Below, in pieces: positions 1 to 57,098 of a DNA stretch of 57,098 nt. How positions within the stretch are numbered: the first letter of the stretch is position 1; every line of letters begins with the position of its first letter. The position numbers were made by a program, and so were the translations under genes. The stretch lies in assembly GCA_049583675.1 (NCBI GenBank), contig JBAUWG010000037.1:1-57098 (forward strand), read 5' to 3'. Below the pieces are notes generated by a model. That model was not told where the DNA came from. It saw only the letters and a list, made by a program, of their open reading frames with translations, and did no database searches. This DNA is from Desulfobacterales bacterium. Its GTDB lineage: Bacteria > Desulfobacterota > Desulfobacteria > Desulfobacterales > UBA11574.

Positions 1-1005
1 GTCGCTTTTATTGCCTGCGCCTTTTTTACTGCGTTTACCGGTGCATCCGGGGTGACCATCGTGGCTTTGGGCGCCTTGCTGTATCCGGCGCTGACCGAAG
101 CCGGATACCGGGATAAATTCAGCATCGGATTGGTGACGTCGTCCGGCAGTCTGGGTCTGTTGTTGCCGCCTTCGCTTCCGCTGATTCTTTACGGCATCAT
201 CGCACAGCAAATGGACATCGGTCAAAGCGTATCCATTAATGACTTATTCCTGGCCGGTATTTTTCCGGCGCTTCTTATGGTGTTGATGTTGTCTTTTTGG
301 AGTTTATGGGAAAACCGCCGGAATCCCATTCCGTGTGAGCCGTTTTCAGTAAAGGGAGCCGTCTTAGCACTGCGTGAATCGATATGGGAAATACCGCTGC
401 CGTTTTTTGTGCTCGGCGGTATTTACGGAGGATATTTTGCCGTTTCCGAAGCGGCCGCGGCGACGGCCATGTATGTGGTCATTATCGAGATTTTTGTTTA
501 TAAAGAGATCAAAATTTCTCAGCTTCCATCAATTATGCGGGAATCAATGATAATGGTGGGTGCGATCCTTTTGATTCTGGGCGTTGCACTGGCATCAACC
601 AATTTTTTAATCGACGCCGACATACCGATACGTTTGTTTAATTTGATTCAGGCCCATGTTACAAGCAAAATCGTTTTTCTGATTTTGTTGAATATCTTGT
701 TATTGATCCTCGGCGCCATCTTGGATATTTTTTCAGCACTGGTCATTATGATTCCCATTATCCTTCCCGTGGCGGTGAATTACGGGATCAATCCGGTTCA
801 TCTGGGCATCATATTTTTGGCCAACATGCAAATCGGCTATTTTACGCCGCCGGTGGGCATGAACCTGTTTATCGCCAGTTTCCGTTTTAATAAATCCATC
901 ACTGAGCTCTATCAGGCCGCTCTTCCCTTTATGATCGTGTTGCTGGCCGCATTGTTGATCATTACCTACTGGCCGGCACTGAGCCTTTTTCTGATACAAC
1001 GATAA
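1..1005 (+). CDS. dctM: TRAP transporter large permease (DctM family), N-terminus outside the window
   Basis: The frame is open from nt 1 (VAFIACAFFTAFTGASGVTIVALGALLYP...). The tracked ORF 52-1005 starts only at the first in-frame GTG. Very hydrophobic polytopic protein resembling the C-terminal part of DctM permeases. Stop at 1003-1005. Confidence 0.85.
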   Translation, partial: VAFIACAFFTAFTGASGVTIVALGALLYPALTEAGYRDKFSIGLVTSSGSLGLLLPPSLPLILYGIIAQQMDIGQSVSINDLFLAGIFPALLMVLMLSFWSLWENRRNPIPCEPFSVKGAVLALRESIWEIPLPFFVLGGIYGGYFAVSEAAAATAMYVVIIEIFVYKEIKISQLPSIMRESMIMVGAILLILGVALASTNFLIDADIPIRLFNLIQAHVTSKIVFLILLNILLLILGAILDIFSALVIMIPIILPVAVNYGINPVHLGIIFLANMQIGYFTPPVGMNLFIASFRFNKSITELYQAALPFMIVLLAALLIITYWPALSLFLIQR

Positions 1006-1642
1006 ACGTCTTATATCGTCTTAATCCTGTGCGCCGAAATCATCCTGCCTGCCTGTTATCCTTTTCGCTCTGGCGAAGCATGCGGGATTTATTTCATAAA
1101 TTTCACAATCTTTATGTAAGTTATTTCATAATTAGAATGAATATTTATAAAATAGTCTAGATCTATCTGTTAAAATAGATCATATAACTATCCGGTATAA
1201 ATATCATAAACATATCTTTAAACAAGTTAGCACGGTTTTTGCAGCAATAAGTACCTATCGCCATACCATAAAATACGTCAGGAATGGACGATCATCCATG
1301 CTTTTTAGGTTGGAACCGTTTGTTCACCTTGGGAAATGAAAATGAGTATTTGGCTATGCCATTGAGTGGTGCCCGGTTATGAAGTGGAACGAAACGCATA
1401 AAACATGCCCCTGCCGTAAGGGAGGATATTGCACGAACGGGCTTACGTGCGAGGAGCGAAACTGTTTCATGCATAATGTCAGATGGCTGGAGGAATCCTG
1501 CACAACATGGATTGAATCTAAAAATGTTCAGGATTATTCGTCACTTAACATTTGTGAAATGGCGAATTTTCCATAAGGGTGTCTTTTTCAAGGTTTTTTA
1601 ACCGGATTTGTTCCTTATTTGCGAAAGGATACTCAGTGGAAG

Positions 1643-2281
1643 CTATCCTTCATAAAGCACCGCCAGTATGGTCGCTTGTGCTTTCTTGGAAGCGACCAGG
1701 TGCGGCGTCGTGGACAGATAGTAAGCACTGTCTCCGGGGTTGAGGTCAAATGTTTCTTCTCCGATATTCAGCACAACGATACCATCCAACACGTAAATAA
1801 ATTCTTCTCCGTCATGAACGGACACTTCTTTATCAGGATTTTCTTCAAGTTGTACGATCAAGGCTTCCATATGGCGGCCTTTGACTTCCGGCGCGAGACT
1901 CTTGTAAATATAGACTTGTTTTTCGCCTTTCTGCGCCGTGGACCGCGAAACAATCTTTTGTTCATGCTTGCGCGTGATGGAATACATTTTGTCGCCAATT
2001 CCCGAAATTAAACGACTGAAAGCGCTGTCAAGGGCTTTGGAGAGCTTGATGACCGTTCCGAGTTGAGGCTGAACTTTGTTGGTTTCGATATTCGACAAGA
2101 ATTCTACATCGAATCCCGTCATATGTGAAACTTCCTCCAGGGAAAGCCCTTTATGTTCTCTAAGCGCTTTGATGCGTTGGCCGATCTCTTCGATGCCTTT
2201 GGGGCGCGATTGAGAAATATCGCCGGTCAGATCTTCAAAAAAATCTACATTGATATGGGGGGTTTTCTTTTTGCTTGACAT
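1643..2281 (-). CDS. XRE-family HTH plus cupin-domain transcriptional regulator
   Basis: ORF 1643-2347 trimmed to the ATG at 2281 (MSSKKKTPHINV...). HTH_3-like segment IGQRIKALREHKGLSLEEVSHMTGFDVEFLSNIETNK. C-terminal cupin barrel HDGEEFIYVLDGIVVLNIGEETFDLNPGDSAYY. Last gene of the minus-strand acyl-CoA operon. Confidence 0.8.
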   Translation of the reverse strand: MSSKKKTPHINVDFFEDLTGDISQSRPKGIEEIGQRIKALREHKGLSLEEVSHMTGFDVEFLSNIETNKVQPQLGTVIKLSKALDSAFSRLISGIGDKMYSITRKHEQKIVSRSTAQKGEKQVYIYKSLAPEVKGRHMEALIVQLEENPDKEVSVHDGEEFIYVLDGIVVLNIGEETFDLNPGDSAYYLSTTPHLVASKKAQATILAVLYEG

Positions 2282-2463
2282 GTTGCACTCCCAACTAGTG
2301 TCCATCCATAAATGGCATCTTTCGGTCCAGGTCGGCGTTCTCGCCATCTTGTAATCCTCGACGTAGCGCTGCTACGCCTGCGGTTACAAAATATCTGCGG
2401 CCGTGACCTGAACCAAAATCTACCATTTCTGAATGGACACTAACTTTGATTATGAGACCTTCT

Positions 2464-3483
2464 TTAAATTCTTCCGGTCATTCCTTTGGGTATTCTTCCG
2501 GTATGCGCGCATTCCGATCGGAGACGCCTCCCGATAATTTTTTCCACCATGCGTCCGATGTGCAGTACTCTGTCAACGTCAAGGCCGGTATCAATACCCA
2601 TTTCATCCATCATCACGACCAAATCTTCAGTAGAGACAAGCCCCACGATTCCAGGATCTTCGTAGTAGTATTTTCCGGTGCCGGCAACTGGGACGCCATC
2701 GATAAAGTTGGCGGGCTGGCCGCCGGTTCCGCCCATGGTCGATTCGAAATGGGTGATTCCGGCCTGAAGGGCCGCCAATACATTGGCAAGCCCCCAACCG
2801 CGGGTGACATGAAAATGCGCCACGTGTTTGGCCGGGTCCGGTATGGCATCGAGAATCATAGAATAATATTCATAGACTTTGTTCGGCGGCGCTGAACCGT
2901 CATGATCGGCATGTTCAATATCATCCGCCCCGATATCCAGCCAGCGCCGGGTGAATTCAACGGCTTTTTTAAGCTCCGTCGGGCCTTCGATGGGACACCC
3001 CCAGATGGTGCTCACCGTTCCATTGACTTTCATTCCCGCGTCATGGGCTTTCGGGATATAAGTTTCGCACATTTTCCAGTAATCGTCCAACGAGAGCCCG
3101 GAGTTCACCCGATGATGGGATTCGCTCGTGGAAACCATGAGCAAAATACGATCAGGCCCAAAGCCTTCCTTGCAGGCCTGAATGGCTCTTTCGACAGCTC
3201 TTTCACGGATGGTTATGGCGGTCATCTCCACATCTTTCAATAGATGCCCGACTTTTTTGCTGGCACGAATGCGCTTTAAGAGCGCATCGGCATCTTTGAA
3301 TTGAGGCATTACTTTTGGGGGGCCGAAATTGGTGACCTCTATGCGTTTGAATCCTGCAAGAATAAGCTCTTCCGCCAACCACACTTTGGCATCGGTCGGA
3401 ATAAATTTTTCTTCATGCTGGAAACCATCCCTGACGGTGATATCTCCCAAAACAACTTTTTCCGGATAGTTTAGTAAGGCCAT
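2464..3483 (-). CDS. HMGL-like (DRE-TIM) metallolyase, HMG-CoA lyase-like
   Basis: Trimmed to the ATG at 3483 (MALLNYPEKVVLGDITVRDGFQHEEKF) with AAGGAG 6 nt upstream. R-D-G-x-Q motif near the N-terminus and HxH metal ligands (VAHFHVTRGWG), as in HMG-CoA lyase/pyruvate carboxyltransferase domain proteins. Confidence 0.75.
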   Translation of the reverse strand: MALLNYPEKVVLGDITVRDGFQHEEKFIPTDAKVWLAEELILAGFKRIEVTNFGPPKVMPQFKDADALLKRIRASKKVGHLLKDVEMTAITIRERAVERAIQACKEGFGPDRILLMVSTSESHHRVNSGLSLDDYWKMCETYIPKAHDAGMKVNGTVSTIWGCPIEGPTELKKAVEFTRRWLDIGADDIEHADHDGSAPPNKVYEYYSMILDAIPDPAKHVAHFHVTRGWGLANVLAALQAGITHFESTMGGTGGQPANFIDGVPVAGTGKYYYEDPGIVGLVSTEDLVVMMDEMGIDTGLDVDRVLHIGRMVEKIIGRRLRSECAHTGRIPKGMTGRI

Positions 3484-3505
3484 CTTGTCTCCTTTTTTAA
3501 CGACG

Positions 3506-5098
3506 TCAAAACCGAAAGTTCCCAAAAGAAGGATTTCCGATGGGTTTCAACAGACTGATCTCAAATGCCGCGGCCAGCCAATTCCGGATTTCAGAAAATT
3601 TTAATACCCTGTCGTTCAAAAGGCGGGCGCCGCAGTAAAACGGATGTGCCTCGCCATCATATTTTTGGATCATCTGCCGGCTGAAGTCTTCTTTTTCCGA
3701 TTCGGTCATCGGCTGATTCAGGCTGGCGCGTTTTCGCTCTTCAATGGAAAGCAGGACGCCTGCAGCGCTGCGGCCGCTCATGACAGAGGTCCTTGCACGC
3801 ATCGTGGCAAAGAGAAAATGAGGCCGGTAAGCCCTGCCGCACATTCCGTAGTTGGCCGCACCGTTGTCCGGTCCGATGACAAGCTGAATACGGGGTACCT
3901 GCGCACAGGACACCGCCCTTACCATGTCTGCGCCGTATTTGCCGATTCCCATATGTTCCGATTCCGATCCCACCATGTAGCCCGGTGAGCTTTGTATGAA
4001 CAGAAGGGGAATTTTTTCCTGGCAGCAGCGAACGATCCATTCCGTGGCTTTGCAAGCGGCTTCAAAGAATATGATGCCCACGCCGTTGGCCGCGATCACA
4101 CCCACCGTAATCCCTTTGAGGCGTATCTTTCCGGTAACGACATTATCTCCACGGCCGGGAGCGTAATCTTTTTTATATTCTACAAAGTGGCTGTCGTCCG
4201 CAATGGCTTCAAGAACCGCCCGCACATTGATCCCCTGATGAACATGTGCCGGCAAAATATCGTATACCGACGCTTCAGACACCCGCGGGGGAGATTGGGC
4301 ATACCGGTGAAAATAAAGCTTTTGAGAGGGTTCGAGCATAAGGATTTCTCGCACTTGGGCGATCGCCTCATCCTGATCGACGCAAAAATAATCCGCACCG
4401 CCGGATATTTGGGTGTGGACTTTTGCGCCGCCCAAATCTTCGGCGGAAATAACTTCACCGGTGGCCATTTTGACCAGTGGCGGGCCGCCCAGAAAAGAAT
4501 ATGCCAGTTTGTCAATCATCACCGATTGGCAGGCCATAAAAACGATATATGCGCCGCCGGCTGTATTCCCGCCGGTACTCATGGTTATTTGTTTGAGACC
4601 CATGGCCGACATTCGAGCCATGTTGTAAAACATGGACCCAAAATGCTGGTCGTCCGGAAAAACGTCGGCCTGCATGGGAAGAAAAGCGCCGCCAGAATCT
4701 GCAATATAGACGCAGTTCAATCCGCAGTTTTCTGCAATGGCTTGAGCTCTCATATGCTTTTTTAAGGTAATCGGAAAGTAGGTTCCGGCTTTCACACGGC
4801 TGTCATTGGCAAAAATCATGGTCCAATTGCCGTGGATTTTTCCTAATCCCGTAACGATTCCGGCGCTGGGAACGTCCTCAACACCGGGATAATCCATCCC
4901 AAACCCTGCAATGCGGCTGAGTTCATAAAATTCGGTTTCCGAATCGATGAGTTTGGCGATCAAATCTCTCACCGGCTGTTTTCCTTGTTTCGAAAGTTTC
5001 GCAACAGCTTTTTCTCCGCCGGGCCACATGGCCTGGTAAACCCGTTCATCCAGCTTTTTTTCTTCATTTTCCCAGAATATTCGATTTTCGTCTGTCAT
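3506..5098 (-). CDS. Acyl-CoA carboxylase carboxyltransferase (beta) subunit-like protein
   Basis: Trimmed to the ATG at 5098 (MTDENRIFWENEEKK), with SD-like AAAGGAAA upstream. Two-lobed carboxyl_transferase architecture: GIVTGLGKIHGNWTMIFANDSRVKAGTYFP, ADSGGAFLPMQ, STGGNTAGGAYIV, GVIAANG. Resembles MCCase/PCCase beta subunits or GcdA. Confidence 0.8.
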   Translation of the reverse strand: MTDENRIFWENEEKKLDERVYQAMWPGGEKAVAKLSKQGKQPVRDLIAKLIDSETEFYELSRIAGFGMDYPGVEDVPSAGIVTGLGKIHGNWTMIFANDSRVKAGTYFPITLKKHMRAQAIAENCGLNCVYIADSGGAFLPMQADVFPDDQHFGSMFYNMARMSAMGLKQITMSTGGNTAGGAYIVFMACQSVMIDKLAYSFLGGPPLVKMATGEVISAEDLGGAKVHTQISGGADYFCVDQDEAIAQVREILMLEPSQKLYFHRYAQSPPRVSEASVYDILPAHVHQGINVRAVLEAIADDSHFVEYKKDYAPGRGDNVVTGKIRLKGITVGVIAANGVGIIFFEAACKATEWIVRCCQEKIPLLFIQSSPGYMVGSESEHMGIGKYGADMVRAVSCAQVPRIQLVIGPDNGAANYGMCGRAYRPHFLFATMRARTSVMSGRSAAGVLLSIEERKRASLNQPMTESEKEDFSRQMIQKYDGEAHPFYCGARLLNDRVLKFSEIRNWLAAAFEISLLKPIGNPSFGNFRF

Positions 5099-5108
5099 GA
5101 GATTTCCT

Positions 5109-5894
5109 TTATTGACCCTTAAATACCGGCTTTCGTTTCTCTTTAAAAGCAGCCAGACCTTCAAGACGATCTTCCGTCGGGATGGTGATCCAGTAAGCGT
5201 TTGATTCTATACCGAGACCGGTATGAAGATCGGTTTCAAGGCCGTAATTGATAGCATATTTGGCTTGTTCGATGGCAATGGGGCCGGTTTCACAGATCAT
5301 GGCGGCCATTTTTAAGCTATCTTCGAGAAGCGCTTCCGGCTTGGAGACCCGGTTAACAAGGCTGATTTGCAAGGCTTCCGGGGCGTCTACACGTCTTCCC
5401 GTAAATATAAGTTCCTTTGCTTTGCCCGGATTGATCAGCCTCGGGAGCCTCTGGGTGCCGCCGGCGCCGGGAATAATGGCGAGTCGGGTTTCCGTAAGGC
5501 CCATGGAAGCATTTTCGGATGCGATGCGGATATCGCAGGCAAGGGCGAGCTCTGTTCCGCCGCCCAGGGCGATGCCGTTTACGGCGGCAATCACCGGCTT
5601 GTTGAGGGATTCAATGTCGGTAAAAAGATTTCGGATGGTAAAAATAAATTTCTTTACCTGCAACTCGGTATAGGTGGTTCTTTCTTTTAAATCCGCACCG
5701 GCGCAAAAGGCTTTTTGACCGGCGCCGGTAATGATGGCCACACGAATTTTTTTATTGAATTTAAGTGCTTCGATCTGTTCTTTCAGGGCATGAAGTAATG
5801 CAAAATTGAAAGAATTCATCACCTCGGGCCGGTTTAGGGTGAAAATGGCGATGCCGTCTTGTTCTTGGGTCAGAAGGACTCTTTCTTCATCCAT
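5109..5894 (-). CDS. Enoyl-CoA hydratase (canonical crotonase)
   Basis: 261 aa. Canonical crotonase motifs FCAGADLKE, GGGTELALACD and GLTETRLAIIPGAGGTQRL, with both catalytic Glu present. SD AAAGGA lies upstream of the ATG at 5894. Confidence 0.85.
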   Translation of the reverse strand: MDEERVLLTQEQDGIAIFTLNRPEVMNSFNFALLHALKEQIEALKFNKKIRVAIITGAGQKAFCAGADLKERTTYTELQVKKFIFTIRNLFTDIESLNKPVIAAVNGIALGGGTELALACDIRIASENASMGLTETRLAIIPGAGGTQRLPRLINPGKAKELIFTGRRVDAPEALQISLVNRVSKPEALLEDSLKMAAMICETGPIAIEQAKYAINYGLETDLHTGLGIESNAYWITIPTEDRLEGLAAFKEKRKPVFKGQ

Positions 5895-5932
5895 AGATCT
5901 ATCCTTTAAGCTATATAAATAGGAAAGAGAAA

Positions 5933-5973
5933 ATAGGAAATAGAAAAGCAGTTCTTTATTTTTTATTTCCTAT
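5933..5973 (-). other. AT-rich intercistronic hairpin between ACAD and enoyl-CoA hydratase genes
   Basis: ATAGGAAATA (5933-5942) and TATTTCCTAT (5964-5973) are perfect 10-bp inverted repeats around a 21-nt loop. On the minus-strand transcript the hairpin is followed by UUUUCUCUUUCC. Confidence 0.3.
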
Positions 5974-6029
5974 CCGCGGCTAAATTTTTATTTTCAATCA
6001 ACAATCATAATTCAACAATCCGAACGATC

Positions 6030-7178
6030 CTAACATCCGATATATCGAGAGATGACGATTCGTTGAACCTCCGAAGTTCCTTCCCCGATGTCCAAAAGTT
6101 TCTGGTCCCGATAAAATCTTTCCACGTTGTATTCCTTCATCAGACCATATCCCCCATGGATCTGAACGGCATGGTTCACCACTCTTCCCATGAGTTCGGA
6201 ACAATAAAGCTTGGCCATGGCCGCTTCTTTTTCAAAGGGCCTATTTCGATCTCTGAGCCAGCAGGCCTTGTATAAGAGATTTCGGCCGCATTCGATTTCA
6301 AGAGCGCAGTCCGCCAGTTTAAAGGCGACAGCCTGGAACTTGCAAATGGGTTGTCCGAACTGGACCCTGTTTTTGGCATATTTGAGAGCGGCGTCATAGG
6401 CTCCTTGCGCGCCTCCGAGACCCATGGCACCAATGGACAGCCTGCCGCCGTCAAGGGTTGCGAGCATCTGGTGAAAACCGTCTCCTTTGATGCCCAAAAC
6501 ATTTTCTTCGGATATCCTGACATCATCGAAGAAGAGTTCCGCGGTATTTGACGCCCGCCACATCATCTTTTTATGCATGGGAACAGCTTTAAAACCCGGC
6601 GTTCCGTGTTCTACGAGGAAACAAGTATATTCCGGCTTTCCGCTCGGTCTTCTACCGGTAATCGCCTGCACCGTGACCCCCATGCTCATTTCACAGGCTG
6701 CATTGGTGATGAAAATTTTGGATCCATTGAGAACCCATTCATTTCCGTCCTTTACGGCGGTAGTTCTGCTGCTGCCGGCATCGGAACCCGCGGTAGGTTC
6801 CGTCAGTCCAAAACCCCAGAGACCTTCGCCGGCGCAAAGTTTTGGAAGATATTTTTTCTTTTGTGATTCTGTTCCGAAATAGTATATGGGACCGATTCCC
6901 AACGAGTTTCCTGCGGCAACAGTGGCTGCCTGGGATCCATCCACCCTGGAAATCTCTTCGACGGCAATAATATAAGACAGATAATCCAAATCCTGACCAT
7001 TATATTGCTCTGAAACAAACATTCCGAAAAGGCCGATTTCCCCCAATTTTTTTGTGAGTTCAACGGAAAACGCCTCTTTTTCATCGAGTTCCAAAGCCAC
7101 CGGGGCAATTTCGCTCTGGGCAAATTTCCGAACTTCTTTTCGGATCATTTCCTGTTCTTTGGTAAGATCAAAATCCAA
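6030..7178 (-). CDS. Acyl-CoA dehydrogenase
   Basis: 382 aa. TTG start at 7178 preceded by GGGGGGGAG. ACAD hallmarks GFGLTEPTAGSD and C-terminal DIGEGTSEVQRIVISR, with the catalytic Glu at the MCAD/SCAD position. Confidence 0.9.
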   Translation of the reverse strand: MDFDLTKEQEMIRKEVRKFAQSEIAPVALELDEKEAFSVELTKKLGEIGLFGMFVSEQYNGQDLDYLSYIIAVEEISRVDGSQAATVAAGNSLGIGPIYYFGTESQKKKYLPKLCAGEGLWGFGLTEPTAGSDAGSSRTTAVKDGNEWVLNGSKIFITNAACEMSMGVTVQAITGRRPSGKPEYTCFLVEHGTPGFKAVPMHKKMMWRASNTAELFFDDVRISEENVLGIKGDGFHQMLATLDGGRLSIGAMGLGGAQGAYDAALKYAKNRVQFGQPICKFQAVAFKLADCALEIECGRNLLYKACWLRDRNRPFEKEAAMAKLYCSELMGRVVNHAVQIHGGYGLMKEYNVERFYRDQKLLDIGEGTSEVQRIVISRYIGC

Positions 7179-7195
7179 TGGAGCTCCCCCCCTGG

Positions 7196-7972
7196 TTACT
7201 TGTTTTTCCAGACCGGATTCCGCTTTTCGAGAAAAGCGTTAACCCCTTCGATGGCGTCTTCCGTACCGCCAAGTGAAGAGAACAATTCATCCATGTAGTC
7301 TAAAGCCTGGTGATAGGGAATTTCAGACATGGCGTAGATGCCGGTTTTCCCGATTTGAACGGCCAAGGGGCTTTTTTGGGCAAGTTTTTGGGCCAACTTC
7401 ATGGTTTCGTCTTCAAGATCTTCCGGGGGTACTATTTTGTTGATCAAACCGAGTTGCAGGGCTTCGGCGGCCGAGATGATGTCGCCGGTGAGGACCAGTT
7501 CCAGGGCCTTTTTCCGACCCACATGTCGCGCCAGAGGTACGGCAGGACCCAGGCAGATGAGTCCGACATTAATGGCGGTGGTTCCGAACTTGGCATTTTC
7601 GGCGGCTATGGCCATATCACACGCAAACACAAGCCCGGCACCGTTGGCGACGGCCGCGCCTTTGACCGAGGCGATCACCGGTTTTTTCATCCGGGGCAGA
7701 GTATGGTAAAATTCATCCACCAAAGTCAGAAATTCCCGAAGTTCTTTTTGGTTTTTTCCTTTGAACTCCGGAAGGGAGATGCCGGTTGAAAAATGCTTGC
7801 CCGCCGCCTGAATCACGACGACACGAACATCGTCGTCTTGATCCAGATCCCGCAGGGCGTCATTCAATGCTCTGGCAAAGGGAATGTTAAAGGTGTTCAT
7901 CGCTTCGGGCCGATTCAGCGTGATCACGCCGATCATATCTTTTTTTTCGACCAATACGAGTTTTTTCTCCAT
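7196..7972 (-). CDS. Crotonase-superfamily protein with non-canonical active site
   Basis: Trimmed to the ATG at 7972 (MEKKLVLVEKKDMIGVITLNRPEAMN) with GGAGG upstream. Crotonase fold, but both catalytic Glu positions are substituted: ANGAGLVFACD versus GGGxELAxxCD, and FGTTAINVG versus FGxPExxLG. Confidence 0.75.
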   Translation of the reverse strand: MEKKLVLVEKKDMIGVITLNRPEAMNTFNIPFARALNDALRDLDQDDDVRVVVIQAAGKHFSTGISLPEFKGKNQKELREFLTLVDEFYHTLPRMKKPVIASVKGAAVANGAGLVFACDMAIAAENAKFGTTAINVGLICLGPAVPLARHVGRKKALELVLTGDIISAAEALQLGLINKIVPPEDLEDETMKLAQKLAQKSPLAVQIGKTGIYAMSEIPYHQALDYMDELFSSLGGTEDAIEGVNAFLEKRNPVWKNK

Positions 7973-8108
7973 GGTATAACCTCCTTCTTTTTGTTCCTCG
8001 CGGTGACTTCGATTAGCCGTCACTCAATCAAACATTTAATATTATCATAGCACAAACGGCAATGACATGAAATCGTAATTGAGGAAGATTTTCTGTTTGG
8101 TTAAAATT

Positions 8109-8128
8109 ATGAGCGAGCGCTCGGTCAT
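8109..8128. promoter_or_regulatory. Palindromic operator O1 (candidate TetR site) in divergent control region
   Basis: ATGAGCGAGCGCTCGGTCAT, a near-perfect 20-bp palindrome centred on GAGCGCTC. It lies about 14 bp downstream of a minus-strand promoter-like pair (TTGACA at 8169-8164, TACAAA at 8147-8142, 16-nt spacer). Confidence 0.6.
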
Positions 8129-8271
8129 AGCCCTGAATTCATTTGTACCTTTGGTTGAGAGAATTGTCAATATTTTTATTACTATCCGATTTATATATGA
8201 AATTCTTTAATATGAAATTGATTTTTGAAATGAAAAACATTGACAGTGAAAAGCCGAACATGATATGAAAT

Positions 8272-8290
8272 ATGAACGAGCGCTCAGTCA
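8272..8290. promoter_or_regulatory. Palindromic operator O2 (candidate TetR site) upstream of tetR
   Basis: ATGAACGAGCGCTCAGTCA. It differs from O1 at only 2 positions within the 18-nt TGAnCGAGCGCTCnGTCA core. It lies just downstream of the plus-strand TTGACA (8240-8245) and TATGAA (8264-8269). Confidence 0.6.
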
Positions 8291-8338
8291 GAATTTATTC
8301 ATCATATAATGTCCAGCGATCAGCGTTATGGAGTTTCT

Positions 8339-8974
8339 ATGAAACAGCGTCATGCCACTAAAGAGGTCCCTACGCAGATAAAAAATCCTGAACTCGTGGA
8401 ACGGCGGCATCGCCAGATTATTGACGCTGCGGTTCAACTCTTTATCCATAAGGGATTTCACAAGACCACCACACGACAGATTGCCCGATCTGCCAATATC
8501 TCAATCGGTTCGTTGTATGAATATGTCGCTTCCAAAGAAGATATTTTGTACTTGGTGTGTGACGCCATCCACGAAGAAGTGGAACGCGGCGTGACAGAAG
8601 CGTTGTCGAGAGCTTCAGGCGGAAGACATTCACTGGCTGAAGTGATTCGGGAATATTTTTTGGTGTGTCATCGCATGAGCGACCATATTTTGCTGATTTA
8701 CCAGGAAACGCAATCTCTTCCGCCTCAATGGCGGAAAAAGGTTTTAGAGAATGAGGTCCGCATCACCGGTATTTTTATGGAAGTTCTCGAAGGGTTGATT
8801 TCATCCGGAGATATGCCTCGTTTTAGTGAACATTCCATGGAACTTATTGCTCACAATATATCTGTTCTGGGCCACATGTGGACCTTTCGGCGCTGGTTTC
8901 TTGCTCGACACTATAGTATTGATGACTATATCGAACTTCAAACCGAATTTATTCTCGGAATATCCGGGACCTGA
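8339..8974 (+). CDS. TetR/AcrR-family transcriptional regulator
   Basis: HTH segment FIHKGFHKTTTRQIARSANISIGSLYEYVASKEDIL. The ATG at 8339 has GGAG 5 nt upstream. The tracked ATG at 8309 has no SD, so the start is uncertain by 30 nt. Confidence 0.85.
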   Translation: MKQRHATKEVPTQIKNPELVERRHRQIIDAAVQLFIHKGFHKTTTRQIARSANISIGSLYEYVASKEDILYLVCDAIHEEVERGVTEALSRASGGRHSLAEVIREYFLVCHRMSDHILLIYQETQSLPPQWRKKVLENEVRITGIFMEVLEGLISSGDMPRFSEHSMELIAHNISVLGHMWTFRRWFLARHYSIDDYIELQTEFILGISGT

Positions 8975-8997
8975 CGCGAGTAAGGTGGAACTGGTTT

Positions 8998-9165
8998 GAC
9001 GTTTCGGAAATTTCACAATATTTAGGTTTGAGATCACCCCTGGAGTGGTGGAATATGGGGTTAAAAATGAAAACTTCTGTGTTAACTGAAATAGAATTCC
9101 TTACACCCATCATTCCAATATTCTATTATTCCAGCATTCCCGTTGAGGTGAAGCCTAATTTAAAT
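8998..9165 (+). repeat. Structured intergenic repeat, copy A (between tetR and icmF)
   Basis: Shares ordered blocks with copies B and C: GACGTTTCGGAAATTT, TTAGGTTTGA, an 8-nt periodic GGA-rich arm (GGAGTGGT GGAATATG GGGTTAAA, 9042-9065), its inverted partner (ACACCCATCATTCCAATATTCTATTATTCCAGCATTCC, 9103-9140) and the 3' block TTGAGGTGAAGCCTAATTTAAAT. Confidence 0.7.
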
Positions 9166-9197
9166 AGTTTAAATCTTCAATTATTTAAGGAGAATGT

Positions 9198-12100
9198 ATG
9201 ACAATGGCTGTTGAAGCTTACACACCCAAACATCCGATCCGAATCGTTACCGCAACGTCTCTGTTTGACGGTCACGATGCATCCATTAACATCATGCGCC
9301 GCATACTTCAAGATGCCGGCGTCGAGGTGATTCATATGGGGCACAATCGCTCGGCCAATGAAATCGCCGATGCGGCTGTCCAGGAAGATGTCCAAGGGGT
9401 GGCCGTATCAAGCTACCAGGGCGGTCATCTGGAATTTTTTAAATATATTGTCGATCTTTTGAAAGAAAAAAATGCATCCCATATCAAGGTTTTTGGCGGC
9501 GGCGGCGGGGTGATCATACCCGAAGAGATCAAAGAGCTGGAGTCATATGGCGTCACCAAAATCTATTCTCCTGAAGACGGCGCCAAAATGGGGCTCCGGG
9601 GAATGATTGATCACATGGTTCAACTGATGGATTTTTCTACCATCGAAAAGAGAGATTTTGCCATTGAAAATCTGTCTCCGGAAAATACGTTCATGCTGGC
9701 CGGATTGATTACTGCCGTTGAACAAGCTAAGGCAAAAGATGACGGACACCTCGCAAAACTCAGATCTCAAATTCAGAAACAAATCGGCGATCGAAAAATT
9801 CCGGTGATCGGTATAACCGGAACCGGCGGTGCGGGGAAATCATCTCTAACGGACGAACTGATATTAAGGTTTCTAAATGATTTTAAACATCTTAAACTCG
9901 CGGTCATCAGCAGCGATCCATCCCGCCGAAAAACCGGCGGAGCCCTTTTGGGTGACAGAATACGCATGAATGCCATCGAAAACCCGAGAGTCTACATGCG
10001 GAGCCTTGCCACCCGCGGATCCCTGACAGAGATCCCTTATGCCCTGGCTGAAACCATAGATGTGACGAAAGCGGCCGGCTTCGACCTTGTGATTGTCGAA
10101 ACCGCCGGGATCGGACAGGGAGATTCGCACATTATCGATCTTGTTGATTTGTCAATCTATGTGATGACCAGTGAATTCGGAGCCGCCACCCAGCTTGAAA
10201 AAATAGACATGCTTGATTTTGCTCATCTTGTTGTCGTGAACAAATATGAAAAACGAGGCGGCGAAGATGCGGTGCGAGACGTGCGAAAGCAGGTGCAGCG
10301 CAATCGGAAAGCATGGGAAAGACCTCTCAAGGATATGCCGGTGTATGGCACCATTGCCTCCAAGTTTAACGATGACGGCGTCACGGCCTTGTATCATGGA
10401 ATTATCGATGCTTTGTCGGAAAAAACAGGCCTTGTTTTTGATTCGAACCTTAAAAAACGCGATACAAAGACGTCGACATCCAAGACCATTATTATTCCTC
10501 CGGAGCGAACCCGTTATCTTTTTGAAATTGCCGATACCGTCAGAAAGTATCACCGAGAAACGCAAAGGCAGTCGGATGCAGTGAGAAACGTCTGGCACCT
10601 GAAGGAAACCGTAAAGGTCCTGGGTGAAGATCCTCTTAAAGACGACGCAACACAGATGTTGAATCGGCTTAAGATGGAAATCGATAAGGCCGAAGAAGCG
10701 CTTCATCCCGAAACGACGGCCCTGCTGGCGGATTGGGAAACGATTGAAGCGGCGTATACCCAAGACGAACTGGTATATCGGGTGAGAGACCGGGAAATCA
10801 GGGTCTCCCTTTACACCACATCGCTGGCCCATACTAAAATTCCAAAAATAGTCCTTCCTAAGTTCAAAGACCCCGGAGAGATTTATGCCTGGTTGAGGAA
10901 AGAAAATATTGCCGGACGTTTTCCATACACCGCCGGTGTTTTTCCGTTAAGACGGATCGACGAAGATCCCACCCGCATGTTCGCGGGTGAAGGGGATCCG
11001 GCCAAGACCAACCGACGATTTAAGCTTTTATCCGCCGACGCCAAAGCCAAACGGTTGTCGACGGCCTTCGATTCCGTCACGCTATATGGGTGCGATCCGG
11101 ACATAAGGCCCGATATTTACGGCAAAGTCGGGACTTCCGGGGTCAGCATATGCACCATAGACGATGTGAAGGTGCTCTATGACGGCTTTAATTTGTGCGC
11201 ACCCGACACCTCGGTTTCCATGACCATCAACGGCCCGGCTCCCATCCTGCTTGCGATGTTTCTCAATACGGCCGTTGATCAACAACTTGACGCGTTTCGG
11301 ACGGAAAAAGGAAGAGAACCTTCGAAAAAAGAACACAACGATATTCGATCCAAGGCCCTTTACAATGTTCGCGGAACGGTACAGGCGGATATTTTAAAAG
11401 AAGACCAGGGGCAGAACACCTGTATTTTTTCCATCGAATTCGCACTGAAAATGATGGGAGATATCCAGGAATACTTTATAGAGAACAACGTTCGAAATTT
11501 CTATTCGGTTTCCATATCCGGATACCACATTGCCGAAGCCGGCGCCAATCCGATTACCCAGCTGGCCCTTACACTGGCCAACGGATTTACTTATGTCGAG
11601 TATTATTTGTCCCGGGGCATGCCCATTGACAGTTTTGCCCCCAATCTCTCCTTTTTCTTTTCCAACGGCATGGACCCTGAATACACGGTCATCGGAAGGG
11701 TGGCCAGGCGCATCTGGGCGATTGCCATGAAGCATAAATACGGCGGATCCGCCCGGTCTCAGATGCTGAAATATCATGTGCAGACATCCGGCCGCTCTTT
11801 GCACAGCCAGGACATCCAGCTCAATGACATCCGGACGACGCTTCAGGCCCTCTGCGCGATCTATGACAACTGCAACAGCTTGCACACCAATGCTTTTGAT
11901 GAAGCCATTACCACGCCGAGTCATGAATCGGTGAGACGGGCCTTGGCCATTCAGCTCATCATCAACCGGGAATGGGGCCTTGCCAAAAATGAAAATTTGA
12001 ATCAAGGCAGCTTCGTAGTGGAAGAATTGACTCGTTTGGTCGAAGAAGCGGTCCTATTGGAATTCGACAGGATCACCGAGCGCGGCGGCGTTCTGGGCGC

Positions 12101-12476
12101 CATGGAGACCGGTTATCAACGGAGCAAAATTCAGGAAGAATCCTTGTATTATGAAAATTTAAAACATACCGGTGAATTGCCCATAGTCGGTGTCAATACC
12201 TTTCGGGATCCGGATGCCGATTTGGAGCAATTGACCGAATACATTGAGTTGTCCAGGGCCACCGAGGCTGAAAAGCAGTCGCAGATTAAGCGTCTGGCGG
12301 CGTTCAAGAAACAGCATAACAAAGCGTCGGATAACGCATTGCAACGGTTGCAGCACGTTGCCCTGTCCGGGGAAAACATTTTTGCAGAACTGATGGAGAC
12401 CGTCAAGGTGTGCACCCTGGGCCAGATTACCCAGGCATTATATGATGTGGGGGGAAAGTATCGACGAAATATGTAA
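9198..12476 (+). CDS. icmF: Fused isobutyryl-CoA mutase (IcmF): B12-binding domain, MeaB-like GTPase and mutase catalytic domain
   Basis: 1092 aa, AAGGAG 6 nt upstream. N-terminal B12-binding domain ([19 protein letters not shown]). P-loop [12 protein letters not shown] at 9810-9842. C-terminal acyl-CoA mutase TIM-barrel domain of about 530 aa. Confidence 0.9.
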
Positions 12477-12493
12477 AATTTAAGGAGATCGAC

Positions 12494-13669
12494 ATGCAAG
12501 AAGCAGTGATCGTGAGTGCGGTGAGAACACCGTTGGGAAGTTATAATGGTTCTTTGGCAAATATCGGCGGCACCCGATTGGGTGCCGTTGTCATTGAAGC
12601 AGCAGTTCAACGGGCCGGTATCAAAAAGGATGACGTGAATGAAGTGATTATGGGCATGGTGCTTCCATGCGGCTATGGACAGAATCCCGCCAGGCAGGCG
12701 GCTGTTCAAGCTGCGATGCCGTATTCGGTTGAATGCATCACTGTGAATAAGGTTTGCGGTTCGGCATTAAAAGCGGTTATGCTTGCCGCCCAGGCGATTC
12801 AGGTGGGAGATGCCGACGTGGTGGTGGCCGGCGGCATGGAAAATATGAGCATGGCCCCATATTATCTTGAAAAGGCACGTTTCGGATATCGAATGGGACC
12901 CGGAAAACTTGAGGATCACATGGTTCATGACGGTCTTTGGGATATTGTCAATGATTTCCACATGGGTGTTTCCAATGAACTGTGTTCGGAAAAGTATGAT
13001 ATCAGCCGCCAAGACCAGGATGTTTATGCTGCCGAATCATACCGACGTGCGCTTGAAGCCATCCGCAGCGGCCGCTTCAACGATGAAATCGTTCCCGTCG
13101 AAATCCGCGGGCGAAAAGGAGATCCTGTGATGTTCGGTCAGGATGAATGTCCCCGAGAGACGACATATGAAGCCCTTTCAAAAATGAAGCCCGCGTTTCA
13201 AAAGGATGGGAAGGGGACCGCCGGCAATGCATCCATTATCAGCGACGGCGCTGCGGCGGTAGTGGTGATGTCCAAAGATAAGGCAACGGCGTTGGGGTGC
13301 CGGATCATGGCGACCATCGGCGCCCAGGCGTCTTTTGGCATGGATATGAAATACGTTCTGGTGGCGCCGATTTGGGCTATCCCCAAGTGTCTGAAAAAGG
13401 AAGGAATTTCTATTCAGGACGTGGATCTTTTTGAGATCAACGAAGCCTTCAGCGGTTCGACGGCGGCCGTGTTGAAAGAGCTTGGCCTGGATCATGGCAA
13501 GGTGAATGTGAACGGCGGAAGTGTCGCGCTGGGCCACCCCATTGGCGCCAGCGGATGCCGTATTCTTGTGACGCTTTTGTATGAAATGACACGGCGGGAC
13601 AACAAAGTTGGGATCGCATCCCTGTGCCTCGGTGGCGGCGAAGCTGTTGCCATGGTGGTAAAACGATAA
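12494..13669 (+). CDS. Acetyl-CoA C-acetyltransferase (thiolase II)
   Basis: 391 aa, SD AAGGAGA. Active-site Cys context [13 protein letters not shown]-terminal [15 protein letters not shown] and [12 protein letters not shown] motifs. Confidence 0.9.
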
Positions 13670-13679
13670 GGAGACGGAT

Positions 13680-14531
13680 ATGGATATCAAAACATTTGGT
13701 GTTGCAGGTGCCGGGCAGATGGGAAGCGGTATTGCCCAGGTTGCCGCGGCAAGCGGTTTTGAGGTGATCATGAACGACATCAAGACGGAATTTGTCGAAC
13801 GTGGTTTTGCAGCCATAAAAAAAAATTTAAAGCGAAGTGTCGAAAAAGGCCAAATGACGGATGAAGAAATGGATGTTGTTTTGGGAAGGATCAGAACCAG
13901 CGCAGACATCCATGATATGGGGTCCGCCGATGTGGTTGTGGAGGCTGCCACCGAAAACCAATCCCTCAAATTTCAGATTTTTAAGGATCTGGATCGAATC
14001 TGTGAATCCCATGTGATTCTGGCCACCAATACATCGTCCATTCCCATTGGCAGGATCGCAGCCCAAACCCACCGTCCGGATAAAATTATCGGGATGCATT
14101 TTATGAATCCGGTTCCAGTGATGAAACTGATTGAAATCATCCCGGGACTGGAAACATCGGATGAGACCTTTAACATCATCTGGGATCTGGCTTTAAAGCT
14201 CGGTAAAACACCGGCTCAGGCAAATGATTTTCCCGGCTTTATCATTAATCGAATTCTCATGCCCATGATCAATGAAGCCGTGTATTGCCTGTATCATGGT
14301 GTGGGTTCCCGGGAAGATATCGACATCGTCATGAAGCTGGGTGCGAATCATCCCATGGGACCTTTGGCGCTGGCGGATCTCATCGGACTGGATACCTGTC
14401 TTGCGATTATGGATACGCTTTTTGACGGATTTAAAGATTCAAAATATCGTCCCTGTCCGCTGCTTAAAAAATATGTGGAAGCCGGTTGGCTGGGGAGAAA
14501 GACGGGACGAGGGTTTTATGAATACAAATAA
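13680..14531 (+). CDS. hbd: 3-hydroxybutyryl-CoA dehydrogenase
   Basis: 283 aa, SD AAGGAGA. Rossmann motif [14 protein letters not shown] and the [15 protein letters not shown] signature of 3-hydroxyacyl-CoA dehydrogenases. Confidence 0.9.
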
Positions 14532-14540
14532 GGAGGCGCC

Positions 14541-15092
14541 ATGGCCGGTAAGAAAGCAGGAACTGTTGTTCCGGTGGGGAAGAAGATCAAACAGGAGCGA
14601 TTAAAAAAGAAGATGTCCCTTGACCGAGTTGCCAATGAAACCGGTTTTTCGATCGATTACTTGAAAAAAGTGGAAAGCGGTAAGAATATACCGCCGGTGG
14701 GAGCACTTTTACAGATTGCGAGAGCGCTGGAGATCGATTCCGGCTTATTTTTAAAAGAACAAGAATCAAACTTGAAAAATCGTATCAAGGCATATACCAA
14801 ACGCACCGAAAATTATGCATATACGACGCTCACACCGGGAGCTGAAAACAAACATTTAAAGGCGTTCAAGGTTGCCATCGAACCCATGACGGATCATAAA
14901 GGCGTTGGGTATCAGCACGAAGGGGAAGAGTTTGTTTACGTACTGTCCGGAAAGATCGAGGTGATTGTCGGGGATCATGTGAACACACTCGATACCGGAG
15001 AATCACTTCACTTTAATTCCGGAATTCGTCACAAACTCAGGAATATCGGAGACGAAAAAGCAGAACTTGTGGTTGTCATCTATGGACATTAA
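14541..15092 (+). CDS. XRE-family HTH plus cupin-domain transcriptional regulator
   Basis: 183 aa, SD AAGGAGG. HTH VGKKIKQERLKKKMSLDRVANETGFSIDYLKKVESGK. Cupin HEGEEFVYVLSGKIEVIVGDHVNTLDTGESLHF. Paralogue in architecture of 1643-2281. Confidence 0.8.
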   Translation: MAGKKAGTVVPVGKKIKQERLKKKMSLDRVANETGFSIDYLKKVESGKNIPPVGALLQIARALEIDSGLFLKEQESNLKNRIKAYTKRTENYAYTTLTPGAENKHLKAFKVAIEPMTDHKGVGYQHEGEEFVYVLSGKIEVIVGDHVNTLDTGESLHFNSGIRHKLRNIGDEKAELVVVIYGH

Positions 15093-15185
15093 AAATGCTC
15101 AAAGCTGAAAGCTCAAAGCCTGAAGAAAAGACCTTTCAGCTCCCAAACCGTACCAGGATTCAATGCAAAATTAAAGGAATTGTCT

Positions 15186-16352
15186 ATGTCGTTTGCGCTG
15201 ACGGATGAACAGATCATGATTCAGACCATGGCTCGGGAGTTTTCGCGGAAAGTAGTGGCCCAAAGCGCCGCGGACCGGGATCGGACCAAGGAATTTCCAT
15301 CCGAAAATCTAAAGAAGATGGGAGAGTTGGGATTAATGGGGATGATGGTTCCAATTGAGTACGAAGGATCCGGGGCCGACACGGTCAGCTACGTCCTCGC
15401 GCTTTCGGAAATTGCGTACTCCTGTGCGTCTACCGCGGTGGTGATGTCGGTTCATAATTCCATTGTTTGTGAAACCATTTACCGTTTGGGAAGCGAAGAC
15501 CAAAAGGATCGATTTTTGAAAGCCCTTGCATCAGGAGATATCATCGGCGCCTTTGCCATGACCGAACCCCACGCCGGATCCGATCCGGTCAGACAATCCA
15601 CCACGGCGGTACGAAAAGGGGATGAATATATTATCAACGGAACAAAGCGGTTTATCACCTCGGGCAAAAATGCCGGACTGGTGATCGTAACCGCCGTTAC
15701 CGATGAAGCGAAACGTCACCATGGGATCAGCGCATTCATCGTTGAGAAAGGCGCACCCGGACTTCAAGTGGGTCACGAAGAAGATAAAATGGGGCTTCGG
15801 GCTTCCGACACCACGGATTTGATTTTTAACAATTGCAAAGTTCCCGTTGAAAACCGTCTGGGAGAAGAAGGGGATGGATTTAAAATTGCCATGAAAGCCC
15901 TGGACGGCGGACGCATCGGTATTGCGGCTCAGTCGCTGGGGGTTGCGCAGGCGGCATTTGATGCGTCTTTGAAGTATGCCAAAAAGAGGGAGCAGTTTGG
16001 ACAGTCGATTTCAAAATTCCAGGGATTGCGTTGGATTTTGGCGGATATGGCCACGGAGATAGAGGCGGCCAGACAATTGATGCTTTCCGCGGCGGCCATG
16101 AAAGACAGGGGTGAAAAGTTTACCATACAAGCCTCCATGGCCAAGCTTTTTGCCTCCGAGATGGTCAACCGGGTAACGGCAAAAGCGCTTCAAATGCACG
16201 GCGGATATGGATTTATCAAAGACTATCCGGTTGAACGTTTTTATCGAGATGCCCGTGTGTTTACCATTTATGAAGGAACTTCCGAGATCCAAAGGGTGGT
16301 GATTTCCAATCATATCTTAAAGGACAAACGCAAGCCCCGTCACGGATCCTGA
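15186..16352 (+). CDS. Acyl-CoA dehydrogenase (short/branched-chain type)
   Basis: The tracked ORF starts at TTG 15180. The ATG at 15186 sits 8 nt after AAAGGAA. Motifs AFAMTEPHAGSD and IYEGTSEIQRVVIS. Confidence 0.9.
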   Translation: MSFALTDEQIMIQTMAREFSRKVVAQSAADRDRTKEFPSENLKKMGELGLMGMMVPIEYEGSGADTVSYVLALSEIAYSCASTAVVMSVHNSIVCETIYRLGSEDQKDRFLKALASGDIIGAFAMTEPHAGSDPVRQSTTAVRKGDEYIINGTKRFITSGKNAGLVIVTAVTDEAKRHHGISAFIVEKGAPGLQVGHEEDKMGLRASDTTDLIFNNCKVPVENRLGEEGDGFKIAMKALDGGRIGIAAQSLGVAQAAFDASLKYAKKREQFGQSISKFQGLRWILADMATEIEAARQLMLSAAAMKDRGEKFTIQASMAKLFASEMVNRVTAKALQMHGGYGFIKDYPVERFYRDARVFTIYEGTSEIQRVVISNHILKDKRKPRHGS

Positions 16353-16692
16353 ACATCCGATCCCTCAAATTTTTAATTAAAGAGCAGCCTGTAGCCCCGT
16401 CGAAAAAGGATTTCCTTCACACGGCATCGGCGGACAAGTCTGCTTTGTTCCAACAAGTTACGGGAAATACGCTCGCTTTGGCCGGTTCAGAACCCGGAGT
16501 TCGGATCATCATCGAAAACGGATATAAGGATTCTTTTTAGTTCACTTATCAAGTCCTTTCAAATAATTGCAGCTTTCTTGCATCACATCATACGATAGGA
16601 CATTCTGTTCTTTTTACCAAATTCGGAATAAAATGTTCTTTTCCCGTAATTTAATATTTTTATAAAGTTGTGATTATAAATAGTTACGTTTA

Positions 16693-16708
16693 TGGCACGA
16701 TGGATGCT
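16693..16708 (+). promoter_or_regulatory. Sigma-54 (-24/-12) type promoter candidate upstream of the acidic-protein gene
   Basis: TGGCACGATGGATGCT matches TGGCACG-N4-TTGCW at every position except one (A for the first T of TTGC), with correct GG/GC spacing. It lies about 77 nt upstream of the ATG at 16785. Confidence 0.55.
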
Positions 16709-16784
16709 ATTAGCCGTTGAACAATCCTTGCCAAGAAGTTTGAAAGAATGTTTAGTGACGTTATATTGAACAAAAGGAGATCCT

Positions 16785-17144
16785 ATGAAAAAAGCAAAAA
16801 ATACAGGAAAAGAAATAACCATCATTGGTGTTGTAGAAGAGATCGAGGAAGAGGACGGCACCGGACTGATCATCGCTACGGACGACGACGACTATGTGGT
16901 GGAACTCAACAAACAGGGTAAAAGGCTTTCTCAAGAGGTTGACATGGATGTTGAAGTGACCGGAATCGTAACCAAAGGTGAAGACGGGACAAAACGGATC
17001 ACCGTCACAAAATTCGAGGTTCTCGAATCCGACGACGATGATGATGAGGACGAGGACGAGGAATACTATGACGACGACGATGACGAATCATACGATGACG
17101 ATGAGCCATCCGATGATGACGATGACACCCGGCGTTGGTTGTAG
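16785..17144 (+). CDS. Small, extremely acidic hypothetical protein
   Basis: 119 aa with strong SD (AAAGGAGATCCTATG). The N-terminal part of about 75 aa is beta-rich. The C-terminal tail of about 45 aa is almost entirely Asp/Glu (SDDDDDEDEDEEYYDDDDDESYDDDEPSDDDDD). No family recognised. Confidence 0.6.
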   Translation: MKKAKNTGKEITIIGVVEEIEEEDGTGLIIATDDDDYVVELNKQGKRLSQEVDMDVEVTGIVTKGEDGTKRITVTKFEVLESDDDDDEDEDEEYYDDDDDESYDDDEPSDDDDDTRRWL

Positions 17145-17216
17145 ATTTTAGCCGGCATCGAAGCGGTATCAAAAAAATTGACAGGGCAACTGTGGACGAC
17201 GACGGGATCGTCGAGC

Positions 17217-17702
17217 TTAAGGATCTTGAAAAATTTTTGACGCCAGATCGATATCTTCCGGACAGAAGACAAAAAGACATTTTTCATCAGAGGATGAAAC
17301 CGTTCCGTAAACATAGTTGATATTGATCCCTTCTTCTCCGAACTTGGTGGCGACGGCCGCAAGGGAACCCGGTTTGTTTTCAAGCTCAAGGGTCATCACC
17401 GGCATGATATCGAAAAGGTAATCGTTTTTTGACAAAAGATCGATCGCCTTGTCGGTCTGGTCGACCAGCATGCGGATCAGTGCAAACTGGGCCGAATCCT
17501 TCCTCATAGAATTGTAGCTGGCCACCGACGCGATCCGTTTGAGCGATTTTCCTCTGGCTTCAAAAAGGTTCTGGACATAGCTGGAAGCATCCTGGATGGT
17601 GAGGGCGTCGATGTTGATGCTTTCGGTTGAAAACAGCGATGCCAATTTCCCCAGCTCACCGGGAATATTTTTTAAAAAGAGTGATATTTCAGTTCTGACC
17701 AT
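17217..17702 (-). CDS. Tandem ACT-domain protein
   Basis: 161 aa with two ACT-like beta-alpha-beta-beta-alpha-beta units (EISLFLKNIPGELGKLASLFSTESINIDAL and MTLELENKPGSLAAVATKFGEEGININYVYG). Confidence 0.7.
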   Translation of the reverse strand: MVRTEISLFLKNIPGELGKLASLFSTESINIDALTIQDASSYVQNLFEARGKSLKRIASVASYNSMRKDSAQFALIRMLVDQTDKAIDLLSKNDYLFDIMPVMTLELENKPGSLAAVATKFGEEGININYVYGTVSSSDEKCLFVFCPEDIDLASKIFQDP

Positions 17703-17738
17703 GATGTGTACCTGCTCTGTAAGGTTGACGATCCGGTG

Positions 17739-18416
17739 TTATTTTAAGGCGTCCCGGATGGTATTTCGCAATTCAGCGGATCCGGGGTTGCTGACCAATT
17801 TTTGTTTGATAATACCGATCGGACTGACTTTTTGGCCATAATACGCCTCATCCCAATCGTAATTCACTTTTACAATGGCGCCCTGCATGGAGATGCCGGC
17901 AAAAGCGCCCTTTGACTTTACGAACGAGACGAAATCCGTCATGATATCGGCCCCGGCGCCGCCGCCCACAGGTCCAACGGCAATGGAGGCATCGCCGCCG
18001 AACTTAAAAGAAGATGAATACAGTCTTTCCAATCCTTTCTGGGTAAAAACCATCATAACAATCTCCGACTGTTCACCTCCGAATTGTATGCCGAGACTCA
18101 ACGATCCGATGGTATAAAAGGCGGGCTGACTCCAGTCTCCTGTAGCTTCATCCTTAACAACGAGCACGCCGCGCCCGCCGGAGCCGCCGATAAACCAGGC
18201 ACCTTGAAGCAATTCCGGAATAATCAGAAGCCCTTTGGCTTGAGGCAGGTGGCTGCGGAACCAACCCATGTTTTTATCGATCATAAAACTTTTAAAGGTT
18301 ATCCTCGCCTGGTCCACCAGCAACTGCTGTTTAGCAGGGTCTTCGGCCCGGACAGGGGTGACAAAGGCGGCGACAATGGCAATGACGGTTAAAATAACGA
18401 TGGCGTGTTTTTTCAT
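17739..18416 (-). CDS. Secreted SYLF (Ysc84-like, DUF500) lipid-binding domain protein
   Basis: Signal peptide MKKHAIVILTVIAIVAAFVTPVRA|E. Gly-rich SYLF-type core (GGSGGRGVLV, GIQFGGEQSEIVMMV, FGGDASIAVGPVGGGAGA). Confidence 0.8.
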   Translation of the reverse strand: MKKHAIVILTVIAIVAAFVTPVRAEDPAKQQLLVDQARITFKSFMIDKNMGWFRSHLPQAKGLLIIPELLQGAWFIGGSGGRGVLVVKDEATGDWSQPAFYTIGSLSLGIQFGGEQSEIVMMVFTQKGLERLYSSSFKFGGDASIAVGPVGGGAGADIMTDFVSFVKSKGAFAGISMQGAIVKVNYDWDEAYYGQKVSPIGIIKQKLVSNPGSAELRNTIRDALK

Positions 18417-18592
18417 CTTTCAACTCTCCTTTCGTCGATAACCTACCGATATTATGAGCTGTTATTTTTGTTCGAATATCGTTGATAAAATTAAGCGCTG
18501 AACGTTTTTATTGTACAATAAATAAGTTTATCAAGTTTTTCAATGGAAATTTAATCTCAGGCAAACGTTTAGCATTTTAAAACTTGATCGTT

Positions 18593-21500
18593 TTATTTGG
18601 GAGAAAAGGGCTGAATTATTTTCACCGGAAGCTGAAGCGTTCTTTTAACAATCCCCAGCAATCCCGATCCCACTGCGGAAACGGGGATCGGCGTAACATC
18701 CGGATTTTCAAGGCTGCCTTTTATTCCAACGGGAATAGAAATGAGGGATCCACCCAAGATATATCTTACGATGGGTATCTTCTTAATGAAAAAGTCTACG
18801 GTTTTCAATGGCGCAATCAGCGCCGTGACGTCCATTTGGTTGTTGACCAAATCGATATATCCCTGGCACACGATGTTCATCGAGTCGCCGTCGATAATCA
18901 TCTCGTTTAAATTTATTTTGCCGTGTTGAATATCTGCCTTCGCCCGAATGGAGTTATAGGCAAATCCTTTGTTTTCGATGTCCGGCAGTTTTTCTTTGAA
19001 TATATCCGTGACATTCAGCAGGCTGAAAATTTTGATCAATGTTCTGAAATCCCGGCCGGCATAAGAACGGCCTTTAGGCGCATAAAACGTTAAATCTCCA
19101 TGGATATTCTGCATCAATGTTTTGCCGGTTCCCTGCGCTTTAATATTTCCCTCAAGGTTATAATTTCCGACAATTTTTGCGGATTTATCCAAAAGGCATT
19201 GGATACTGGGATTGAGTTTTTGATTCTGGGCAAACGGTTTTACATCGATGGTCACATTCCAGGGCGAAATTTTTATCCTTCCCAAGGTTGTGACACCGCA
19301 AATATCGGCATCGGTAATGGAAACTGATGCGAATTTGTCATTAAAACGAACATCGGCTTCAAAGGGATGCCAGATAAACTTTCCAAAAGTTAATTTTTCA
19401 GTGATGACGGTCAAAATGCCTCGCACCGGAGAGCTCCATGATTTTTCGGCGTTCTGATGGTCTGTATTCTTAAGGTTTGCATCCAGAAGTTTTTTGAGTC
19501 GGTCGATATTAATCGTCTTTGCATAAAGTTTCATGGTCACTTTTGGCACGGCGGCCGACAAGTCCATCTTTCCTTTAAGATCGTACAGGTTGTCCGCCAG
19601 ATTCAATCTGGCGGATTCGATTTGCAGAATGTCTTTCTTCCCTGTCAACGATAGATCGTTAATGATCAGAGGCGGTATTGTTTTCCCTGAAAAAATAAGA
19701 TTTTTCGCCTTAAGTTCACCTTGAAATTTTGAACGCAAAGGATGCGCCAACAACACATGCGCACTAAAATTTCCCTTCATCTGACCTTTAAGGATTTCAT
19801 TTTTTACCAGAAGACGGTCTATAGACGCCTGTTTTATATTTCCGGCAAAAAATACGTCCACCGCCTGATTCTTTTGAATCAGTTTAATGGAAGCATTGGA
19901 CATCTCATCCTGAATGGTTAGATTTTTAAGGGTTAGTTCGCCGGGATTTATCAAAAGATCCATGGAAATTTTTTGTCCTTTATTTACGGACAGATCTCCT
20001 GAAAAATCGATGTGTTGCTGATGGTTCCAAGTCAGATGCGCCGTTGAAACCGATACCGGCGGCTTAAACCGGAAACGAGGCGACAGCTTCAATGTGTCTT
20101 CGATCCATCCGGTTGCATCCGGCCCCGTTTCTCCTTGGAAGGTGAGGTCAACACCGCTGAGTCCCTTTGAATAATCTTTCAAAGTTCCGGAAACGGTCAA
20201 CAATGCGTCCAGGATGTGGGTCTGAAAACCCCTCATGATCATGTTTTCGGAATTTACGCTAAAATTTCCTTTTGATACTTCTAACGGCCCGGGTAATGGT
20301 GATGCATCAACAGCTATGTCCTGAACATTGCCGGCCATTTGAAACCGGTAATTTTTCGGTTCGAAAAATGGACCGTCCAAACGCATGGAAGCTAATTTTA
20401 AAACTCCCTTCATTCTTTTCACATTTTTGAGTTTTTCAGAGATCGTTTTCCAAGATTTAAGCCAAGGATATATCTCTTTCAAATCAATTTTTGAGCTGCC
20501 CGAGGCGATGCTAAGATGAGGTGTGCCGTTCCAGTCGACTTGTCCGGAGACTTCGGAAAATGTCAAGGTCCCCATACTGCCGCTCGCATTTTTCACGGCG
20601 GCGGTGGTTTCATTTAAAAAATATTGGCCGTTGTTAATGATTAAAGGGTAGGGAAGCCGCCGGTAATTTGCTGAAAGATTAAAATGGGAAATGTTTACAT
20701 TGCAATGAACGGATTCAATGCTTTCTCCTAAAATGAGCCTTCCTGTCGCCCTCCCTCTAACATGATCAATAAGTGAATTTTCTTTAATAAACGCTTTATT
20801 ATGAACCACGCGTTTCAAGATAGGCGGAAGTTGTGCCAGATCGGCCGAAAGTGTCAGATCAAGATGAAACGGCGCATCCTTGCCCTTAAGGCCCAATTTC
20901 AAGCTTCCGTCAAGACACTTTGAGCTTTTCATGCGTGCTTTGAGGGTCTTGCCGTACAGGATACCGTTGGAAATTATGGCGTCTCCTGCCACGTCCGATA
21001 AATCCAAATCAACTTTCGGGACGAAAATGTTTCCGTTCACCATCCGGCCCTTGATAATGATATTCTCCAATTCTCCCAGTTCTTCTAAAGATTTCCCATG
21101 GGAGGTTAGCTGAATCAAGGGGATTTCTCCGCTTTTTATAACATTAAAGATTTCGGTAACCTCCCGCGTGTCTCCGGCCAGATTAAGGACGGCTTTTCGA
21201 ATCGAATCGATATCCACTTCTTTGCCCGTTATTTGCAGGTTGAAACTTGATGATGTCGAAGACACGGGTTGATCAATATCGAGTTTGCCGGATACATCGA
21301 GATGGGGATGATTCAGCTTGAGATGTGCAACCGAAAAAGACAATCTGTCTTTAGATAAAAAAACCGATCCATTCAATGCGACACCTTGACAGAATTTGGT
21401 ATCGCAGCCGACGTCCAGATCGATATGATCTTGAAAAAGGTCCAAACCGGCATTAATATCCCGCAGCCAAAACACCGTTTTTTGTTGCTTGAAAATCGTC

Positions 21501-21994
21501 AGCCGAGCGGTTTTCATCCGGACATGGAGTCCTGCTGATTTTGATAATATTGCTGCCAGAACCGGTCCTATATTTTCTTCAATGGTTCTTAGGGAAAAAG
21601 ATTGATGATGGCCGGCTTGTGATTCCGGGTTTTGCTTAAGATGGACGTTAATGTCGGGTGTGTTAAAATCAATTTCGTCAAGTTGAAACTTTCCCGAGAT
21701 CAGCGGTATTACTTTTGGAGAGATCGTCACCGTTGCTATGGTTCCAAAGGTAGTTTCTGGAATGAAAAACCGGCACTGTTGAGCCAAGAGTTGAGGTCGC
21801 GGAAAAAAAGACACATCCAGCCGTTCAAAAGTGACTTTTCCGTTGATCGCTGAAGAAGCTTCGGCCTGAATTTTTTCTAAAATTTGTTTTTGATTGATCA
21901 GTTTGTCTGAAAATAAAACCAGGATGAAGACGAGCCCAACACAGAAGATAAAACAGGCGGCCGCCCAGAGGGATATCTTTTTGAACTGGGTCAT
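18593..21994 (-). CDS. AsmA-family protein, YhdP-like (large envelope-spanning protein)
   Basis: 1133 aa. N-terminal TM anchor (ISLWAAACFIFCVGLVFILVLF) followed by an AsmA-type N-domain. Long repetitive beta-rich body. C-terminal region of AsmA_2/YhdP type (GKINLNEMIIDGDSMNIVCQGYIDL...SIPVGIKGSLENPDVTP). Confidence 0.8.
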   Translation of the reverse strand: MTQFKKISLWAAACFIFCVGLVFILVLFSDKLINQKQILEKIQAEASSAINGKVTFERLDVSFFPRPQLLAQQCRFFIPETTFGTIATVTISPKVIPLISGKFQLDEIDFNTPDINVHLKQNPESQAGHHQSFSLRTIEENIGPVLAAILSKSAGLHVRMKTARLTIFKQQKTVFWLRDINAGLDLFQDHIDLDVGCDTKFCQGVALNGSVFLSKDRLSFSVAHLKLNHPHLDVSGKLDIDQPVSSTSSSFNLQITGKEVDIDSIRKAVLNLAGDTREVTEIFNVIKSGEIPLIQLTSHGKSLEELGELENIIIKGRMVNGNIFVPKVDLDLSDVAGDAIISNGILYGKTLKARMKSSKCLDGSLKLGLKGKDAPFHLDLTLSADLAQLPPILKRVVHNKAFIKENSLIDHVRGRATGRLILGESIESVHCNVNISHFNLSANYRRLPYPLIINNGQYFLNETTAAVKNASGSMGTLTFSEVSGQVDWNGTPHLSIASGSSKIDLKEIYPWLKSWKTISEKLKNVKRMKGVLKLASMRLDGPFFEPKNYRFQMAGNVQDIAVDASPLPGPLEVSKGNFSVNSENMIMRGFQTHILDALLTVSGTLKDYSKGLSGVDLTFQGETGPDATGWIEDTLKLSPRFRFKPPVSVSTAHLTWNHQQHIDFSGDLSVNKGQKISMDLLINPGELTLKNLTIQDEMSNASIKLIQKNQAVDVFFAGNIKQASIDRLLVKNEILKGQMKGNFSAHVLLAHPLRSKFQGELKAKNLIFSGKTIPPLIINDLSLTGKKDILQIESARLNLADNLYDLKGKMDLSAAVPKVTMKLYAKTINIDRLKKLLDANLKNTDHQNAEKSWSSPVRGILTVITEKLTFGKFIWHPFEADVRFNDKFASVSITDADICGVTTLGRIKISPWNVTIDVKPFAQNQKLNPSIQCLLDKSAKIVGNYNLEGNIKAQGTGKTLMQNIHGDLTFYAPKGRSYAGRDFRTLIKIFSLLNVTDIFKEKLPDIENKGFAYNSIRAKADIQHGKINLNEMIIDGDSMNIVCQGYIDLVNNQMDVTALIAPLKTVDFFIKKIPIVRYILGGSLISIPVGIKGSLENPDVTPIPVSAVGSGLLGIVKRTLQLPVKIIQPFSPK

Positions 21995-22160
21995 TGATAA
22001 ACTTTCTCTCCAATCATCAAAACAGACTTGGCACTTGAATCTCTTTGTGAAAATATGGGTATGATACCAATGAATGCGTAAAAAGTCGAATTCATCTTTG
22101 AACTATTTTTAAAGGACCGCCAGCCCTTATTCCGTAAAATTGCGCGATGGGTGAATATGC

Positions 22161-25100
22161 ATGATGAAAATCTTTAAACGGGCATCAATCGTCATTGGTT
22201 TTGTTCTCGCCGTTGTTCTTTTGGCGATGCTGGGGATTCAGCTTTGCCTGAATACGGAGCAGGTCCAGGAGAAAATTCAGGAAAGGGTGAATCTGGCAAT
22301 CCCCGGGACATTGGCATGGAGATCCAATAGATTTTCCATTCTTCGCGGTGAAATAGAATTAAAACATGTGCGGTTAACGGGACCTGATCATAAAACGGTG
22401 ATTGAGTTGGCCCGGTTTTTAATTCACATATCATGGGCCGGGCTTTTAAAAGGGGAATTGAGCGTTCATGATGTGTTGCTTGAAAACCCACACGTATATT
22501 TGGCTAAGGATCGTTCCGGTAATTTCAATTTAATTCAGGCGCTTTGCACGCCCGGGCATAGGCTATCGGAACCCGGTAAAAATGGCGGTCTCCCATTTAA
22601 TATTCTTTTCCGCCAGGTAAACGTCACGAATGGTTCCATTGAGTACCATACACCCGAAGAAGATGATGGAAACCGGGTCGACCGGCTGGAATTTCAGAAC
22701 GTGAATATTATGGTGGCGGACGGGAATCTGTTAAAACAAAGCGGCCGGATCTCTTGTCGGATTGCCAAGGGGAACATTCAAATTAAAGGTGTTCGAACCG
22801 ACATCGATCATTTATCCTTTAAAGCCAATGTCCGAAAAGACCGCATTTCCGGATTGGTTTTTGATATGACCGCGGATGGTCTTTATGCCCGCATCACCGG
22901 AACCGTCGAAAATCCCTTTTCAAACAAACCCATGGTGGATCTTCGTCTAAACAGCCGGGCTTCTATATCCAGACTCGGGCATTTTGTGGCGCTTGGGCCC
23001 GATTTTTCCGGAGAAATCCAGGCGGATTCGAATTTGGAAGGGACACTAGAAAATCCCGACGTCCGTCTGCAGCTTGGCTATAAAGGAGGGAAGCTTGCCG
23101 GACGGCAAATCCAAAGAATTCATTTGAAATGCCGTCTGAAAAACAAACGCTTGAATATCATCGACGCAAATGCGGATACCCCTTGGGGCCGGTTCGATAT
23201 CAAAGGTGATGTGGATTTCAGCAAGGCGCTTCCCGATGGCGTCTTGGCATCAACGCTCGCTGCAGATGCCGTATCCTACAAATTTTTAATCCGCCAGAAA
23301 GCCTCTCAATTGGAAAATATCGCGCCGGGCATATCCGGCGTAAAAGGAACCGTACACGCCGTCATTGGGATCGAAGGAAAGGGGATTGACCCGAAATCGA
23401 TCCGGGCCGAAACCACCCTCGAGCTTTACGCGGAGAAATTGACTGCTGCAAAAATGCGATCACCCGTTGACGTTCATGTAAAGGCACGGGCAGGCATGGC
23501 CAGCGGGCGCATCACGGTTCGAAATCTGGCGGCGGACACCCATGGCGTGCACCTTGAGATGACCGGCAGTTATGATATTAATTCGCGTCAGACATTGGCT
23601 CGTTTCGGACTAAATGCCCCTGATTTGTCCGAGATTCTTTTAAAACTGGGTGTTAAGGGTGTTCGCGGAATGGTGAATATAGCGGGCAAGATGTCCGGGA
23701 CCTTGAGCGCGCCGTCCATCGATGCCCGTCTAAAAGGAGAGCGTTTGAAATTCGAGGACGTCCGGTTCGATGCCGCCGAAGCGGATTTAAGGTTCTCAAA
23801 AGGGCGTCTTTCCCTGAACCGGGGGGAAATTACCAGCGGCAATTCCAAGGTTGAACTTACCGGAGACGTCCAAATCTTTGATCCCAGAAACCCGGGATCT
23901 CTCCACCATCCTGTTTTTACGGCCGCATTGACCGGCAGCAGCCTGTCTCTTAAAGATTTTGTCCAAGGCATGGCGGGAAAATTCGACCTGAACGGCCGTA
24001 TTAAAGGGGATATCGCCCACCCCATGGGAACATTTAAGGTTTATGGAGAAAAGGTCGATTTCGGCATCCAGAAGATCCATAGCGTTCGCCTGACATCGCG
24101 CATCGATGGTCACCGCATGGAGATCGAACCGTTAATGCTTGCCATCGCTGAAGGAGAAAAAATCGTATTAAACGGTTGGATATCCTTGGACAAACATTAT
24201 GAACTCCACATGGCCTCGAATGAAATTTCGATAAAAAACATTCAAAAATTAAGATTTCTAAAAACGAGCAGCGGAAAAATATCGTTTGATTTGGGAGGAA
24301 AGGGCGAATTTTCAAATCCACAATTAAAGGGGAAGGCGATTGTTGAAGATCTGACGTTTAATGGCCAAAAACTTGGAAAAATTCCCTTTAACATCGGCAT
24401 TGAGAACCGGACAGCATATATTGACGGCGGACTGAACTTTGACCTGAAGGCAACCTATGGATTGCAGACGCGATTTTTTTCAGCATCCGCACGTTTTGAC
24501 CATACGGTTTTGACGCCTTACTTACAGCTTGTCGGCAAAAAAGACATCAGCGGAAACATCACCGGGATCATCGATGTCAAAGGAGAATTCCGTGAGCCGT
24601 TAATGATTGACGGCGGGATCAAAATTGACCAATTGGCGCTGTTCTGGAAAAATAAGACGGTCATTACCGGCCGGGATCTTGGGGTATTCGTGAACAAGAA
24701 TGAAATCTCGATTCCGAAAATGCGACTCTCCTTACTCGAACACGGGCATTTCACGGTCTCGGGCACCGGGAAATTATGGAAAAATATCGATTTAAAAGCC
24801 GAAGGGATTATTCCTTTCAGTGTGCTTCCGATGTTCACGGATTCGATTTCCGATGCCGGCGGCAAGGCCCGGATTTCCCTTCATGTCGGCGAAAACGGCT
24901 TGCAGCCGACCTTTGATTTCGATGCGGACCTTGAAAACGGCAGCATCGTGGTCCCCGGACTGTTTCAAAAATTTCACGACATCAACGGTCACGTTCGAGC
25001 CACTCCCAAAGCGGTCACGTTTGACAATATCCAGGGAATGCTGGGCACCGGCCGATTCGGACTTTCAGGGGTCGTCGATCTTAACCGATATCGATGGACC

Positions 25101-26075
25101 AATATCGGACTCAAGCTGAAAGCGGACAACCTTCCCATTACGATTCCCGATCTGTTGGATGTCCGGTTGAGTTCCGAACTGGATGTTCGAGGTTCTCCGA
25201 AAAAATCTTTGATAAAAGGAGATGTTATGATTCTTGAAGGGAGGTATACCAAAGATGTTCGTTTGAACCCCATCGAAAGCATTGGCCAGGAATCGCGGGC
25301 AGCGCCGCCGCCAACGTCAAAAACGCCGTGGCCCATTTTCGATAACATGGGCCTTGATTGCAGAATCAGGTATAAAGACCCTTTTGTGGTCGACAATAAT
25401 ATCGCTTTATTGACGATCAAACCGGATCTTCATGTCCGCGGGACGGTAAACCAACCCCTGATTACCGGAAGAGCTGAAGTCGAATCTGGAACCGTATATT
25501 TCCGAAATAATGAATTTAATGTCAAAAAGGGGGTTTTGGATTTTGTCAATCCGTATAAGATCGAGCCCACGGTTGATATCCAGGGCGACGTTACAATCCG
25601 GACGTGGGCTATAACATTAAATGTCTCCGGAACACTGGGCAACCTTAAGTTTAATTTTTCTTCAAATCCATCAGAAAGCGAGCAGGATATTCTTTCTTTG
25701 CTGATCACCGGAAAAACCACGAAGGAACTCATTTCAGGACAAGGCGGTTCATTGCTCTCTCCGAAACAGATGCTGGCCGATGTTCTTGCCGAAAATGCTC
25801 AAAAAGAAATCAAGAATGCCACCGGTCTGGATATTGTGGCGTTGGAATATAATGGCGCAAATAACGGCGGGACGTCGGATGGGGTGAATGTCACTCTGGG
25901 CAAAGAGCTTTCCAAAAGGGTGGCGGTCAAATACGGCGCGCAGACCCAAAACGCAATGGTCATTCAGAAGGTTATCGCGGAATATAAATTTCTTGAAACC
26001 CTGCTAATCAACACTTTTGAGGATACCGAAGGAAATTATGGCGCGGGGATTCAATTCAGACTTGAATTCAGATAG
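22161..26075 (+). CDS. tamB: Translocation and assembly module subunit TamB (DUF490 family)
   Basis: 1304 aa. N-terminal TM anchor (ASIVIGFVLAVVLLAMLGIQL). Repetitive beta-rich body with recurring G(T/S)LxxP motifs. C-terminal DUF490-type end (...TFEDTEGNYGAGIQFRLEFR). Confidence 0.8.
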   Translation: MMKIFKRASIVIGFVLAVVLLAMLGIQLCLNTEQVQEKIQERVNLAIPGTLAWRSNRFSILRGEIELKHVRLTGPDHKTVIELARFLIHISWAGLLKGELSVHDVLLENPHVYLAKDRSGNFNLIQALCTPGHRLSEPGKNGGLPFNILFRQVNVTNGSIEYHTPEEDDGNRVDRLEFQNVNIMVADGNLLKQSGRISCRIAKGNIQIKGVRTDIDHLSFKANVRKDRISGLVFDMTADGLYARITGTVENPFSNKPMVDLRLNSRASISRLGHFVALGPDFSGEIQADSNLEGTLENPDVRLQLGYKGGKLAGRQIQRIHLKCRLKNKRLNIIDANADTPWGRFDIKGDVDFSKALPDGVLASTLAADAVSYKFLIRQKASQLENIAPGISGVKGTVHAVIGIEGKGIDPKSIRAETTLELYAEKLTAAKMRSPVDVHVKARAGMASGRITVRNLAADTHGVHLEMTGSYDINSRQTLARFGLNAPDLSEILLKLGVKGVRGMVNIAGKMSGTLSAPSIDARLKGERLKFEDVRFDAAEADLRFSKGRLSLNRGEITSGNSKVELTGDVQIFDPRNPGSLHHPVFTAALTGSSLSLKDFVQGMAGKFDLNGRIKGDIAHPMGTFKVYGEKVDFGIQKIHSVRLTSRIDGHRMEIEPLMLAIAEGEKIVLNGWISLDKHYELHMASNEISIKNIQKLRFLKTSSGKISFDLGGKGEFSNPQLKGKAIVEDLTFNGQKLGKIPFNIGIENRTAYIDGGLNFDLKATYGLQTRFFSASARFDHTVLTPYLQLVGKKDISGNITGIIDVKGEFREPLMIDGGIKIDQLALFWKNKTVITGRDLGVFVNKNEISIPKMRLSLLEHGHFTVSGTGKLWKNIDLKAEGIIPFSVLPMFTDSISDAGGKARISLHVGENGLQPTFDFDADLENGSIVVPGLFQKFHDINGHVRATPKAVTFDNIQGMLGTGRFGLSGVVDLNRYRWTNIGLKLKADNLPITIPDLLDVRLSSELDVRGSPKKSLIKGDVMILEGRYTKDVRLNPIESIGQESRAAPPPTSKTPWPIFDNMGLDCRIRYKDPFVVDNNIALLTIKPDLHVRGTVNQPLITGRAEVESGTVYFRNNEFNVKKGVLDFVNPYKIEPTVDIQGDVTIRTWAITLNVSGTLGNLKFNFSSNPSESEQDILSLLITGKTTKELISGQGGSLLSPKQMLADVLAENAQKEIKNATGLDIVALEYNGANNGGTSDGVNVTLGKELSKRVAVKYGAQTQNAMVIQKVIAEYKFLETLLINTFEDTEGNYGAGIQFRLEFR

Positions 26076-26084
26076 GAAAAATTG

Positions 26085-28916
26085 ATGCAGATGACAAGAC
26101 GGCGGCCCAAAGACCGGATAAAAATAATGGTGTTTTTGTGGTTTTTACTGATCCCTATCGCCGAAAACACTGCATATGCGCAAACGAAGAAAGCAGACGG
26201 ATCCGGACCCACGGTATCCCAGATCCTTGTCGAAGTTCAGGGGATAAAGGGAGATGTGCGCCCATGGGTTGATGTGGTAAAACATCTCATTTTTATCCAC
26301 CGGGGAGAACCGTTTTCAACGAAAGACTTCCAGAATTCACTTGAAGCTTTGAAATCGTCGAAAATATTCAAAGCCATCCATGTATTCGAAACATCCGCAA
26401 AAGACCATCAATTGGTGCTTCATTTTCAAGTAACGCCTTATCCTCGCGTCAGAGGAATTGATATCAGCGGCGAGTTCCCTTTATTGGAAAAAGAAATTCT
26501 CAGCGCCATGCAGCTCCGTCCGGGAGACGGGTATCACCCGGAAACGTTTTCCGCCAAAGAGGCTGCCGTTACCCGCCTTTTCAAAGATGAGGGCTATATC
26601 GCCCCGATGGTTCATTTCAATGTCAAGGAAGATCCTGCTGACGGAAACATGACGGTTTATGTGGATATCGACAAAGGTGATTTTTTTCATGTTCGACGAT
26701 TTGACATCAAGGGAAACCGGGCGTTTTCAACAACGCGTCTTAAATTTCGAATCAAAACGTTTAAATCGTGGTGGATTCCGGATTTTATGAGGCGTTTTAA
26801 GCAAAAAGAACTAAATGATGATATCAAAAATCTTATCCTGTTTTACCGGGGAAAAGGGTATCCCGACGTTGCGGTGAAGCATATTGTCAACAAGGACGCC
26901 AAGACTCATAATGTATTCATTTCTTTAAACATCGATGAAGGGCCCAGATATGATATTGAATTTCAGGGCAACACGGCGTTTGCAGGTTATCAGCTGAGAA
27001 AGGATTTAATCCTGTTTAAGCAAGGCAATGAGAACGATTTCGGTCTCGTCAAAAGTATGCGAAACATAAAAGAACGTTACCTTAAAGCAGGATATAAGGA
27101 TTGCCGGATAGATATGAAATCTGAAATCAATCAAAAAACAGACGGGGTGGTGCGAAAAATCCGCCTCGTCGTCGATGAAGGTCCGCAATACATTGTAAAT
27201 TCGGTCCAGATTACCGGCAACAAAGCCCTGGCTGCCCGGAAAATCAAGCAGGCGATTTTGACCCGGCCACCGGGAACTTTCAGAAAAGGGGCATTTGTTT
27301 CAGAAATCTTGGACGAGGACGACCGTTCTATTACAGCCCTTTACCAAAAGCTTGGATATGTCGATGCCACCGTAAAGAGTGACGCCCTATTCGTAAAAGA
27401 CATCACAGAGAACAAGGAATGTGTGAACGTTACGTTTAATATCTCGGAAGGTGTTAAAACCCGTGTGACATCCGTTGCATTCCCCGGCCTGGCGGCGTTG
27501 CCGGAATCCGAAGCCCTTCAAGCCATTGCATTGAAAAAGGGATCCGACTTCCGCCGCTACATGGTGCAAAGTGATGAAAATGCATTGGCTTCGAAGATTT
27601 CCGAAAAAGGATACCCCCGTGTCCGTGTAAAAGGAACGGCGACCATCACCAAGGACAATACCGAAGCGGCCATAACCTATAAAGTCGATCAGGGGTCTTT
27701 TGTCAAAATGGGTCAAGTCGCATCCATAGGAAATTTTATTACCCAAAACCGTGTGATACAAAATGAGATGGAACTCGAACCGGGTGAACCGTTTTCTCTG
27801 AAAAAATTGTTGCTATCTCAACGCAATATCCGCGACATTGGCGCATTCGATGCGGTTCGCTTTAACACTTTCGGCTTGGAGGATCAGTCGGACAGCGTAA
27901 ACCTGCTGACGAAAGTGGACGAAAAAAGGCCTTACTATATTCAGACGGGCGGAGGATATGATACCGAAAGGGGATTTTACGCAAACATCCTGTCCGGTGA
28001 CCAGAATCTTTTTGGGTTGAACAAGCAAATTTCCGGAGGCGGTGAAATCAGCCAGATCGGGTACCGGGGAGACCTGGGCTTCTCTGATCCCCGGTTTCTG
28101 GGAACTCGAATCACGTCGGCAGTGAACATGTTCAGTGAAAAGAGAGAAGCGTTTAATACCGATTTCGGCACCAGAGAAAAGGGCGTATCCGTCACCTTCA
28201 GCCGCAAATTTTTCCAAAAATTTAATGCAGGCCTCTCTTTTGTTTATTCATATATCAATACCTACCCGCGCGATTCGGCATCCATTTCCGCGAATGATGA
28301 AACGACATTCGAGTCCAGAGAAATTTTTACCATAAGTCCTTCCCTTGTCTATAACGACATCGATTCCTTTATCCGGCCGAGAAAAGGGCTTTTTTCTTCT
28401 TTGGTGCTGGATATTTCTAAAGATATTTATGATTCTCTGGATGATTTTTTGAGATATCGTTTCGAGATTCGAAAATATTATACCCCCATAAAAAATTTAA
28501 CGTTTGCCCTGCGGGGAAGGGTGGGGCATATTATTTCCTTCGGAGATGCGGCCCACATCCCCGAAGACCAGCTGTTTTTCCTGGGCGGCACATCCACGGT
28601 AAGGGGGTTCGACGAAAACCTGCTTCGATTTGACGCGGCCGGCAATGCCGTGGGAGGGTTAACGTCGATTTTGGGCAATATTGAAACCCGGGTCGGCTTG
28701 GGGTCTGATTTCGAGGTCTCTTTTTTTTATGATATCGGCAGCATCAGAAACGCTGTTGTCCACGAAGGCTCGGATGCGTTTCGTTCTTCCATCGGTATGG
28801 GACTTCACTATTTTACGCCTATCGGCCCGGTCGGTATCTATTATGGGCACAAACTGGACAGAAAACCCGGGGAAAGCGCCGGCCGTTTTCATTTAACACT
28901 CGGATTTAGATTTTAA
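26085..28916 (+). CDS. Omp85-family outer membrane protein (BamA/TamA-like) with extended POTRA region
   Basis: The tracked start is TTG 26082, with ATGs at 26085 and 26091. Signal peptide ...IPIAENTAYA|Q. About 550 aa of POTRA-like repeats, then a beta-barrel with an Omp85 motif (FLGGTSTVRGF) and a C-terminal aromatic residue (LTLGFRF). Confidence 0.85.
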   Translation: MQMTRRRPKDRIKIMVFLWFLLIPIAENTAYAQTKKADGSGPTVSQILVEVQGIKGDVRPWVDVVKHLIFIHRGEPFSTKDFQNSLEALKSSKIFKAIHVFETSAKDHQLVLHFQVTPYPRVRGIDISGEFPLLEKEILSAMQLRPGDGYHPETFSAKEAAVTRLFKDEGYIAPMVHFNVKEDPADGNMTVYVDIDKGDFFHVRRFDIKGNRAFSTTRLKFRIKTFKSWWIPDFMRRFKQKELNDDIKNLILFYRGKGYPDVAVKHIVNKDAKTHNVFISLNIDEGPRYDIEFQGNTAFAGYQLRKDLILFKQGNENDFGLVKSMRNIKERYLKAGYKDCRIDMKSEINQKTDGVVRKIRLVVDEGPQYIVNSVQITGNKALAARKIKQAILTRPPGTFRKGAFVSEILDEDDRSITALYQKLGYVDATVKSDALFVKDITENKECVNVTFNISEGVKTRVTSVAFPGLAALPESEALQAIALKKGSDFRRYMVQSDENALASKISEKGYPRVRVKGTATITKDNTEAAITYKVDQGSFVKMGQVASIGNFITQNRVIQNEMELEPGEPFSLKKLLLSQRNIRDIGAFDAVRFNTFGLEDQSDSVNLLTKVDEKRPYYIQTGGGYDTERGFYANILSGDQNLFGLNKQISGGGEISQIGYRGDLGFSDPRFLGTRITSAVNMFSEKREAFNTDFGTREKGVSVTFSRKFFQKFNAGLSFVYSYINTYPRDSASISANDETTFESREIFTISPSLVYNDIDSFIRPRKGLFSSLVLDISKDIYDSLDDFLRYRFEIRKYYTPIKNLTFALRGRVGHIISFGDAAHIPEDQLFFLGGTSTVRGFDENLLRFDAAGNAVGGLTSILGNIETRVGLGSDFEVSFFYDIGSIRNAVVHEGSDAFRSSIGMGLHYFTPIGPVGIYYGHKLDRKPGESAGRFHLTLGFRF

Positions 28917-28925
28917 TGGGTTGTC

Positions 28926-29873
28926 ATGGCGAATGACCATAAATATTTCGGCTTGTTTGGTTTTGTGCTGGCCTTTCTTGTTGGTATTCTCTTTTCAGGG
29001 TGTGCGGGTTTTTATGCCTCAACAATATTAAAAAAAACGGGTGGCATTCCGTCTCGTTTTGAACTTGACGCGGTCCCTTTTTTCCCCCAAAAGGCCGATC
29101 AATGCGGTCCTGCGGCCCTTGCTGAAGCCCTCCAATATAGTGGTATCGTGATTACACCGGAAAATTTGACCGATAAGGTCTTTACACCCGAGAAAAAAGG
29201 CAGTTTTCAAACCGCATTGATCGGCGCAGCCCGCCGAAACGGCAGAATCGCTTATGTATTATCGGGTCCGGAAGATCTGTTTCGGGAAGTGGCTGCAGGG
29301 AATCCGGTCATCGTTTTGCTAAATCTCGGATTGTCGTGGTATCCTGTCTGGCACTATGCGGTGGTGATCGGCTATGATTTGACCGAAAAAAGGGTTGTAC
29401 TGCGCTCGGGCAATATTGCCCGGGAGGTTTTATCGTTCTGGGTGTTTGAAAACACCTGGGCTCGAAGCCATCATTGGGGAATCATCATTCTTCGCCCCGA
29501 TCAATTCCCCGCCGTCGTAAAAGAAGATCGTTTTACAGAAGCCATATTCGGGCTTGAGAAGGCCCGTCGGTTCGGCGATGCCATCGACGGATACCAAACC
29601 GTGCTGTCACGATGGCCCGACAATCTTCCTGCGCTGATGGGCATCGGCAACTGCTACTATGCCCTCGGAGAACTTGAAAACGCCGAAACCGCCTTTAGAA
29701 AAACGATTTGTGCACATCCTGAATCAGGTTCGGCATTTAACAATCTTGCGCAAGTCCTCCTAGAGCTGGGGCAAATAAAAGAAGCGTTGGCAGCCGCCCG
29801 GAAAGCGGTCTCTTTGGGAGGTCCTTTAAGTACTGCATATCAAAAGACCCTCAAGGAGATTCAATCCAAATAA
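28926..29873 (+). CDS. C39-like cysteine peptidase domain plus TPR lipoprotein (PA2778-like)
   Basis: Lipobox-like LFSGC at the N-terminus. Papain-like Cys context ADQCGPAALAEAL and downstream His (WHYAVVIGYD). C-terminal TPR repeats (GNCYYALGELENAETAFRKTI, FNNLAQVLLELGQIKEALAAARKAV). Confidence 0.7.
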   Translation: MANDHKYFGLFGFVLAFLVGILFSGCAGFYASTILKKTGGIPSRFELDAVPFFPQKADQCGPAALAEALQYSGIVITPENLTDKVFTPEKKGSFQTALIGAARRNGRIAYVLSGPEDLFREVAAGNPVIVLLNLGLSWYPVWHYAVVIGYDLTEKRVVLRSGNIAREVLSFWVFENTWARSHHWGIIILRPDQFPAVVKEDRFTEAIFGLEKARRFGDAIDGYQTVLSRWPDNLPALMGIGNCYYALGELENAETAFRKTICAHPESGSAFNNLAQVLLELGQIKEALAAARKAVSLGGPLSTAYQKTLKEIQSK

Positions 29874-30169
29874 ATAGGAAACTATTGATTTTAAGGCCTT
29901 GATTAGATATAAAAAAGCCTCCACCGAAATGGAAGAAGCCTGTTTAATGGGATTCAGCGGAGGCTTTGAGTAAGGAAAACTGGTAACAGCACTCCTTCAA
30001 CTCGAAAAATAAATAGCAATTAATCCTGTGCAGGTCAACCAAAAACCCTTGACATGTGATAGGTATAATGATCGAAAAGGCGAGAGGTGAAGGATTGACG
30101 GATGTCTTGTCAAAGAGGATGGAGCGGGTTAAGGATTTTATATCTTTTTGTAATGTAAGGATAAAAGAA

Positions 30170-31495
30170 ATGATGGTGAATAAAAATTGGATGAGGCTAT
30201 TATTCTGTTTGGTCGTTTTGCCTTTGATGCTGTTTGTTGATGCTTCCTATGCGCAGGAACCTGTTAAAATTTTTACGCTCAATCAGACCATTGAAAGCGC
30301 CTTAAAAGTCAACCTTGGGTTAAAATCATCTAGAGATGAGACCTCCGCCTCTTTGGCCTTAAAAAAAGCGCAACGAACGCAATTTTTGCCCACATTCAGC
30401 ACATCTTATAAATATGACCGGTTTGATGAAGGAGTAGAGGTCGAAGGGTTTGTCCTCACACCAAAAACACAATACAGCTTTGTTACGTCATTCAGTCAAC
30501 CGATATTTACGGGGCTCTCATTGCTGAGAAAATACGATATTGCCAAGCTCGGTCTGGATAAAGCCAAGGTGAGTGAACAAATGACCCGGCAGAATATTAT
30601 TCTGGACGCAAAAAATGCTTATTTTCAACTGCTGAAGAAACAAAAACTGTACGACATTGCTCAACAGACTGTGGTCCAGATCAACGCTCAAAAGGATGTG
30701 GCTGAAAATTTTTATAAGGTTGGAATGACGCCGTTGAATGATCTGTTGCAGGCACAGGTTGAATTGGCCAATGCTAAACAAGATCTAATTGTCGCAAAAA
30801 ACAATATGGACAATGACAGATCGAATTTCAATACACTCCTTCGAAGACCGCTCAATGCACCCGTTATTTTACAAGATGTTTTGCATTATACGCATTTTGA
30901 CAAGAGCTTGGAATATTGCCTGTCCCAGGCCGAGAAAAATCGATGGGAGCTTCGAATCGCCGATTTGGACGTCGACATTTCCCAAAAACAATACCAGCTA
31001 TCCCAAAAAGACTATTATCCCACCATCAATCTTGAGGGAAACTATTTCAAGAACGGAACGGACTGGGATGTAAACGGCGGATTTGGAATCTATGATCCCA
31101 GCGGATGGGAAATCAGCGCTGTGGCGAAGTGGAATTTCTGGGAATGGGGGCGGACCTCATACGGTGTTCAAGAAAAATATTCCCGATGGTCTCAGGCAAA
31201 ACTGAATAAGCAAGAAATTGTCGACAATATTCGTTTGGAAGTCAAGACGGCATTCTTAAACACCGAGCAGGCCGAAAGGGCGATCAAAACCGTTGAGACA
31301 GCCATTGAACAGGCCAAAGAAAATTTCAGGATCTACCAGGAAAGATATAAGGAACAAATCGCCACGCAAACGGATGTGCTTATTGCACAAACGCTGCTTT
31401 CAAGAACCATGACGAGATATTACGATGCATTATACACATTTAAAATTTCGAAGGCTAAACTATATCGTGCCATTGGACAGGAAGTGAATAAATGA
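30170..31495 (+). CDS. TolC-family outer membrane efflux protein
   Basis: ORF 30056-31495 trimmed to the ATG at 30170, which gives the signal peptide MMVNKNWMRLLFCLVVLPLMLFVDASYA|Q. Two OEP repeats with long coiled-coil heptads. The stop overlaps the ftsE start (ATGA). Confidence 0.85.
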   Translation: MMVNKNWMRLLFCLVVLPLMLFVDASYAQEPVKIFTLNQTIESALKVNLGLKSSRDETSASLALKKAQRTQFLPTFSTSYKYDRFDEGVEVEGFVLTPKTQYSFVTSFSQPIFTGLSLLRKYDIAKLGLDKAKVSEQMTRQNIILDAKNAYFQLLKKQKLYDIAQQTVVQINAQKDVAENFYKVGMTPLNDLLQAQVELANAKQDLIVAKNNMDNDRSNFNTLLRRPLNAPVILQDVLHYTHFDKSLEYCLSQAEKNRWELRIADLDVDISQKQYQLSQKDYYPTINLEGNYFKNGTDWDVNGGFGIYDPSGWEISAVAKWNFWEWGRTSYGVQEKYSRWSQAKLNKQEIVDNIRLEVKTAFLNTEQAERAIKTVETAIEQAKENFRIYQERYKEQIATQTDVLIAQTLLSRTMTRYYDALYTFKISKAKLYRAIGQEVNK

Positions 31496-32196
31496 TGGAT
31501 CAACAGGGTAAAGCCTCTATAATTCGTCTGTTCCATGTTCATAAGAATTACGGTGCGGCTAAAGCGCTCAGCGATGTCACCATTGACATTTCAAAAAATG
31601 ATCTTCTTTTTATTACCGGCCCCAGTGGGGCCGGTAAAACGTCTCTGCTGAAGCTTATGTATTATGGGGAAGCCGTCACAGAGGGACAGGTATTGGTTGA
31701 CGGTATAAACCTGTCGAGAATCTCCCATAAAACAATACCGATGCTTCGACGAAAGTTCGGAATTGTATTTCAGGATTATAAGTTGATTCCGACCAAAACC
31801 GTATTCGACAATATCGCCATCGTCCTTGAAACAATCGGTAAAAAACGGCGATTTATTGAAAAAAAAATAAGGAGCGTGCTGAGAACCGTAAGTATGGAAA
31901 ACAGCATCCATTCCTTGCCGCCGACCCTGTCCGGTGGGGAACAGCAAAGGATTGCCGTTGCCAGGGCGATTGTCGGAGATCCAAAAATTATCCTTGCAGA
32001 CGAGCCGACAGGTAATTTGGATGAAGATTCCGCTGATGTTATCGTCGATCTTTTAAAAAAATTTCATACCAGAGGCGCTACGGTTATTATTGCCACCCAT
32101 GATAAAGAGCTCATCCGCAAAACAGGGGGCCGGGTCATTTATCTGAAGCAGGGCCGAATACACCCCATCAATTCGCCAAATAATGTGCTCCAATGA
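31492..32196 (+). CDS. ftsE: Cell division ABC ATPase FtsE
   Basis: 234 aa. Walker [10 protein letters not shown], signature LSGGEQQR, Walker [12 protein letters not shown]. FtsE-type size and the [16 protein letters not shown] context. Confidence 0.85.
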
Positions 32197-33071
32197 TGAT
32201 TTATTGTAAACGGGCCATAAAAGATATTCTTGAGCACAGATTTTTGAGCGTCGTCACCATCGTCACCATCTCGATTTCCATATTGATTGCCAGTGCTTTC
32301 ACGCTGTTTTTTATCAATGCGAACGCTGTTGTAAACTCCTGGAAAAAGGGAATCCGGATAATGGTCTATCTGAAACCCGACACCCCTGAAATAAAAGTAA
32401 CGGAGACAAAGCGCAATATCCAGAAGATGAAAGGTGTAGAAGATGTTCGATTCATTTCAAACAAAGACGCGTTGCAACGGTTGAAAAACCAAATGAAACG
32501 GCAATCTTCTCTGTTGGACAACCTGAAAGAAAACCCTCTCCCGGATGCTTTTGAAATTCAGCTTATGGAGTCTTTCCAAAATCAGGAAAAGATAGAAAAA
32601 CTTGCCGCACGTCTGGAATCGTTAAAGCCAGTGGATGAGGTCGAATATGGACAAGTTTGGCTGGGACGGTTTACGAACATTCTTAACCTGTTTAGATTAA
32701 CCGGATTCGCAATGGGCAGTCTTTTCCTGCTGGCGACCGTTTTGATTGTCGCCAACACCATTCGCCTGGTTCTCTATTCACGGCAAAAGGAAGTGGAAAT
32801 CATGCGGCTGGTGGGCGCGACCGACGGGTTCATCAAAGCCCCCTTTTATATCGAAGGCCTCATCCAGGGGGCACTGGGCGGGATTGTCGGCCTGGGGGCA
32901 TTGTTCATACTTTTTGTGTTCATTTCCTCCAACGTTGGACAGGAATTAACATCCAGTTTTTTTACGATTCGATTCCTTTCCTGGGAGACGATATTGGGAA
33001 TATGGGTTTGCAGCATGTTTGTGGGGTGGATCGGGTGCTTCGTTTCTTTAAAACAATTTTTAAAACAGTAG
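32193..33071 (+). CDS. ftsX: Cell division permease-like protein FtsX
   Basis: 292 aa. TM1, a periplasmic domain of about 110 aa, then three C-terminal TMs. ATGA overlap with ftsE. Confidence 0.85.
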   Translation: MMIYCKRAIKDILEHRFLSVVTIVTISISILIASAFTLFFINANAVVNSWKKGIRIMVYLKPDTPEIKVTETKRNIQKMKGVEDVRFISNKDALQRLKNQMKRQSSLLDNLKENPLPDAFEIQLMESFQNQEKIEKLAARLESLKPVDEVEYGQVWLGRFTNILNLFRLTGFAMGSLFLLATVLIVANTIRLVLYSRQKEVEIMRLVGATDGFIKAPFYIEGLIQGALGGIVGLGALFILFVFISSNVGQELTSSFFTIRFLSWETILGIWVCSMFVGWIGCFVSLKQFLKQ

Positions 33072-34465
33072 CCTATACCGCTATCGGTATCATTGCGGTT
33101 TTGCCATCTTATGATGTTGCCGTTGCGGGATCCAATGAAATCGGTGTGGTTATCGTAGATCAGCTGAATGTTCGGGCACAACCCGGCGTCAACACCCCCT
33201 CTTTGATGTTGATCTCTAAAGGGACAAAGGTCCAGATTGTCGAGCGCCATAAAGCATGGCTTAAAATAAAATATAAAAATCAGGTGGGTTATATTCGACA
33301 TTTAAAGGCATATGTGCATATTATAACTCAGGACATTCCAACTGAATCGAAAAATACCGGCAACTCCCCGGACGACATCGAAAAGTTTCAGAAAGAAGCA
33401 AAAAGCATCAATCAAAAGATCGAAAAAAAGACATCTGAACTTTTAAGATTCACCAGAAAAGAAACCGCCATCGTCAATAGCTTGAACGATATCGATCTTA
33501 CGCTTGACCACGCCCGGAAAAATGCATCATCGCTGAAAACAGAGCTTGCTGCTTTAGAAAAAGAAATGATTAAGACGAAAAATGATTCCGATGATCTTCA
33601 AAAAAGGATCAAAACCAGTGAAAATTACGCCGCTTTGCGCCTCGTGGCGATTTATAAACTGAGTTGGCTGGGAAGAATCTATGTTCTTGCCTCGGCCCGG
33701 TCCGTTTATGATCTTTTTCAGCGGAAAAGAGCCTTGGAACACGTGCTGGCATATGATGAAAGTGTTTGGAAAAACCTTGTGGAAAACAAAAAGCGGCTGC
33801 AACACCTGCTGGTCGACCTGGACCAAAAAAAAATGGAGAAACTCGCCGTTGAGGCAGATTACAGAAAACAGATTGAAATGATGTCTCGCGAGAGAAAAAG
33901 GCGATCAAAACTTCTAAATGATATTCGCAGGAAACGGTCTCTGAAGTTAGCGTCCCTTGAATCATTAAAGGAGGCGGCGGCAGATCTGGATCAGACCATA
34001 AATGCTTTAAAATCGGATTTTGATCGGGGCGGACCCCGTGAAAAAAAATCTTCAAAAAATTTTTCCGAATTAAAAGGATTGCTTAATATGCCGGTTAAAG
34101 GTAAAATAACATCCTTTTTCGGATCTCATCGAAATAAGAAATTGAATATTGTCAATTTCCAAAGCGGAATTGAAATAAAAGCCGACAGGGGCGAACCTAT
34201 TCATGCGGTCTATGATGGACGCGTTCTTTATGCCAGATGGTTTAAAGGATACGGAAATATGATCATCATAGACCATGGCAATAATTATTATACCATTTAT
34301 GCGCATGCGCAGGAACTCTTTGCGGCACAAGGAGATATCGTGGAAGCGGGAGAGGTGGTGGCCACGGTCGGAGATACAGGGTCAATGATCGGTCCGAGTC
34401 TTCATTTTGAGGTGCGCCATCACGGAAAGCCTGTAGATCCGTTGGAATGGATTAGTAAGGGGTAG
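33035..34465 (+). CDS. EnvC-like murein hydrolase activator: SH3 domain, coiled coil and degenerate LytM (M23) domain
   Basis: The start is uncertain (ATG 33002, GTG 33026 or GTG 33035), and every option overlaps the ftsX end. SH3-like VVIVDQLNVRAQPGVNTPSLMLISKGTKVQIVERHKAWLKIKY. Long coiled coil. The LytM domain has substituted Zn ligands (QSGIEI in place of HxxxD, PSLHF in place of PHLHF). Confidence 0.8.
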   Translation: MLRFFKTIFKTVAYTAIGIIAVLPSYDVAVAGSNEIGVVIVDQLNVRAQPGVNTPSLMLISKGTKVQIVERHKAWLKIKYKNQVGYIRHLKAYVHIITQDIPTESKNTGNSPDDIEKFQKEAKSINQKIEKKTSELLRFTRKETAIVNSLNDIDLTLDHARKNASSLKTELAALEKEMIKTKNDSDDLQKRIKTSENYAALRLVAIYKLSWLGRIYVLASARSVYDLFQRKRALEHVLAYDESVWKNLVENKKRLQHLLVDLDQKKMEKLAVEADYRKQIEMMSRERKRRSKLLNDIRRKRSLKLASLESLKEAAADLDQTINALKSDFDRGGPREKKSSKNFSELKGLLNMPVKGKITSFFGSHRNKKLNIVNFQSGIEIKADRGEPIHAVYDGRVLYARWFKGYGNMIIIDHGNNYYTIYAHAQELFAAQGDIVEAGEVVATVGDTGSMIGPSLHFEVRHHGKPVDPLEWISKG

Positions 34466-34530
34466 ACAGGATTGTTCACCCGTCGGGAAAACAGGTTGAT
34501 AAAAGATTCGGGCTATCGGGAGAAAATATT

Positions 34531-35898
34531 ATGAATATTCAGAAAAAACAGCATATTAAACTGTGGTTGGTTCTGTTGATCGCCGTTGTCTTCTGGACCG
34601 TCGGATCCGGTTTTTACAGAAACCTTTCGGCTAAGGGGGCAGAGACATATAAGGGGCTGAAGCTCTTCTCCGATGTGATTGAGCTGATTGAAAATAATTA
34701 TGTTGATCCCGTGAATTCGAAAGACTTGATCGACAAAGCGATTCAAGGAATGGTCAGCGGCCTTGATCCCCATTCTGCTTTTTTGTCTCCTGATGACTTT
34801 AAGGAGCTGCAGATCGACACGCAGGGTGAGTTCACAGGTATCGGCGTGAGCATCACCTTGAAGGATGGTTTTGTTACCGTGATTTCTCCCATTGAAGGGA
34901 CGCCGGCTTACAAAGCCGGAATCAAAGCCGGAGATAGAATTATCAAAGTCAACGGAAAACCCACCAGAGATTTGCGGGAAGCGGTCAAATTGATTCGAGG
35001 CCCTAAAGGAACCGAAGTCGTGGTGACCATTGTTCGTGAGGAAAGTAAAAAACCCATTGATTTTAAAATTGTCCGAGATATTATTCCTGTCGAGAGCGTT
35101 AAAGCGGCTGAATTAGAGCCCGGATACGGCTATGTCTGGGTCACCAATTTCAGAGAGAATACGACAGAAGATCTCGTTGCGGCACTGGATAAACTTGACT
35201 CCGCGAAAACACCCTTAAAAGGGTTGATTCTTGATCTTCGCGACGACCCGGGGGGACTTCTTGATCAAGCGATAGAGGTTTCAGATCTTTTTCTTGAAAA
35301 GGGTACAATCCTTTCCATCAGAGGGCGGAAGGAAAAAAACAACCAGGTTTTTAAAGCAACTCCGAATCAAACAAAACGGAATTATCCCATGGTTGTTCTC
35401 ATTAACGGCGGAACCGCCAGTGCTTCGGAAATCGTTGCCGGTGCACTTCAGGATCAAAAACGCGCGCTCATCATGGGAACCACTTCTTTTGGAAAGGGTT
35501 CGGTCCAATCCGTAGAAAGATTAAGAGACGGTTATGCGCTTAAATTGACCATTGCCAGATATTATACCCCCAGCGGTCGCTCGATACAGGCCAAAGGAAT
35601 TGTACCGGATATCATCGTCAAAAGAAGGTTTATTAATAAGGAAAATACGTCGTTTGTCACCGAGGAGATGATCAGAGAAAAAGACTTGAAAAATCATCTC
35701 GAAGCGGTGCCTGAAAACGAAAAAAATCATGAAACAGAAGGTGAAAACCAAGAAAAAACGCCTGAGAAACAAAAAACCCTAAAGCCAACATTTATTTACG
35801 GCAAGCTCAACCTTAAACAGCTGAAGGCGGATAATCAGGTGACACGTGCGCTGGATGCGCTTTTGAGCTATCAGATCTTCAAAGGTGTCAAAAATTAA
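34531..35898 (+). CDS. Carboxy-terminal processing peptidase (S41 family, PDZ domain)
   Basis: 455 aa. N-terminal TM/signal. PDZ domain (GIGVSITLKDGFVTVISPIEGTPAYKAGIKAGDRIIKVNG). S41 catalytic context GGTASASEIVAGALQD and TSFGKGSVQ. Confidence 0.9.
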   Translation: MNIQKKQHIKLWLVLLIAVVFWTVGSGFYRNLSAKGAETYKGLKLFSDVIELIENNYVDPVNSKDLIDKAIQGMVSGLDPHSAFLSPDDFKELQIDTQGEFTGIGVSITLKDGFVTVISPIEGTPAYKAGIKAGDRIIKVNGKPTRDLREAVKLIRGPKGTEVVVTIVREESKKPIDFKIVRDIIPVESVKAAELEPGYGYVWVTNFRENTTEDLVAALDKLDSAKTPLKGLILDLRDDPGGLLDQAIEVSDLFLEKGTILSIRGRKEKNNQVFKATPNQTKRNYPMVVLINGGTASASEIVAGALQDQKRALIMGTTSFGKGSVQSVERLRDGYALKLTIARYYTPSGRSIQAKGIVPDIIVKRRFINKENTSFVTEEMIREKDLKNHLEAVPENEKNHETEGENQEKTPEKQKTLKPTFIYGKLNLKQLKADNQVTRALDALLSYQIFKGVKN

Positions 35899-35901
35899 GG
35901 C

Positions 35902-36852
35902 ATGGCGAAGCGTGGGCGTCAGCGACCGAAGAAAAGTCTAAAAAAGACGAAAAAGCGCGGTATTTGGAGTACGTACCTGATACAGGCTGTTGCAGGACTC
36001 GGCATTTTGTTATTTCTGGTTGTCGTTGCCGGTGTGCTGTTGCGCCATTTCATGTCGAACAGAGATGTCGTGCCACCAATGACAAAATCCCGGGTTATCA
36101 GATCGCCCAGGTTTGAAGTCTATCCCAAAAATGATATATCGCCCCGCGAACCGCTGCCGAAAAAACCCCGCAAAGCCCTCGAAAGGTTACCCAAAATTGC
36201 CATAATTATTGATGATATCGGCTATGACAAAGCCATCGCAAATAAATTCTTGGCACTTAACGCGGTGTTAACATTTTCCATACTTCCTTACAGTCCCTAT
36301 GAGAAAAGCATTGCCAGTAGCGTTCATTCAAAAGGTTACGACGTGATGCTTCATTTGCCCATGGAGCCTGATGAGTATCCATCGATCAATCCCGGTCCCG
36401 GAGTGCTTCTGACTTCCATGACACCGGATCAACTGATCGGCCAGCTCAATGAAGACCTGGATGCTTTCCCGTTCATAACAGGGGTAAATAATCATATGGG
36501 GTCAAAAATGACGACGGTTTCTCCTCAACTCAACCAGATTTTTTCGGTGTTGAAGGGGAAAGGGCTTTTCTTTATTGACAGCCGCACCACGCCGGATACG
36601 CTTTGCAAACCATCGGCGCAGCTCTTCAAAGTTCCTTTTGCGCAAAAAGATGTCTTTATCGATCATAAACCGGAACCCGACTTTATCCGCAAACAAATCC
36701 AACGGCTCATAATGATTGCCGATAGTCATGGCGAAGCGGTCGGGATTGCGCACCCACATCCCGAAACTTATGATATCCTTCGTGAAATGCTGCCGGAGCT
36801 TCAAAAAAAGGCAACACTGGTTCGTGCATCCGATATTGTACATAATAATTAG
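35902..36852 (+). CDS. Divergent polysaccharide deacetylase family protein (YibQ-like)
   Basis: 316 aa. N-terminal TM, then the YibQ-type core (KIAIIIDDIGYD, MLHLPMEP, GVNNHMGS, FFIDSRTT). Starts 4 nt after the ctp stop. Confidence 0.8.
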   Translation: MAKRGRQRPKKSLKKTKKRGIWSTYLIQAVAGLGILLFLVVVAGVLLRHFMSNRDVVPPMTKSRVIRSPRFEVYPKNDISPREPLPKKPRKALERLPKIAIIIDDIGYDKAIANKFLALNAVLTFSILPYSPYEKSIASSVHSKGYDVMLHLPMEPDEYPSINPGPGVLLTSMTPDQLIGQLNEDLDAFPFITGVNNHMGSKMTTVSPQLNQIFSVLKGKGLFFIDSRTTPDTLCKPSAQLFKVPFAQKDVFIDHKPEPDFIRKQIQRLIMIADSHGEAVGIAHPHPETYDILREMLPELQKKATLVRASDIVHNN

Positions 36853-37078
36853 ACGTCTCGGAAATTCTTCAACCTAATGAAAATATCGAATGTTTTTTAG
36901 GTTTAAACACTTTCATCGAATATGGAATATTGGAAGGTTGGTTTTTAAAAGGATATGAGCCATCTTTAATTTTATCGGTAGCAAAAAATTTCACCATTGA
37001 GCCAACACCCCATTATTCCCTCCGAGGCGTAGGCCCTAATGACCGGAGGCCAATTGAGGCGAAGCCCCTAACTTGAAT
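36853..37078 (+). repeat. Structured intergenic repeat, copy B (between yibQ-like and CPBP-like genes)
   Basis: Blocks GACGTCTCGGAAATTC, TTAGGTTTAA, arm GGAATATT GGAAGGTT GG (36924-36941), inverted partner CCAACACCCCATTATTCCCTCC (37002-37023), and 3' block TTGAGGCGAAGCCCCTAACTTGAAT preceded by an internal duplication (GAGGCGTAGGCCCTAATGA). Confidence 0.7.
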
Positions 37079-37083
37079 ATCTG

Positions 37084-37725
37084 ATGATTAACACCCTGGC
37101 CATACACACGCGGTTGATCGATAAATTTCTTGCCTATTTGTGCGTGTGTTATGTTGCCATGGTTTTATGGGTTGATCACCTTGGAAAATTTTCCCTGCCC
37201 GCAAATCAATATCGATTCATTTTCTGGTTTTCCGTTCCCATGGGTTTTTATCTGTGGACGGTATATTCAGCAAAAAATCGCAGTGAGATTTTACACTGGC
37301 TGGATGTAAGGGCCCTCAGCCGAAAAGAATGGCACGCCGCATCCGTGCTTATGGCGGGCTTGGTGCTGGTGATTGCTGTTATTCCACTGGTTCCATCTTT
37401 GGCCGATTACTACAGGCCGGGCAGAATAAGCGTCGGCCGCCGGTTGATCTGGCTGGCGGCTTGGTTTCCCGGCTGGGAGTTGATGCATCGATGTCTTCTG
37501 GCCTATCACATTCCGCGTTCTTTGCCAAGACACGCCTGGTTGCTGATCCCTTTATTTGAAGGTCTCTATCATTTTAATAAGCCCTGGCCTGAAATGCTGG
37601 GCATGTTTGCCTGGAGCGGGGCATTGACGTTTTGGACGATCAAGCGGAAAAATGCCTGTCTGGCGATCTTGGCCCACCTGGTGCTGGAATGCTTGCTCAT
37701 CGCTTACCTGGGTTTCGGCGCTTGA
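37084..37725 (+). CDS. Polytopic membrane protein, possible divergent CPBP (CAAX-type) intramembrane protease
   Basis: 213 aa with about 6 TM helices. Weak CPBP-like motifs (GWELMHR for ExxxR, EGLYH, AILAHLVLE). The assignment is tentative. Confidence 0.4.
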   Translation: MINTLAIHTRLIDKFLAYLCVCYVAMVLWVDHLGKFSLPANQYRFIFWFSVPMGFYLWTVYSAKNRSEILHWLDVRALSRKEWHAASVLMAGLVLVIAVIPLVPSLADYYRPGRISVGRRLIWLAAWFPGWELMHRCLLAYHIPRSLPRHAWLLIPLFEGLYHFNKPWPEMLGMFAWSGALTFWTIKRKNACLAILAHLVLECLLIAYLGFGA

Positions 37726-37861
37726 ACGGATAATAAAAAAAGGGTCTCTTAAAAATACCGGGGATCTTGACTTGACAGTACAATGTGTGAATAATGTTTT
37801 CATGCCGCTAAGGTGGTACTAAGCCTTTAATATGCTGATTTGAGAATAAGGCGGGGGGGTC

Positions 37862-39355
37862 ATGAAGAAATTTTTCAATATTTTTTTAATGACGCTGTTT
37901 TCTTTATTGTCGGCATCTCTTATCGTGGCGCATCCGCCGGCACATGCCGGGGACGTCCGAAAACCGCTATTTGCCGGCTCTTTCTACCCGGATACCGCCG
38001 AAGAACTTTCGACGGTGATTAAAAAATATGTCAGCCGGGTTAAGCCGGCCCATGTCAATCACCCGCCGGATACTTCACTCAAGGCGCTCATCATACCCCA
38101 CGCAGGATATGTCTATGCCGGATGGACGGCAGCCCATATTTCATCGGCAGTCAATGGAGATCGATCCAGAAGGATCATCGTCATGGGGCCGGACCATCGT
38201 ATCGGGTTTGAAGGATGTGCCGTCAGTGACGCGGCCGCCTGGGAAACTCCTTTGGGCCGGATTCGACTGGATCAGGGCGCCGACCGACTGCGCCAAAATA
38301 AAACCCTGTTTCAGGTGATTCCGGCGTCCGACCGGCTCGAACATTCCGTGGAAGTGGTTCTCCCGTATCTTCAGTATTTTTTTAAAAACTTTACCCTCAT
38401 CCCCGTCGTGTTCGGCCGGGGACAGGATCTGGCTGAAAAGGCGTCGGCATCCCTTGATCCTTTGTTGGATCAGGAGACTCTGATTGTGGCCAGTTCGGAT
38501 TTATCCCATTATCTGCCTTATCAGAAAGCAATTGCGAAAGATCGGGAAACCATTGAAAGCATCTTAACGCTGAATGACCGCAAATTGATAATGCGTGAGA
38601 ATGCCGCTTGCGGCAAGGTGCCGATTCTGGTTCTTATGGACATGGCCCGCCGTCACCACTGGCAGCCGGTTCTTCTTCATTATTCCAACAGCGGTGACAC
38701 CGCCGGAGATCGTTCAAGGGTTGTCGGTTATGCATCCATCGCCTTTTACGGAGGTTCATCTATGAAAGACCATGCAGATTCTATTCAATCTTTGAATGAG
38801 CGCCAGGGCCAGATACTGGTAAAACTGGCTCGGCAGACCATTGCTCAAAAGCTTGGAAAACGTTCGACCAAAGTTGATCCGGGTGCTTTAGCAGACCCGG
38901 GCTTTCAGAAAAAAAGGGGCACCTTTGTAACATTAACCATCGACAAACAGTTGCGGGGGTGCATCGGCAACTTGGATGCACGAGACTCAATTTTGGGCGG
39001 GGTCAGACGAAATGCCGTCAACGCCGCCTTCCATGACCCTCGTTTTTCCCCATTGAAAGCGGATGAACTGGACCATGTGGATATCGAAATCAGTATCCTT
39101 ACCGAACCCCGGTTCCTGGAATATCGGGACAGCAACGAATTGATTTCCAAATTGCGCGTTCATGTCGATGGGGTTATTCTTCAAAAAGGATCAGCCGGCG
39201 CCACCTTTTTACCCCAGGTGTGGGAGCAGTTGCCGAAGCCTGAAGATTTTCTTTCCCATCTTTGCATGAAAGCAGGACTGCCCGCCGACACCTGGAGAAA
39301 GGAACATCTCGATGTTTCGACTTACCAGGTTCAATATTTTGAAGAGGAGAAATGA
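37862..39355 (+). CDS. Fusion of AmmeMemoRadiSam system protein B (Memo-like) and protein A (AMMECR1) with N-terminal Sec-type signal peptide
   Basis: 497 aa. Signal MKKFFNIFLMTLFSLLSASLIVAHPPAHA|G. Memo motifs PHAGYVYAG, MGPDHR, LEHSVEV, SSDLSHY and ACGKVP. From about nt 38760, the AMMECR1 motifs GTFVTLTIDKQLRGCIGN and ATFLPQVWEQL. Confidence 0.85.
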   Translation: MKKFFNIFLMTLFSLLSASLIVAHPPAHAGDVRKPLFAGSFYPDTAEELSTVIKKYVSRVKPAHVNHPPDTSLKALIIPHAGYVYAGWTAAHISSAVNGDRSRRIIVMGPDHRIGFEGCAVSDAAAWETPLGRIRLDQGADRLRQNKTLFQVIPASDRLEHSVEVVLPYLQYFFKNFTLIPVVFGRGQDLAEKASASLDPLLDQETLIVASSDLSHYLPYQKAIAKDRETIESILTLNDRKLIMRENAACGKVPILVLMDMARRHHWQPVLLHYSNSGDTAGDRSRVVGYASIAFYGGSSMKDHADSIQSLNERQGQILVKLARQTIAQKLGKRSTKVDPGALADPGFQKKRGTFVTLTIDKQLRGCIGNLDARDSILGGVRRNAVNAAFHDPRFSPLKADELDHVDIEISILTEPRFLEYRDSNELISKLRVHVDGVILQKGSAGATFLPQVWEQLPKPEDFLSHLCMKAGLPADTWRKEHLDVSTYQVQYFEEEK

Positions 39356-41447
39356 ACATGTAGTAACACGGGTGATCATCGCTACCGGTGTCTCGTCCGT
39401 AGTGACCCAGTTATTGATCATTCGTGAATTTCTGGCCCAGTTCCAGGGGAACGAGTTTGTTATCGCCCTGATTCTCTTCAACTGGCTTATTTTGGGCGGA
39501 ATCGGCACGATTTTATCCCGCAGAATCACTCGAAACTTATGGGCCGCCACCGCAACCCGGCTGGGCTGGCTCTCTTTTCTTTTGGCGGGGTTGCCCGGTG
39601 TTCAGATCATAGCCATCCGGTATCTTCGCGATATCTTTTTCATCCATGGAAGTTCCGTCGGGTTCTATCCCTTTTTAATCTATTCCTTCCTGATCACCGC
39701 CCCCTATTGCCTGATGATCGGTTTTGTTCTCCCTTACAGTCTTTTCGTCATCAGAACGTCGAATGCCGACTATCCCGGCGCACTGATTTATATATCGGAT
39801 AATTTGGGAGATGTTTCCGGCGGGGCCTTGTTTTCCTTTGTCCTGGTTTTTTGGGTTTCTCCGATGACCGCCGTATTTCTGGCCAACCTGCCGTTGCTAT
39901 TGTCCGCAATCCTGCTCTTTCATCATTTTTCCGGGGGTCGTCTTTCGGTCTATTTAGGAGCAGCCGCAACGATAGTCGTGCTGGGGGCCGGGATATTTTT
40001 AGAGCCGGCATCACTGGTTTTGCCTGAAGGCAAGCTGGCCTATTACAGTGAATCCCGATATGGCCGGATCCAGGTTTTGCAAAATCAGGAACAATATACG
40101 CTGTTCCTTGGGGGCGCCCCGTTGTTCAGCAGCCAGAATTTGAGCATGGCCGAAGAAACCATCCATTATCCCTTGTCGCAAGTGGATACGGCACGAAATA
40201 TTCTTTTGATCTCCGCCCAAGGCGGTATAATGACCGAACTTGAAAAATATCGTTCGGTGTCCGTTGATTATGTGGAACTGGATCCGAAAGTCGCGGATGT
40301 TGAATTCAGGTTCGGATTGATCAAAAAAATTCCAGGGCTTGCAATCATTCACCAAGATGGAAGGGCGTATCTGGAGAAATCGAACAAAATCTATGATGCC
40401 ATTATCGTGAACCTGAGTGAACCGGATACGTTTCAAATCAACAGATTCTATACCGATCGATTTTTTGCGCTGGCCCGGCGTCACCTGGGCCAACATGGGG
40501 TGTTGAGTTTTGCCATGGAGGGATTCGACAATTACCTGGCTGAACCCCAGAGACAGAAGCTTTCTTCGTTATATAATACGGTCTGCGATTATTTTAGCCA
40601 TGTGCTGTTGCTGCCGGGAGAAAAAATTTTTTTCCTTTGCGGTTCCCGGCCCATCAATACCGATATCCCGAAAATTCTAAATCAAAAAGGGATTTCAACG
40701 CGATATATCAGCGGATACTATTACGGAGATGTGACCCCTGAAAGAATCGAGCGGTTAAACGCGCTCATCGACCCAAAGACGCCCAAAAACTTAGATGATG
40801 CCCCCCAACTCATGCATCTCATGTTTTTGCAATGGTTTGCAAAGTTTTCCACTTCCCCGACCGGCTTCATGGTGGTTTTGGCGCTGTTTTGTACGGTCTA
40901 CCTTTTTCGTCTCCATTCGGAAGAATTTGTTCTTTTTTCCACCGGATTTATGGTCATGGGAAGTGAGATCCTGGTAATATTTGCTTTTCAAATTTTTTTC
41001 GGATATATTTATTTTCAAATCGGCCTGATCGTCACTGTTTTTCTGGCCGGTCTTTTGCCCGGCGCCTGGCTCGGGGATAGACTCAGAAAGAGAAGCAAAC
41101 AGATCCTCATGTTCACCGACGGCCTCCTGATCGTTTTCATGGGGCTGCTGATGGCAGCACTCAAGCAGGCCGGACATCATCTGCCGGTGACGGCTTACCT
41201 GGTTTTCGGATTTTTCGTTTCACTGATTTGCGGTTTTCAGTTTCCGGTGGCACTCTACGTAAGAGGCGGAGATGCTTCTGCGGTGACGCAGACCTTTTCT
41301 GCGGATCTTATCGGGGCGGCTTTCGGCACATTGATCGCCAGTGTCGTCCTGATTCCTTATTTCGGCATTATCTGGACGGCGGCCGGCCTGATCGGGCTTA
41401 AGCTTTTGAGTTTAACGGTGACCTATTTAAGTTATGAAAACGTTTAG
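39312..41447 (+). CDS. Fused polytopic membrane / spermidine synthase-like protein
   Basis: 711 aa. About 7 N-terminal and about 6 C-terminal TM helices flank a SpeE-fold domain (ILLISAQGGIMTELE, VDYVELDPKV, DAIIVNLSEPDTFQINRFYTDRFF). The start is either ATG 39312 (44-nt overlap with the upstream gene) or in-frame GTG 39372. Confidence 0.75.
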   Translation: MFRLTRFNILKRRNEHVVTRVIIATGVSSVVTQLLIIREFLAQFQGNEFVIALILFNWLILGGIGTILSRRITRNLWAATATRLGWLSFLLAGLPGVQIIAIRYLRDIFFIHGSSVGFYPFLIYSFLITAPYCLMIGFVLPYSLFVIRTSNADYPGALIYISDNLGDVSGGALFSFVLVFWVSPMTAVFLANLPLLLSAILLFHHFSGGRLSVYLGAAATIVVLGAGIFLEPASLVLPEGKLAYYSESRYGRIQVLQNQEQYTLFLGGAPLFSSQNLSMAEETIHYPLSQVDTARNILLISAQGGIMTELEKYRSVSVDYVELDPKVADVEFRFGLIKKIPGLAIIHQDGRAYLEKSNKIYDAIIVNLSEPDTFQINRFYTDRFFALARRHLGQHGVLSFAMEGFDNYLAEPQRQKLSSLYNTVCDYFSHVLLLPGEKIFFLCGSRPINTDIPKILNQKGISTRYISGYYYGDVTPERIERLNALIDPKTPKNLDDAPQLMHLMFLQWFAKFSTSPTGFMVVLALFCTVYLFRLHSEEFVLFSTGFMVMGSEILVIFAFQIFFGYIYFQIGLIVTVFLAGLLPGAWLGDRLRKRSKQILMFTDGLLIVFMGLLMAALKQAGHHLPVTAYLVFGFFVSLICGFQFPVALYVRGGDASAVTQTFSADLIGAAFGTLIASVVLIPYFGIIWTAAGLIGLKLLSLTVTYLSYENV

Positions 41448-42615
41448 CCGACGTCAATTTCTGTATTGCGGTGCGGGGCTTTTCTGCAGCGCCGTATCCG
41501 CCCAGGCATTCTGGCCGTTTTCCAAAAAAACAGGCATGGCAGCCGGACCGGCCGATATCCGCGGGCATGTCTTCAAAGGGGATGCGCCCGAGACATTGTG
41601 GAAATGGTCCCGTGAGGGATTTTTATATACAAAACTGGATAACAAACTGGTGCTTTGCGGTATCTGCCCGAACAGATGCCTTTTATCTCCCGGAGACCGA
41701 AGTGTTTGCCGTTCCAAGGTCAATATGGACGGCATTCTATACAGCTTGACCTACGGCAATCCTTGCAGCGTGAACGTGGATCCCATTGAAAAAAAACCGC
41801 TGTATCATTTCAAGCCGCGGTCAAATGCCTTTTCCATTGCCACTGCCGGCTGCAACTTCCGCTGTCTGAACTGCCAGAACTGGGAAATCTCTCAAGCCAA
41901 ACCGAACGAGGTTCGGCATTACGAACTTTTTCCGGCAGATGTCGTTAAAGCCGCACAGCAAAGCAAATGCCTGTCCATTGCATACACCTATTCGGAGGCG
42001 GTGACATTTTTTGAATATATGATCGACACCGCACGACTGGCCAGAGAAAGCGGTGTCTTCAATTTGTGGATTTCAAACGGTTATATCAACCGGGAACCGC
42101 TGCTGGCGCTCTGCAAGGTGCTGGATGCCGCCAATGTCAATCTCAAATCTTACAGCGACGCCATCTATCGAAAACTGAACGGCGGCCGGCTTCAGCCGGT
42201 GCTGGATACCTTTAAAACCCTGCGCGAACAAGGGGTCCATTTTGAAATGACAAATCTGGTGGTTCCCGGTTATGTGGATGACGATGATATGGTCAAAAAG
42301 ATGTGCGGATGGATTCTTGAAAACCTGGGCCCGGATTATCCCCTTCATTTTTTGCGGTTTTTTCCTAAATATAAACTTGATCGCCTGCCTTCGACCCCGG
42401 TCTCAACCCTGGTTCGATTCCGTAAACTGGCCATGTCGCAAGGCATCCATTATGTCTATGTGGGAAACGCTGCCTATCCCGAAGGAAACAACACCTATTG
42501 CCACCACTGCAAAAAATTGCTGATTGAACGGGCCGGTTATTTCATCCCGACCTACAACCTGGATGAGAATCGATGCAAGTTCTGCAAAACGCTGATTCCC
42601 GGCCGGTGGGAGTGA
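41434..42615 (+). CDS. amrS: AmmeMemoRadiSam system radical SAM enzyme with twin-arginine signal-like N-terminus
   Basis: 393 aa. N-terminus MKTFSRRQFLYCGAGLFCSAVSAQA|F. Cys-rich LCGICPNRCLLSPGDRSVCRSK. Radical SAM CX3CX2C motif in ATAGCNFRCLNCQNWEIS. 14-nt overlap with the upstream gene. Confidence 0.85.
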   Translation: MKTFSRRQFLYCGAGLFCSAVSAQAFWPFSKKTGMAAGPADIRGHVFKGDAPETLWKWSREGFLYTKLDNKLVLCGICPNRCLLSPGDRSVCRSKVNMDGILYSLTYGNPCSVNVDPIEKKPLYHFKPRSNAFSIATAGCNFRCLNCQNWEISQAKPNEVRHYELFPADVVKAAQQSKCLSIAYTYSEAVTFFEYMIDTARLARESGVFNLWISNGYINREPLLALCKVLDAANVNLKSYSDAIYRKLNGGRLQPVLDTFKTLREQGVHFEMTNLVVPGYVDDDDMVKKMCGWILENLGPDYPLHFLRFFPKYKLDRLPSTPVSTLVRFRKLAMSQGIHYVYVGNAAYPEGNNTYCHHCKKLLIERAGYFIPTYNLDENRCKFCKTLIPGRWE

Positions 42616-42662
42616 TGGGAGAGGCGCATCTTCTGAACGCGTACGAGCACCGACGGGATCGG

Positions 42663-43022
42663 TCACCAGAGCATTAAATATTTCTTTCCGTCTCTGAGTT
42701 CGCCTCTTAACTTCTCCATATGTCTGAGCGATGCAATTTCTCTTTCAAGATCCGCAGGATTTATCCCGAGCCGATGGATGATGTCCCCTGGTTCGGCGCC
42801 GCCCGTTTCCTTTAACAGGCGCAATATATTTTTCTGGGTCTCATTGAGTTCCAGGGGCCCGCCTTTGGATTTTGCAAAAGACTGTGCACTGTGCACGGCC
42901 CATGGGTCGCACGCTTTGGCCGGTGACAGCGCATCCATATAGCAATCTTCGCATAAAACCTGTCCGAGATGCTCTCTTTCTTCTCCGGTGTTGATGTCTT
43001 CGGAACATCGATCACATTTCAT
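42663..43022 (-). CDS. Small Zn-ribbon plus winged-helix (FeoC-like) putative regulator
   Basis: 119 aa. CxxC...CxxC (MKCDRCSEDI...VLCEDCYMD), then an HTH-like segment NETQKNILRLLKETGGAEPGDIIHRLGINPADLEREIASLRHMEKL. Divergent from aor. Confidence 0.6.
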   Translation of the reverse strand: MKCDRCSEDINTGEEREHLGQVLCEDCYMDALSPAKACDPWAVHSAQSFAKSKGGPLELNETQKNILRLLKETGGAEPGDIIHRLGINPADLEREIASLRHMEKLRGELRDGKKYLMLW

Positions 43023-43259
43023 TTTTAACCTCCTTATTATATGCCGGCTGTTGATGCCGGACTTGGCTGTTTGTCGTGTTGCCCACGAAAAAGATAGTTT
43101 ATTATAATTTTAGAAAAAAGGCAGGTATGTGTCAATTGCGAAACCAAAATTCAAAAGGGCAAAGATATGTGAATATGACACAAACGCTCCGCGACGGCAT
43201 ATATCTCTTTTTAACCAACTGAAACTTGTGTTTGACAATTCAATTAAGGTGCGCAGCGC

Positions 43260-43288
43260 TTTACAACCCTTGAGGGTTGTGGCATAAT
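43260..43288 (+). promoter_or_regulatory. Sigma-70-like promoter of aor with embedded perfect inverted repeat
   Basis: TTTACA (43260-43265), 17 nt, CATAAT (43283-43288). The spacer carries ACAACCC-TTGA-GGGTTGT (43263-43280), a perfect 7-bp inverted repeat. Confidence 0.5.
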
Positions 43289-43344
43289 CCCGGGTCAATA
43301 ACACTCAGGAGCAGCGCAAGATTCTGTAGATCGGAGCATCCGCG

Positions 43345-45141
43345 ATGAAGGGCTTTTACGGAAAATATTTAAACATAAATTTGACCGATGAAACATATGA
43401 GGTCGTTTCGATAAGCGATAGGATACTGGCGCGGTATCTCGGTGGGAAAGGTCTGTCGTCCTATCTTCTTTATACCTTGAATCCTCCGGGCGTCGATCCA
43501 TTGTCGCCGGACAACCGTTTGATTTTTGCCACCGGCCCCATCGCCAATAGCAGAATATGGGGATCGAGCCGTTACGGCGTCTTTACGAAGTCCCCTCAGA
43601 CCGGTTTTTATTCCGAATCCTATGCCGGCGGAAAAGTCCCGGAAGCCATGGATTCATCGGGGTTCGACGCCATCGTCCTATTCGGCAAAGCCAGGCGACC
43701 TACGGTGGTTTTGGTACATCCCAAGGGTGCGGAATTCTTTGATGCGGCGGGGATATGGGGTATGGACACCTATGAAACCGAAGATACCGTGAACCGAAGA
43801 TTCGGAGGCATGGGTTCCGGACCGGAAAAATCAGGTGCTGTTGTCATCGGTCCTGCCGGAGAAAACCGAATTCGATTCTCGGTCATCGAAAACGATTACT
43901 GGCGATCTGCAGGAAGAACCGGAACCGGAGCGGTTATGGGATCGAAATATCTCAAAGCCGTCGTGTTTAAGGGCGATAAAAGGCGTCTTCTTTTCGATAC
44001 GGAAACGGTGAAACGCTTTTCGAGGGAAATCGCCGGTGAATCGAGAAATAATCCTGTGGCCCAAGCATACAAAAAGATGGGGACGCCCATGATGGTGAGA
44101 ACCACCAATCAGGCCCGTGCATTTCCAACGAAATACTGGTCTCAAGGTTTTTTTGATCGATGGGAAAATATCAGCGCCGAGGCCCTGCACCGGCAATGCC
44201 GTGTTCAGCCGAGGGCCTGTGCAAAGTGCTTTATCGCATGCGGCCGAATGACCACGGTGGTCAACGGGCGCCATGCCGGTCTGAAAATCGAAGGGCCCGA
44301 ATATGAGACCATATTTGCCTTTGGCGGGCTTTGCATGATCGACAGTATCGAAGAGATTGCATATTTAAACGACGTTTGCGACCGTGTGGGGATGGATACC
44401 ATCTCCGCCGGGAATCTCTGCGGGTTGACCATTGAAGCCGCGAAAAAGAAAAAGATCGATCTTAAGATCGGTTACGGCGATATCGACGCCATTGCCGATT
44501 TGCTTAAAAAAATTGCAGGCAGGCAGGGGATCGGAGATATCCTGGCCCGGGGTATTAAACATGCGGCAAAAATTTGGGATATGGAAGATACGGCGGTGCA
44601 CGTGAAAGGACTTGAACCCCCGGGTTACGATCCCAGGGTTCTTAAAGGCAGCGGCTTGGCCTTTTCCGTATCGGACCGCGGCGCTTGCCACTTGAGAGCG
44701 ACGTTTCACAATCCCGAATTAAAAGGGATGATTCATCCGGACACTGTAACAGGCAAATCCGAACTACTGATCGATTTCGAAGACCGCCTGATTCTCATGG
44801 ACACGCTGATTTTATGCCGATTTTTCAGAGATATCTATCCCTGGGACCGGCTGGGGCAGATCATTGAAATGACCACCGGTATTAGAGCGGACAAAGCGGC
44901 ATTGCAGAACATCGCTTCCGGAATCGCCTCGCTGACGCGCTGCTTTAACCTTCGGGAAGGTCTCAAACCCGAGGATGACCGTCTTCCCCGGCGTTTTTTC
45001 AAAGAAATGCTAAAAACAGGTCATGTGGCCAATGAAACAAATCTGGCGGTGATGCTCAAAGATTATTACACCCTTCGCGGCTGGGATGAAGACGGGGTTC
45101 CTGAACACATAGATGGTGATCAGGCGCTTGAACAGACTTAA
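43345..45141 (+). CDS. aor: Aldehyde:ferredoxin oxidoreductase (tungstopterin AOR family)
   Basis: 598 aa. AOR N-terminal domain (MKGFYGKYLNINLTDETYEV...RYLGGKGLSSYLLY). [4Fe-4S] ligands in RACAKCFIACGR and DRGACHLR. Pterin-binding C-terminal domains. Confidence 0.9.
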   Translation: MKGFYGKYLNINLTDETYEVVSISDRILARYLGGKGLSSYLLYTLNPPGVDPLSPDNRLIFATGPIANSRIWGSSRYGVFTKSPQTGFYSESYAGGKVPEAMDSSGFDAIVLFGKARRPTVVLVHPKGAEFFDAAGIWGMDTYETEDTVNRRFGGMGSGPEKSGAVVIGPAGENRIRFSVIENDYWRSAGRTGTGAVMGSKYLKAVVFKGDKRRLLFDTETVKRFSREIAGESRNNPVAQAYKKMGTPMMVRTTNQARAFPTKYWSQGFFDRWENISAEALHRQCRVQPRACAKCFIACGRMTTVVNGRHAGLKIEGPEYETIFAFGGLCMIDSIEEIAYLNDVCDRVGMDTISAGNLCGLTIEAAKKKKIDLKIGYGDIDAIADLLKKIAGRQGIGDILARGIKHAAKIWDMEDTAVHVKGLEPPGYDPRVLKGSGLAFSVSDRGACHLRATFHNPELKGMIHPDTVTGKSELLIDFEDRLILMDTLILCRFFRDIYPWDRLGQIIEMTTGIRADKAALQNIASGIASLTRCFNLREGLKPEDDRLPRRFFKEMLKTGHVANETNLAVMLKDYYTLRGWDEDGVPEHIDGDQALEQT

Positions 45142-45287
45142 ATTCTTCCCGCAGCCTTGTCGGCAAGTTTTTTCAATAAGTCAAATTTAGGAGAACCCTC
45201 TATTTGTTTTGTTGAAATTAGAGATTATTTTATATAACTGGGAAATAAAAATTGCGAATGTAATTTTTCGATGGAGGTATAAAGGTC

Positions 45288-45782
45288 ATGATCAAGCTCA
45301 AGCCATCATTTATGATATTCCTTCTAATTGGTCTGAACGCTTTTCCTGCCTTTGCCGTTGAACAGAAAACGATGAGCATACAGGTGAAAAAAGGAGAGAT
45401 TCGTTCAACACCTTCCTTTCTCGGTGTTATCGTGGCCCGGGTTTCCTACGGCGATCGGGTTTATGTCCGGGAAGAAAAAGGTTCCTGGGTTAAGGTCCGT
45501 ACGGCGGAGCACAACAGCGAAGGCTGGATTCACAGTTCGGCCCTCACTTTAAAGAAGATCGTGTTCAATGCCGGGGCTGCAGATGTGCAGACATCCGCCT
45601 CCAGCAATGAGCTGGCCCTTGCCGGAAAGGGGTTCAACGAACAGGTTGAAAACGAATTTAAGGAACAAAATCCAAAAATTAATTATGCATGGGTCAACAG
45701 GATGGAAAAGTTTGTCGTTTCTGAAAAAGAGATCAAGCAGTTTCTGAAGGAGGGCAAGCTGACTCCGGAAGGAGGATTCTGA
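45288..45782 (+). CDS. Secreted bacterial SH3-domain protein
   Basis: 164 aa. Signal peptide ...LIGLNAFPAFA|V. SH3_3-like MSIQVKKGEIRSTPSFLGVIVARVSYGDRVYVREEKGSWVKVRT. The stop overlaps the next start (TGATG). Confidence 0.7.
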   Translation: MIKLKPSFMIFLLIGLNAFPAFAVEQKTMSIQVKKGEIRSTPSFLGVIVARVSYGDRVYVREEKGSWVKVRTAEHNSEGWIHSSALTLKKIVFNAGAADVQTSASSNELALAGKGFNEQVENEFKEQNPKINYAWVNRMEKFVVSEKEIKQFLKEGKLTPEGGF

Positions 45783-46735
45783 TGGCCATTGAAAGAAAAC
45801 AACAATCTATAAATTCCACCGTGAAGTCGGCAGTTCTAGGACTTGTCATTCTGATGGCCATTCCTGCTTTTCTGTCCGGCTGCAAGACCATGGAATCCTT
45901 GACCAACGTCGGTACGTCTTTTGGTAAATCCATGGGCTTGCTCACCGACTCCCAGGCCGAATCCATAACCAAAACCTCCAAAGCCGTGGAACGAAGCTTT
46001 GAAGACTTTACGCCGCAGCAGGAATATTACATCGGCCGTGCCGTGGGTGCGGTTATTGTCAACAAATACAAACCGTATAACAATAAAAGGGCCAACGCAT
46101 ATATCAACCTGCTGGGCCAGACCTTGGCACAAGCCTCGGATATGCCGGATACGTTTAACGGTTATCACTTTTTAATTTTGGATTCCAATGATATCAATGC
46201 ATTGTCCGCACCAGGGGGACTCATCTTTATTACCCGGGGATTATTGAGATGCTGCCAAAATGAAGACGCTGTGGCCGCGGTTCTGGCCCATGAAATCGGT
46301 CATGTTGAGCATAAGAACGGTCTTCAGGCCATCAAAAAATCCCGCGTAACATCAGCTCTGATCACCATCGGTACAGAAAGTGCGAAAACTTTTGGAAATA
46401 AGGATCTGGCCAATCTCACAAAGACCTTCGAGGGCTCTATTTCCGACATCACCTCAACGATGATCAATAGCGGCTATTCTCGAAATTTTGAACGCCAGGC
46501 AGATCTTGCCGCTGTCACCATCTTAAAACGTGTCGGCTATGATCCCAACGGCCTGGTGGAAATGCTGAAGGTGATGGAGACAAAGCTTAAACCCGGCGGC
46601 CTTGATTTTGCAAAAACACATCCTTCACCGGAAAGCAGAATCGCCGACATTCAAAAACACATCGGCAAATATGTTAAAGTTCAGGAGCCCAGCGTCAGAG
46701 AGAAAAGATTCCTGGCGGCGTTAAGGAAGATTTAA
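45782..46735 (+). CDS. M48-family zinc metalloprotease lipoprotein
   Basis: 317 aa. Lipobox FLSGC. HExxH in LAHEIGHVEH. Third-ligand motif YSRNFERQADLAAV, typical of M48 peptidases. Confidence 0.85.
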   Translation: MAIERKQQSINSTVKSAVLGLVILMAIPAFLSGCKTMESLTNVGTSFGKSMGLLTDSQAESITKTSKAVERSFEDFTPQQEYYIGRAVGAVIVNKYKPYNNKRANAYINLLGQTLAQASDMPDTFNGYHFLILDSNDINALSAPGGLIFITRGLLRCCQNEDAVAAVLAHEIGHVEHKNGLQAIKKSRVTSALITIGTESAKTFGNKDLANLTKTFEGSISDITSTMINSGYSRNFERQADLAAVTILKRVGYDPNGLVEMLKVMETKLKPGGLDFAKTHPSPESRIADIQKHIGKYVKVQEPSVREKRFLAALRKI

Positions 46736-46739
46736 CTCC

Positions 46740-48887
46740 ATGGTTTGGCGATCAATATCCGGAAAAAAATCCATCCATAGTCTCATCATCGGGATATCAG
46801 GGGCTGTTGTCGCATTGTTGCTTTGGCGTTTCGGCTGGCTCGAAATCTGGGAAAATAAAACATGGGATTTTCGGGCTTCGGTCATGGCCAAACCGGGAAA
46901 AGCCACGGACAATATCAGACTGATCCTGCTGGACCAGAACAGTCTTGACTGGGCCAAGAACGAAAACGGCTGGAACTGGCCATGGCCCAGAGAGGTTTAC
47001 AGCGCCATATTAGATTATTGTCACAGAAACGGGGCCAAAGCCGTGGCATTCGACGTGCTCTTTACTGAGCCGTCTATCTACGGCAACGAGGACGATGCTG
47101 CTTTGGGCAGGGCCATCGCCAAGTGCGGGCATTTTGCAGGTGCTGTTTTTTTGGGAAAAAAAACCGGCAATGACAAAAAATGGCCGCCTGAAATCCCGGC
47201 ACCTGAGTTCAAGGTTATCGGACTGGATAAGTGGCTGAATTCGACAAATTCCGGGAATATTATATTTCACCGGGCAACCATGCCCATCCAAGCGATCGCT
47301 TTAAACGCCGCCGTTCTGAGCAATGTCCATCTCGAACCTGATCCGGACGGTATCTACCGGAGCATTAATCTCTTTTGTGTCTTTGACCAAAAAATCCTGC
47401 CGACTCTTGGGCTCGGGACATACCTGGCAGCGAACCCAAGGGTTCAGATGAAAATTAAGCCCGGCCGACTCATGATTGACAAAAGAGTTATACCCATCGA
47501 TCGGCAAGGCTACACGGTTTTAAACTATCGGGGAATTTCCGGCACACACAAGGCTTTCAGCGCAGCCGCTGTGATTCAATCCGAATTACGCATCCTTAAG
47601 GGTGAAACCCCGACGATCCGCGACACGAATGCCTTCAAGGGCAAATACGTGTTCTTCGGCTTCTCTGCTCCCGGTCTGTATGATCTTCGTTCCTCTCCGG
47701 TTGATGGTGTTTATCCCGGAGTGGAAATTCAGGCCACATTACTGGACAACTTTCTTTCCAATGATTTTATGCGCCGATCTACGGCGTGGCTGACGATAAC
47801 TGTTGTTTTTTTTCTGGCGCTTGCCTGCGCGATCTCAGCCGCCATCTTCAGCAGCCCCGTGGGAAGCGTGTCGGTCGGTATTGTTTTTTTCTCTATTCCG
47901 ATACTTGTTTCCTTTGGTTCATACCTTCAGGATCTATGGTTCCCATTGGTTGTTCAGGAAATATCCGTTACATTCACCATCGCTTTGGCCCTTGTCGTCA
48001 ACTATGCCACCGAGGGAAGGCAAAAACGGTTTATCAAAAATGCCTTTCAACAATACCTCAGTTCGGCGGTTATCGAGCAGCTCATCCAGCACCCGGAACG
48101 CCTCAAGCTGGGCGGTGAACGTAAAGTTCTTTCCATCTTTTTTTCAGATCTCCAGGGATTTACCTCAATTTCCGAAGGTTTGGATCCCAAGGATCTGACT
48201 GCCCTTTTAAACGACTATCTTTCGGCAATGACCAACATCATTCATGAAGAGGGCGGTACCGTCGACAAATATGAGGGAGACGCCATTATCGCTTTCTGGA
48301 ATGCGCCGTTGGAAGTGCCGGATCACGCTGTTAGGGCCGTTCGAGCGGCAATGCGATGTCAGGAGGTTCTTGCCAAAATGCGTCCGGGATTCAAGGAACG
48401 GATCGGAAAGGAAATGTTCATGCGTATCGGCATTAACACCGGTCCCGCCATTGTGGGCAACCTGGGTTCGGATACCAGGTTTGACTACAGCATGATCGGT
48501 GATGCGGTGAATTTGGCATCACGGCTGGAAGGCGCAAATAAACAGTTCGGTACCCATACCATGATTTCCCAGTTCACGCGGGATATGCTGGGAGATATTC
48601 CGGTAGTCAGAGAGCTTGCACGAATAGCCGTGGTCGGCCGCAGGGAACCGGTCGTCGTTTACGAACCCATGGCGGACGAGGAATATAACGCCCGAAAAGA
48701 TATTCTGGAAACTTTTTCCCAAGGCTTACGGCTGTTTTACAACGGCAATTTCTCTCAGGCGCTGGAAATATTTTCAACCGTTCAAGAACTTGATACGCCT
48801 GCGGCGGCTTACGCAAAAAAATGCCGGACAATGATGGAAACGCCGCCGGATAAGTGGCAGGGAGTTTGGGTTATGGACAGCAAGTAA
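46740..48887 (+). CDS. CHASE2 sensor domain-containing class III adenylate/guanylate cyclase
   Basis: 715 aa. N-terminal TM, a periplasmic CHASE2-type domain of about 300 aa, three TMs, then the cyclase catalytic domain (VLSIFFSDLQGFTSISE, GGTVDKYEGDAIIAFWNAP, IGINTGPAIVGNLGS, GDAVNLASRLE). Confidence 0.85.
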   Translation: MVWRSISGKKSIHSLIIGISGAVVALLLWRFGWLEIWENKTWDFRASVMAKPGKATDNIRLILLDQNSLDWAKNENGWNWPWPREVYSAILDYCHRNGAKAVAFDVLFTEPSIYGNEDDAALGRAIAKCGHFAGAVFLGKKTGNDKKWPPEIPAPEFKVIGLDKWLNSTNSGNIIFHRATMPIQAIALNAAVLSNVHLEPDPDGIYRSINLFCVFDQKILPTLGLGTYLAANPRVQMKIKPGRLMIDKRVIPIDRQGYTVLNYRGISGTHKAFSAAAVIQSELRILKGETPTIRDTNAFKGKYVFFGFSAPGLYDLRSSPVDGVYPGVEIQATLLDNFLSNDFMRRSTAWLTITVVFFLALACAISAAIFSSPVGSVSVGIVFFSIPILVSFGSYLQDLWFPLVVQEISVTFTIALALVVNYATEGRQKRFIKNAFQQYLSSAVIEQLIQHPERLKLGGERKVLSIFFSDLQGFTSISEGLDPKDLTALLNDYLSAMTNIIHEEGGTVDKYEGDAIIAFWNAPLEVPDHAVRAVRAAMRCQEVLAKMRPGFKERIGKEMFMRIGINTGPAIVGNLGSDTRFDYSMIGDAVNLASRLEGANKQFGTHTMISQFTRDMLGDIPVVRELARIAVVGRREPVVVYEPMADEEYNARKDILETFSQGLRLFYNGNFSQALEIFSTVQELDTPAAAYAKKCRTMMETPPDKWQGVWVMDSK

Positions 48888-49031
48888 ACAGCTTTCATGT
48901 TTTTAGTCTGAAATGTTGCAAATTCATATTTAGTGGTAATAGTTAAGAGGTGGATGTATAGGACACAACATCAGGGTCGGCTTTTCGCAAAAACGACTTT
49001 TTTATATTTAATGAATATTGGAGGATAATCT

Positions 49032-49709
49032 ATGGCCTTTGAAACCAAAGAGCAAGTCTTGGAAAAAGTACTCAGTCAGGAAAAACCTCTGTGTCCGCAC
49101 TGCGGTGCCGCGATGACGATATGGGAGGTTCCTCCTTTTGATTTTGCCGACGGTCTTGGCTGGGGAACCCCTTACCTGTTTGTTTGTTTCAACGACGAAT
49201 GTTCTCTCTATGCCCAGGGATGGAAGAATATGCAGGAAAATTATGCCCAATGTGCATCTTACCGCTGTATTAACTATCCGGGCACAGAGCAGTTTCAATG
49301 CATACCCGTATTCAGCCCGATGGGAGGAACGGGACAAATCGTTGATGAACAGGTTTTGGTCGAGCAGGAAATGTTAAAAGAAAGAACCAAGATGGGGTTT
49401 TCCATTCTTGCGGACGCCTATGTATCCAAAGATTCTGTTACGGTGGTCACGCTGCTCCTCGACGGCTCCCAGCCCCAGCGGGTTCGGTTAAAAGCAGCGG
49501 AAATGGTCGGCGATATCGGAGAGATTGAAGCCATAGAGCCCATAAAGAGCGCCAAATTCGAGAATAAACTTGTTCAGGAACAGGTTGATGCGTCCGTGAA
49601 AAAGATTCATGAGCGGCATTTCACCCGCGAATGCCCTTTTTGTGCGGAAATCATAAAAAAGAGAGCAAAAATCTGTAAACACTGCGGGCAAGATGTCGCA
49701 GGAAAATAA
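49032..49709 (+). CDS. Hypothetical protein with N- and C-terminal zinc-ribbon-like motifs and central HEAT-like repeat
   Basis: 225 aa, SD GGAGGA. CPHCG...CFNDEC near the N-terminus. HEAT-like RVRLKAAEMVGDIGEIEAIEPI. C-terminal CPFCAEIIKKRAKICKHCG. No family recognised. Confidence 0.55.
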   Translation: MAFETKEQVLEKVLSQEKPLCPHCGAAMTIWEVPPFDFADGLGWGTPYLFVCFNDECSLYAQGWKNMQENYAQCASYRCINYPGTEQFQCIPVFSPMGGTGQIVDEQVLVEQEMLKERTKMGFSILADAYVSKDSVTVVTLLLDGSQPQRVRLKAAEMVGDIGEIEAIEPIKSAKFENKLVQEQVDASVKKIHERHFTRECPFCAEIIKKRAKICKHCGQDVAGK

Positions 49710-49760
49710 CAATCAGAATGTCATCGCTTAAATTTGTACAATGAATCGCTTCAGACAGCA

Positions 49761-50126
49761 TTAAAATTTTTCAATTTTTATTCTTTTTGCATCGATCCAG
49801 AGGCCTTCAAGGTCGTAGAAAGTGCGAACCGGTTCATAAAAAACGTGAATGACCACATGACCGTAATCCAGTAAAACCCAGTGACCTTCTTTTTTACCCT
49901 CGACACTCAGCGGCTTTATACCATGTTTTTTCAATTTTACCTGAATGTCATCCGCGATGGCTAAGACCTGACGGTTGGAACGGCCGCTGCAGACAATAAA
50001 AACATCCGAAACAGACGTTAATCCCCGGACATCAAGAACCACCGGATTCATTGCTTTTTTCCCCAAAACAGCTTGGATATAAAGATCAAGAGCGGTGTCC
50101 GGAGGAAAGTTGGGCGTTTCCGTCAT
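49761..50126 (-). CDS. rsfS: Ribosome silencing factor RsfS
   Basis: 121 aa. Iojap/RsfS signature HWVLLDYGHVVIHVFYEPVRTFYDLEGLW. 4-nt overlap with nadD. Confidence 0.9.
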   Translation of the reverse strand: MTETPNFPPDTALDLYIQAVLGKKAMNPVVLDVRGLTSVSDVFIVCSGRSNRQVLAIADDIQVKLKKHGIKPLSVEGKKEGHWVLLDYGHVVIHVFYEPVRTFYDLEGLWIDAKRIKIEKF

Positions 50127-50824
50127 AGATAAAGTCCTTTGGTTTTTATATAATCCTCAATAATTTCAGGTACCAGATGCTTGATCGAAACCCCTTTTTT
50201 GATATATTCGCGAATGGTTGTTGACGAAATATCTATGGGCGAGACATCGAAAACAAAAATCGGTTGTTTTCTATCATGAACGTAGGTCGATTGAGAAGCG
50301 GAAAACGCATATCCTTTCGAAATTCTGGACCGGAGAAAATTTCCTAGAACATCACCTCGGGATGTTTTTTCGTCTTTTCCTGCAACGGTTCGGGATATTA
50401 CGATAAAAGGGATTAACAGGAAAAGATCTTTATAAGATTTCCAGGTGTCTATCTCCAAAAAGGCATCCAGCCCCATGATGAGATAAAGCTTCGTGCTTTC
50501 GGGCAGTATCGACCTGAAATATCGAACCGTATCAATCGTATATGAAAGCCCTGTGCGTTTCAGTTCCACCTCGGAAATCACGAAATCCGGATCGCTTAAA
50601 AATGCGAGCCGGATCATTTCAAGGCGATCTTCGGCATCTACCACGGTGTTCTGGTTTTTATGGGGGGGCAGTGCTGAAGGAATAATCAGTATTTCGTCCA
50701 GATTAAAACCCGATTTCACTTCCCGAATAACCTGGACATGTCCTAAATGAACCGGATTGAATGTACCTCCGAAAAGTCCTATCTGTTTCAAAATTCCCGT
50801 TTTTCCCAATATTCCAATATTCAA
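50123..50824 (-). CDS. nadD: Nicotinate-nucleotide adenylyltransferase
   Basis: GLFGGTFNPVHLGH motif. The tracked start is TTG 50824. A later in-frame TTG at 50791, giving MKQIGLFGG, is equally plausible. Confidence 0.9.
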   Translation of the reverse strand: MNIGILGKTGILKQIGLFGGTFNPVHLGHVQVIREVKSGFNLDEILIIPSALPPHKNQNTVVDAEDRLEMIRLAFLSDPDFVISEVELKRTGLSYTIDTVRYFRSILPESTKLYLIMGLDAFLEIDTWKSYKDLFLLIPFIVISRTVAGKDEKTSRGDVLGNFLRSRISKGYAFSASQSTYVHDRKQPIFVFDVSPIDISSTTIREYIKKGVSIKHLVPEIIEDYIKTKGLYL

Positions 50825-50909
50825 GCCATATGCAATGTGATTATCATCATTTCCCTGTGGGGTGAACCCAAAACCAGGTCCTTTAAATCAGGATCGTTAT
50901 TAGGCCGGA

Positions 50910-52166
50910 TTAGGATCTTATCTGCCCGTCTCCAAAGACAACAAACTTTGTGGTGGTGAGTTCCTCTACCCCCATAGGACCAAAGGCATGGAGCTTTGAA
51001 GTGCTGATGCCGATTTCGGCGCCGAGCCCAAGCTCACCGCCGTCGTTGAAGCGTGTGGAGGCATTGACGAGCACCACCGAAGAATCGACTTCGCGGACGA
51101 AACGTTTGGCCCGTTTGTAATCGCGTGTAACAATGGCTTCCGTATGTTTTGAACCATATGCTGAAATGTGGGAAATAGCCTGATCCATATCCTCGACCAC
51201 CCGGACGGCCAGGACAAGATCGAGATATTCTTCAGGCCAGTCCGCTTGGTCTGCTTTTTTTATGTCCGTCAGGATGCTGCATGTTTCAGGACACCCCCTG
51301 ATTTCGACGCCTGCACGGATGAGTCGTCTTGCCATTTTCGGCAAAAAGTCACGGGCAATGGATCGATGCACAAGCAGTGTTTCCATGGCATTGCAAACCC
51401 CCGGGCGCTGCACCTTGGCATTGAAGCAAATTTCTTCGGCCATATCCAGGTCTGCGCCTTCGTCCACATACACATGACACACCCCTTTGTAATGTTTCAG
51501 TACCGGTATGGTGGAATGTGCTACGACGAAACGGATCAAACCTTCTCCGCCGCGGGGAATAATCAGGTCGATGAATTCTTCCTGGTTGAGTAAAATGTTG
51601 ACCGCTTCCCGATCTCTGACAGGAACGATTTGAACGGCGCTTTCAGGAAGGCCGCATTCACTGAGAGCCTGTCCGATAATTTGGGCAAGGGTCTGGTTCG
51701 AATAAAGGGCCTCGGAACCACCTCTTAAGATGACGGCATTGCCGGCTTTGAGGCAGAGACCGGCGGCATCGATGGTGACATTGGGCCGTGATTCGTAAAT
51801 GATACCGATCACGCCAATGGGGATGCGCATTTTTGTGACTTCCAAACCATTGGGTCTTAACCATGTTTTATCGAAAGCGCCCACAGGGTCATTGAGGCCC
51901 GCCACTTCCCGCAGGCCTTTGGCCATGGATTCAATGGTTGCATCCGACACCGCGAGCCGGTCGATCATGGCATGGGAAAGACCTATTTCTTTGGCCCGGT
52001 CAAGGTCCTGCTGGTTGGCTTTTTTGATCGTGGATGCGGCATGTTCTATCTTATCGGCCATGACCAGCAGCGCGGCGTTTTTCCGGTTTGAACCGCACCT
52101 GGCCATTTCCGAGGCAGCCGCCCGGGCAGCTTTGGCCATGTTTACGATCGTTGTTTCGATGGTCAT
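50910..52166 (-). CDS. proA: Glutamate-5-semialdehyde dehydrogenase
   Basis: 418 aa, aldehyde dehydrogenase fold. Typical ProA segments ([47 protein letters not shown]). Confidence 0.92.
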
Positions 52167-52281
52167 TATATGTCCTCTTTCAGGGTCAAAAGCACGTCAG
52201 CGATTTCAACGTTGAACTTGCATCAGGGTGCAAAGCACCCGGTTTGTTTTGCAAGCATCAAAAACCCTCAACTGACGGTCA

Positions 52282-53427
52282 TCACATACCACATTCCGCA
52301 GTGACCACCAGGTTGTCCCGATGAATCACATCGTCAAAGGGTTTATGCCCCAGACGGTTTTGAATCTGGTTCGATTGAAGTCCCATGATTTTTCGAATAT
52401 CCCCGGAACTGTAATTTACGAGACCGATCCCCAATATTCCCTTATCCGTTTTTTTAAATTGAACCGCAGCGCCGATGCCAAATTCACCTTTTACATCCAC
52501 AATGCCGCTCGGCAGGAGACTCTTGCCTCTGTTAAGGATTGCGGCGGCGGCTCCATCATCGATTAAGATAACGCCTTTGGGTTTCAAAGTGAAAGCGATC
52601 CAGCACTTCCGGCTTTTGAGCTTTTTCTTTTTTGGCGCAAAAAATGTTCCGATTGCTTTACCTGAGAAAAGCTTTTTTAAGATATCCGCTGTGCCGCCGT
52701 TTGCGATGACCATCGGGATTCCCGCAGCGGTAACCTTTTTGGCTGCATTTATTTTGCTGAGCATGCCGCCGGTGCCCAGCGCGCCCGGGATGCCGCCGGC
52801 AACCTTTTTAATATCTTCCCCGATTGCGGATACCAGGGGAATAAAATCGGCGTCGGCGCTTGTGTGGGGATTTCTCGTGTAAAGGCCGTCGATATCGGTC
52901 AGGTTGATGAGAACATCTGCATCCATCAACAGCGTAATCATGGCCGCAAGATTATCGTTGTCTCCGAATTGAATTTCTTCCACCATCACCGTGTCATTTT
53001 CATTGATAATGGGAACCACCTGCCATGACAACAGCATGCATAGGGTATTTCGGGCATTCAGATATCGCCTGCGGTTATTGAGGTCTTCGCCGGTCAAAAG
53101 GATCTGGGCGACCTTTTTATGATATCGGGCGAAGGCCTTTTCATATTCCATGATGAGTCCGGCCTGTCCCACGGCAGCCACGGCCTGACGTTTGGGGATT
53201 TCTTCAGGTCGTTTGTCAAGGCCTATTTTTTTAACGCCCGAAGCCATGGCCCCGGAAGAGACCAGAATAATCTGGATCCCGGCGTCGATCAAGCCGCAGA
53301 TTTGCCGGCTGATGGAGCGCATGACGCTTAAGTTCAATCCGTGATCCTGGGTTAAGACATTGCTGCCGACTTTTACCACCACCCGTTTGGCAGTATCAAA
53401 AATCAATGTTCGATTCTCATTCATCAT
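52282..53427 (-). CDS. proB: Glutamate 5-kinase (with PUA domain)
   Basis: 381 aa. Amino-acid kinase fold (RVVVKVGSNVLT, INENDTV, FGDNDNLAA) and a C-terminal PUA domain. 11-nt overlap with the obg end. Confidence 0.92.
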   Translation of the reverse strand: MMNENRTLIFDTAKRVVVKVGSNVLTQDHGLNLSVMRSISRQICGLIDAGIQIILVSSGAMASGVKKIGLDKRPEEIPKRQAVAAVGQAGLIMEYEKAFARYHKKVAQILLTGEDLNNRRRYLNARNTLCMLLSWQVVPIINENDTVMVEEIQFGDNDNLAAMITLLMDADVLINLTDIDGLYTRNPHTSADADFIPLVSAIGEDIKKVAGGIPGALGTGGMLSKINAAKKVTAAGIPMVIANGGTADILKKLFSGKAIGTFFAPKKKKLKSRKCWIAFTLKPKGVILIDDGAAAAILNRGKSLLPSGIVDVKGEFGIGAAVQFKKTDKGILGIGLVNYSSGDIRKIMGLQSNQIQNRLGHKPFDDVIHRDNLVVTAECGM

Positions 53428-54418
53428 CGCGGTTCAACCACTGAACAATTTGAGAGGTTAAATCCGAAAGCCCTTGACCGGTCAGCGCAGATATTAAGAT
53501 TATTTTTTTCTCCTTTAGCGCGGATTGAAAAACTCCGGCCCATTGGCGGGCTTCCGGCAGATCCAGCTTGTTGAGTACAACAATCTGAGGCTTTTGTGCA
53601 AGTTTTTCATCGTACATGGCAAGCTCATGGTTGATGATATGATATCCGGAAAGCGGATGGTCAGGATCAACGTCGGAAGCATCGATAAGGTGAACCAGGA
53701 CTCGGGTGCGTTCGATGTGCCTGAGAAATTTAATGCCGAGCCCGGTGCCTTGATGTGCCCCTTTGATTAATCCCGGGATGTCGGCGACAACAAAAGGTTC
53801 CGCCCTATCGGTTCGAACCACACCCAGACTCGGGGTCAACGTGGTAAACGGGTAATTGCCGATCTTGGGCCGGGCGGATGAAATAGCGGCAATGAGCGTG
53901 GATTTGCCGGCATTGGGAAGACCGATAATACCGACATCGGCCAAGATCTTAAGTTCGAGTTTTAAGGTTTGGGTTTCACCGGATTCGCCGGGCTGGGCAA
54001 ATCGGGGGGTTCGATGTGTGGATGACTTAAATTTGGTATTGCCCTGACCGCCTCTACCGCCTTTTAAAAGGACAAATGTTTCGCCGGTGTCGACGAGATC
54101 TTTGATAAGACGTCCGGAATTTGCATCAATCACTAAGGTTCCGGGAGGAAGCTCAATGATGAGGTTTTGACCGTTTTTACCGGTTTTTTTCTTGCCCTGG
54201 CCGTTGGCGCCGTTTTCGGCTTTGAAATGACTCTGATATCTAAAGTGGTAGAGGGTGCGTTTCCTGGATGTCGTTTCTAAAATAATATCGCCCCCCTTGC
54301 CGCCGTCGCCGCCGTCCGGTCCCCCGCGGGGCACAAATTTTTCTCGCCTGAAGCTGACACACCCCTTGCCGCCGTTGCCGGACCGCACGGTAATCATGGC
54401 TTCATCAATAAATTTCAC
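53417..54418 (-). CDS. obg: GTPase Obg/CgtA
   Basis: Obg fold N-terminus [44 protein letters not shown] motifs [15 protein letters not shown] and NKLD. Confidence 0.92.
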
Positions 54419-54669
54419 TCTGTATAAACACTTACTCTTTTTCGAGAACGACCCAGTCTTTCATATGTGACAACACCATCTGCCTTGGCAAATAGGGTGT
54501 AGTCCTTTCCCATTCCGACATTTTCGCCGGGATGAATTTTTGTTCCCAATTGACGGACAAGAATACTGCCGGCTCTTACGGTTTGGCCGCCGTATCGTTT
54601 GACACCCCGGCGCTGGCCATGACTGTCTCGTCCGTTTCTAGAGCTGCCGCCTGCTTTTTTGTGTGCCAT
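54415..54669 (-). CDS. rpmA: 50S ribosomal protein L27
   Basis: 84 aa, [29 protein letters not shown]... 4-nt overlap with the obg start. Confidence 0.95.
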
Positions 54670-54763
54670 TTCTGAACTCCTTATCTTTAGGCACTTTAAA
54701 CTTTTGCCTACAAAGAATGAATAAACCCGATTACATACGATACCATAATTAAAAATACGTGTA

Positions 54764-55075
54764 CTAAGCTTCGATTTGATCTATTTTGATCGCCGTATAT
54801 TGCTGCCGGTGGCCTTGCTTGCGTCGATATCTTTTGCGTCGCTTGTATTTGAAAACGATGATTTTTTTCCCTTTGCCCTGTTCAACGATATGTCCCTTTA
54901 CTGTCACATCGTCGAGAGCCGGCCGGCCGATCCGGATATTTTCGCCGTCTGAAAACATCAACACCCGGTCCAGTGCAATCGGATTATTGAGATCTCCCGG
55001 GATTTTTTCGACCCGAATGATATCCCCCTCATGTATTTTATATTGCTTTCCACCGGTTTTAACGATAGCGTACAT
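54764..55075 (-). CDS. rplU: 50S ribosomal protein L21
   Basis: ORF trimmed to the ATG at 55075 ([25 protein letters not shown]) with GAAGGAG upstream. The longer tracked ORF adds a non-homologous 36-aa extension. Confidence 0.93.
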
Positions 55076-55130
55076 TTTTTCAACTCCTTCTGGGGCGCCT
55101 GAATTCTGCCGCGATTTAATAAATTTTTTA

Positions 55131-55158
55131 TTTTTAGCTAATCCATATGATTTGTCAA
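55131..55158 (-). promoter_or_regulatory. Sigma-70-like promoter of rplU-rpmA-obg-proB operon
   Basis: Minus strand: TTGACA (55158-55153), 16 nt, TAAAAA (55136-55131). It lies about 55 nt upstream of the rplU ATG. Confidence 0.4.
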
Positions 55159-55334
55159 GATAAATTTTAGTTTCAATTTTCACATCCCAATTTTGTTCAT
55201 CACCTAAAAAAAATTCTCGACGTGAACCTCAGGATTGGCATTGCTGAACATTAAGCGTTTGAGAATGGCGCTTCAAGCTGTTGCTTCGCTGTTCCCGAAT
55301 CGAATGTGTTTGCCCAGGTAGGATCGTAATGGAG

Positions 55335-55362
55335 TTGACATTGAACGACGATCATGTAAAAT
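55335..55362 (+). promoter_or_regulatory. Near-consensus sigma-70 promoter about 170 nt upstream of fdhD
   Basis: TTGACA (55335-55340), 16 nt, TAAAAT (55357-55362). It implies a leader of about 165 nt. Confidence 0.5.
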
Positions 55363-55532
55363 CGCTCATCAGCCACAGAATGTTCAAATTAGTAGCGTAG
55401 TGATCCGGCTGCTGTGAAGATTTTTGGGCCCTCCGAGAAAAATGGCGAGGCCGCATGTTCTTTTTTTAACGGGAAAACACTCGAATAATAATCGTATAGG
55501 GCACAATTGGCAGAACCCATAAAGGAGATAAT
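55363..55532 (+). ncRNA. Long fdhD leader; candidate molybdenum/tungsten-cofactor (Moco-type) riboswitch
   Basis: The leader contains GGGCCCUCCGAG (about 55426-55437) and ends in CCCAUAAAGGAG, which covers the SD. From memory, these resemble the conserved CCUCCGAG and AAAGGA elements of the Moco RNA motif. The gene context (fdhD) fits. Not validated by a covariance model. Confidence 0.3.
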
Positions 55533-56333
55533 TTGTTGGAGGCATTCCTTGAGCATACGGTATTGTGTTGGGATCAGAATGCCCACGCATCTTCCAGACA
55601 CCGTCTCGTCGGTGAAGAGCCTTTATCGATTCGCGTTGAAGGAAAACCTTATGCCGTGGTGATGCGGACACCGGGAGATGAACTGGCACATGCCGCCGGG
55701 TTTTGTCTGGCCGAAGGGCTGGTGGATTCACCGGATGATGTGATCACGCTGTCCTGTTGCCACGGTGATGATGCCAATGTGGTCACCGTCACTTTGAAAA
55801 AATCAAGACGGGACAAGATTATCGACATTCTGGACCGGCGCGGATTTATCAGCCAGACCAGTTGCGGTATTTGTGGAAAAGAAATCGTAGAAGATCTTCA
55901 TCAGATCATCCAACCGCTAAAAGACAATACCCGTATGGACGTGGCTGAGGCCCTTAAGTGCCTTGAAAAACTTTCTCAGAACCAGCCTCTGCGGGACAAA
56001 ACCCGCGCATCTCACGCGGCTGCTCTATATACTTCCGATTTCAAGCTGTTATCCGTGGCTGAGGATGTGGGGCGGCACAACGCACTGGACAAAGCTGTCG
56101 GAAAGCTTTTTTTAGATGGCAGGCTTGATAAAGCCGCCTTGTTGACGCTTTCGTCACGCATCAGTTATGAACTGGTGCAAAAAGCGGCACGGGCTCAGAT
56201 TCCGGTAGTACTGGCATTTTCGCGCCCCACTTCACTGGCCGTGGAGCTGGCGTCGAAATTGAATATGACCCTGGCCTGTCTATCCCATCCCACAGGCCTA
56301 TATATTTATTGCGGAGAGCACCGGTTAAAATGA
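55533..56333 (+). CDS. fdhD: Formate dehydrogenase accessory sulfurtransferase FdhD
   Basis: 266 aa, non-ATG (TTG) start just after AAGGAGA. Conserved Cys loop [11 protein letters not shown] and the [11 protein letters not shown] motif. Confidence 0.85.
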
Positions 56334-56386
56334 CAAATACAGATACAAGATTCAATAAAAACACAAAGTCCAAGCACCAAATTTCC

Positions 56387-56953
56387 ATGGATATGAAACA
56401 GGAGCTTGTCGAGATTATTTGCAGAAAATCGTTCAAATACACAAAAGAACCGAGCTTTAAGCTTGTTTCAGGCAGAATGAGTCAATTTTATGTGAACTGC
56501 AAGCCAACCACATTGAGTCCGAGAGGCATGTTTCTGGTGGGGCATCTGGTATTTGAAAATATCAAGGATTTGAAGCCTGACGGGATCGGCGGGCTGACAT
56601 TCGGAGCAGATCCCATGGCCATGGCCGTTGCATTTGTTTCAGAACTTAAACACAGCCCCATCAATGCGTTTTCCATACGCAAAACCAAAAAAGACCACGG
56701 CATCATCCGGTGGGTTGAAGGTGATGTGGCACCCGGACAGCGGGTGGTGATTATCGACGATGTTGCGACCACCGGCGGATCCACCATCAAAGCCATTGAG
56801 CGGGCGGGGTCGGAAGGGCTGGATGTGGTCAAAGCGGTTATCCTGGTCGACCGTCAGGAAGGAGGACTGGAAAATATCCGTAAACATGTCAGAGATGTTT
56901 CGGCAGTCATTACCCGGGATGAGCTGATGGGACAATACGGAAAAACGCATTAA
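56387..56953 (+). CDS. pyrE: Orotate phosphoribosyltransferase
   Basis: PRPP-binding motif [13 protein letters not shown]. Homology begins at [18 protein letters not shown] (ATG 56387 or 56393). The tracked TTG at 56309 would overlap fdhD. Confidence 0.88.
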
Positions 56954-56959
56954 ACATAA

Positions 56960-57098
56960 AACGTTTCGGGAATTTTTAATTTATTGAGTCTTGGTTTTAT
57001 TGCTTTGTACGTGGAATAATGGAATAGTGGGATATTGATTTTTAGAGGAATGTTATCATTTATGATTTTTTTAATGTCCGATTAAGACGGATTTTACC
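56960..57098 (+). repeat. Structured intergenic repeat, copy C (downstream of pyrE, truncated by window end)
   Basis: AACGTTTCGGGAATTT, then the tandem 8-mers GGAATAAT GGAATAGT GGGATATT (57013-57036). These match the reverse complement of the 3' arm of copy A. The window ends before a partner arm could be seen. Confidence 0.6.

Follow-up and report, generated by a model that had tools for sequence, protein, structure and literature searches.

A repeat family in three intergenic regions

The window analyzed here is a 57,098-nucleotide stretch of a Desulfobacterales bacterium genome (contig JBAUWG010000037.1). Three of its intergenic regions, referred to below as copies A, B, and C, follow plus-strand genes that were identified with Pfam as a TetR regulator, a YibQ-type divergent polysaccharide deacetylase, and a PyrE-like phosphoribosyltransferase, respectively. 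A sequence-only reading had proposed that the three belong to one undescribed repeat family made of ordered blocks and that each begins within about 25 nt of a stop codon, and the measured distances were indeed 24 nt (A), 0 nt (B), and 7 nt (C). The 14-mer ACGTYTCGGRAATT is found exactly at positions 8999, 36853, and 56961, always on the plus strand and with no other match in the window, while ca. 0.002 exact matches were expected from base composition. Table 1 shows the coordinates of the copies and their parts.

Table 1. Coordinates of the repeat copies in the window and of their component parts
Feature	Position	Strand	Remarks
Copy A, complete, strongly diverged, 164 bp	8999..9162	+	Lies downstream of the tetR stop (8974); icmF-like start at 9198
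Copy A, 5' terminal block ACGTTTCGGAAATT	8999..9012	+	Exact 14-mer; the family logo rises here
Copy A, 5' arm, rich in GGA, with degenerate TGGAATNN units	9040..9061	+	Inverted repeats I1, I2, I5
Copy A, 3' arm, the inverted counterpart of the 5' arm, with ATTCCA units	9105..9141	+	Within the 3' module match 9105-9167
Copy A, 3' end: mini-hairpin GAGGTGAAGCC + TAA + TTTA	9145..9162	+	
Copy B, complete, 223 bp	36853..37075	+	Lies downstream of the yibQ stop (36852); next gene at 37084
Copy B, 5' arm	36924..36941	+	Inverted repeat pair I1 with the 3' arm
Copy B, 3' arm	37002..37019	+	Inverted repeat pair I1 with the 5' arm
Copy B, nested mini-repeat, GC-rich and palindromic	37020..37051	+	Separate small repeat, outside the family core
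Copy B, 3' end: hairpin GAGGCGAAGCCCC + TAA + CTTG	37056..37075	+	
Copy C, 5' part only, cut at the window end	56961..57098	+	5' block 56961-56974, 5' arm 57012-57037

Not all of the blocks described in the sequence-only reading were present in all three copies. The 5' block is common to them, the TTAGGTTTRA block occurs in A and B only and by itself is no better than chance, and copy C is visible only as far as its 5' arm. The 3' block TTGAGGYGAAGCC is exact at 9143 in copy A and at 37054 in copy B. The inverted, GGAAT-rich arms of these two copies are 75 to 86% complementary, pairing in copy A at 9040-9059/9115-9134 and 9042-9055/9127-9140, and single-sequence folding of copies A and B was no better than that of shuffled sequences (z-scores of -1.1 and -1.5). 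The flank beyond the 3' end of copy A (AAATCTTCAATT...) is also found in element-free orthologues, and an insert like the nested mini-repeat of copy B was present at the equivalent position in loci L072, L117, L014, L066, L158, and L159. Copy C ends with the window, and the Logan contig L001, from the window's own organism, also stops within the arm of this copy.

The three copies are strongly diverged, with pairwise local alignment scores only 2.7 to 4.6 standard deviations above those of shuffled sequences. The significance of the family was assessed with the common 14-mer together with profiles made exclusively from copies outside the window. Copy A matched these profiles with E-values of 0.011 (5' module) and 4.9e-8 (3' module), and copy B with E-values of 5e-16 and 1.2e-4, respectively. 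Copy C matched the 5' module (E-value of 5.5e-4), its 3' module lying beyond the window end.

In keeping with the lack of coding potential noted earlier, no ORF was found in the element. A mini-ORF in copy A (9067-9201) was rejected as coding, since a manual count gave 7 synonymous versus 17 nonsynonymous changes against L137 and showed a frameshift in L126. Neither a tRNA nor a tmRNA was found.

Distribution outside the window

We scanned one representative genome per species with the pattern ACGTNTCGGNAATT-N30-60-TGGAATA, which recovered at least 120 loci. At least 81 family members, all sharing a further 33-nt consensus, were found among the 125 pattern matches listed. These members came from 37 assemblies among the matches listed, almost all of them labeled Desulfobacterales, Desulfobacteraceae, or Deltaproteobacteria and including Eth-SRB2 and the Olavius Delta 1 symbiont. 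YibQ homologues, by the names given in their sources, put the organism of the window in Desulfobacterales. There are several copies per genome, with at least 11 loci in the richest metagenome-assembled genome (MAG) among the matches listed and a second 5'-module match in ten 8-kb loci, and near-identical copies occur at unrelated loci of one genome. The element had no match among viral contigs or plasmids. As proposed for the window, the flanking genes have no pathway in common, being functionally unrelated both there and across the ca. 80 outside loci.

These data refute a chance similarity of AT-rich spacers. The low pairwise scores and the chance-level TTAGGTTTRA block could be read that way, but the 14-mer is exact three times against 0.002 expected, the profile E-values go down to 5e-16, and at least 81 members with a like architecture lie outside the window. 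Thus, the three regions are copies of one undescribed repeat family.

The element could not be assigned to a known RNA family, in line with the sequence-only reading, which had recognized no known riboswitch, REP, or MITE family. At the Rfam gathering level, the window gave no match and fifteen canonical loci gave only a tRNA elsewhere in the locus, while at the E-value level, the best subthreshold match for one copy was MIR475 (23 bits versus 70). A literature search for the characteristic sequences of the element returned no match, and nothing relevant was found on Desulfobacter repeats. This is a new family of bacterial nonautonomous repeats.

Anatomy and boundaries of the element

The element begins with ACGTCTCGGAAATTCTACAAC... 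and ends in a GCGAAGC mini-hairpin plus TAA and then GTTC or CTTG. It measures 136 to 329 bp (about 130 to 330 bp), being longer where other small repeats are nested. Its 5' end, ACGTCTCGGAAATTCTACAACTTATTGAAATTA, is sharp and nearly invariant, the information rising from ca. 0.6 to ca. 2 bits with the initial A of ACGT. No hairpin was found in the conserved first 35 nt. The next ca. 40 nt are variable and can form a hairpin (45 to 75 nt into the element) with compensating changes in some subfamilies, which is missing from several others. This segment is followed by two to five 8-nt units per copy (TGGAATNN), in which the hexamer TGGAAT returns strictly every 8 bp, and by a variable core, often with CTGTCAAGAGGAATTTTAC. 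After the core, the units return inverted (ATTCCA), giving arms of ca. 31 bp with 83% complementarity. Next come CAATTG, the GCGAAGC-type mini-hairpin (with the variants GGGGCGAAGCCCC, GAGCGAAGCGAAC, and GGAGCGAAGCGGAGC and the compensated form GGGCCGAAGGCCC), TAA, and the terminal tetranucleotide, after which similarity ends abruptly, the information dropping from ca. 1.7 to ca. 0.15 bits past CTAASTTS. GCGAAGC is known as an exceptionally stable DNA mini-hairpin, and such motifs occur at single-stranded DNA (ssDNA) replication origins (PMC13037366).

Within the terminal CTAASTTS, the six fixed positions carry 1.6 to 2 bits each and the two S positions ca. 0.5 bits. Among 55 copies, the terminal tetranucleotide was GTTC in 25 and CTTG in 12, the rest being GTCC, CTTC, GCTC, TTTG, and similar one-base variants, and its first and fourth bases covary. 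On the other side, the element is preferentially preceded by the flank TAATTWA, with 0.5 to 0.7 bits per position. The last four bases of 94 such flanks were TTAA (19 cases), AATA, TTGA, TTAT, and others, and neither GTTC nor CTTG was among their fifteen commonest tetranucleotides. The flank TAATTWA and the terminal TAASTTS of the element match in register at 4 to 5 of 7 positions.

The element has no terminal inverted repeats, since its 5' end (ACGTCTCGGAAATTC) is unrelated to its 3' end (GCGAAGCCCCTAAGTTC) and the arms are internal. Target-site duplications, which had been named as something to look for, did not adjoin the boundaries in any of ca. 50 complete copies, nor did they appear when filled and empty yibQ alleles were compared. 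Small size (136 to 329 bp), lack of coding sequence, intergenic multicopy occurrence (at least 81 copies in 37 assemblies), internal inverted repeats, and insertion polymorphism are all traits expected of a classical MITE, that is, a deletion derivative of an insertion sequence (IS) with a DDE transposase that moves by cut and paste. However, the unrelated ends (ACGTCTCGG... versus ...GCGAAGCCCCTAAGTTC), the internal position of the arms, and the lack of a direct duplication at every complete copy analyzed exclude it as a classical MITE, a reading to which we attach almost no weight. The earlier statement that the element is no MITE thus holds in the strict sense of the term.

Insertion polymorphism at the yibQ and tetR-icmF loci

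Eight alleles were compared at the yibQ locus. The allele of the window carries the full element, with a YibQ C terminus ...HNN* and a spacer of 231 nt to the next gene. Four alleles (L206, L207, L209, and L212, with protein identities of 95%, 92%, 85%, and 85%, respectively) are empty, end in ...HTGG* or ...HTAG*, have spacers of 38 to 51 nt, and retain not a trace of the element. The remaining three, L211, L210, and L208, are decayed, with spacers of 122, 37, and 24 nt, respectively, and the ...HNN* terminus. In L211 the 5' half of the element is joined to the 3' hairpin, L210 shows a collapse between two CCTAA direct repeats, and L208 keeps a small relic. The ...HNN* ending is found only in alleles with the element or its relics, which suggests that the element may itself supply the stop codon. 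Filled and empty alleles share the right flank AATATCTG. The CTTG that precedes it is missing from the empty ones, so the terminal tetranucleotide is part of the insert.

At the tetR-icmF locus, for which eighty orthologous loci were fetched, most orthologues lack the element and have spacers of 9 to 100 nt. The element is found at the position of the window copy (+24) in L126, L137, and L139, L128 holds an internally deleted relic, and L127 has no element. In L004, L156, L158, and L159, an independent insertion placed a canonical copy 2 nt past the tetR stop codon, while their relatives L151 and L155 are empty. Together, the empty sites, the independent insertions, and the relics in relatives identify the element as inserted, nonautonomous mobile DNA. 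Near-identical copies at unrelated loci of one genome and contig breaks within the element point the same way. Among the three options left by the sequence-only reading, that of a nonautonomous mobile element is the one that the data support.

The divergence of the copy A spacer gave a mixed picture. Between the window and L126, identity in the spacer was 0.82 to 0.85 and at 4-fold sites 0.89, while between the window and L137 the values were 0.72 to 0.78 and 0.47 to 0.53, respectively. The conservation above 4-fold sites in the latter comparison may point to constraint or a function, and not to parasitism alone.

Orientation relative to genes and strand asymmetry

Complete copies that lie between tandem genes point in the direction of these genes at a ratio of 18:1 (p=8e-5). 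Considering all neighbors, 53 were co-oriented versus 21 opposed, and for the downstream gene alone the figures were 25 and 9. Many copies lie 0 to 10 nt past a stop codon and shortly upstream of the next ribosome-binding site, and an opposite-strand neighbor is present at about a third of the copies. The co-orientation suggests that insertions survive only if read-through transcripts tolerate them; it may reflect selection on such transcripts, an outward half-promoter, or transcription-coupled targeting.

The same observations could be accounted for if the element worked in cis on transcripts, as a 3' untranslated region (UTR) or intercistronic module whose arm hairpin stabilizes or processes read-through mRNA in a REP-like manner, having been spread secondarily by a mobile ancestor. 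The orientation bias, the placement between a stop codon and the next ribosome-binding site, and the better preservation of copy A than of 4-fold sites over long divergence (L137) all fit such a role. Even so, we consider it unlikely, because the arms do not behave as an RNA helix of the plus strand. Arm mismatches of the wobble type numbered 51 on the plus strand versus 67 on the minus strand, and the 116 transversions make up about half of the arm mismatches, matching the transition-type ones in frequency. Folding is marginally better for the minus strand than for the plus strand. RNAalifold, applied to 77 aligned 5' modules, gave neither a consensus structure nor family-wide covariation; a covarying hairpin of the 5' module was rejected as a family feature, as it is confined to some subfamilies. 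Terminator and promoter scans returned no consensus on either strand, and, as described above, there was no Rfam match. Moreover, in close relatives the element is missing or reduced to scraps, the spacer of the window evolves no slower than 4-fold sites in the comparison with L126, and the third of copies with an opposite-strand neighbor does not fit a transcript role. Nothing in these analyses indicates a strand-specific RNA structure, and the suggestion that the element is primarily a small RNA or a 3' UTR element was not supported, although a secondary role at the transcript level is conceivable, given how strongly the copies are co-oriented with genes.

The arms behave as DNA repeats and not as RNA helices, and the TGGAAT units, direct in one arm and inverted in the other, could be an array of double-stranded sites for a nucleoid-associated or regulatory protein, shaping local DNA architecture or providing part of a promoter for the downstream gene. 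The strict 8-bp period with a variable number of units is consistent with this reading, and so are the 25:9 ratio for downstream genes and the motif TTGNGN at the 3' end, which was read directly from the sequences and lies 17 nt ahead of the AT-rich flank. A possible IHF-like site, TTTCAATAAGTTG, lies on the minus strand of the 5' block. We nevertheless find the array reading improbable. An 8-bp period is unsuited to helical phasing, the promoter scan found no conserved match, and the linkers separating the units of one arm are complementary to those of the other, something that a pure site array does not need. The sharp asymmetric ends and the insertion polymorphism would also be left unaccounted for. 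We know of no protein that binds the element.

Comparison with known mobile elements

As a reference for IS91 we used the full copy from plasmid NZ_LT795505 (locus L125); pO157 contains only a fragment of the IS91 transposase. On the transferred strand, the reference ends in ...GCAGCCGCCAGGCTGC-CTA-CTCG, that is, a GC hairpin, 3 nt, and a tetranucleotide, and the end of the element, GGGGCGAAGCCCC-TAA-GTTC, has the same layout as this terIS. The element also resembles the IS91 family (IS91, IS801, and IS1294, which are rolling-circle elements of the Y2 HUH type) in having neither terminal inverted repeats nor a target duplication. IS91-family transposases use the tetranucleotides GTTC, CTTG, GTCC, and CTTC, the set from which the terminal tetranucleotides of the element come (PMC13181058), and short transposase-less derivatives of this family are mobilized in trans (PMC3189936). 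There are also clear differences. The oriIS end of IS91 abuts a GTTC or CTTG target, while the 5' flank of the element is TAATTWA; no Y2 transposase with the ends of the element was found in the 1.29 Mb of fetched loci; the copy number looks far above the single-digit counts of intact IS801 (PMC3189936); and the internal TGGAAT arrays have no counterpart in IS91. A model in which GTTC or CTTG is the target tetranucleotide beside an oriIS was rejected, given that the real IS91 has its target on its own 5' side, on the strand where this target reads CTTG, and that the empty yibQ alleles have no CTTG. The terIS-like reading of the 3' end remains after this rejection.

Similarities were also seen with elements mobilized by Y1 HUH enzymes, namely, palindrome-associated transposable elements (PATEs) of the IS200/IS605 group (PMC7290912) and REP/BIME sequences associated with RAYT. 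These share with the element a short 5'-flank preference, a cleavage sequence as the last bases, a subterminal 3' hairpin, the lack of a duplication, and a high intergenic copy number (PMC3201880 and PMC3333891). IS200/IS605 elements differ in that they have similar hairpins at both ends, while the element has one at the 3' end only. Furthermore, IS200/IS605-type insertion into the lagging-strand template predicts a link with skew, and the plus strand of the element lay in positive local GC skew at 32 of 64 loci, a 4- to 8-kb skew being a weak proxy for replication. REPs are short palindromes, only a few tens of bases in length. The element, on the other hand, is an ordered mosaic of 130 to 330 bp, and it has no recurrent neighbor gene comparable to the association of REP/BIME with RAYT.

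Nonautonomous Helitrons and Helentrons (e.g., DINE-1) have asymmetric ends, a 3' subterminal hairpin, a short conserved terminus, CTRR, and no duplication; they reach high copy numbers, capture extra sequences, and contain internal short tandem repeats of variable number. The CTAA of the element fits CTRR, and its asymmetric ends, 3' hairpin, and variable tandem block look alike. However, Helitrons belong to another host domain (eukaryotes), the element does not insert between A and T, and we know of no Rep/helicase partner for it. The resemblance is one of analogy, not homology.

Pneumococcal BOX, enterobacterial ERIC/IRU, and Neisseria Correia elements are modular intergenic repeats, of which Correia and ERIC have terminal inverted repeats and Correia a TA duplication. 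The element is like them in its ordered modules, variable unit number, location in transcribed spacers after genes, hairpin potential, and possible IHF-like site. It has no known sequence relation to them, occurs in other hosts, and lacks terminal inverted repeats and duplications. No known family tested combines asymmetric ends with a hairpin-tetranucleotide terminus of the terIS type, the flank TAATTWA, inverted internal arrays with an 8-nt period, and co-orientation with genes.

Putative mobilization in trans

Overall, we judge the chances to be about even that this is a family of small, noncoding, nonautonomous mobile elements of Desulfobacterales moved in trans by an HUH-type transposase acting on ssDNA. 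HUH transposases (IS91 and IS200/IS605) read one short sequence at both the donor end and the target. From the IS91-like terIS layout and the likeness between TAATTWA and TAASTTS, we infer single-strand mobilization of this type in trans. A transposase encoded elsewhere, of the kind found in IS91 (Y2) or IS200/IS605 (Y1), would act on ssDNA, recognize the stable 3' hairpin, and cut past the terminal tetranucleotide. The element would then be joined 3' of a TAATTWA target resembling its own 3' end, TAASTTS. Such a target is AT-rich and contains stop codons in two frames, so copies would tend to land right behind genes; insertions within genes would be lost, leaving survivors that adjoin gene ends. 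The target preference could thus account for the position after genes that was noticed in the sequence-only reading. Most copies then drift and decay.

Several observations weaken the inference of HUH-type mobilization. The 5' flank is TAATTWA and not GTTC or CTTG, as IS91 requires; the hairpin is at the 3' end only, unlike in IS200/IS605; and no master copy, IS91-like transposase, or recurrent neighbor gene was found in the 1.29 Mb of fetched loci. In these loci, a search with the end motifs found no autonomous copy or transposase with the ends of the element, tblastn with the IS91 TnpA had no match, and ORF clustering found no recurrent neighboring gene family. A gene downstream of L007, L059, and L119 that looked multicopy was considered as a partner and turned out to be era. 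In addition, the copies are oriented by gene direction (18:1) with no link to local GC skew, itself a weak proxy for replication, and the conservation of copy A relative to L137 would not be expected of a pure parasite.

It is also conceivable, if rather doubtful, that the element is the high-copy form of an unrecognized type of prokaryotic transposon, with either a divergent HUH enzyme (IS91/Helitron-like) or a new one that would insert it behind TAATTWA in a transcription-coupled, gene-co-oriented manner and read the GCGAAGC mini-hairpin plus GTTC or CTTG, some copies having been domesticated as intercistronic spacers.

Implications for Desulfobacterales genomes

The element is a genomic hitchhiker and not a gene switch. 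To our knowledge, abundant bacterial repeats with neither inverted ends nor target duplications are rare. With an end like the terIS of IS91, another target, and a bias in gene direction, this family could bring to light a new branch of single-strand transposition and could show how single-strand mobile repeats get tamed. The sequence CCAATTGGGGCGAAGCCCCTAAGTTC (hairpin-TAAGTTC) offers a defined oligonucleotide substrate for biochemistry.

Desulfobacterales, a group of environmental importance, include sulfate reducers, partners of alkane-oxidizing archaea, and worm symbionts. In their genomes, the element inflates spacers and can rewrite gene ends, as in the yibQ alleles that carry it and end in ...HNN* instead of ...HTGG*. 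It also breaks short-read assemblies of Desulfobacterales MAGs, the end of the window included, and masking it would improve their binning and annotation. Contigs often start or stop within the element, and two of them do so at both ends.

Other repeats within the element and in the tetR-icmF spacer

The 3' arm of copy B of the intergenic element contains a palindromic, GC-rich mini-repeat of 32 nt, and related inserts lie at the same spot in six loci fetched from other assemblies (L072, L117, L014, L066, L158, and L159). Two readings fit this mini-repeat: another small mobile repeat, with the element as its target, or an optional module. Another nested GC-rich repeat, CCTGCCCGC...GCAATGGCAGGCGG, was found between the 3' arm and the 3' hairpin in L042, L118, L065, and L120. 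It is itself polymorphic, since L090 carries it (positions 1995 to 2065) and the orthologous locus L062 lacks it at the same place.

In other lineages (L164, L169, L176, L201, L129, and L142), the tetR-icmF spacer, the site of copy A, is occupied by repeats unrelated to the element. Some are extended arrays of the GATCACTG/GGATGCTG type; the others are a set of four CCCTGTAAAGCGGGTTTnAAACCCGCTTTACA units that resemble REPs and one further element. This spacer is a collector of many kinds of repeats.

Elsewhere in the window, CCCAATATTCCAATATTC resembles a relic of a 3' arm and scores under the threshold of the element profile.

Features noted in the window
Feature	Position	Remarks
ORF, 44 codons	9067-9201	Inside copy A; its end overlaps the icmF-like start (ATGA)
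IcmF-like gene	9198-12476	Follows copy A; 1092 aa
YibQ terminus	36838-36852	...HNN*
Mini-repeat CTCCGAGGCGTAGGCCCTAATGACCGGAGGCC	37020-37051	Nested in copy B
CCCAATATTCCAATATTC	50803-50825	Upstream of a minus-strand gene

Genes adjoining the element

The short ORF within copy A has an identical length in L137. Its substitutions (7 synonymous versus 17 nonsynonymous), together with a frameshift in L126, argue against a coding gene, and it is probably noncoding. The protein encoded downstream is a fusion of B12-binding, MeaB GTPase, and methylmalonyl-CoA-mutase domains. Ahead of the ribosome binding site of its gene, nearly all orthologues conserve a AATCTTCAATTTAT motif, possibly the TetR operator or a promoter.

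When the window was compared with the yibQ alleles of relatives (L206 to L212), the ...HNN* terminus was confined to alleles with the element or its relics, and alleles without the element ended in ...HTGG*. Judged by YibQ identity, the lineages with the filled allele are not one another's closest relatives, and this distribution suggests allele transfer by recombination or, alternatively, an adjacent deletion event.

Assembly breaks

Assemblies end within the element at the window end (57098), at L001:5127-5191, and at both ends of L003 and L018. The TGGAAT arrays are the break point for the window, for a Logan contig from the window's own organism, and for many MAG contigs.

Follow-up and report, generated by a model that had tools for sequence, protein, structure and literature searches.

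The three-gene Amr module

The DNA analysed here (the window, 57,098 nucleotides from a Desulfobacterales bacterium) carries three tightly overlapping open reading frames on the + strand, at 37862-39355 (497 aa), 39312-41447 (711 aa) and 41434-42615 (393 aa). The first, amrBA, overlaps the middle gene by 44 nt, and the middle gene overlaps the third, amrS, by 14 nt. In most orthologues of the middle gene the start corresponds to TTG 39339 (702 aa) or GTG 39372 (691 aa), and the TTG start would leave an overlap of 17 nt with amrBA. The initial annotation had described an overlapping three-gene AmmeMemoRadiSam (Amr) module here, and its coordinates and every motif that it quoted were recovered from the translations (IIPHAGYVYAG, MGPDHR, LEHSVEV, SSDLSHY, ACGKVP, GTFVTL...LRGCIGN, MKKFFNIFLMTLFSLLSASLIVAHPPAHA|G and MKTFSRRQFL).

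The amrBA ATG is preceded by a strong Shine-Dalgarno sequence, aaggcggggggg. Within the 136-nt gap 5' of the gene lies a weak candidate sigma-70-type promoter (TTGACT-17-AATAAT, 10/12 positions; 37767..37795, + strand), and a promoter/terminator scan found no excess of promoter sites in the scanned region (10 vs a shuffled expectation of 7.3). Two flanking genes, one Rce1-like on the upstream side (37084-37725) and one with an HTH on the downstream side (42663-43022), were considered as members of the module and rejected, because each occurs in close relatives only; conservation of the Rce1-like, HTH and AOR neighbours alike stops at that distance. No electron-transfer module adjoining the operon is encoded in the window.

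AmrBA and AmrS carry different predicted export signals

The amrBA gene (37862..39355, + strand; 497 aa) encodes AmmeMemoRadiSam protein B (Memo) fused to protein A (AMMECR1). The B half matches TIGR04336 at 245 bits against a cut-off of 26 (residues 33-295) and PF01875 at 177 bits, and the A half, which contains LRGCIGN, matches TIGR04335 at 204 bits against a cut-off of 99 (residues 318-493). Relatives in the PDB are MEMO1 (3bcz) and the AMMECR1-like proteins 1wsc and 1vaj. Residues 1-29 form a predicted Sec-type signal peptide (MKKFFNIFLMTLFSLLSASLIVAHPPAHA|G; 37862..37948, + strand), with a hydrophobic core of Kyte-Doolittle (KD) value 2.13 and an AHA that fits the AxA cleavage motif. A Memo-AMMECR1 fusion behind a predicted Sec-type signal peptide, as first proposed for this gene, is borne out by both family models and by the translation. 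Export signals, here and below, were assigned from motif, hydropathy and conservation alone; the N-terminal extensions of both AmrBA and AmrS fall outside the HMM cores.

The product of amrS (41434..42615, + strand; 393 aa) is the AmmeMemoRadiSam radical SAM enzyme. It matches TIGR04337 over residues 65-393 (350 bits, cut-off 220), so that all three Amr assignments now rest on models above their curated cut-offs, and it is identical (100%) to an NCBI MAG protein with that name. The nearest solved structure in a PDB sequence search is PflA (3c8f). The radical SAM cluster motif CX3CX2C (C140, C144, C147; 41851..41874, + strand) is invariant among 30 sequences, as are C75, C78 and C92 on its N-terminal side and C356, C359, C381 and C384 on its C-terminal side. 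An AlphaFold model of AmrS, for which the alignment was shallow (20 sequences, all 74% identical or more), was uninformative (pLDDT 45.7) and was set aside.

AmrS residues 1-25 (MKTFSRRQFLYCGAGLFCSAVSAQA|F; 41434..41508, + strand) are predicted to be a Tat signal. They read SRRQFLY, then YCGAGLFCSAVS, then AQA|F, which fits the order S/T-R-R-x-F-L-K, weak h-region and AxA, and the passenger is an Fe-S enzyme, i.e. cofactor-bearing as Tat substrates are. R6, R7 and F9 are nearly invariant among 30 divergent N-extended AmrS proteins that are elsewhere 34-78% identical, which upholds the earlier claim of a twin-arginine start, and the RR/KR motif is kept across phyla. In about 30 separate 50%-identity AmrS clusters, [ST]RRxF[LI] followed by an h-region recurs in N-termini that are otherwise unrelated. 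The Tat-like pattern is commoner than chance would give: it occurs in 58/81 AmrS N-termini, against 20/436 (4.6%) of the other ORFs at the same loci. The AmrS h-region has a mean KD of 1.73 +/- 0.37, whereas that of the AmrBA signals across loci is 2.98 +/- 0.40, typical for Sec (p = 2.5e-13); this difference agrees with the one known between Tat and Sec signals, and an Fe-S passenger would suit export through Tat. The AmrS N-terminus here is below transmembrane-level hydrophobicity, with no 19-residue window reaching 1.6. Tat-signal HMMs speak neither for nor against the Tat reading: AmrS matches UCR_Fe-S_N weakly (E 0.006), and Pfam TAT_signal matches 2/30 AmrS N-termini, also weakly, or 3/30 when UCR_Fe-S_N is included.

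Some gene callers place the amrS start downstream of the signal. The extension is kept in relatives at 74-100% identity, nearly all of them annotated at 393 aa, and comparison of the first 27 codons with one related locus (L001) revealed 7 synonymous and 2 non-synonymous changes, the pattern expected of coding sequence. Two observations in other lineages count against the model developed below. Bacteroidales AmrS proteins have K-R instead of R-R, and in Omnitrophota AmrS and several AmrS fusions the N-terminus is of Sec, lipoprotein or single-helix type, which raises the problem of how such proteins would acquire their Fe-S clusters.

The membrane protein and its SpeE-like domain

The middle gene (39339..41447, + strand, with TTG 39339 or GTG 39372 the likely start within the longest ORF from 39312) encodes a protein that the initial annotation described as a spermidine-synthase fold between two transmembrane bundles. 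The sandwich stands, and can now be refined: the evidence indicates a 14-helix MFS-like transporter with a degenerate SpeE-like domain in a periplasmic loop. Four lines of evidence lead to this reading: an AlphaFold model, a six-helix repeat within the chain, matches to known folds and the positive-inside rule. The AlphaFold (AF2) model (pLDDT 86.2, pTM 0.85) places seven helices, a SpeE fold and then six or seven helices along the chain. The repeat homology and the K+R pattern agree with an assignment of TM1-TM6, the first repeat, and connector helix TM7 to 39372..40016, and of connector TM8 and TM9-TM14, the second repeat, to 40857..41447 (both + strand). TM1-6 is homologous to TM9-14 (hhalign, probability 97.6%, E 3.4e-12), and the TM10-11 loop contains a motif-A-like sequence, GAWLGDRLRKRS. 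The K+R-rich segments are the N-tail and the TM2-3, TM4-5 and TM6-7 loops, with about 19 K+R on the assigned cytoplasmic side vs about 2 on the opposite side.

Foldseek searches with the membrane protein returned SpeE structures and, over the full length, the MFS transporters NorC (7d5p) and PepTSt (5oxp/6eia), the latter being marginal matches (E ~1e-3, target-normalised TM-score 0.45-0.50). With NorC and PepTSt, as 14-helix MFS members, the protein shares two parallel homologous six-helix repeats, two extra central helices and, following helix two of either repeat, a basic loop that resembles motif A. The differences are that no MFS sequence model matched it in a Pfam scan (E <= 0.01), and that transporters of the NorC/PepTSt type have a short loop between the central helices, not a 270-residue Rossmann domain. 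In Bacteroidales, the membrane protein has an extra three-helix N-terminus; its assignment to DUF4405 was sub-threshold (4/10, E 1e-4 to 0.013), and this is a hint only.

The Rossmann domain (residues ~240-510; 40029..40841, + strand), predicted to be periplasmic from the topology, is clearly homologous to SpeE. It matches PF01564 (Spermine_synth) at 41 bits against 22.9 and Thermus thermophilus 1uir both by profile (E 3.9e-24) and by Foldseek (E 4e-11, target-normalised TM-score 0.67-0.69). The equivalog models are far under their cut-offs (TIGR00417, 44.7 vs 249.55; PRK00811, 63.7 vs 260; PRK03612, 95.4 vs 472), with PRK03612 aligning to residues 12-398, its N-terminal membrane region included. 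The fused MFS/spermidine synthase model NF037959 reaches 39.1 (cut-off 40), over the SpeE part only (residues 315-431), and one family member (P0394) carries that NCBI name. The domain shares its fold with SpeE, PRK03612 and NF037959; it differs in lying between two homologous six-helix bundles, in its predicted periplasmic location and in its catalytic aspartates, which are not conserved.

In SpeE structures, two acidic residues hold the aminopropyl group and the amine: one in the Gly-rich loop, the other the catalytic Asp in DxxDP. The Gly-loop Asp (GGGDG) is gone here (SAQGG in the window) and its position varies across 43 family members, among which the catalytic Asp position reads N24/L6/S4/D3 (NLSEPD in the window). 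The adenosine-contact positions are kept: E322 is E in 40/43 members, and D349 and D362 are present in 43/43. On 1uir, E322 and D349 align with VDID and DDAR, the motifs of the acid behind beta-2 that binds ribose and of the Asp that binds adenine. The Gly-rich loop is also kept, together with the family-specific invariant residues E281, H285, N377, R378, N493 and P498. Judged from these residues, the domain is catalytically degenerate as an aminopropyltransferase and retains the residues that contact adenosine.

Linkage of export signals and the SpeE-like gene among amrS loci

A survey of 80 amrS loci from several phyla contains only three recurring gene families, AmrS (80), AmrBA (52) and the SpeE-like protein (48). 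AmrB, AmrA and AmrS are encoded together in the window, and this linkage recurs in 52/80 loci. Of the 53 Tat-type amrS genes that are flanked by enough sequence, 47 have a SpeE-like gene within 3 kb and 6 do not, against 3 with and 7 without for AmrS lacking an N-extension (Fisher p = 2.8e-4), and AmrBA has a signal peptide in all 34 readable cases beside Tat-type AmrS, against 2 with and 6 without beside unextended AmrS (Fisher p = 5e-6), both p-values overstating the significance because the loci are phylogenetically non-independent. At short-AmrS loci, the signals and the SpeE-like gene are both largely missing. On a neighbour-joining tree of AmrS domains the export trait changes 10 times, vs about 69 in shuffles. 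Four additional SpeE-like proteins found by profile search all lie beside Memo/AMMECR1 and radical SAM genes, and the linkage, which takes at least four gene orders, extends over Desulfobacterota, Bacteroidota, Ignavibacteriota, Omnitrophota and further groups.

The SpeE-like gene is therefore a conserved fourth component, near-obligate with the exported type. The module had originally been read as interrupted by this gene; its place beside the amr genes is confirmed by the survey, and the notion of an insert gives way to that of an integral part. The predicted Tat signal of AmrS and the SpeE-like gene likewise co-occur at most Tat-type loci (47/53), and AmrBA orthologues there did not turn out to start downstream of their signals (34/34). 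The six Tat-type loci with good flanks and no nearby SpeE-like gene count against the model.

Independent observations in other lineages also hint that the system works outside the cytoplasm or at the membrane. AmrS is found fused to DsbD_2, to FMN_bind+Fer4_5, and to a signal peptide with a beta-propeller or CBM_11 and no helix between; in Omnitrophota a DsbD_2 gene follows AmrS-AmrBA, and two loci (L084 and L085) have a TonB-dependent receptor gene within the module.

Relationship to described systems

Conservation of MEMO1 and AMMECR1 reaches from archaea to humans, and both proteins have links to human disease; we know of no established reaction for them and their radical SAM partner. Burroughs et al. 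(2019, J Biol Chem) reportedly extended the Memo gene contexts toward nucleotide base and aliphatic isoprenoid modification. Our literature search found no exported Amr system, periplasmic radical SAM enzyme or fused MFS/SpeE family, though Burroughs et al. 2019 may mention the context; the initial annotation, which could not map this variant to any described system, agrees with that result. The neighbourhood and fusions of AMMECR1, ring-opening-dioxygenase-like and radical SAM genes were noted by Balaji & Aravind 2007 (PMC2034487), who proposed a function in RNA base modification. A periplasmic location would sit poorly with such a function.

With the AmmeMemoRadiSam family (TIGR04335/TIGR04336/TIGR04337) the module shares HMM scores above the cut-offs, adjacent genes, the already known B-A fusion and the catalytic motifs (CX3CX2C, RGCIG and the Memo His/Asp/Cys). 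The archaeal, eukaryotic and bacterial members described are implicitly soluble and cytoplasmic, whereas the soluble parts here bear predicted Sec and Tat signals for export and are joined by the MFS-SpeE protein as fourth component. Among characterised proteins, HMM and PDB sequence searches place AmrS closest to the glycyl-radical enzyme activases (PflA, 3c8f; NrdG; YjjW), which are likewise small and direct radical SAM chemistry at a partner protein. AmrS scores only 49-51 bits against their cut-offs of 230-250, and differs in its extra invariant N- and C-terminal Cys clusters and predicted Tat signal; we know of no glycyl-radical partner for it. Its proposed export follows the logic of other Tat-exported Fe-S proteins, which cross loaded with cofactor, with the difference that the predicted passenger is a radical SAM enzyme. 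Links to electron-transfer proteins of the NosR/NapH (FMN_bind+Fer4_5), DsbD/CcdA and DUF4405 kinds come from homologous AmrS domains that share a polypeptide or a gene neighbourhood with DsbD_2 and FMN_bind+Fer4_5 modules, the DUF4405 link being the sub-threshold match in Bacteroidales.

A model for an exported Amr system

We consider it probable, if well short of certain, that the three genes encode an exported, periplasm-facing, four-part variant of AmmeMemoRadiSam, in which a membrane partner links the soluble components to cytoplasmic pools of SAM or substrate. The envelope-localised machine suggested at the outset is supported to that extent, as a prediction from sequence, and what was found on gene starts, gene linkage and family assignment left it standing. 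AmrB-AmrA would be exported unfolded by Sec and its signal peptide then cleaved, and AmrS would be exported folded by Tat with its Fe-S cluster(s) already loaded. Both would act at the periplasmic face of the dedicated 14-helix MFS-like protein, whose SpeE-like domain is predicted to sit in the periplasmic loop that joins the two central connector helices and may serve as a binding and hand-over site. The transporter may carry an adenosyl compound, SAM outward and/or 5'-deoxyadenosine back; alternatively, it may export the substrate. AmrS would then perform the reaction of the cytoplasmic system on an envelope or periplasmic substrate, possibly by installing a protein radical on the conserved RGCIG motif of AmrA. 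Other lineages may draw their reducing power from DsbD_2, NosR/NapH-like or DUF4405-like modules, and this sulfate-reducer lineage may draw it from low-potential periplasmic redox proteins.

That AmrS truly works outside the cytoplasm, after Tat export and with SAM delivery and/or 5'-deoxyadenosine recovery by the MFS/SpeE-derived protein, is a bolder claim, and we regard it as possible but doubtful. The availability of SAM and of low-potential reductant in the periplasm is not known to us, nor do we know of any characterised extracytoplasmic radical SAM enzyme, and both points count against the periplasmic model. These supply problems, including that of Fe-S, would vanish if the N-terminal extensions were membrane tethers that hold AmrBA and AmrS at the cytoplasmic face, with all SAM chemistry cytoplasmic. 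Some AmrS fusions do come after NapH/NosR-like helices, and the ferredoxin domains of characterised NapH/NosR-type proteins are cytoplasmic; in addition, one fusion (P0244) is more positive after its single helix than before. However, the AmrS h-region lacks the hydrophobicity of a membrane anchor and is flanked by consensus S-R-R-x-F-L and then AxA, and the AmrBA signal, with its positive n-region, hydrophobic core and AHA|G, is textbook-cleavable. Three independent arguments put the partner domain of the membrane protein outside, and the fusions of a signal peptide and beta-propeller or CBM_11 to AmrS have no helix that would return the chain inside. Tethering is accordingly improbable in our judgement.

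A somewhat better case, still an unlikely one, can be made for the SpeE-like domain as a working alkyl-, aminopropyl- or methyl-transferase, in which event the membrane protein would export and modify a polyamine-like or lipid substrate for further processing by AmrS and AmrBA, and the transporter would supply substrate rather than cofactor. The domain is a true SpeE homologue by profile and Foldseek; its Gly-rich loop, ribose Glu, adenine Asp and family-specific invariants suggest a conserved active or binding site, and there is the NCBI name on one family member. Yet neither of the acids that define aminopropyl transfer, the Asp in the Gly loop and the leading one in DxxDP, is conserved, every SpeE equivalog model is far under its cut-off, and a periplasmic transferase would also need exported SAM or dcSAM, so that the cofactor problem stays. 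Lineage-specific synteny or a gene-calling artefact, with the SpeE-like gene functionally unlinked to the amr genes, would agree with the loss of the Rce1-like, HTH and AOR neighbours beyond close relatives and with the callers that start amrS past its signal, but we give it almost no credence. It is already contradicted by the linkage and recurring families of the survey, with several phyla and at least four gene orders involved, as well as by the gene overlaps, the co-variation of the signals with the SpeE-like gene and the coding-type substitutions in the N-terminal region.

Implications for the Amr family

An exported variant found in several phyla, with a transporter-like partner of its own, would narrow the range of Amr substrates, making nucleic acids unlikely, at least in this clade, and small molecules, lipids or envelope components likelier. 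The MFS-SpeE gene and, in some lineages, the TonB-dependent receptor or DsbD_2 gene offer genetic handles on the substrate. If the predicted localisation is true, a radical SAM system would, for the first time to our knowledge, operate outside the cytoplasm, and this would raise the questions of how SAM and electrons are supplied, how 5'-deoxyadenosine is removed and how the Sec-type relatives acquire Fe-S clusters. Were AmrS truly extracytoplasmic, Memo-AMMECR1-radical SAM chemistry would target a small molecule, lipid or envelope component, not nucleic acid.

The Amr module in the window

The initial annotation placed three genes here, and plus-strand open reading frames lie at exactly those positions: amrBA, a Memo-AMMECR1 fusion of 497 aa (37862-39355), a SpeE-like membrane-protein gene of 711 aa in the middle (39312-41447), and amrS, a radical SAM gene of 393 aa (41434-42615), with overlaps of 44 nt between amrBA and the middle gene and 14 nt between the middle gene and amrS. 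Every motif quoted in that annotation occurs in the translations. The amrBA ATG is preceded by a strong Shine-Dalgarno sequence. The true start of the middle gene is probably TTG 39339 or GTG 39372, because its orthologues are mostly 702-703 aa or 691-692 aa long.

The assignment to the Memo, AMMECR1 and AmrS families stands, with all three NCBIfam Amr models well above their curated cut-offs and Pfam concordant. The AmrB model matches residues 33-295 of AmrBA (245 bits, cut-off 26), the AmrA model residues 318-493 of the same protein (204 bits, cut-off 99) and the AmrS model residues 65-393 of AmrS (350 bits, cut-off 220); the models leave out the first 30 residues of AmrBA and the first 64 of AmrS. 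The NCBI product name for amrS, over its full 393 aa, is AmmeMemoRadiSam radical SAM enzyme. Among solved structures, AmrBA is closest to MEMO1 and archaeal AMMECR1-like proteins, and AmrS to PflA. For the middle protein, the generic Spermine_synth domain model alone exceeds its cut-off, and every SpeE equivalog model falls far short.

Immediately upstream of the module is a long run of envelope-biogenesis genes (18593-36852), which fits an envelope role for the module. The run opens with YhdP-like (minus strand), TamB/AsmA-like, Omp85 with POTRA repeats and C39-like peptidase with TPR genes, and continues with OEP, FtsE, FtsX, an M23 peptidase, an S41 CtpA-like protease and a divergent polysaccharide deacetylase. 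From the C39-like peptidase/TPR gene onward it recurs in L001, an 85%-identical relative whose locus sequence begins there; the arrangement was not seen in other phyla and is not conserved outside close relatives. The 213-aa Rce1-like/CPBP membrane protein encoded directly upstream of amrBA (37084-37725; sub-threshold, 21.2 against 22.4 bits) is probably not a module member, L001 being the sole surveyed locus in which it turned up. An aldehyde:ferredoxin oxidoreductase gene (AFOR_N and AFOR_C; 43345-45141), between an HTH gene and an SH3 gene, is absent at the same position in L001 and thus represents a local gain or loss. What looks like an ordinary acyl-CoA catabolic cluster (9198-16352) contains a 1092-aa IcmF-like fusion of B12-binding domain, MeaB GTPase and methylmalonyl-CoA mutase, followed by thiolase, 3-hydroxyacyl-CoA dehydrogenase, HTH-cupin regulator and acyl-CoA dehydrogenase genes.

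A conserved fourth component

Scanning GTDB species genomes with an AmrS alignment recovered 80 loci, from Desulfobacterota, Bacteroidota, Omnitrophota, Ignavibacteriota, WOR-3 and other groups, and the six-frame ORFs of these loci were then searched with the window proteins. A polytopic SpeE-like gene adjoins amrS in about 48 of them, in several gene orders. Clustering of all ORFs from the 80 loci yielded no recurrent families other than AmrS (80 loci), AmrBA (52) and the SpeE-like protein (48), the remaining clusters being lineage-level synteny or shadow ORFs. The linkage is near-obligate for Tat-type AmrS, which carries a twin-arginine-like N-terminal extension: where flanks are adequate, the SpeE-like gene lies within 3 kb (<=3 kb) in 47 cases and is absent in 6. 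For unextended, cytoplasmic-type AmrS it is present in 3 and absent in 7 (Fisher p = 2.8e-4 against Tat-type, on loci that are not phylogenetically independent), and in two of those three the cytoplasmic-type gene is an additional copy next to an exported set. AmrBA follows the same division, again among non-independent loci: it has a signal peptide in 34/34 cases beside Tat-type AmrS, counting readable N-termini only, and lacks one in 6/8 beside unextended AmrS (Fisher p = 5e-6).

Both the linkage and the signal pattern span phyla, and the co-occurrence of signal peptides and SpeE-like gene with Tat-type AmrS emerges across them. When the export trait is mapped on an NJ tree (neighbour-joining, 206 AmrS domains), 10 changes suffice, compared with about 69 in shuffles. 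Four more SpeE-like proteins, found by profile and not via AmrS, all have Memo/AMMECR1 and radical SAM genes as neighbours, and Tat-like motifs are present at these loci even where the gene caller began downstream. The SpeE-like gene was originally described as an interruption of the module; given its recurrence, the linkage counts and the profile-found loci, it is instead a conserved fourth component of the Amr system.

Several loci depart from the usual arrangement. In a Bacteroidales genome (L034:1838-9023), the cytoplasmic and exported types coexist: a cytoplasmic-type pair, AmrS of 335 aa without extension and AmrB of 296 aa without signal, lies directly upstream of a complete exported-type set consisting of AmrBA with signal peptide, an 823-aa SpeE-like protein and Tat-type AmrS. 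Two copies of AmrS occur at locus L078 as well. In a MAG labelled Candidatus Aenigmatarchaeota (L019:7864-11369), a SpeE-like gene of 776 aa and a Tat-type amrS (MTRREFVKK) converge tail to tail; either these genes are archaeal or the binning is at fault. In two Thermodesulfobacteriota-type loci (L014:1772-2506 and L086:5180-5905), an AMMECR1-only protein of 241-244 aa, with a signal peptide in L086, precedes the SpeE-like gene and Tat-type amrS, with no Memo domain nearby.

Predicted export signals of AmrS and AmrBA

Among 1.84 billion representative proteins, a search for AmrS homologues found about 30 distinct clusters (at 50% identity) whose members extend 40-75 residues further at the N-terminus. 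In nearly all of them the extension has [ST]-R-R-x-F-[LI] and then a mildly hydrophobic stretch, and apart from these features the extensions are unrelated in sequence. Among 30 aligned N-extended proteins, R6, R7 and F9 are nearly invariant, which supports the twin-arginine motif first noticed in the window protein, and the CX3CX2C cysteines and seven more cysteines are invariant. The Tat-like pattern, a motif of our own, occurs in 58/81 AmrS N-termini and in 4.6% of the remaining ORFs at those loci. In the first 27 codons, the window amrS differs from that of L001 by 7 synonymous and 2 non-synonymous changes, and therefore this region is translated.

Tat signals are less hydrophobic than Sec signals. 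In operons with a SpeE-like gene, the Kyte-Doolittle (KD) score of the h-region is 1.73 +/- 0.37 for AmrS and 2.98 +/- 0.40 for the AmrBA signal (p = 2.5e-13), the contrast well known between Tat and Sec signals. This assignment fits the biology, because the Tat signal is on the Fe-S protein and the Sec signal on the other. The window signals end in AQA before F (AmrS) and in AHA before G (AmrBA), the latter agreeing, like the signal peptides of the surveyed AmrBA proteins, with the Sec-type signal proposed earlier. The motif is consistently S-K-R-E-F-[IL]-K at Bacteroidales loci (L021-L025, L032, L034, L042, L043, L047 and others), with Lys-Arg where Desulfobacterota and most other groups have Arg-Arg.

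The membrane protein

The AlphaFold model of the membrane protein (27 sequences) is confident (pLDDT 86.2, pTM 0.85). In it, a SpeE-type alpha/beta domain comes after seven helices and is followed by six helical elements, the final one of which could accommodate two helices; a spermidine-synthase fold between two TM bundles had been anticipated. Residues 21-206 are homologous to 540-708 by profile-profile comparison (probability 97.6%, E 3.4e-12), and therefore TM1-6 and TM9-14 form a parallel six-helix repeat, with TM7, the SpeE-like domain (residues about 240-510) and TM8 inserted between. In Foldseek the soluble domain matches SpeE structures (T. thermophilus 1uir, E 4e-11), and the full-length protein gives marginal matches to the MFS transporters NorC and PepTSt, which have 14 helices. 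Behind TM10 is a motif-A-like GAWLGDRLRKRS. The mean total of Lys and Arg in 43 family members is about 19 on the side assigned as cytoplasmic (N-tail, loops, C-tail) and about 2 on the other. Since helix parity, MFS homology and the positive-inside rule agree, the SpeE-like domain is predicted to face the periplasm.

In the alignment with 1uir (profile E 3.9e-24), the domain has a Gly-rich loop and retains the residues that contact ribose (Glu, 40/43) and adenine (Asp, 43/43). The SpeE catalytic site is degenerate: neither the Gly-loop Asp nor the catalytic Asp of DxxDP is conserved, the window protein has SAQGG and NLSEPD at these places, and the catalytic position across the family is N24/L6/S4/D3. 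Because the adenosine-contact residues are kept and the catalytic aspartates are not, we infer an adenosyl-ligand-binding domain, not an aminopropyltransferase.

Ten Bacteroidales proteins (L049, L054, L056, L057, L061, L064, L071, L072, L074, L075) are longer, at 805-837 aa. Their roughly 100 extra N-terminal residues form three helices with conserved His residues, with sub-threshold DUF4405/cytochrome b561 matches in 4/10, and may be a haem-b electron conduit.

AmrS settings in other lineages

Among representative homologues (P0243, P0245, P0247, P0268, P0253, P0256, P0259), the AmrS domain is fused to DsbD_2, to DsbD_2 with FMN_bind and Fer4_5 (NosR/NapH-like) or to FMN_bind with Fer4_5, and, behind a signal peptide, to a Reg_prop beta-propeller, CBM_11 or Memo plus AMMECR1. 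In Omnitrophota (L028:1516-4837; also L041, L044, L063, L066), the N-terminus of AmrS is hydrophobic and lipobox-like and AmrBA carries a signal peptide, with no SpeE-like gene nearby. At L028 a DsbD_2 membrane-protein gene follows in its place, as it does in a five-locus gene cluster whose loci are not individually matched to the other four. In a Bacteroidales lineage (L084:8145-10526, and L085), a 793-aa TonB-dependent outer-membrane receptor gene separates the SpeE-like gene from amrS, with a 4-nt overlap of its start and the SpeE-like stop in L084; this hints at an external substrate taken up into the periplasm. Together, the fusions and the DsbD_2, DUF4405-like and TonB-receptor genes point to an environment that is in the membrane or outside the cytoplasm and has its own supply of electrons or substrate.

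Alternatives and a proposed mechanism

The trio belongs to the AmmeMemoRadiSam system (TIGR04335-7), a comparative-genomics system of unknown function, and the membrane protein lies in the vicinity of the named but uncharacterised 'fused MFS/spermidine synthase' family. The Amr neighbourhood and B-A fusion were noted in 2007 (PMC2034487). Literature searches found no description of an exported Amr subtype (Burroughs et al. 2019 might touch on its context), of its near-obligate pairing with a SpeE-like membrane protein or of periplasmic placement of a SpeE-like domain.

The module is probably an exported Amr machine, with localisation predicted from the signals and topology. Against this, SAM, low-potential electrons and Fe-S assembly are, to our knowledge, not known outside the cytoplasm; Bacteroidales have K-R, not R-R, at the Tat-like motif; some relatives have a Sec-type signal before the Fe-S domain, which leaves cluster acquisition unexplained; the MFS link is structural and marginal; and six Tat-type loci have no SpeE-like gene nearby. 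The first of these objections would disappear if the N-termini served only as tethers on the cytoplasmic side of the membrane. Such tethering is judged improbable, and none of the fusions to a propeller, CBM_11 or Memo-AMMECR1 contains a helix that could bring the radical SAM domain back into the cytoplasm. An active SpeE-like transferase acting on an exported substrate would be in keeping with the retained adenosine contacts; set against the non-conserved catalytic aspartates, it seems rather unlikely. Chance synteny or annotation artefact is very improbable given the recurrence across phyla.

For the exported machine, Sec would export AmrBA and Tat would export AmrS with its clusters already installed, and the two would work on the side of the MFS-like protein that faces the periplasm. 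The cargo of this transporter would be an adenosyl compound, with SAM going out and/or 5'-deoxyadenosine returning, or alternatively the substrate itself, and the SpeE-like domain would be the binding and hand-over site; a specific SAM/5'-dAdo shuttle is put forward only tentatively. AmrS may be an activase placing a radical on AmrA, since it is closest to glycyl-radical activases, and little SAM would then be needed.

Follow-up and report, generated by a model that had tools for sequence, protein, structure and literature searches.

Can a radical SAM enzyme that carries an export signal work outside the cytoplasm? To our knowledge, radical SAM enzymes, which depend on SAM and a strong reductant, are for that reason regarded as strictly cytoplasmic, and we know of no SAM pool or SAM exporter in the periplasm. 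The question is raised by one gene in a 57,098-nucleotide stretch of Desulfobacterales DNA; below, "the window" refers to this stretch at its full length. A first-pass annotation had noticed a twin-arginine signal on the gene product, and it rightly named the paradox of how such an enzyme would be supplied with SAM and reductant. Our literature searches turned up neither an account of a radical SAM enzyme that is periplasmic or has a Tat signal nor any report of SAM cleavage activity for the family to which this one belongs.

Signal peptide and catalytic core of AmrS

The 393-amino-acid ORF at 41434-42615 (+ strand) is AmrS, the radical SAM enzyme of the AmmeMemoRadiSam system, and scores 349.9 bits against TIGR04337 (cut-off 220). 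The match is limited to residues 65-393, so that the family core begins at residue 65 (41626-42615 on the + strand, including the stop codon). PF04055 also matches the core, and the nearest solved structure by sequence is the PFL-activase 3c8f (E=3.4e-10, residues 138-300). The CX3CX2C motif that had been read as CNFRCLNC was found at residues 140-147 (nt 41851-41874; C140, C144, C147), between an N-terminal Cys4 (C75, C78, C82, C92) and a C-terminal Cys4 (C356, C359, C381, C384). In a residue comparison, all three motifs are conserved at 95-100% in both clades, and the family-invariant cysteines and other residues are all present in the window's AmrS. Judged by this comparison, the catalytic residues are intact.

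The first 25 residues of AmrS, MKTFSRRQFLYCGAGLFCSAVSAQA, are encoded at 41434-41508 (+ strand). They consist of an n-region, MKTFSRRQF, in which R6 and R7 are encoded by 41449-41454; an h-region, LYCGAGLFCSAV; and a c-region, SAQA, with AxA at residues 23-25. The twin-arginine consensus (S/T-R-R-x-F-L-K) is present near the N-terminus as S5-R6-R7-Q8-F9-L10. R6, R7, and F9 occur without exception in the 116 full-length homologues (74-100% identity), position 10 is L or I, and A23 and A25 are kept in 94 and 98 of the 116, respectively. Conservation among these homologues is also unusually high in the h-region, C12 and C18 included. A moderately hydrophobic h-region followed by an AxA c-region is what a Tat substrate should have, and the KD12 hydrophobicity of the signal is 1.69, versus 2.32 for the Sec signal of the Memo-AMMECR1 partner described below. 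Among HMMs, the N-terminus best matches PF10399, the Rieske Tat signal (E=1.6e-4, 21.5 bits, cut-off 24). PF10518 gave 12.1 bits, under its cut-off of 22.7, and TIGR01409 gave no match to the N-terminus; both are short, insensitive models, and sub-cut-off scores from generic Tat HMMs are uninformative for AmrS, not negative. On the evidence of the translation, the homologue alignment, and PF10399, residues 1-25 are a complete, conserved Tat-type signal, in agreement with the S-R-R-x-F-L, hydrophobic core, and AxA site originally proposed.

The signal was also said to lie directly in front of the Cys-rich domain, which needs correction: a 39-residue linker intervenes (residues 26-64, 41509-41625, + strand; FWPF...DIRGxVFKGDAP..LWKWS.EG). 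The linker falls outside TIGR04337; close homologues conserve it, and it is predicted to be disordered (pLDDT <50 in AlphaFold). The AlphaFold model comes from a shallow alignment (mean pLDDT 67.9) and was used solely for this disordered N-terminus.

The first-pass annotation recognized that a start codon downstream of the RR motif, or absence of the extension from all close orthologues, would undo the signal, and neither was found. It is very improbable that the start was mis-called and that the "signal" is an untranslated leader of a protein initiated further downstream. Four database entries do begin at internal codons (P0025, P0046, P0056, P0118), but the amino acids encoded by the 5' part are conserved, the RR and F9 being invariant, and the start overlaps the upstream gene both here and in the relative L070. 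An internal start at Met35 was rejected, as Met stands at position 35 in just 23 of the 116 homologues. A longer ORF is ruled out by an in-frame TAA (41428-41430), one codon 5' of the ATG.

Operon partners, genome, and relatives

The window's amrS is preceded by a gene for a 497-aa fusion of Memo (AmrB) and AMMECR1 (AmrA) (37862-39355, + strand; TIGR04336 from residue 33, TIGR04335 at 318-493), so that the Memo-like and AMMECR1-like partners lie in the same operon as AmrS. The fusion begins with a Sec-type signal (MKKFFNIFLMTLFSLLSASLIVAHPPAHA, followed by GD; nt 37862-37948). All Memo-AMMECR1 proteins located next to an envelope-type AmrS are strongly hydrophobic at the N-terminus, with a median KD12 of 2.55 (16 values) versus 1.72 for AmrS signals. 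The type of signal fits the cargo: the FeS protein has the less hydrophobic, Tat-type signal, and its FeS-free partner has a Sec-type signal.

Between the two is the gene for a 711-aa SpeE-like polytopic membrane protein (39312-41447, + strand; PF01564, PRK03612), which overlaps the amrS start by 14 nt. This protein has about seven TM helices, then a SpeE-fold domain (residues 231-514), then six to seven TM helices. Positive-inside analysis of the single sequence and 10 homologues predicts that the SpeE-fold domain is periplasmic. A SpeE-like gene adjoins envelope-type AmrS in 19 of 40 loci, versus canonical AmrS in 0 of 18. Further upstream are two conserved neighbors, a Polysacc_deac_2 protein (35902-36852, + strand) and a 213-aa membrane protein with a weak Rce1/CPBP-like match (37084-37725, + strand), in the same order in L070 (85% identity). 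The window's operon encodes no electron conduit.

The genome has the machinery that a Tat substrate requires, with TatC (232.5 bits) and two TatA/E genes, one of which adjoins tatC, and it also encodes signal peptidase I. A loose Tat-pattern scan matched 30 of 3605 frames of at least 150 aa; the Pfam-checked matches are a [NiFe] hydrogenase small subunit, a HybA-like ferredoxin, and two molybdopterin oxidoreductases. A second AmrS and a second Memo, both signal-less, are present as well.

The first-pass annotation had suggested aligning AmrS homologues to see which clades carry the RR extension. All 69 tree entries with an export-like N-terminus fall in one branch of 87 (SH-aLRT 89), which also holds 11 of the 12 fusions and 7 signal-less entries, and the other 101 entries include no export-like N-termini. 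In this tree, the sampled signal-bearing AmrS form one branch, apart from the canonical signal-less form. The AmrS genes of L052, L054, L056, L058, and L059 encode no signal. Strict co-variation, with the AmrS Tat signal always paired with a Memo signal, fails, with five loci that combine a signal-less AmrS and a signal-bearing Memo. Four of these five, L052, L054, L058, and L059, are explained by a separate small twin-arginine ORF, which adjoins the signal-less AmrS.

Some AmrS relatives are fused to FMN_bind (D-x-x-[ST]-G-A-T motif), Fer4_5/NapH-like, or DsbD_2 modules. In P0124 and P0137, a single TM helix precedes FMN_bind with the ApbE flavinylation motif, and AmrS follows without another TM helix; the flavinylated FMN-binding domains that have been characterised lie outside the cytosol (PMC8238504). 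P0136 and P0139 have a Sec-like, not Tat-like, leader before the FeS domain, which sits awkwardly with the idea that the FeS protein is exported in folded form. The AmrS domain of the NosR-like fusions P0146 and P0148 may be cytoplasmic. We judged the NosR-like and DsbD_2 fusions too ambiguous to prove that AmrS lies outside, since crude TM counts cannot fix the side of the membrane.

Where AmrS may work

We consider it reasonably probable, from sequence evidence, that AmrS serves as the radical SAM subunit in a variant of AmmeMemoRadiSam located at the envelope. AmrS is probably exported, and the system as a whole probably works outside the cytoplasm, given that the AmrS signal is real and conserved and that both operon partners are predicted to face outward. 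We infer the following route for export, cleavage, and catalysis outside the cytoplasm. AmrS would fold and gain its iron-sulfur clusters in the cytoplasm, be exported by the Tat translocase via its S-R-R-Q-F-L signal, and probably be cut by signal peptidase I after A23-Q-A25; the conserved AxA argues for cleavage over a permanent anchor. On the periplasmic side it would then act together with Memo-AMMECR1, exported by Sec, and the outward-facing SpeE-like domain, on a substrate that is probably an envelope or membrane component. SAM would need either to move out with the enzyme, with regeneration of the kind seen in lysine 2,3-aminomutase, or to be passed on from the SpeE-like protein, and hydrogenase or cytochrome chains in the periplasm could provide electrons.

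It is tempting to go further and specify radical SAM catalysis in the periplasm, with the SpeE-like protein, a SAM/dcSAM-type fold held outward between two transporter-like TM bundles, supplying or holding the adenosyl co-substrate, and with hydrogenase or cytochrome chains of the periplasm (in relatives, the fused FMN, NapH-like, or DsbD_2 modules) as the source of electrons. This detailed scheme is speculative, and we regard it as unlikely. Independently of that scheme, a low-potential reductant outside the cytoplasm, which the first-pass annotation did not expect, is not implausible here, given the Tat-signal [NiFe] hydrogenase small subunit and molybdopterin oxidoreductases of this genome and the FMN_bind, NapH-like, and DsbD_2 fusions of relatives.

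The same annotation had left a choice between an uncleaved anchor and work in the periplasm. The periplasmic side fits better, with the Sec-type signal of Memo-AMMECR1, the outward SpeE-like domain, and the AxA site; the uncleaved anchor fits less well. A Rieske-type Tat anchor would still put the catalytic domain in the periplasm, and so the SAM problem would not be removed. An anchor that holds AmrS at the periplasmic surface of the inner membrane, next to the SpeE-like protein, would accord with PF10399 as the best N-terminal match, with the conserved h-region and its C12 and C18, and with a partner that is itself a membrane protein. Yet the PF10399 score is under its cut-off, the alanines at -3/-1 are conserved, the genome has signal peptidase I, and an anchor would alter the tethering only, leaving the compartment unchanged; we think a permanent anchor improbable. 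It is likewise doubtful that the leader goes unused for export, as a vestigial or chaperone-binding remnant (as in NarG) or a peripheral tether, with AmrS remaining in the cytoplasm. That is where SAM and the usual reductants are and where every characterised radical SAM enzyme known to us acts, and the five loci named above have AmrS genes that encode no signal. However, the full n-h-c architecture with its AxA is under selection, the partners bear export signals of their own, signal-less relatives have the separate twin-arginine ORF, and the second, signal-less AmrS already fills the cytoplasmic role.

The SAM problem would be solved if AmrS used SAM a single time, on itself or bound cargo, before leaving the cytoplasm, and then served outside as an FeS or scaffold subunit without SAM turnover. 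Tat exports only folded, cofactor-loaded proteins, and AmrS is related to glycyl-radical activases, which act on partner proteins, both in keeping with such a step. Still, no cargo is evident, and the fusion of relatives to electron-supply modules suggests continued redox turnover. The catalytic residues are all under selection, which also counts against a single use, though it is silent on where they act. We find this one-time step quite unlikely, and export followed by function at the envelope remains our preferred reading. If it is true, this large, old, export-built subfamily would represent either SAM-radical chemistry outside the cytoplasm or an unrecognised use of Tat, and either would be new. 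Memo and AMMECR1 proteins are conserved up to humans. The finding would offer a handle on these proteins, and an envelope location would narrow their substrates to membrane or envelope molecules.

Comparison with known systems

The locus shares with canonical AmmeMemoRadiSam (TIGR04337 AmrS, TIGR04336 Memo-like protein B, TIGR04335 AMMECR1-like protein A) the same three domains in one operon. It differs in the 64-residue AmrS extension with a Tat signal, in the fusion of Memo and AMMECR1 behind a Sec signal, in the polytopic SpeE-like gene between the fusion and amrS, and in its position on a tree branch separate from the signal-less form. Work by Burroughs and colleagues in JBC in 2019 reportedly discusses Memo-AMMECR1-radical SAM contexts. 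Pyruvate formate-lyase activating enzyme (PDB 3c8f), unlike AmrS, is cytoplasmic and has neither the two Cys4 motifs nor a signal.

Radical SAM chemistry can serve a periplasmic function from within the cell. QhpD, a radical SAM maturase that acts on QhpC, stays cytoplasmic, and its product is exported. The maturases HxsB/HxsC similarly act on HxsA in the cytoplasm, and the product is exported afterwards (PMC13128918). In these systems the product alone leaves the cytoplasm, whereas here AmrS itself bears the signal. The fusions of AmrS relatives to FMN_bind, Fer4_5/NapH-like, and DsbD_2 resemble the flavinylated extracytosolic electron-transfer modules of Meheust et al. 2021 (PMC8238504), although the operon in the window lacks one. 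Radical SAM, Memo, and AMMECR1 partners go unmentioned in that paper, and among the entries listed in its supplement the only radical SAM genes are unrelated ones. The signal itself has a parallel in Tat-exported FeS proteins, such as the [NiFe] hydrogenase small subunit, HybA, and molybdopterin oxidoreductases. Their cofactors need no diffusible co-substrate, whereas a radical SAM enzyme normally consumes SAM, but they share with AmrS an S/T-R-R-x-F-L leader before a cofactor-bearing passenger, and very similar leaders occur in the same genome.

The AmrS start and its leader

The translation of bases 41434-41508, MKTFSRRQFLYCGAGLFCSAVSAQA, forms the N-terminus of a 393-aa open reading frame (ORF; 41434-42615, forward strand). 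An in-frame TAA at 41428-41430, one codon 5' of the ATG, makes a longer ORF impossible, and the start overlaps the upstream gene's stop by 14 nt. The protein matches TIGR04337 (AmmeMemoRadiSam radical SAM enzyme AmrS) at 349.9 bits (cut-off, 220), with only residues 65-393 aligned; PF04055 covers residues 136-284, CNFRCLNC occupies residues 140-147, and pyruvate formate-lyase activase (3c8f; E=3.4e-10) is the closest in sequence among solved structures. The first-pass annotation had placed the signal directly before the Cys-rich domain; in fact, a 39-residue linker (residues 26-64) intervenes. At six positions that hardly vary across the family, this AmrS has a different residue (G90S, R95K, G129R, P189A, D236N, and N281V), in some cases one that close homologues have as well.

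The best 120 homologues in the database (identity, 74-100%) include 116 full-length proteins; the remaining four, which are shorter, are gene calls from internal starts. R6, R7, and F9 are present in all 116, position 10 is L or I, and the alanines A23 and A25 of the putative cleavage site occur in 94 and 98 of them, respectively. A Met at position 35 is found in just 23/116. Given this invariance and the rarity of Met35, neither of the outcomes that the first-pass annotation had named as fatal to its proposed Tat signal holds: translation is not explained by an internal start, and orthologues do have the extension. The AlphaFold model (34-row alignment; mean pLDDT, 67.9) has a short helix at residues 6-17 and pLDDT below 50 over residues 11-64, which fits a leader and linker that would not pack against the AmrS core. 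Two cysteines in the h-region (41467-41487) are also kept among the close homologues, C12 in 108/116 and C18 in 85/116, which is unusual for a cleaved leader.

Signal profiles scored below their cut-offs: PF10399 (Rieske Tat signal) aligned to residues 4-29 with E=1.6e-4 and 21.5 bits (cut-off, 24), PF10518 reached 12.1 bits (cut-off, 22.7), and a profile search with TIGR01409 gave no match to the AmrS N-terminus. The source genome encodes TatC, two TatA/E proteins, and signal peptidase I. A loose Tat pattern, requiring RR-x-hydrophobic-hydrophobic and a hydrophobic stretch free of charges no more than 30 residues from a start, matched 30 of its 3605 frames that were 150 aa or longer. Among these matches, Pfam identified the small subunit of a [NiFe] hydrogenase, a HybA-like ferredoxin, and two molybdopterin oxidoreductases. 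The other matches so identified form a cluster (G000:C533:1119-7749, L075) of four successive genes with Tat-like leaders, two of them for aldo/keto reductases, one for a DUF362 protein, and one for a polyferredoxin.

Distribution of the leader in the AmrS tree

Of 301 genomes sampled from the phylum, 284 have a TIGR04337 match, and many have more than one copy. The source genome itself has a second AmrS (347 aa) and a second Memo, both without a signal; its single AMMECR1 match (TIGR04335) is the exported-type fusion, the genome being 86% complete. A twin-arginine leader pattern was matched at the N-terminus of 31 of the best 150 AmrS cluster representatives, and an RR or KR leader precedes the AmrS core in 34 of 40 fetched loci with long open frames. 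In a tree of 188 AmrS cores, one 87-row branch, the envelope clade (SH-aLRT, 89, under the starred level), takes in every row that has an export-like N-terminus (69), 11 of the 12 long fusions, and 7 rows lacking a signal. None of the 101 rows outside it has an export-like N-terminus. Envelope-clade AmrS keeps residues that are nearly invariant across the signal-less clade.

Five members of the envelope clade (L052, L054, L056, L058, and L059) have AmrS without a leader. In four of these loci, a small ORF with RRxF and a hydrophobic stretch lies between amrS and memo (L052:6349-6633, L058:8724-8909, and L059:8713-8994 on the minus strand; L054:10006-10212 on the plus strand), and the paired AmrS proteins start at the second beta-strand. 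At their C-termini, these ORFs read KRAMFSRKT, KRAMFTRKV, RPALFSRRV, or KADFWRKGD, similar to the absent first AmrS strand (EA-x-F-Y/W-x-K) and to the fused sister P0147 (RPAQFFRTR). From this similarity, we infer that the small ORF may be a detached leader, docking on AmrS by strand complementation and taking it through Tat.

Operon partners

The Memo-AMMECR1 fusion (37862-39355) has its domains beginning at residue 33, following MKKFFNIFLMTLFSLLSASLIVAHPPAHA|GD, and a strongly hydrophobic N-terminus is common to all Memo-AMMECR1 proteins found adjoining envelope-type AmrS. Median KD12 is 2.55 for Memo-AMMECR1 (16 values) versus 1.72 for 35 AmrS leaders (Mann-Whitney p=1.5e-7, inflated by sequence relatedness). 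Such a split, with a Tat-type leader on the FeS protein and a Sec-type leader on its FeS-free partner, is what one would expect of two proteins that are truly exported. The SpeE-like protein (711 aa; 39312-41447) is built of about 7 TM helices followed by a soluble domain (residues 231-514) and then 6-7 further TM helices. Lys and Arg counts in its loops, averaged over 10 homologues, sum to about 9 inside and about 1 outside, so that by the positive-inside rule and a crude hydropathy count the soluble domain is predicted to lie outside.

Envelope-type AmrS is adjoined by SpeE-like genes in 19/40 loci and by Memo-AMMECR1 genes in 16/40, compared with 0/18 each for canonical, signal-less AmrS. 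DUF362 proteins, part of them with Tat leaders, recur near envelope-type AmrS in 7 loci. The entire operon order is conserved in L070, a relative with 85% identity. In L069 and L071, where identity drops to about 76%, the gene for Tat-AmrS is solitary in other contexts, so its operon link to Memo-AMMECR1 is not fixed. Its neighbours there are FtrD-like and MacB-type ABC genes (L069) or rhodanese and MauE/DoxX genes (L071). Burroughs et al. in 2019 reportedly tied Memo-AMMECR1-radical SAM contexts to the modification of nucleotide bases and isoprenoids.

Probable export and possible SAM and electron supply

The likeliest account, which we hold with moderate confidence, is that AmrS would receive its clusters in the cytoplasm, be exported by Tat in cluster-loaded form, probably be cut after AQA, and operate at the periplasmic face together with the Memo-AMMECR1 fusion and the SpeE-like protein. 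The difficulty that remains is SAM, which the first-pass annotation did not expect outside the cytoplasm. SAM could leave the cytoplasm bound to AmrS and be regenerated every cycle, by analogy with lysine 2,3-aminomutase; it could be delivered by the SpeE-fold domain, predicted to face outward; or it could be consumed once, before export. The low-potential reductant, also thought unexpected outside the cytoplasm, is a smaller problem, since the source genome encodes an exported [NiFe] hydrogenase and low-potential cytochromes are present in the periplasm of sulfate reducers. The export model leaves unexplained the Sec-like leaders that precede the FeS domain in two relatives (P0136 and P0139).

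Our literature search yielded no paper describing a radical SAM enzyme with a Tat signal or a periplasmic location. In the established pattern, the maturase stays in the cytoplasm and the product is exported (PMC13128918), whereas here the enzyme itself bears the Tat-type signal.

Several AmrS relatives are fused to FMN_bind, Fer4_5/NapH-like, or DsbD_2 membrane modules (P0124, P0137, P0146, P0148, P0127, P0123, and P0125), which look like built-in electron supply lines. For those fused to DsbD_2 or to FMN_bind plus NapH-like modules, crude TM counts leave the membrane side unfixed. Flavinylated FMN-binding domains so far characterised are extracytosolic (PMC8238504), and the flavinylation (ApbE) motif is present in P0124 (DTVSGAT) and P0137 (DAVSGAT), both of which have one N-terminal TM helix, then FMN_bind and AmrS, with zero TM helices after.
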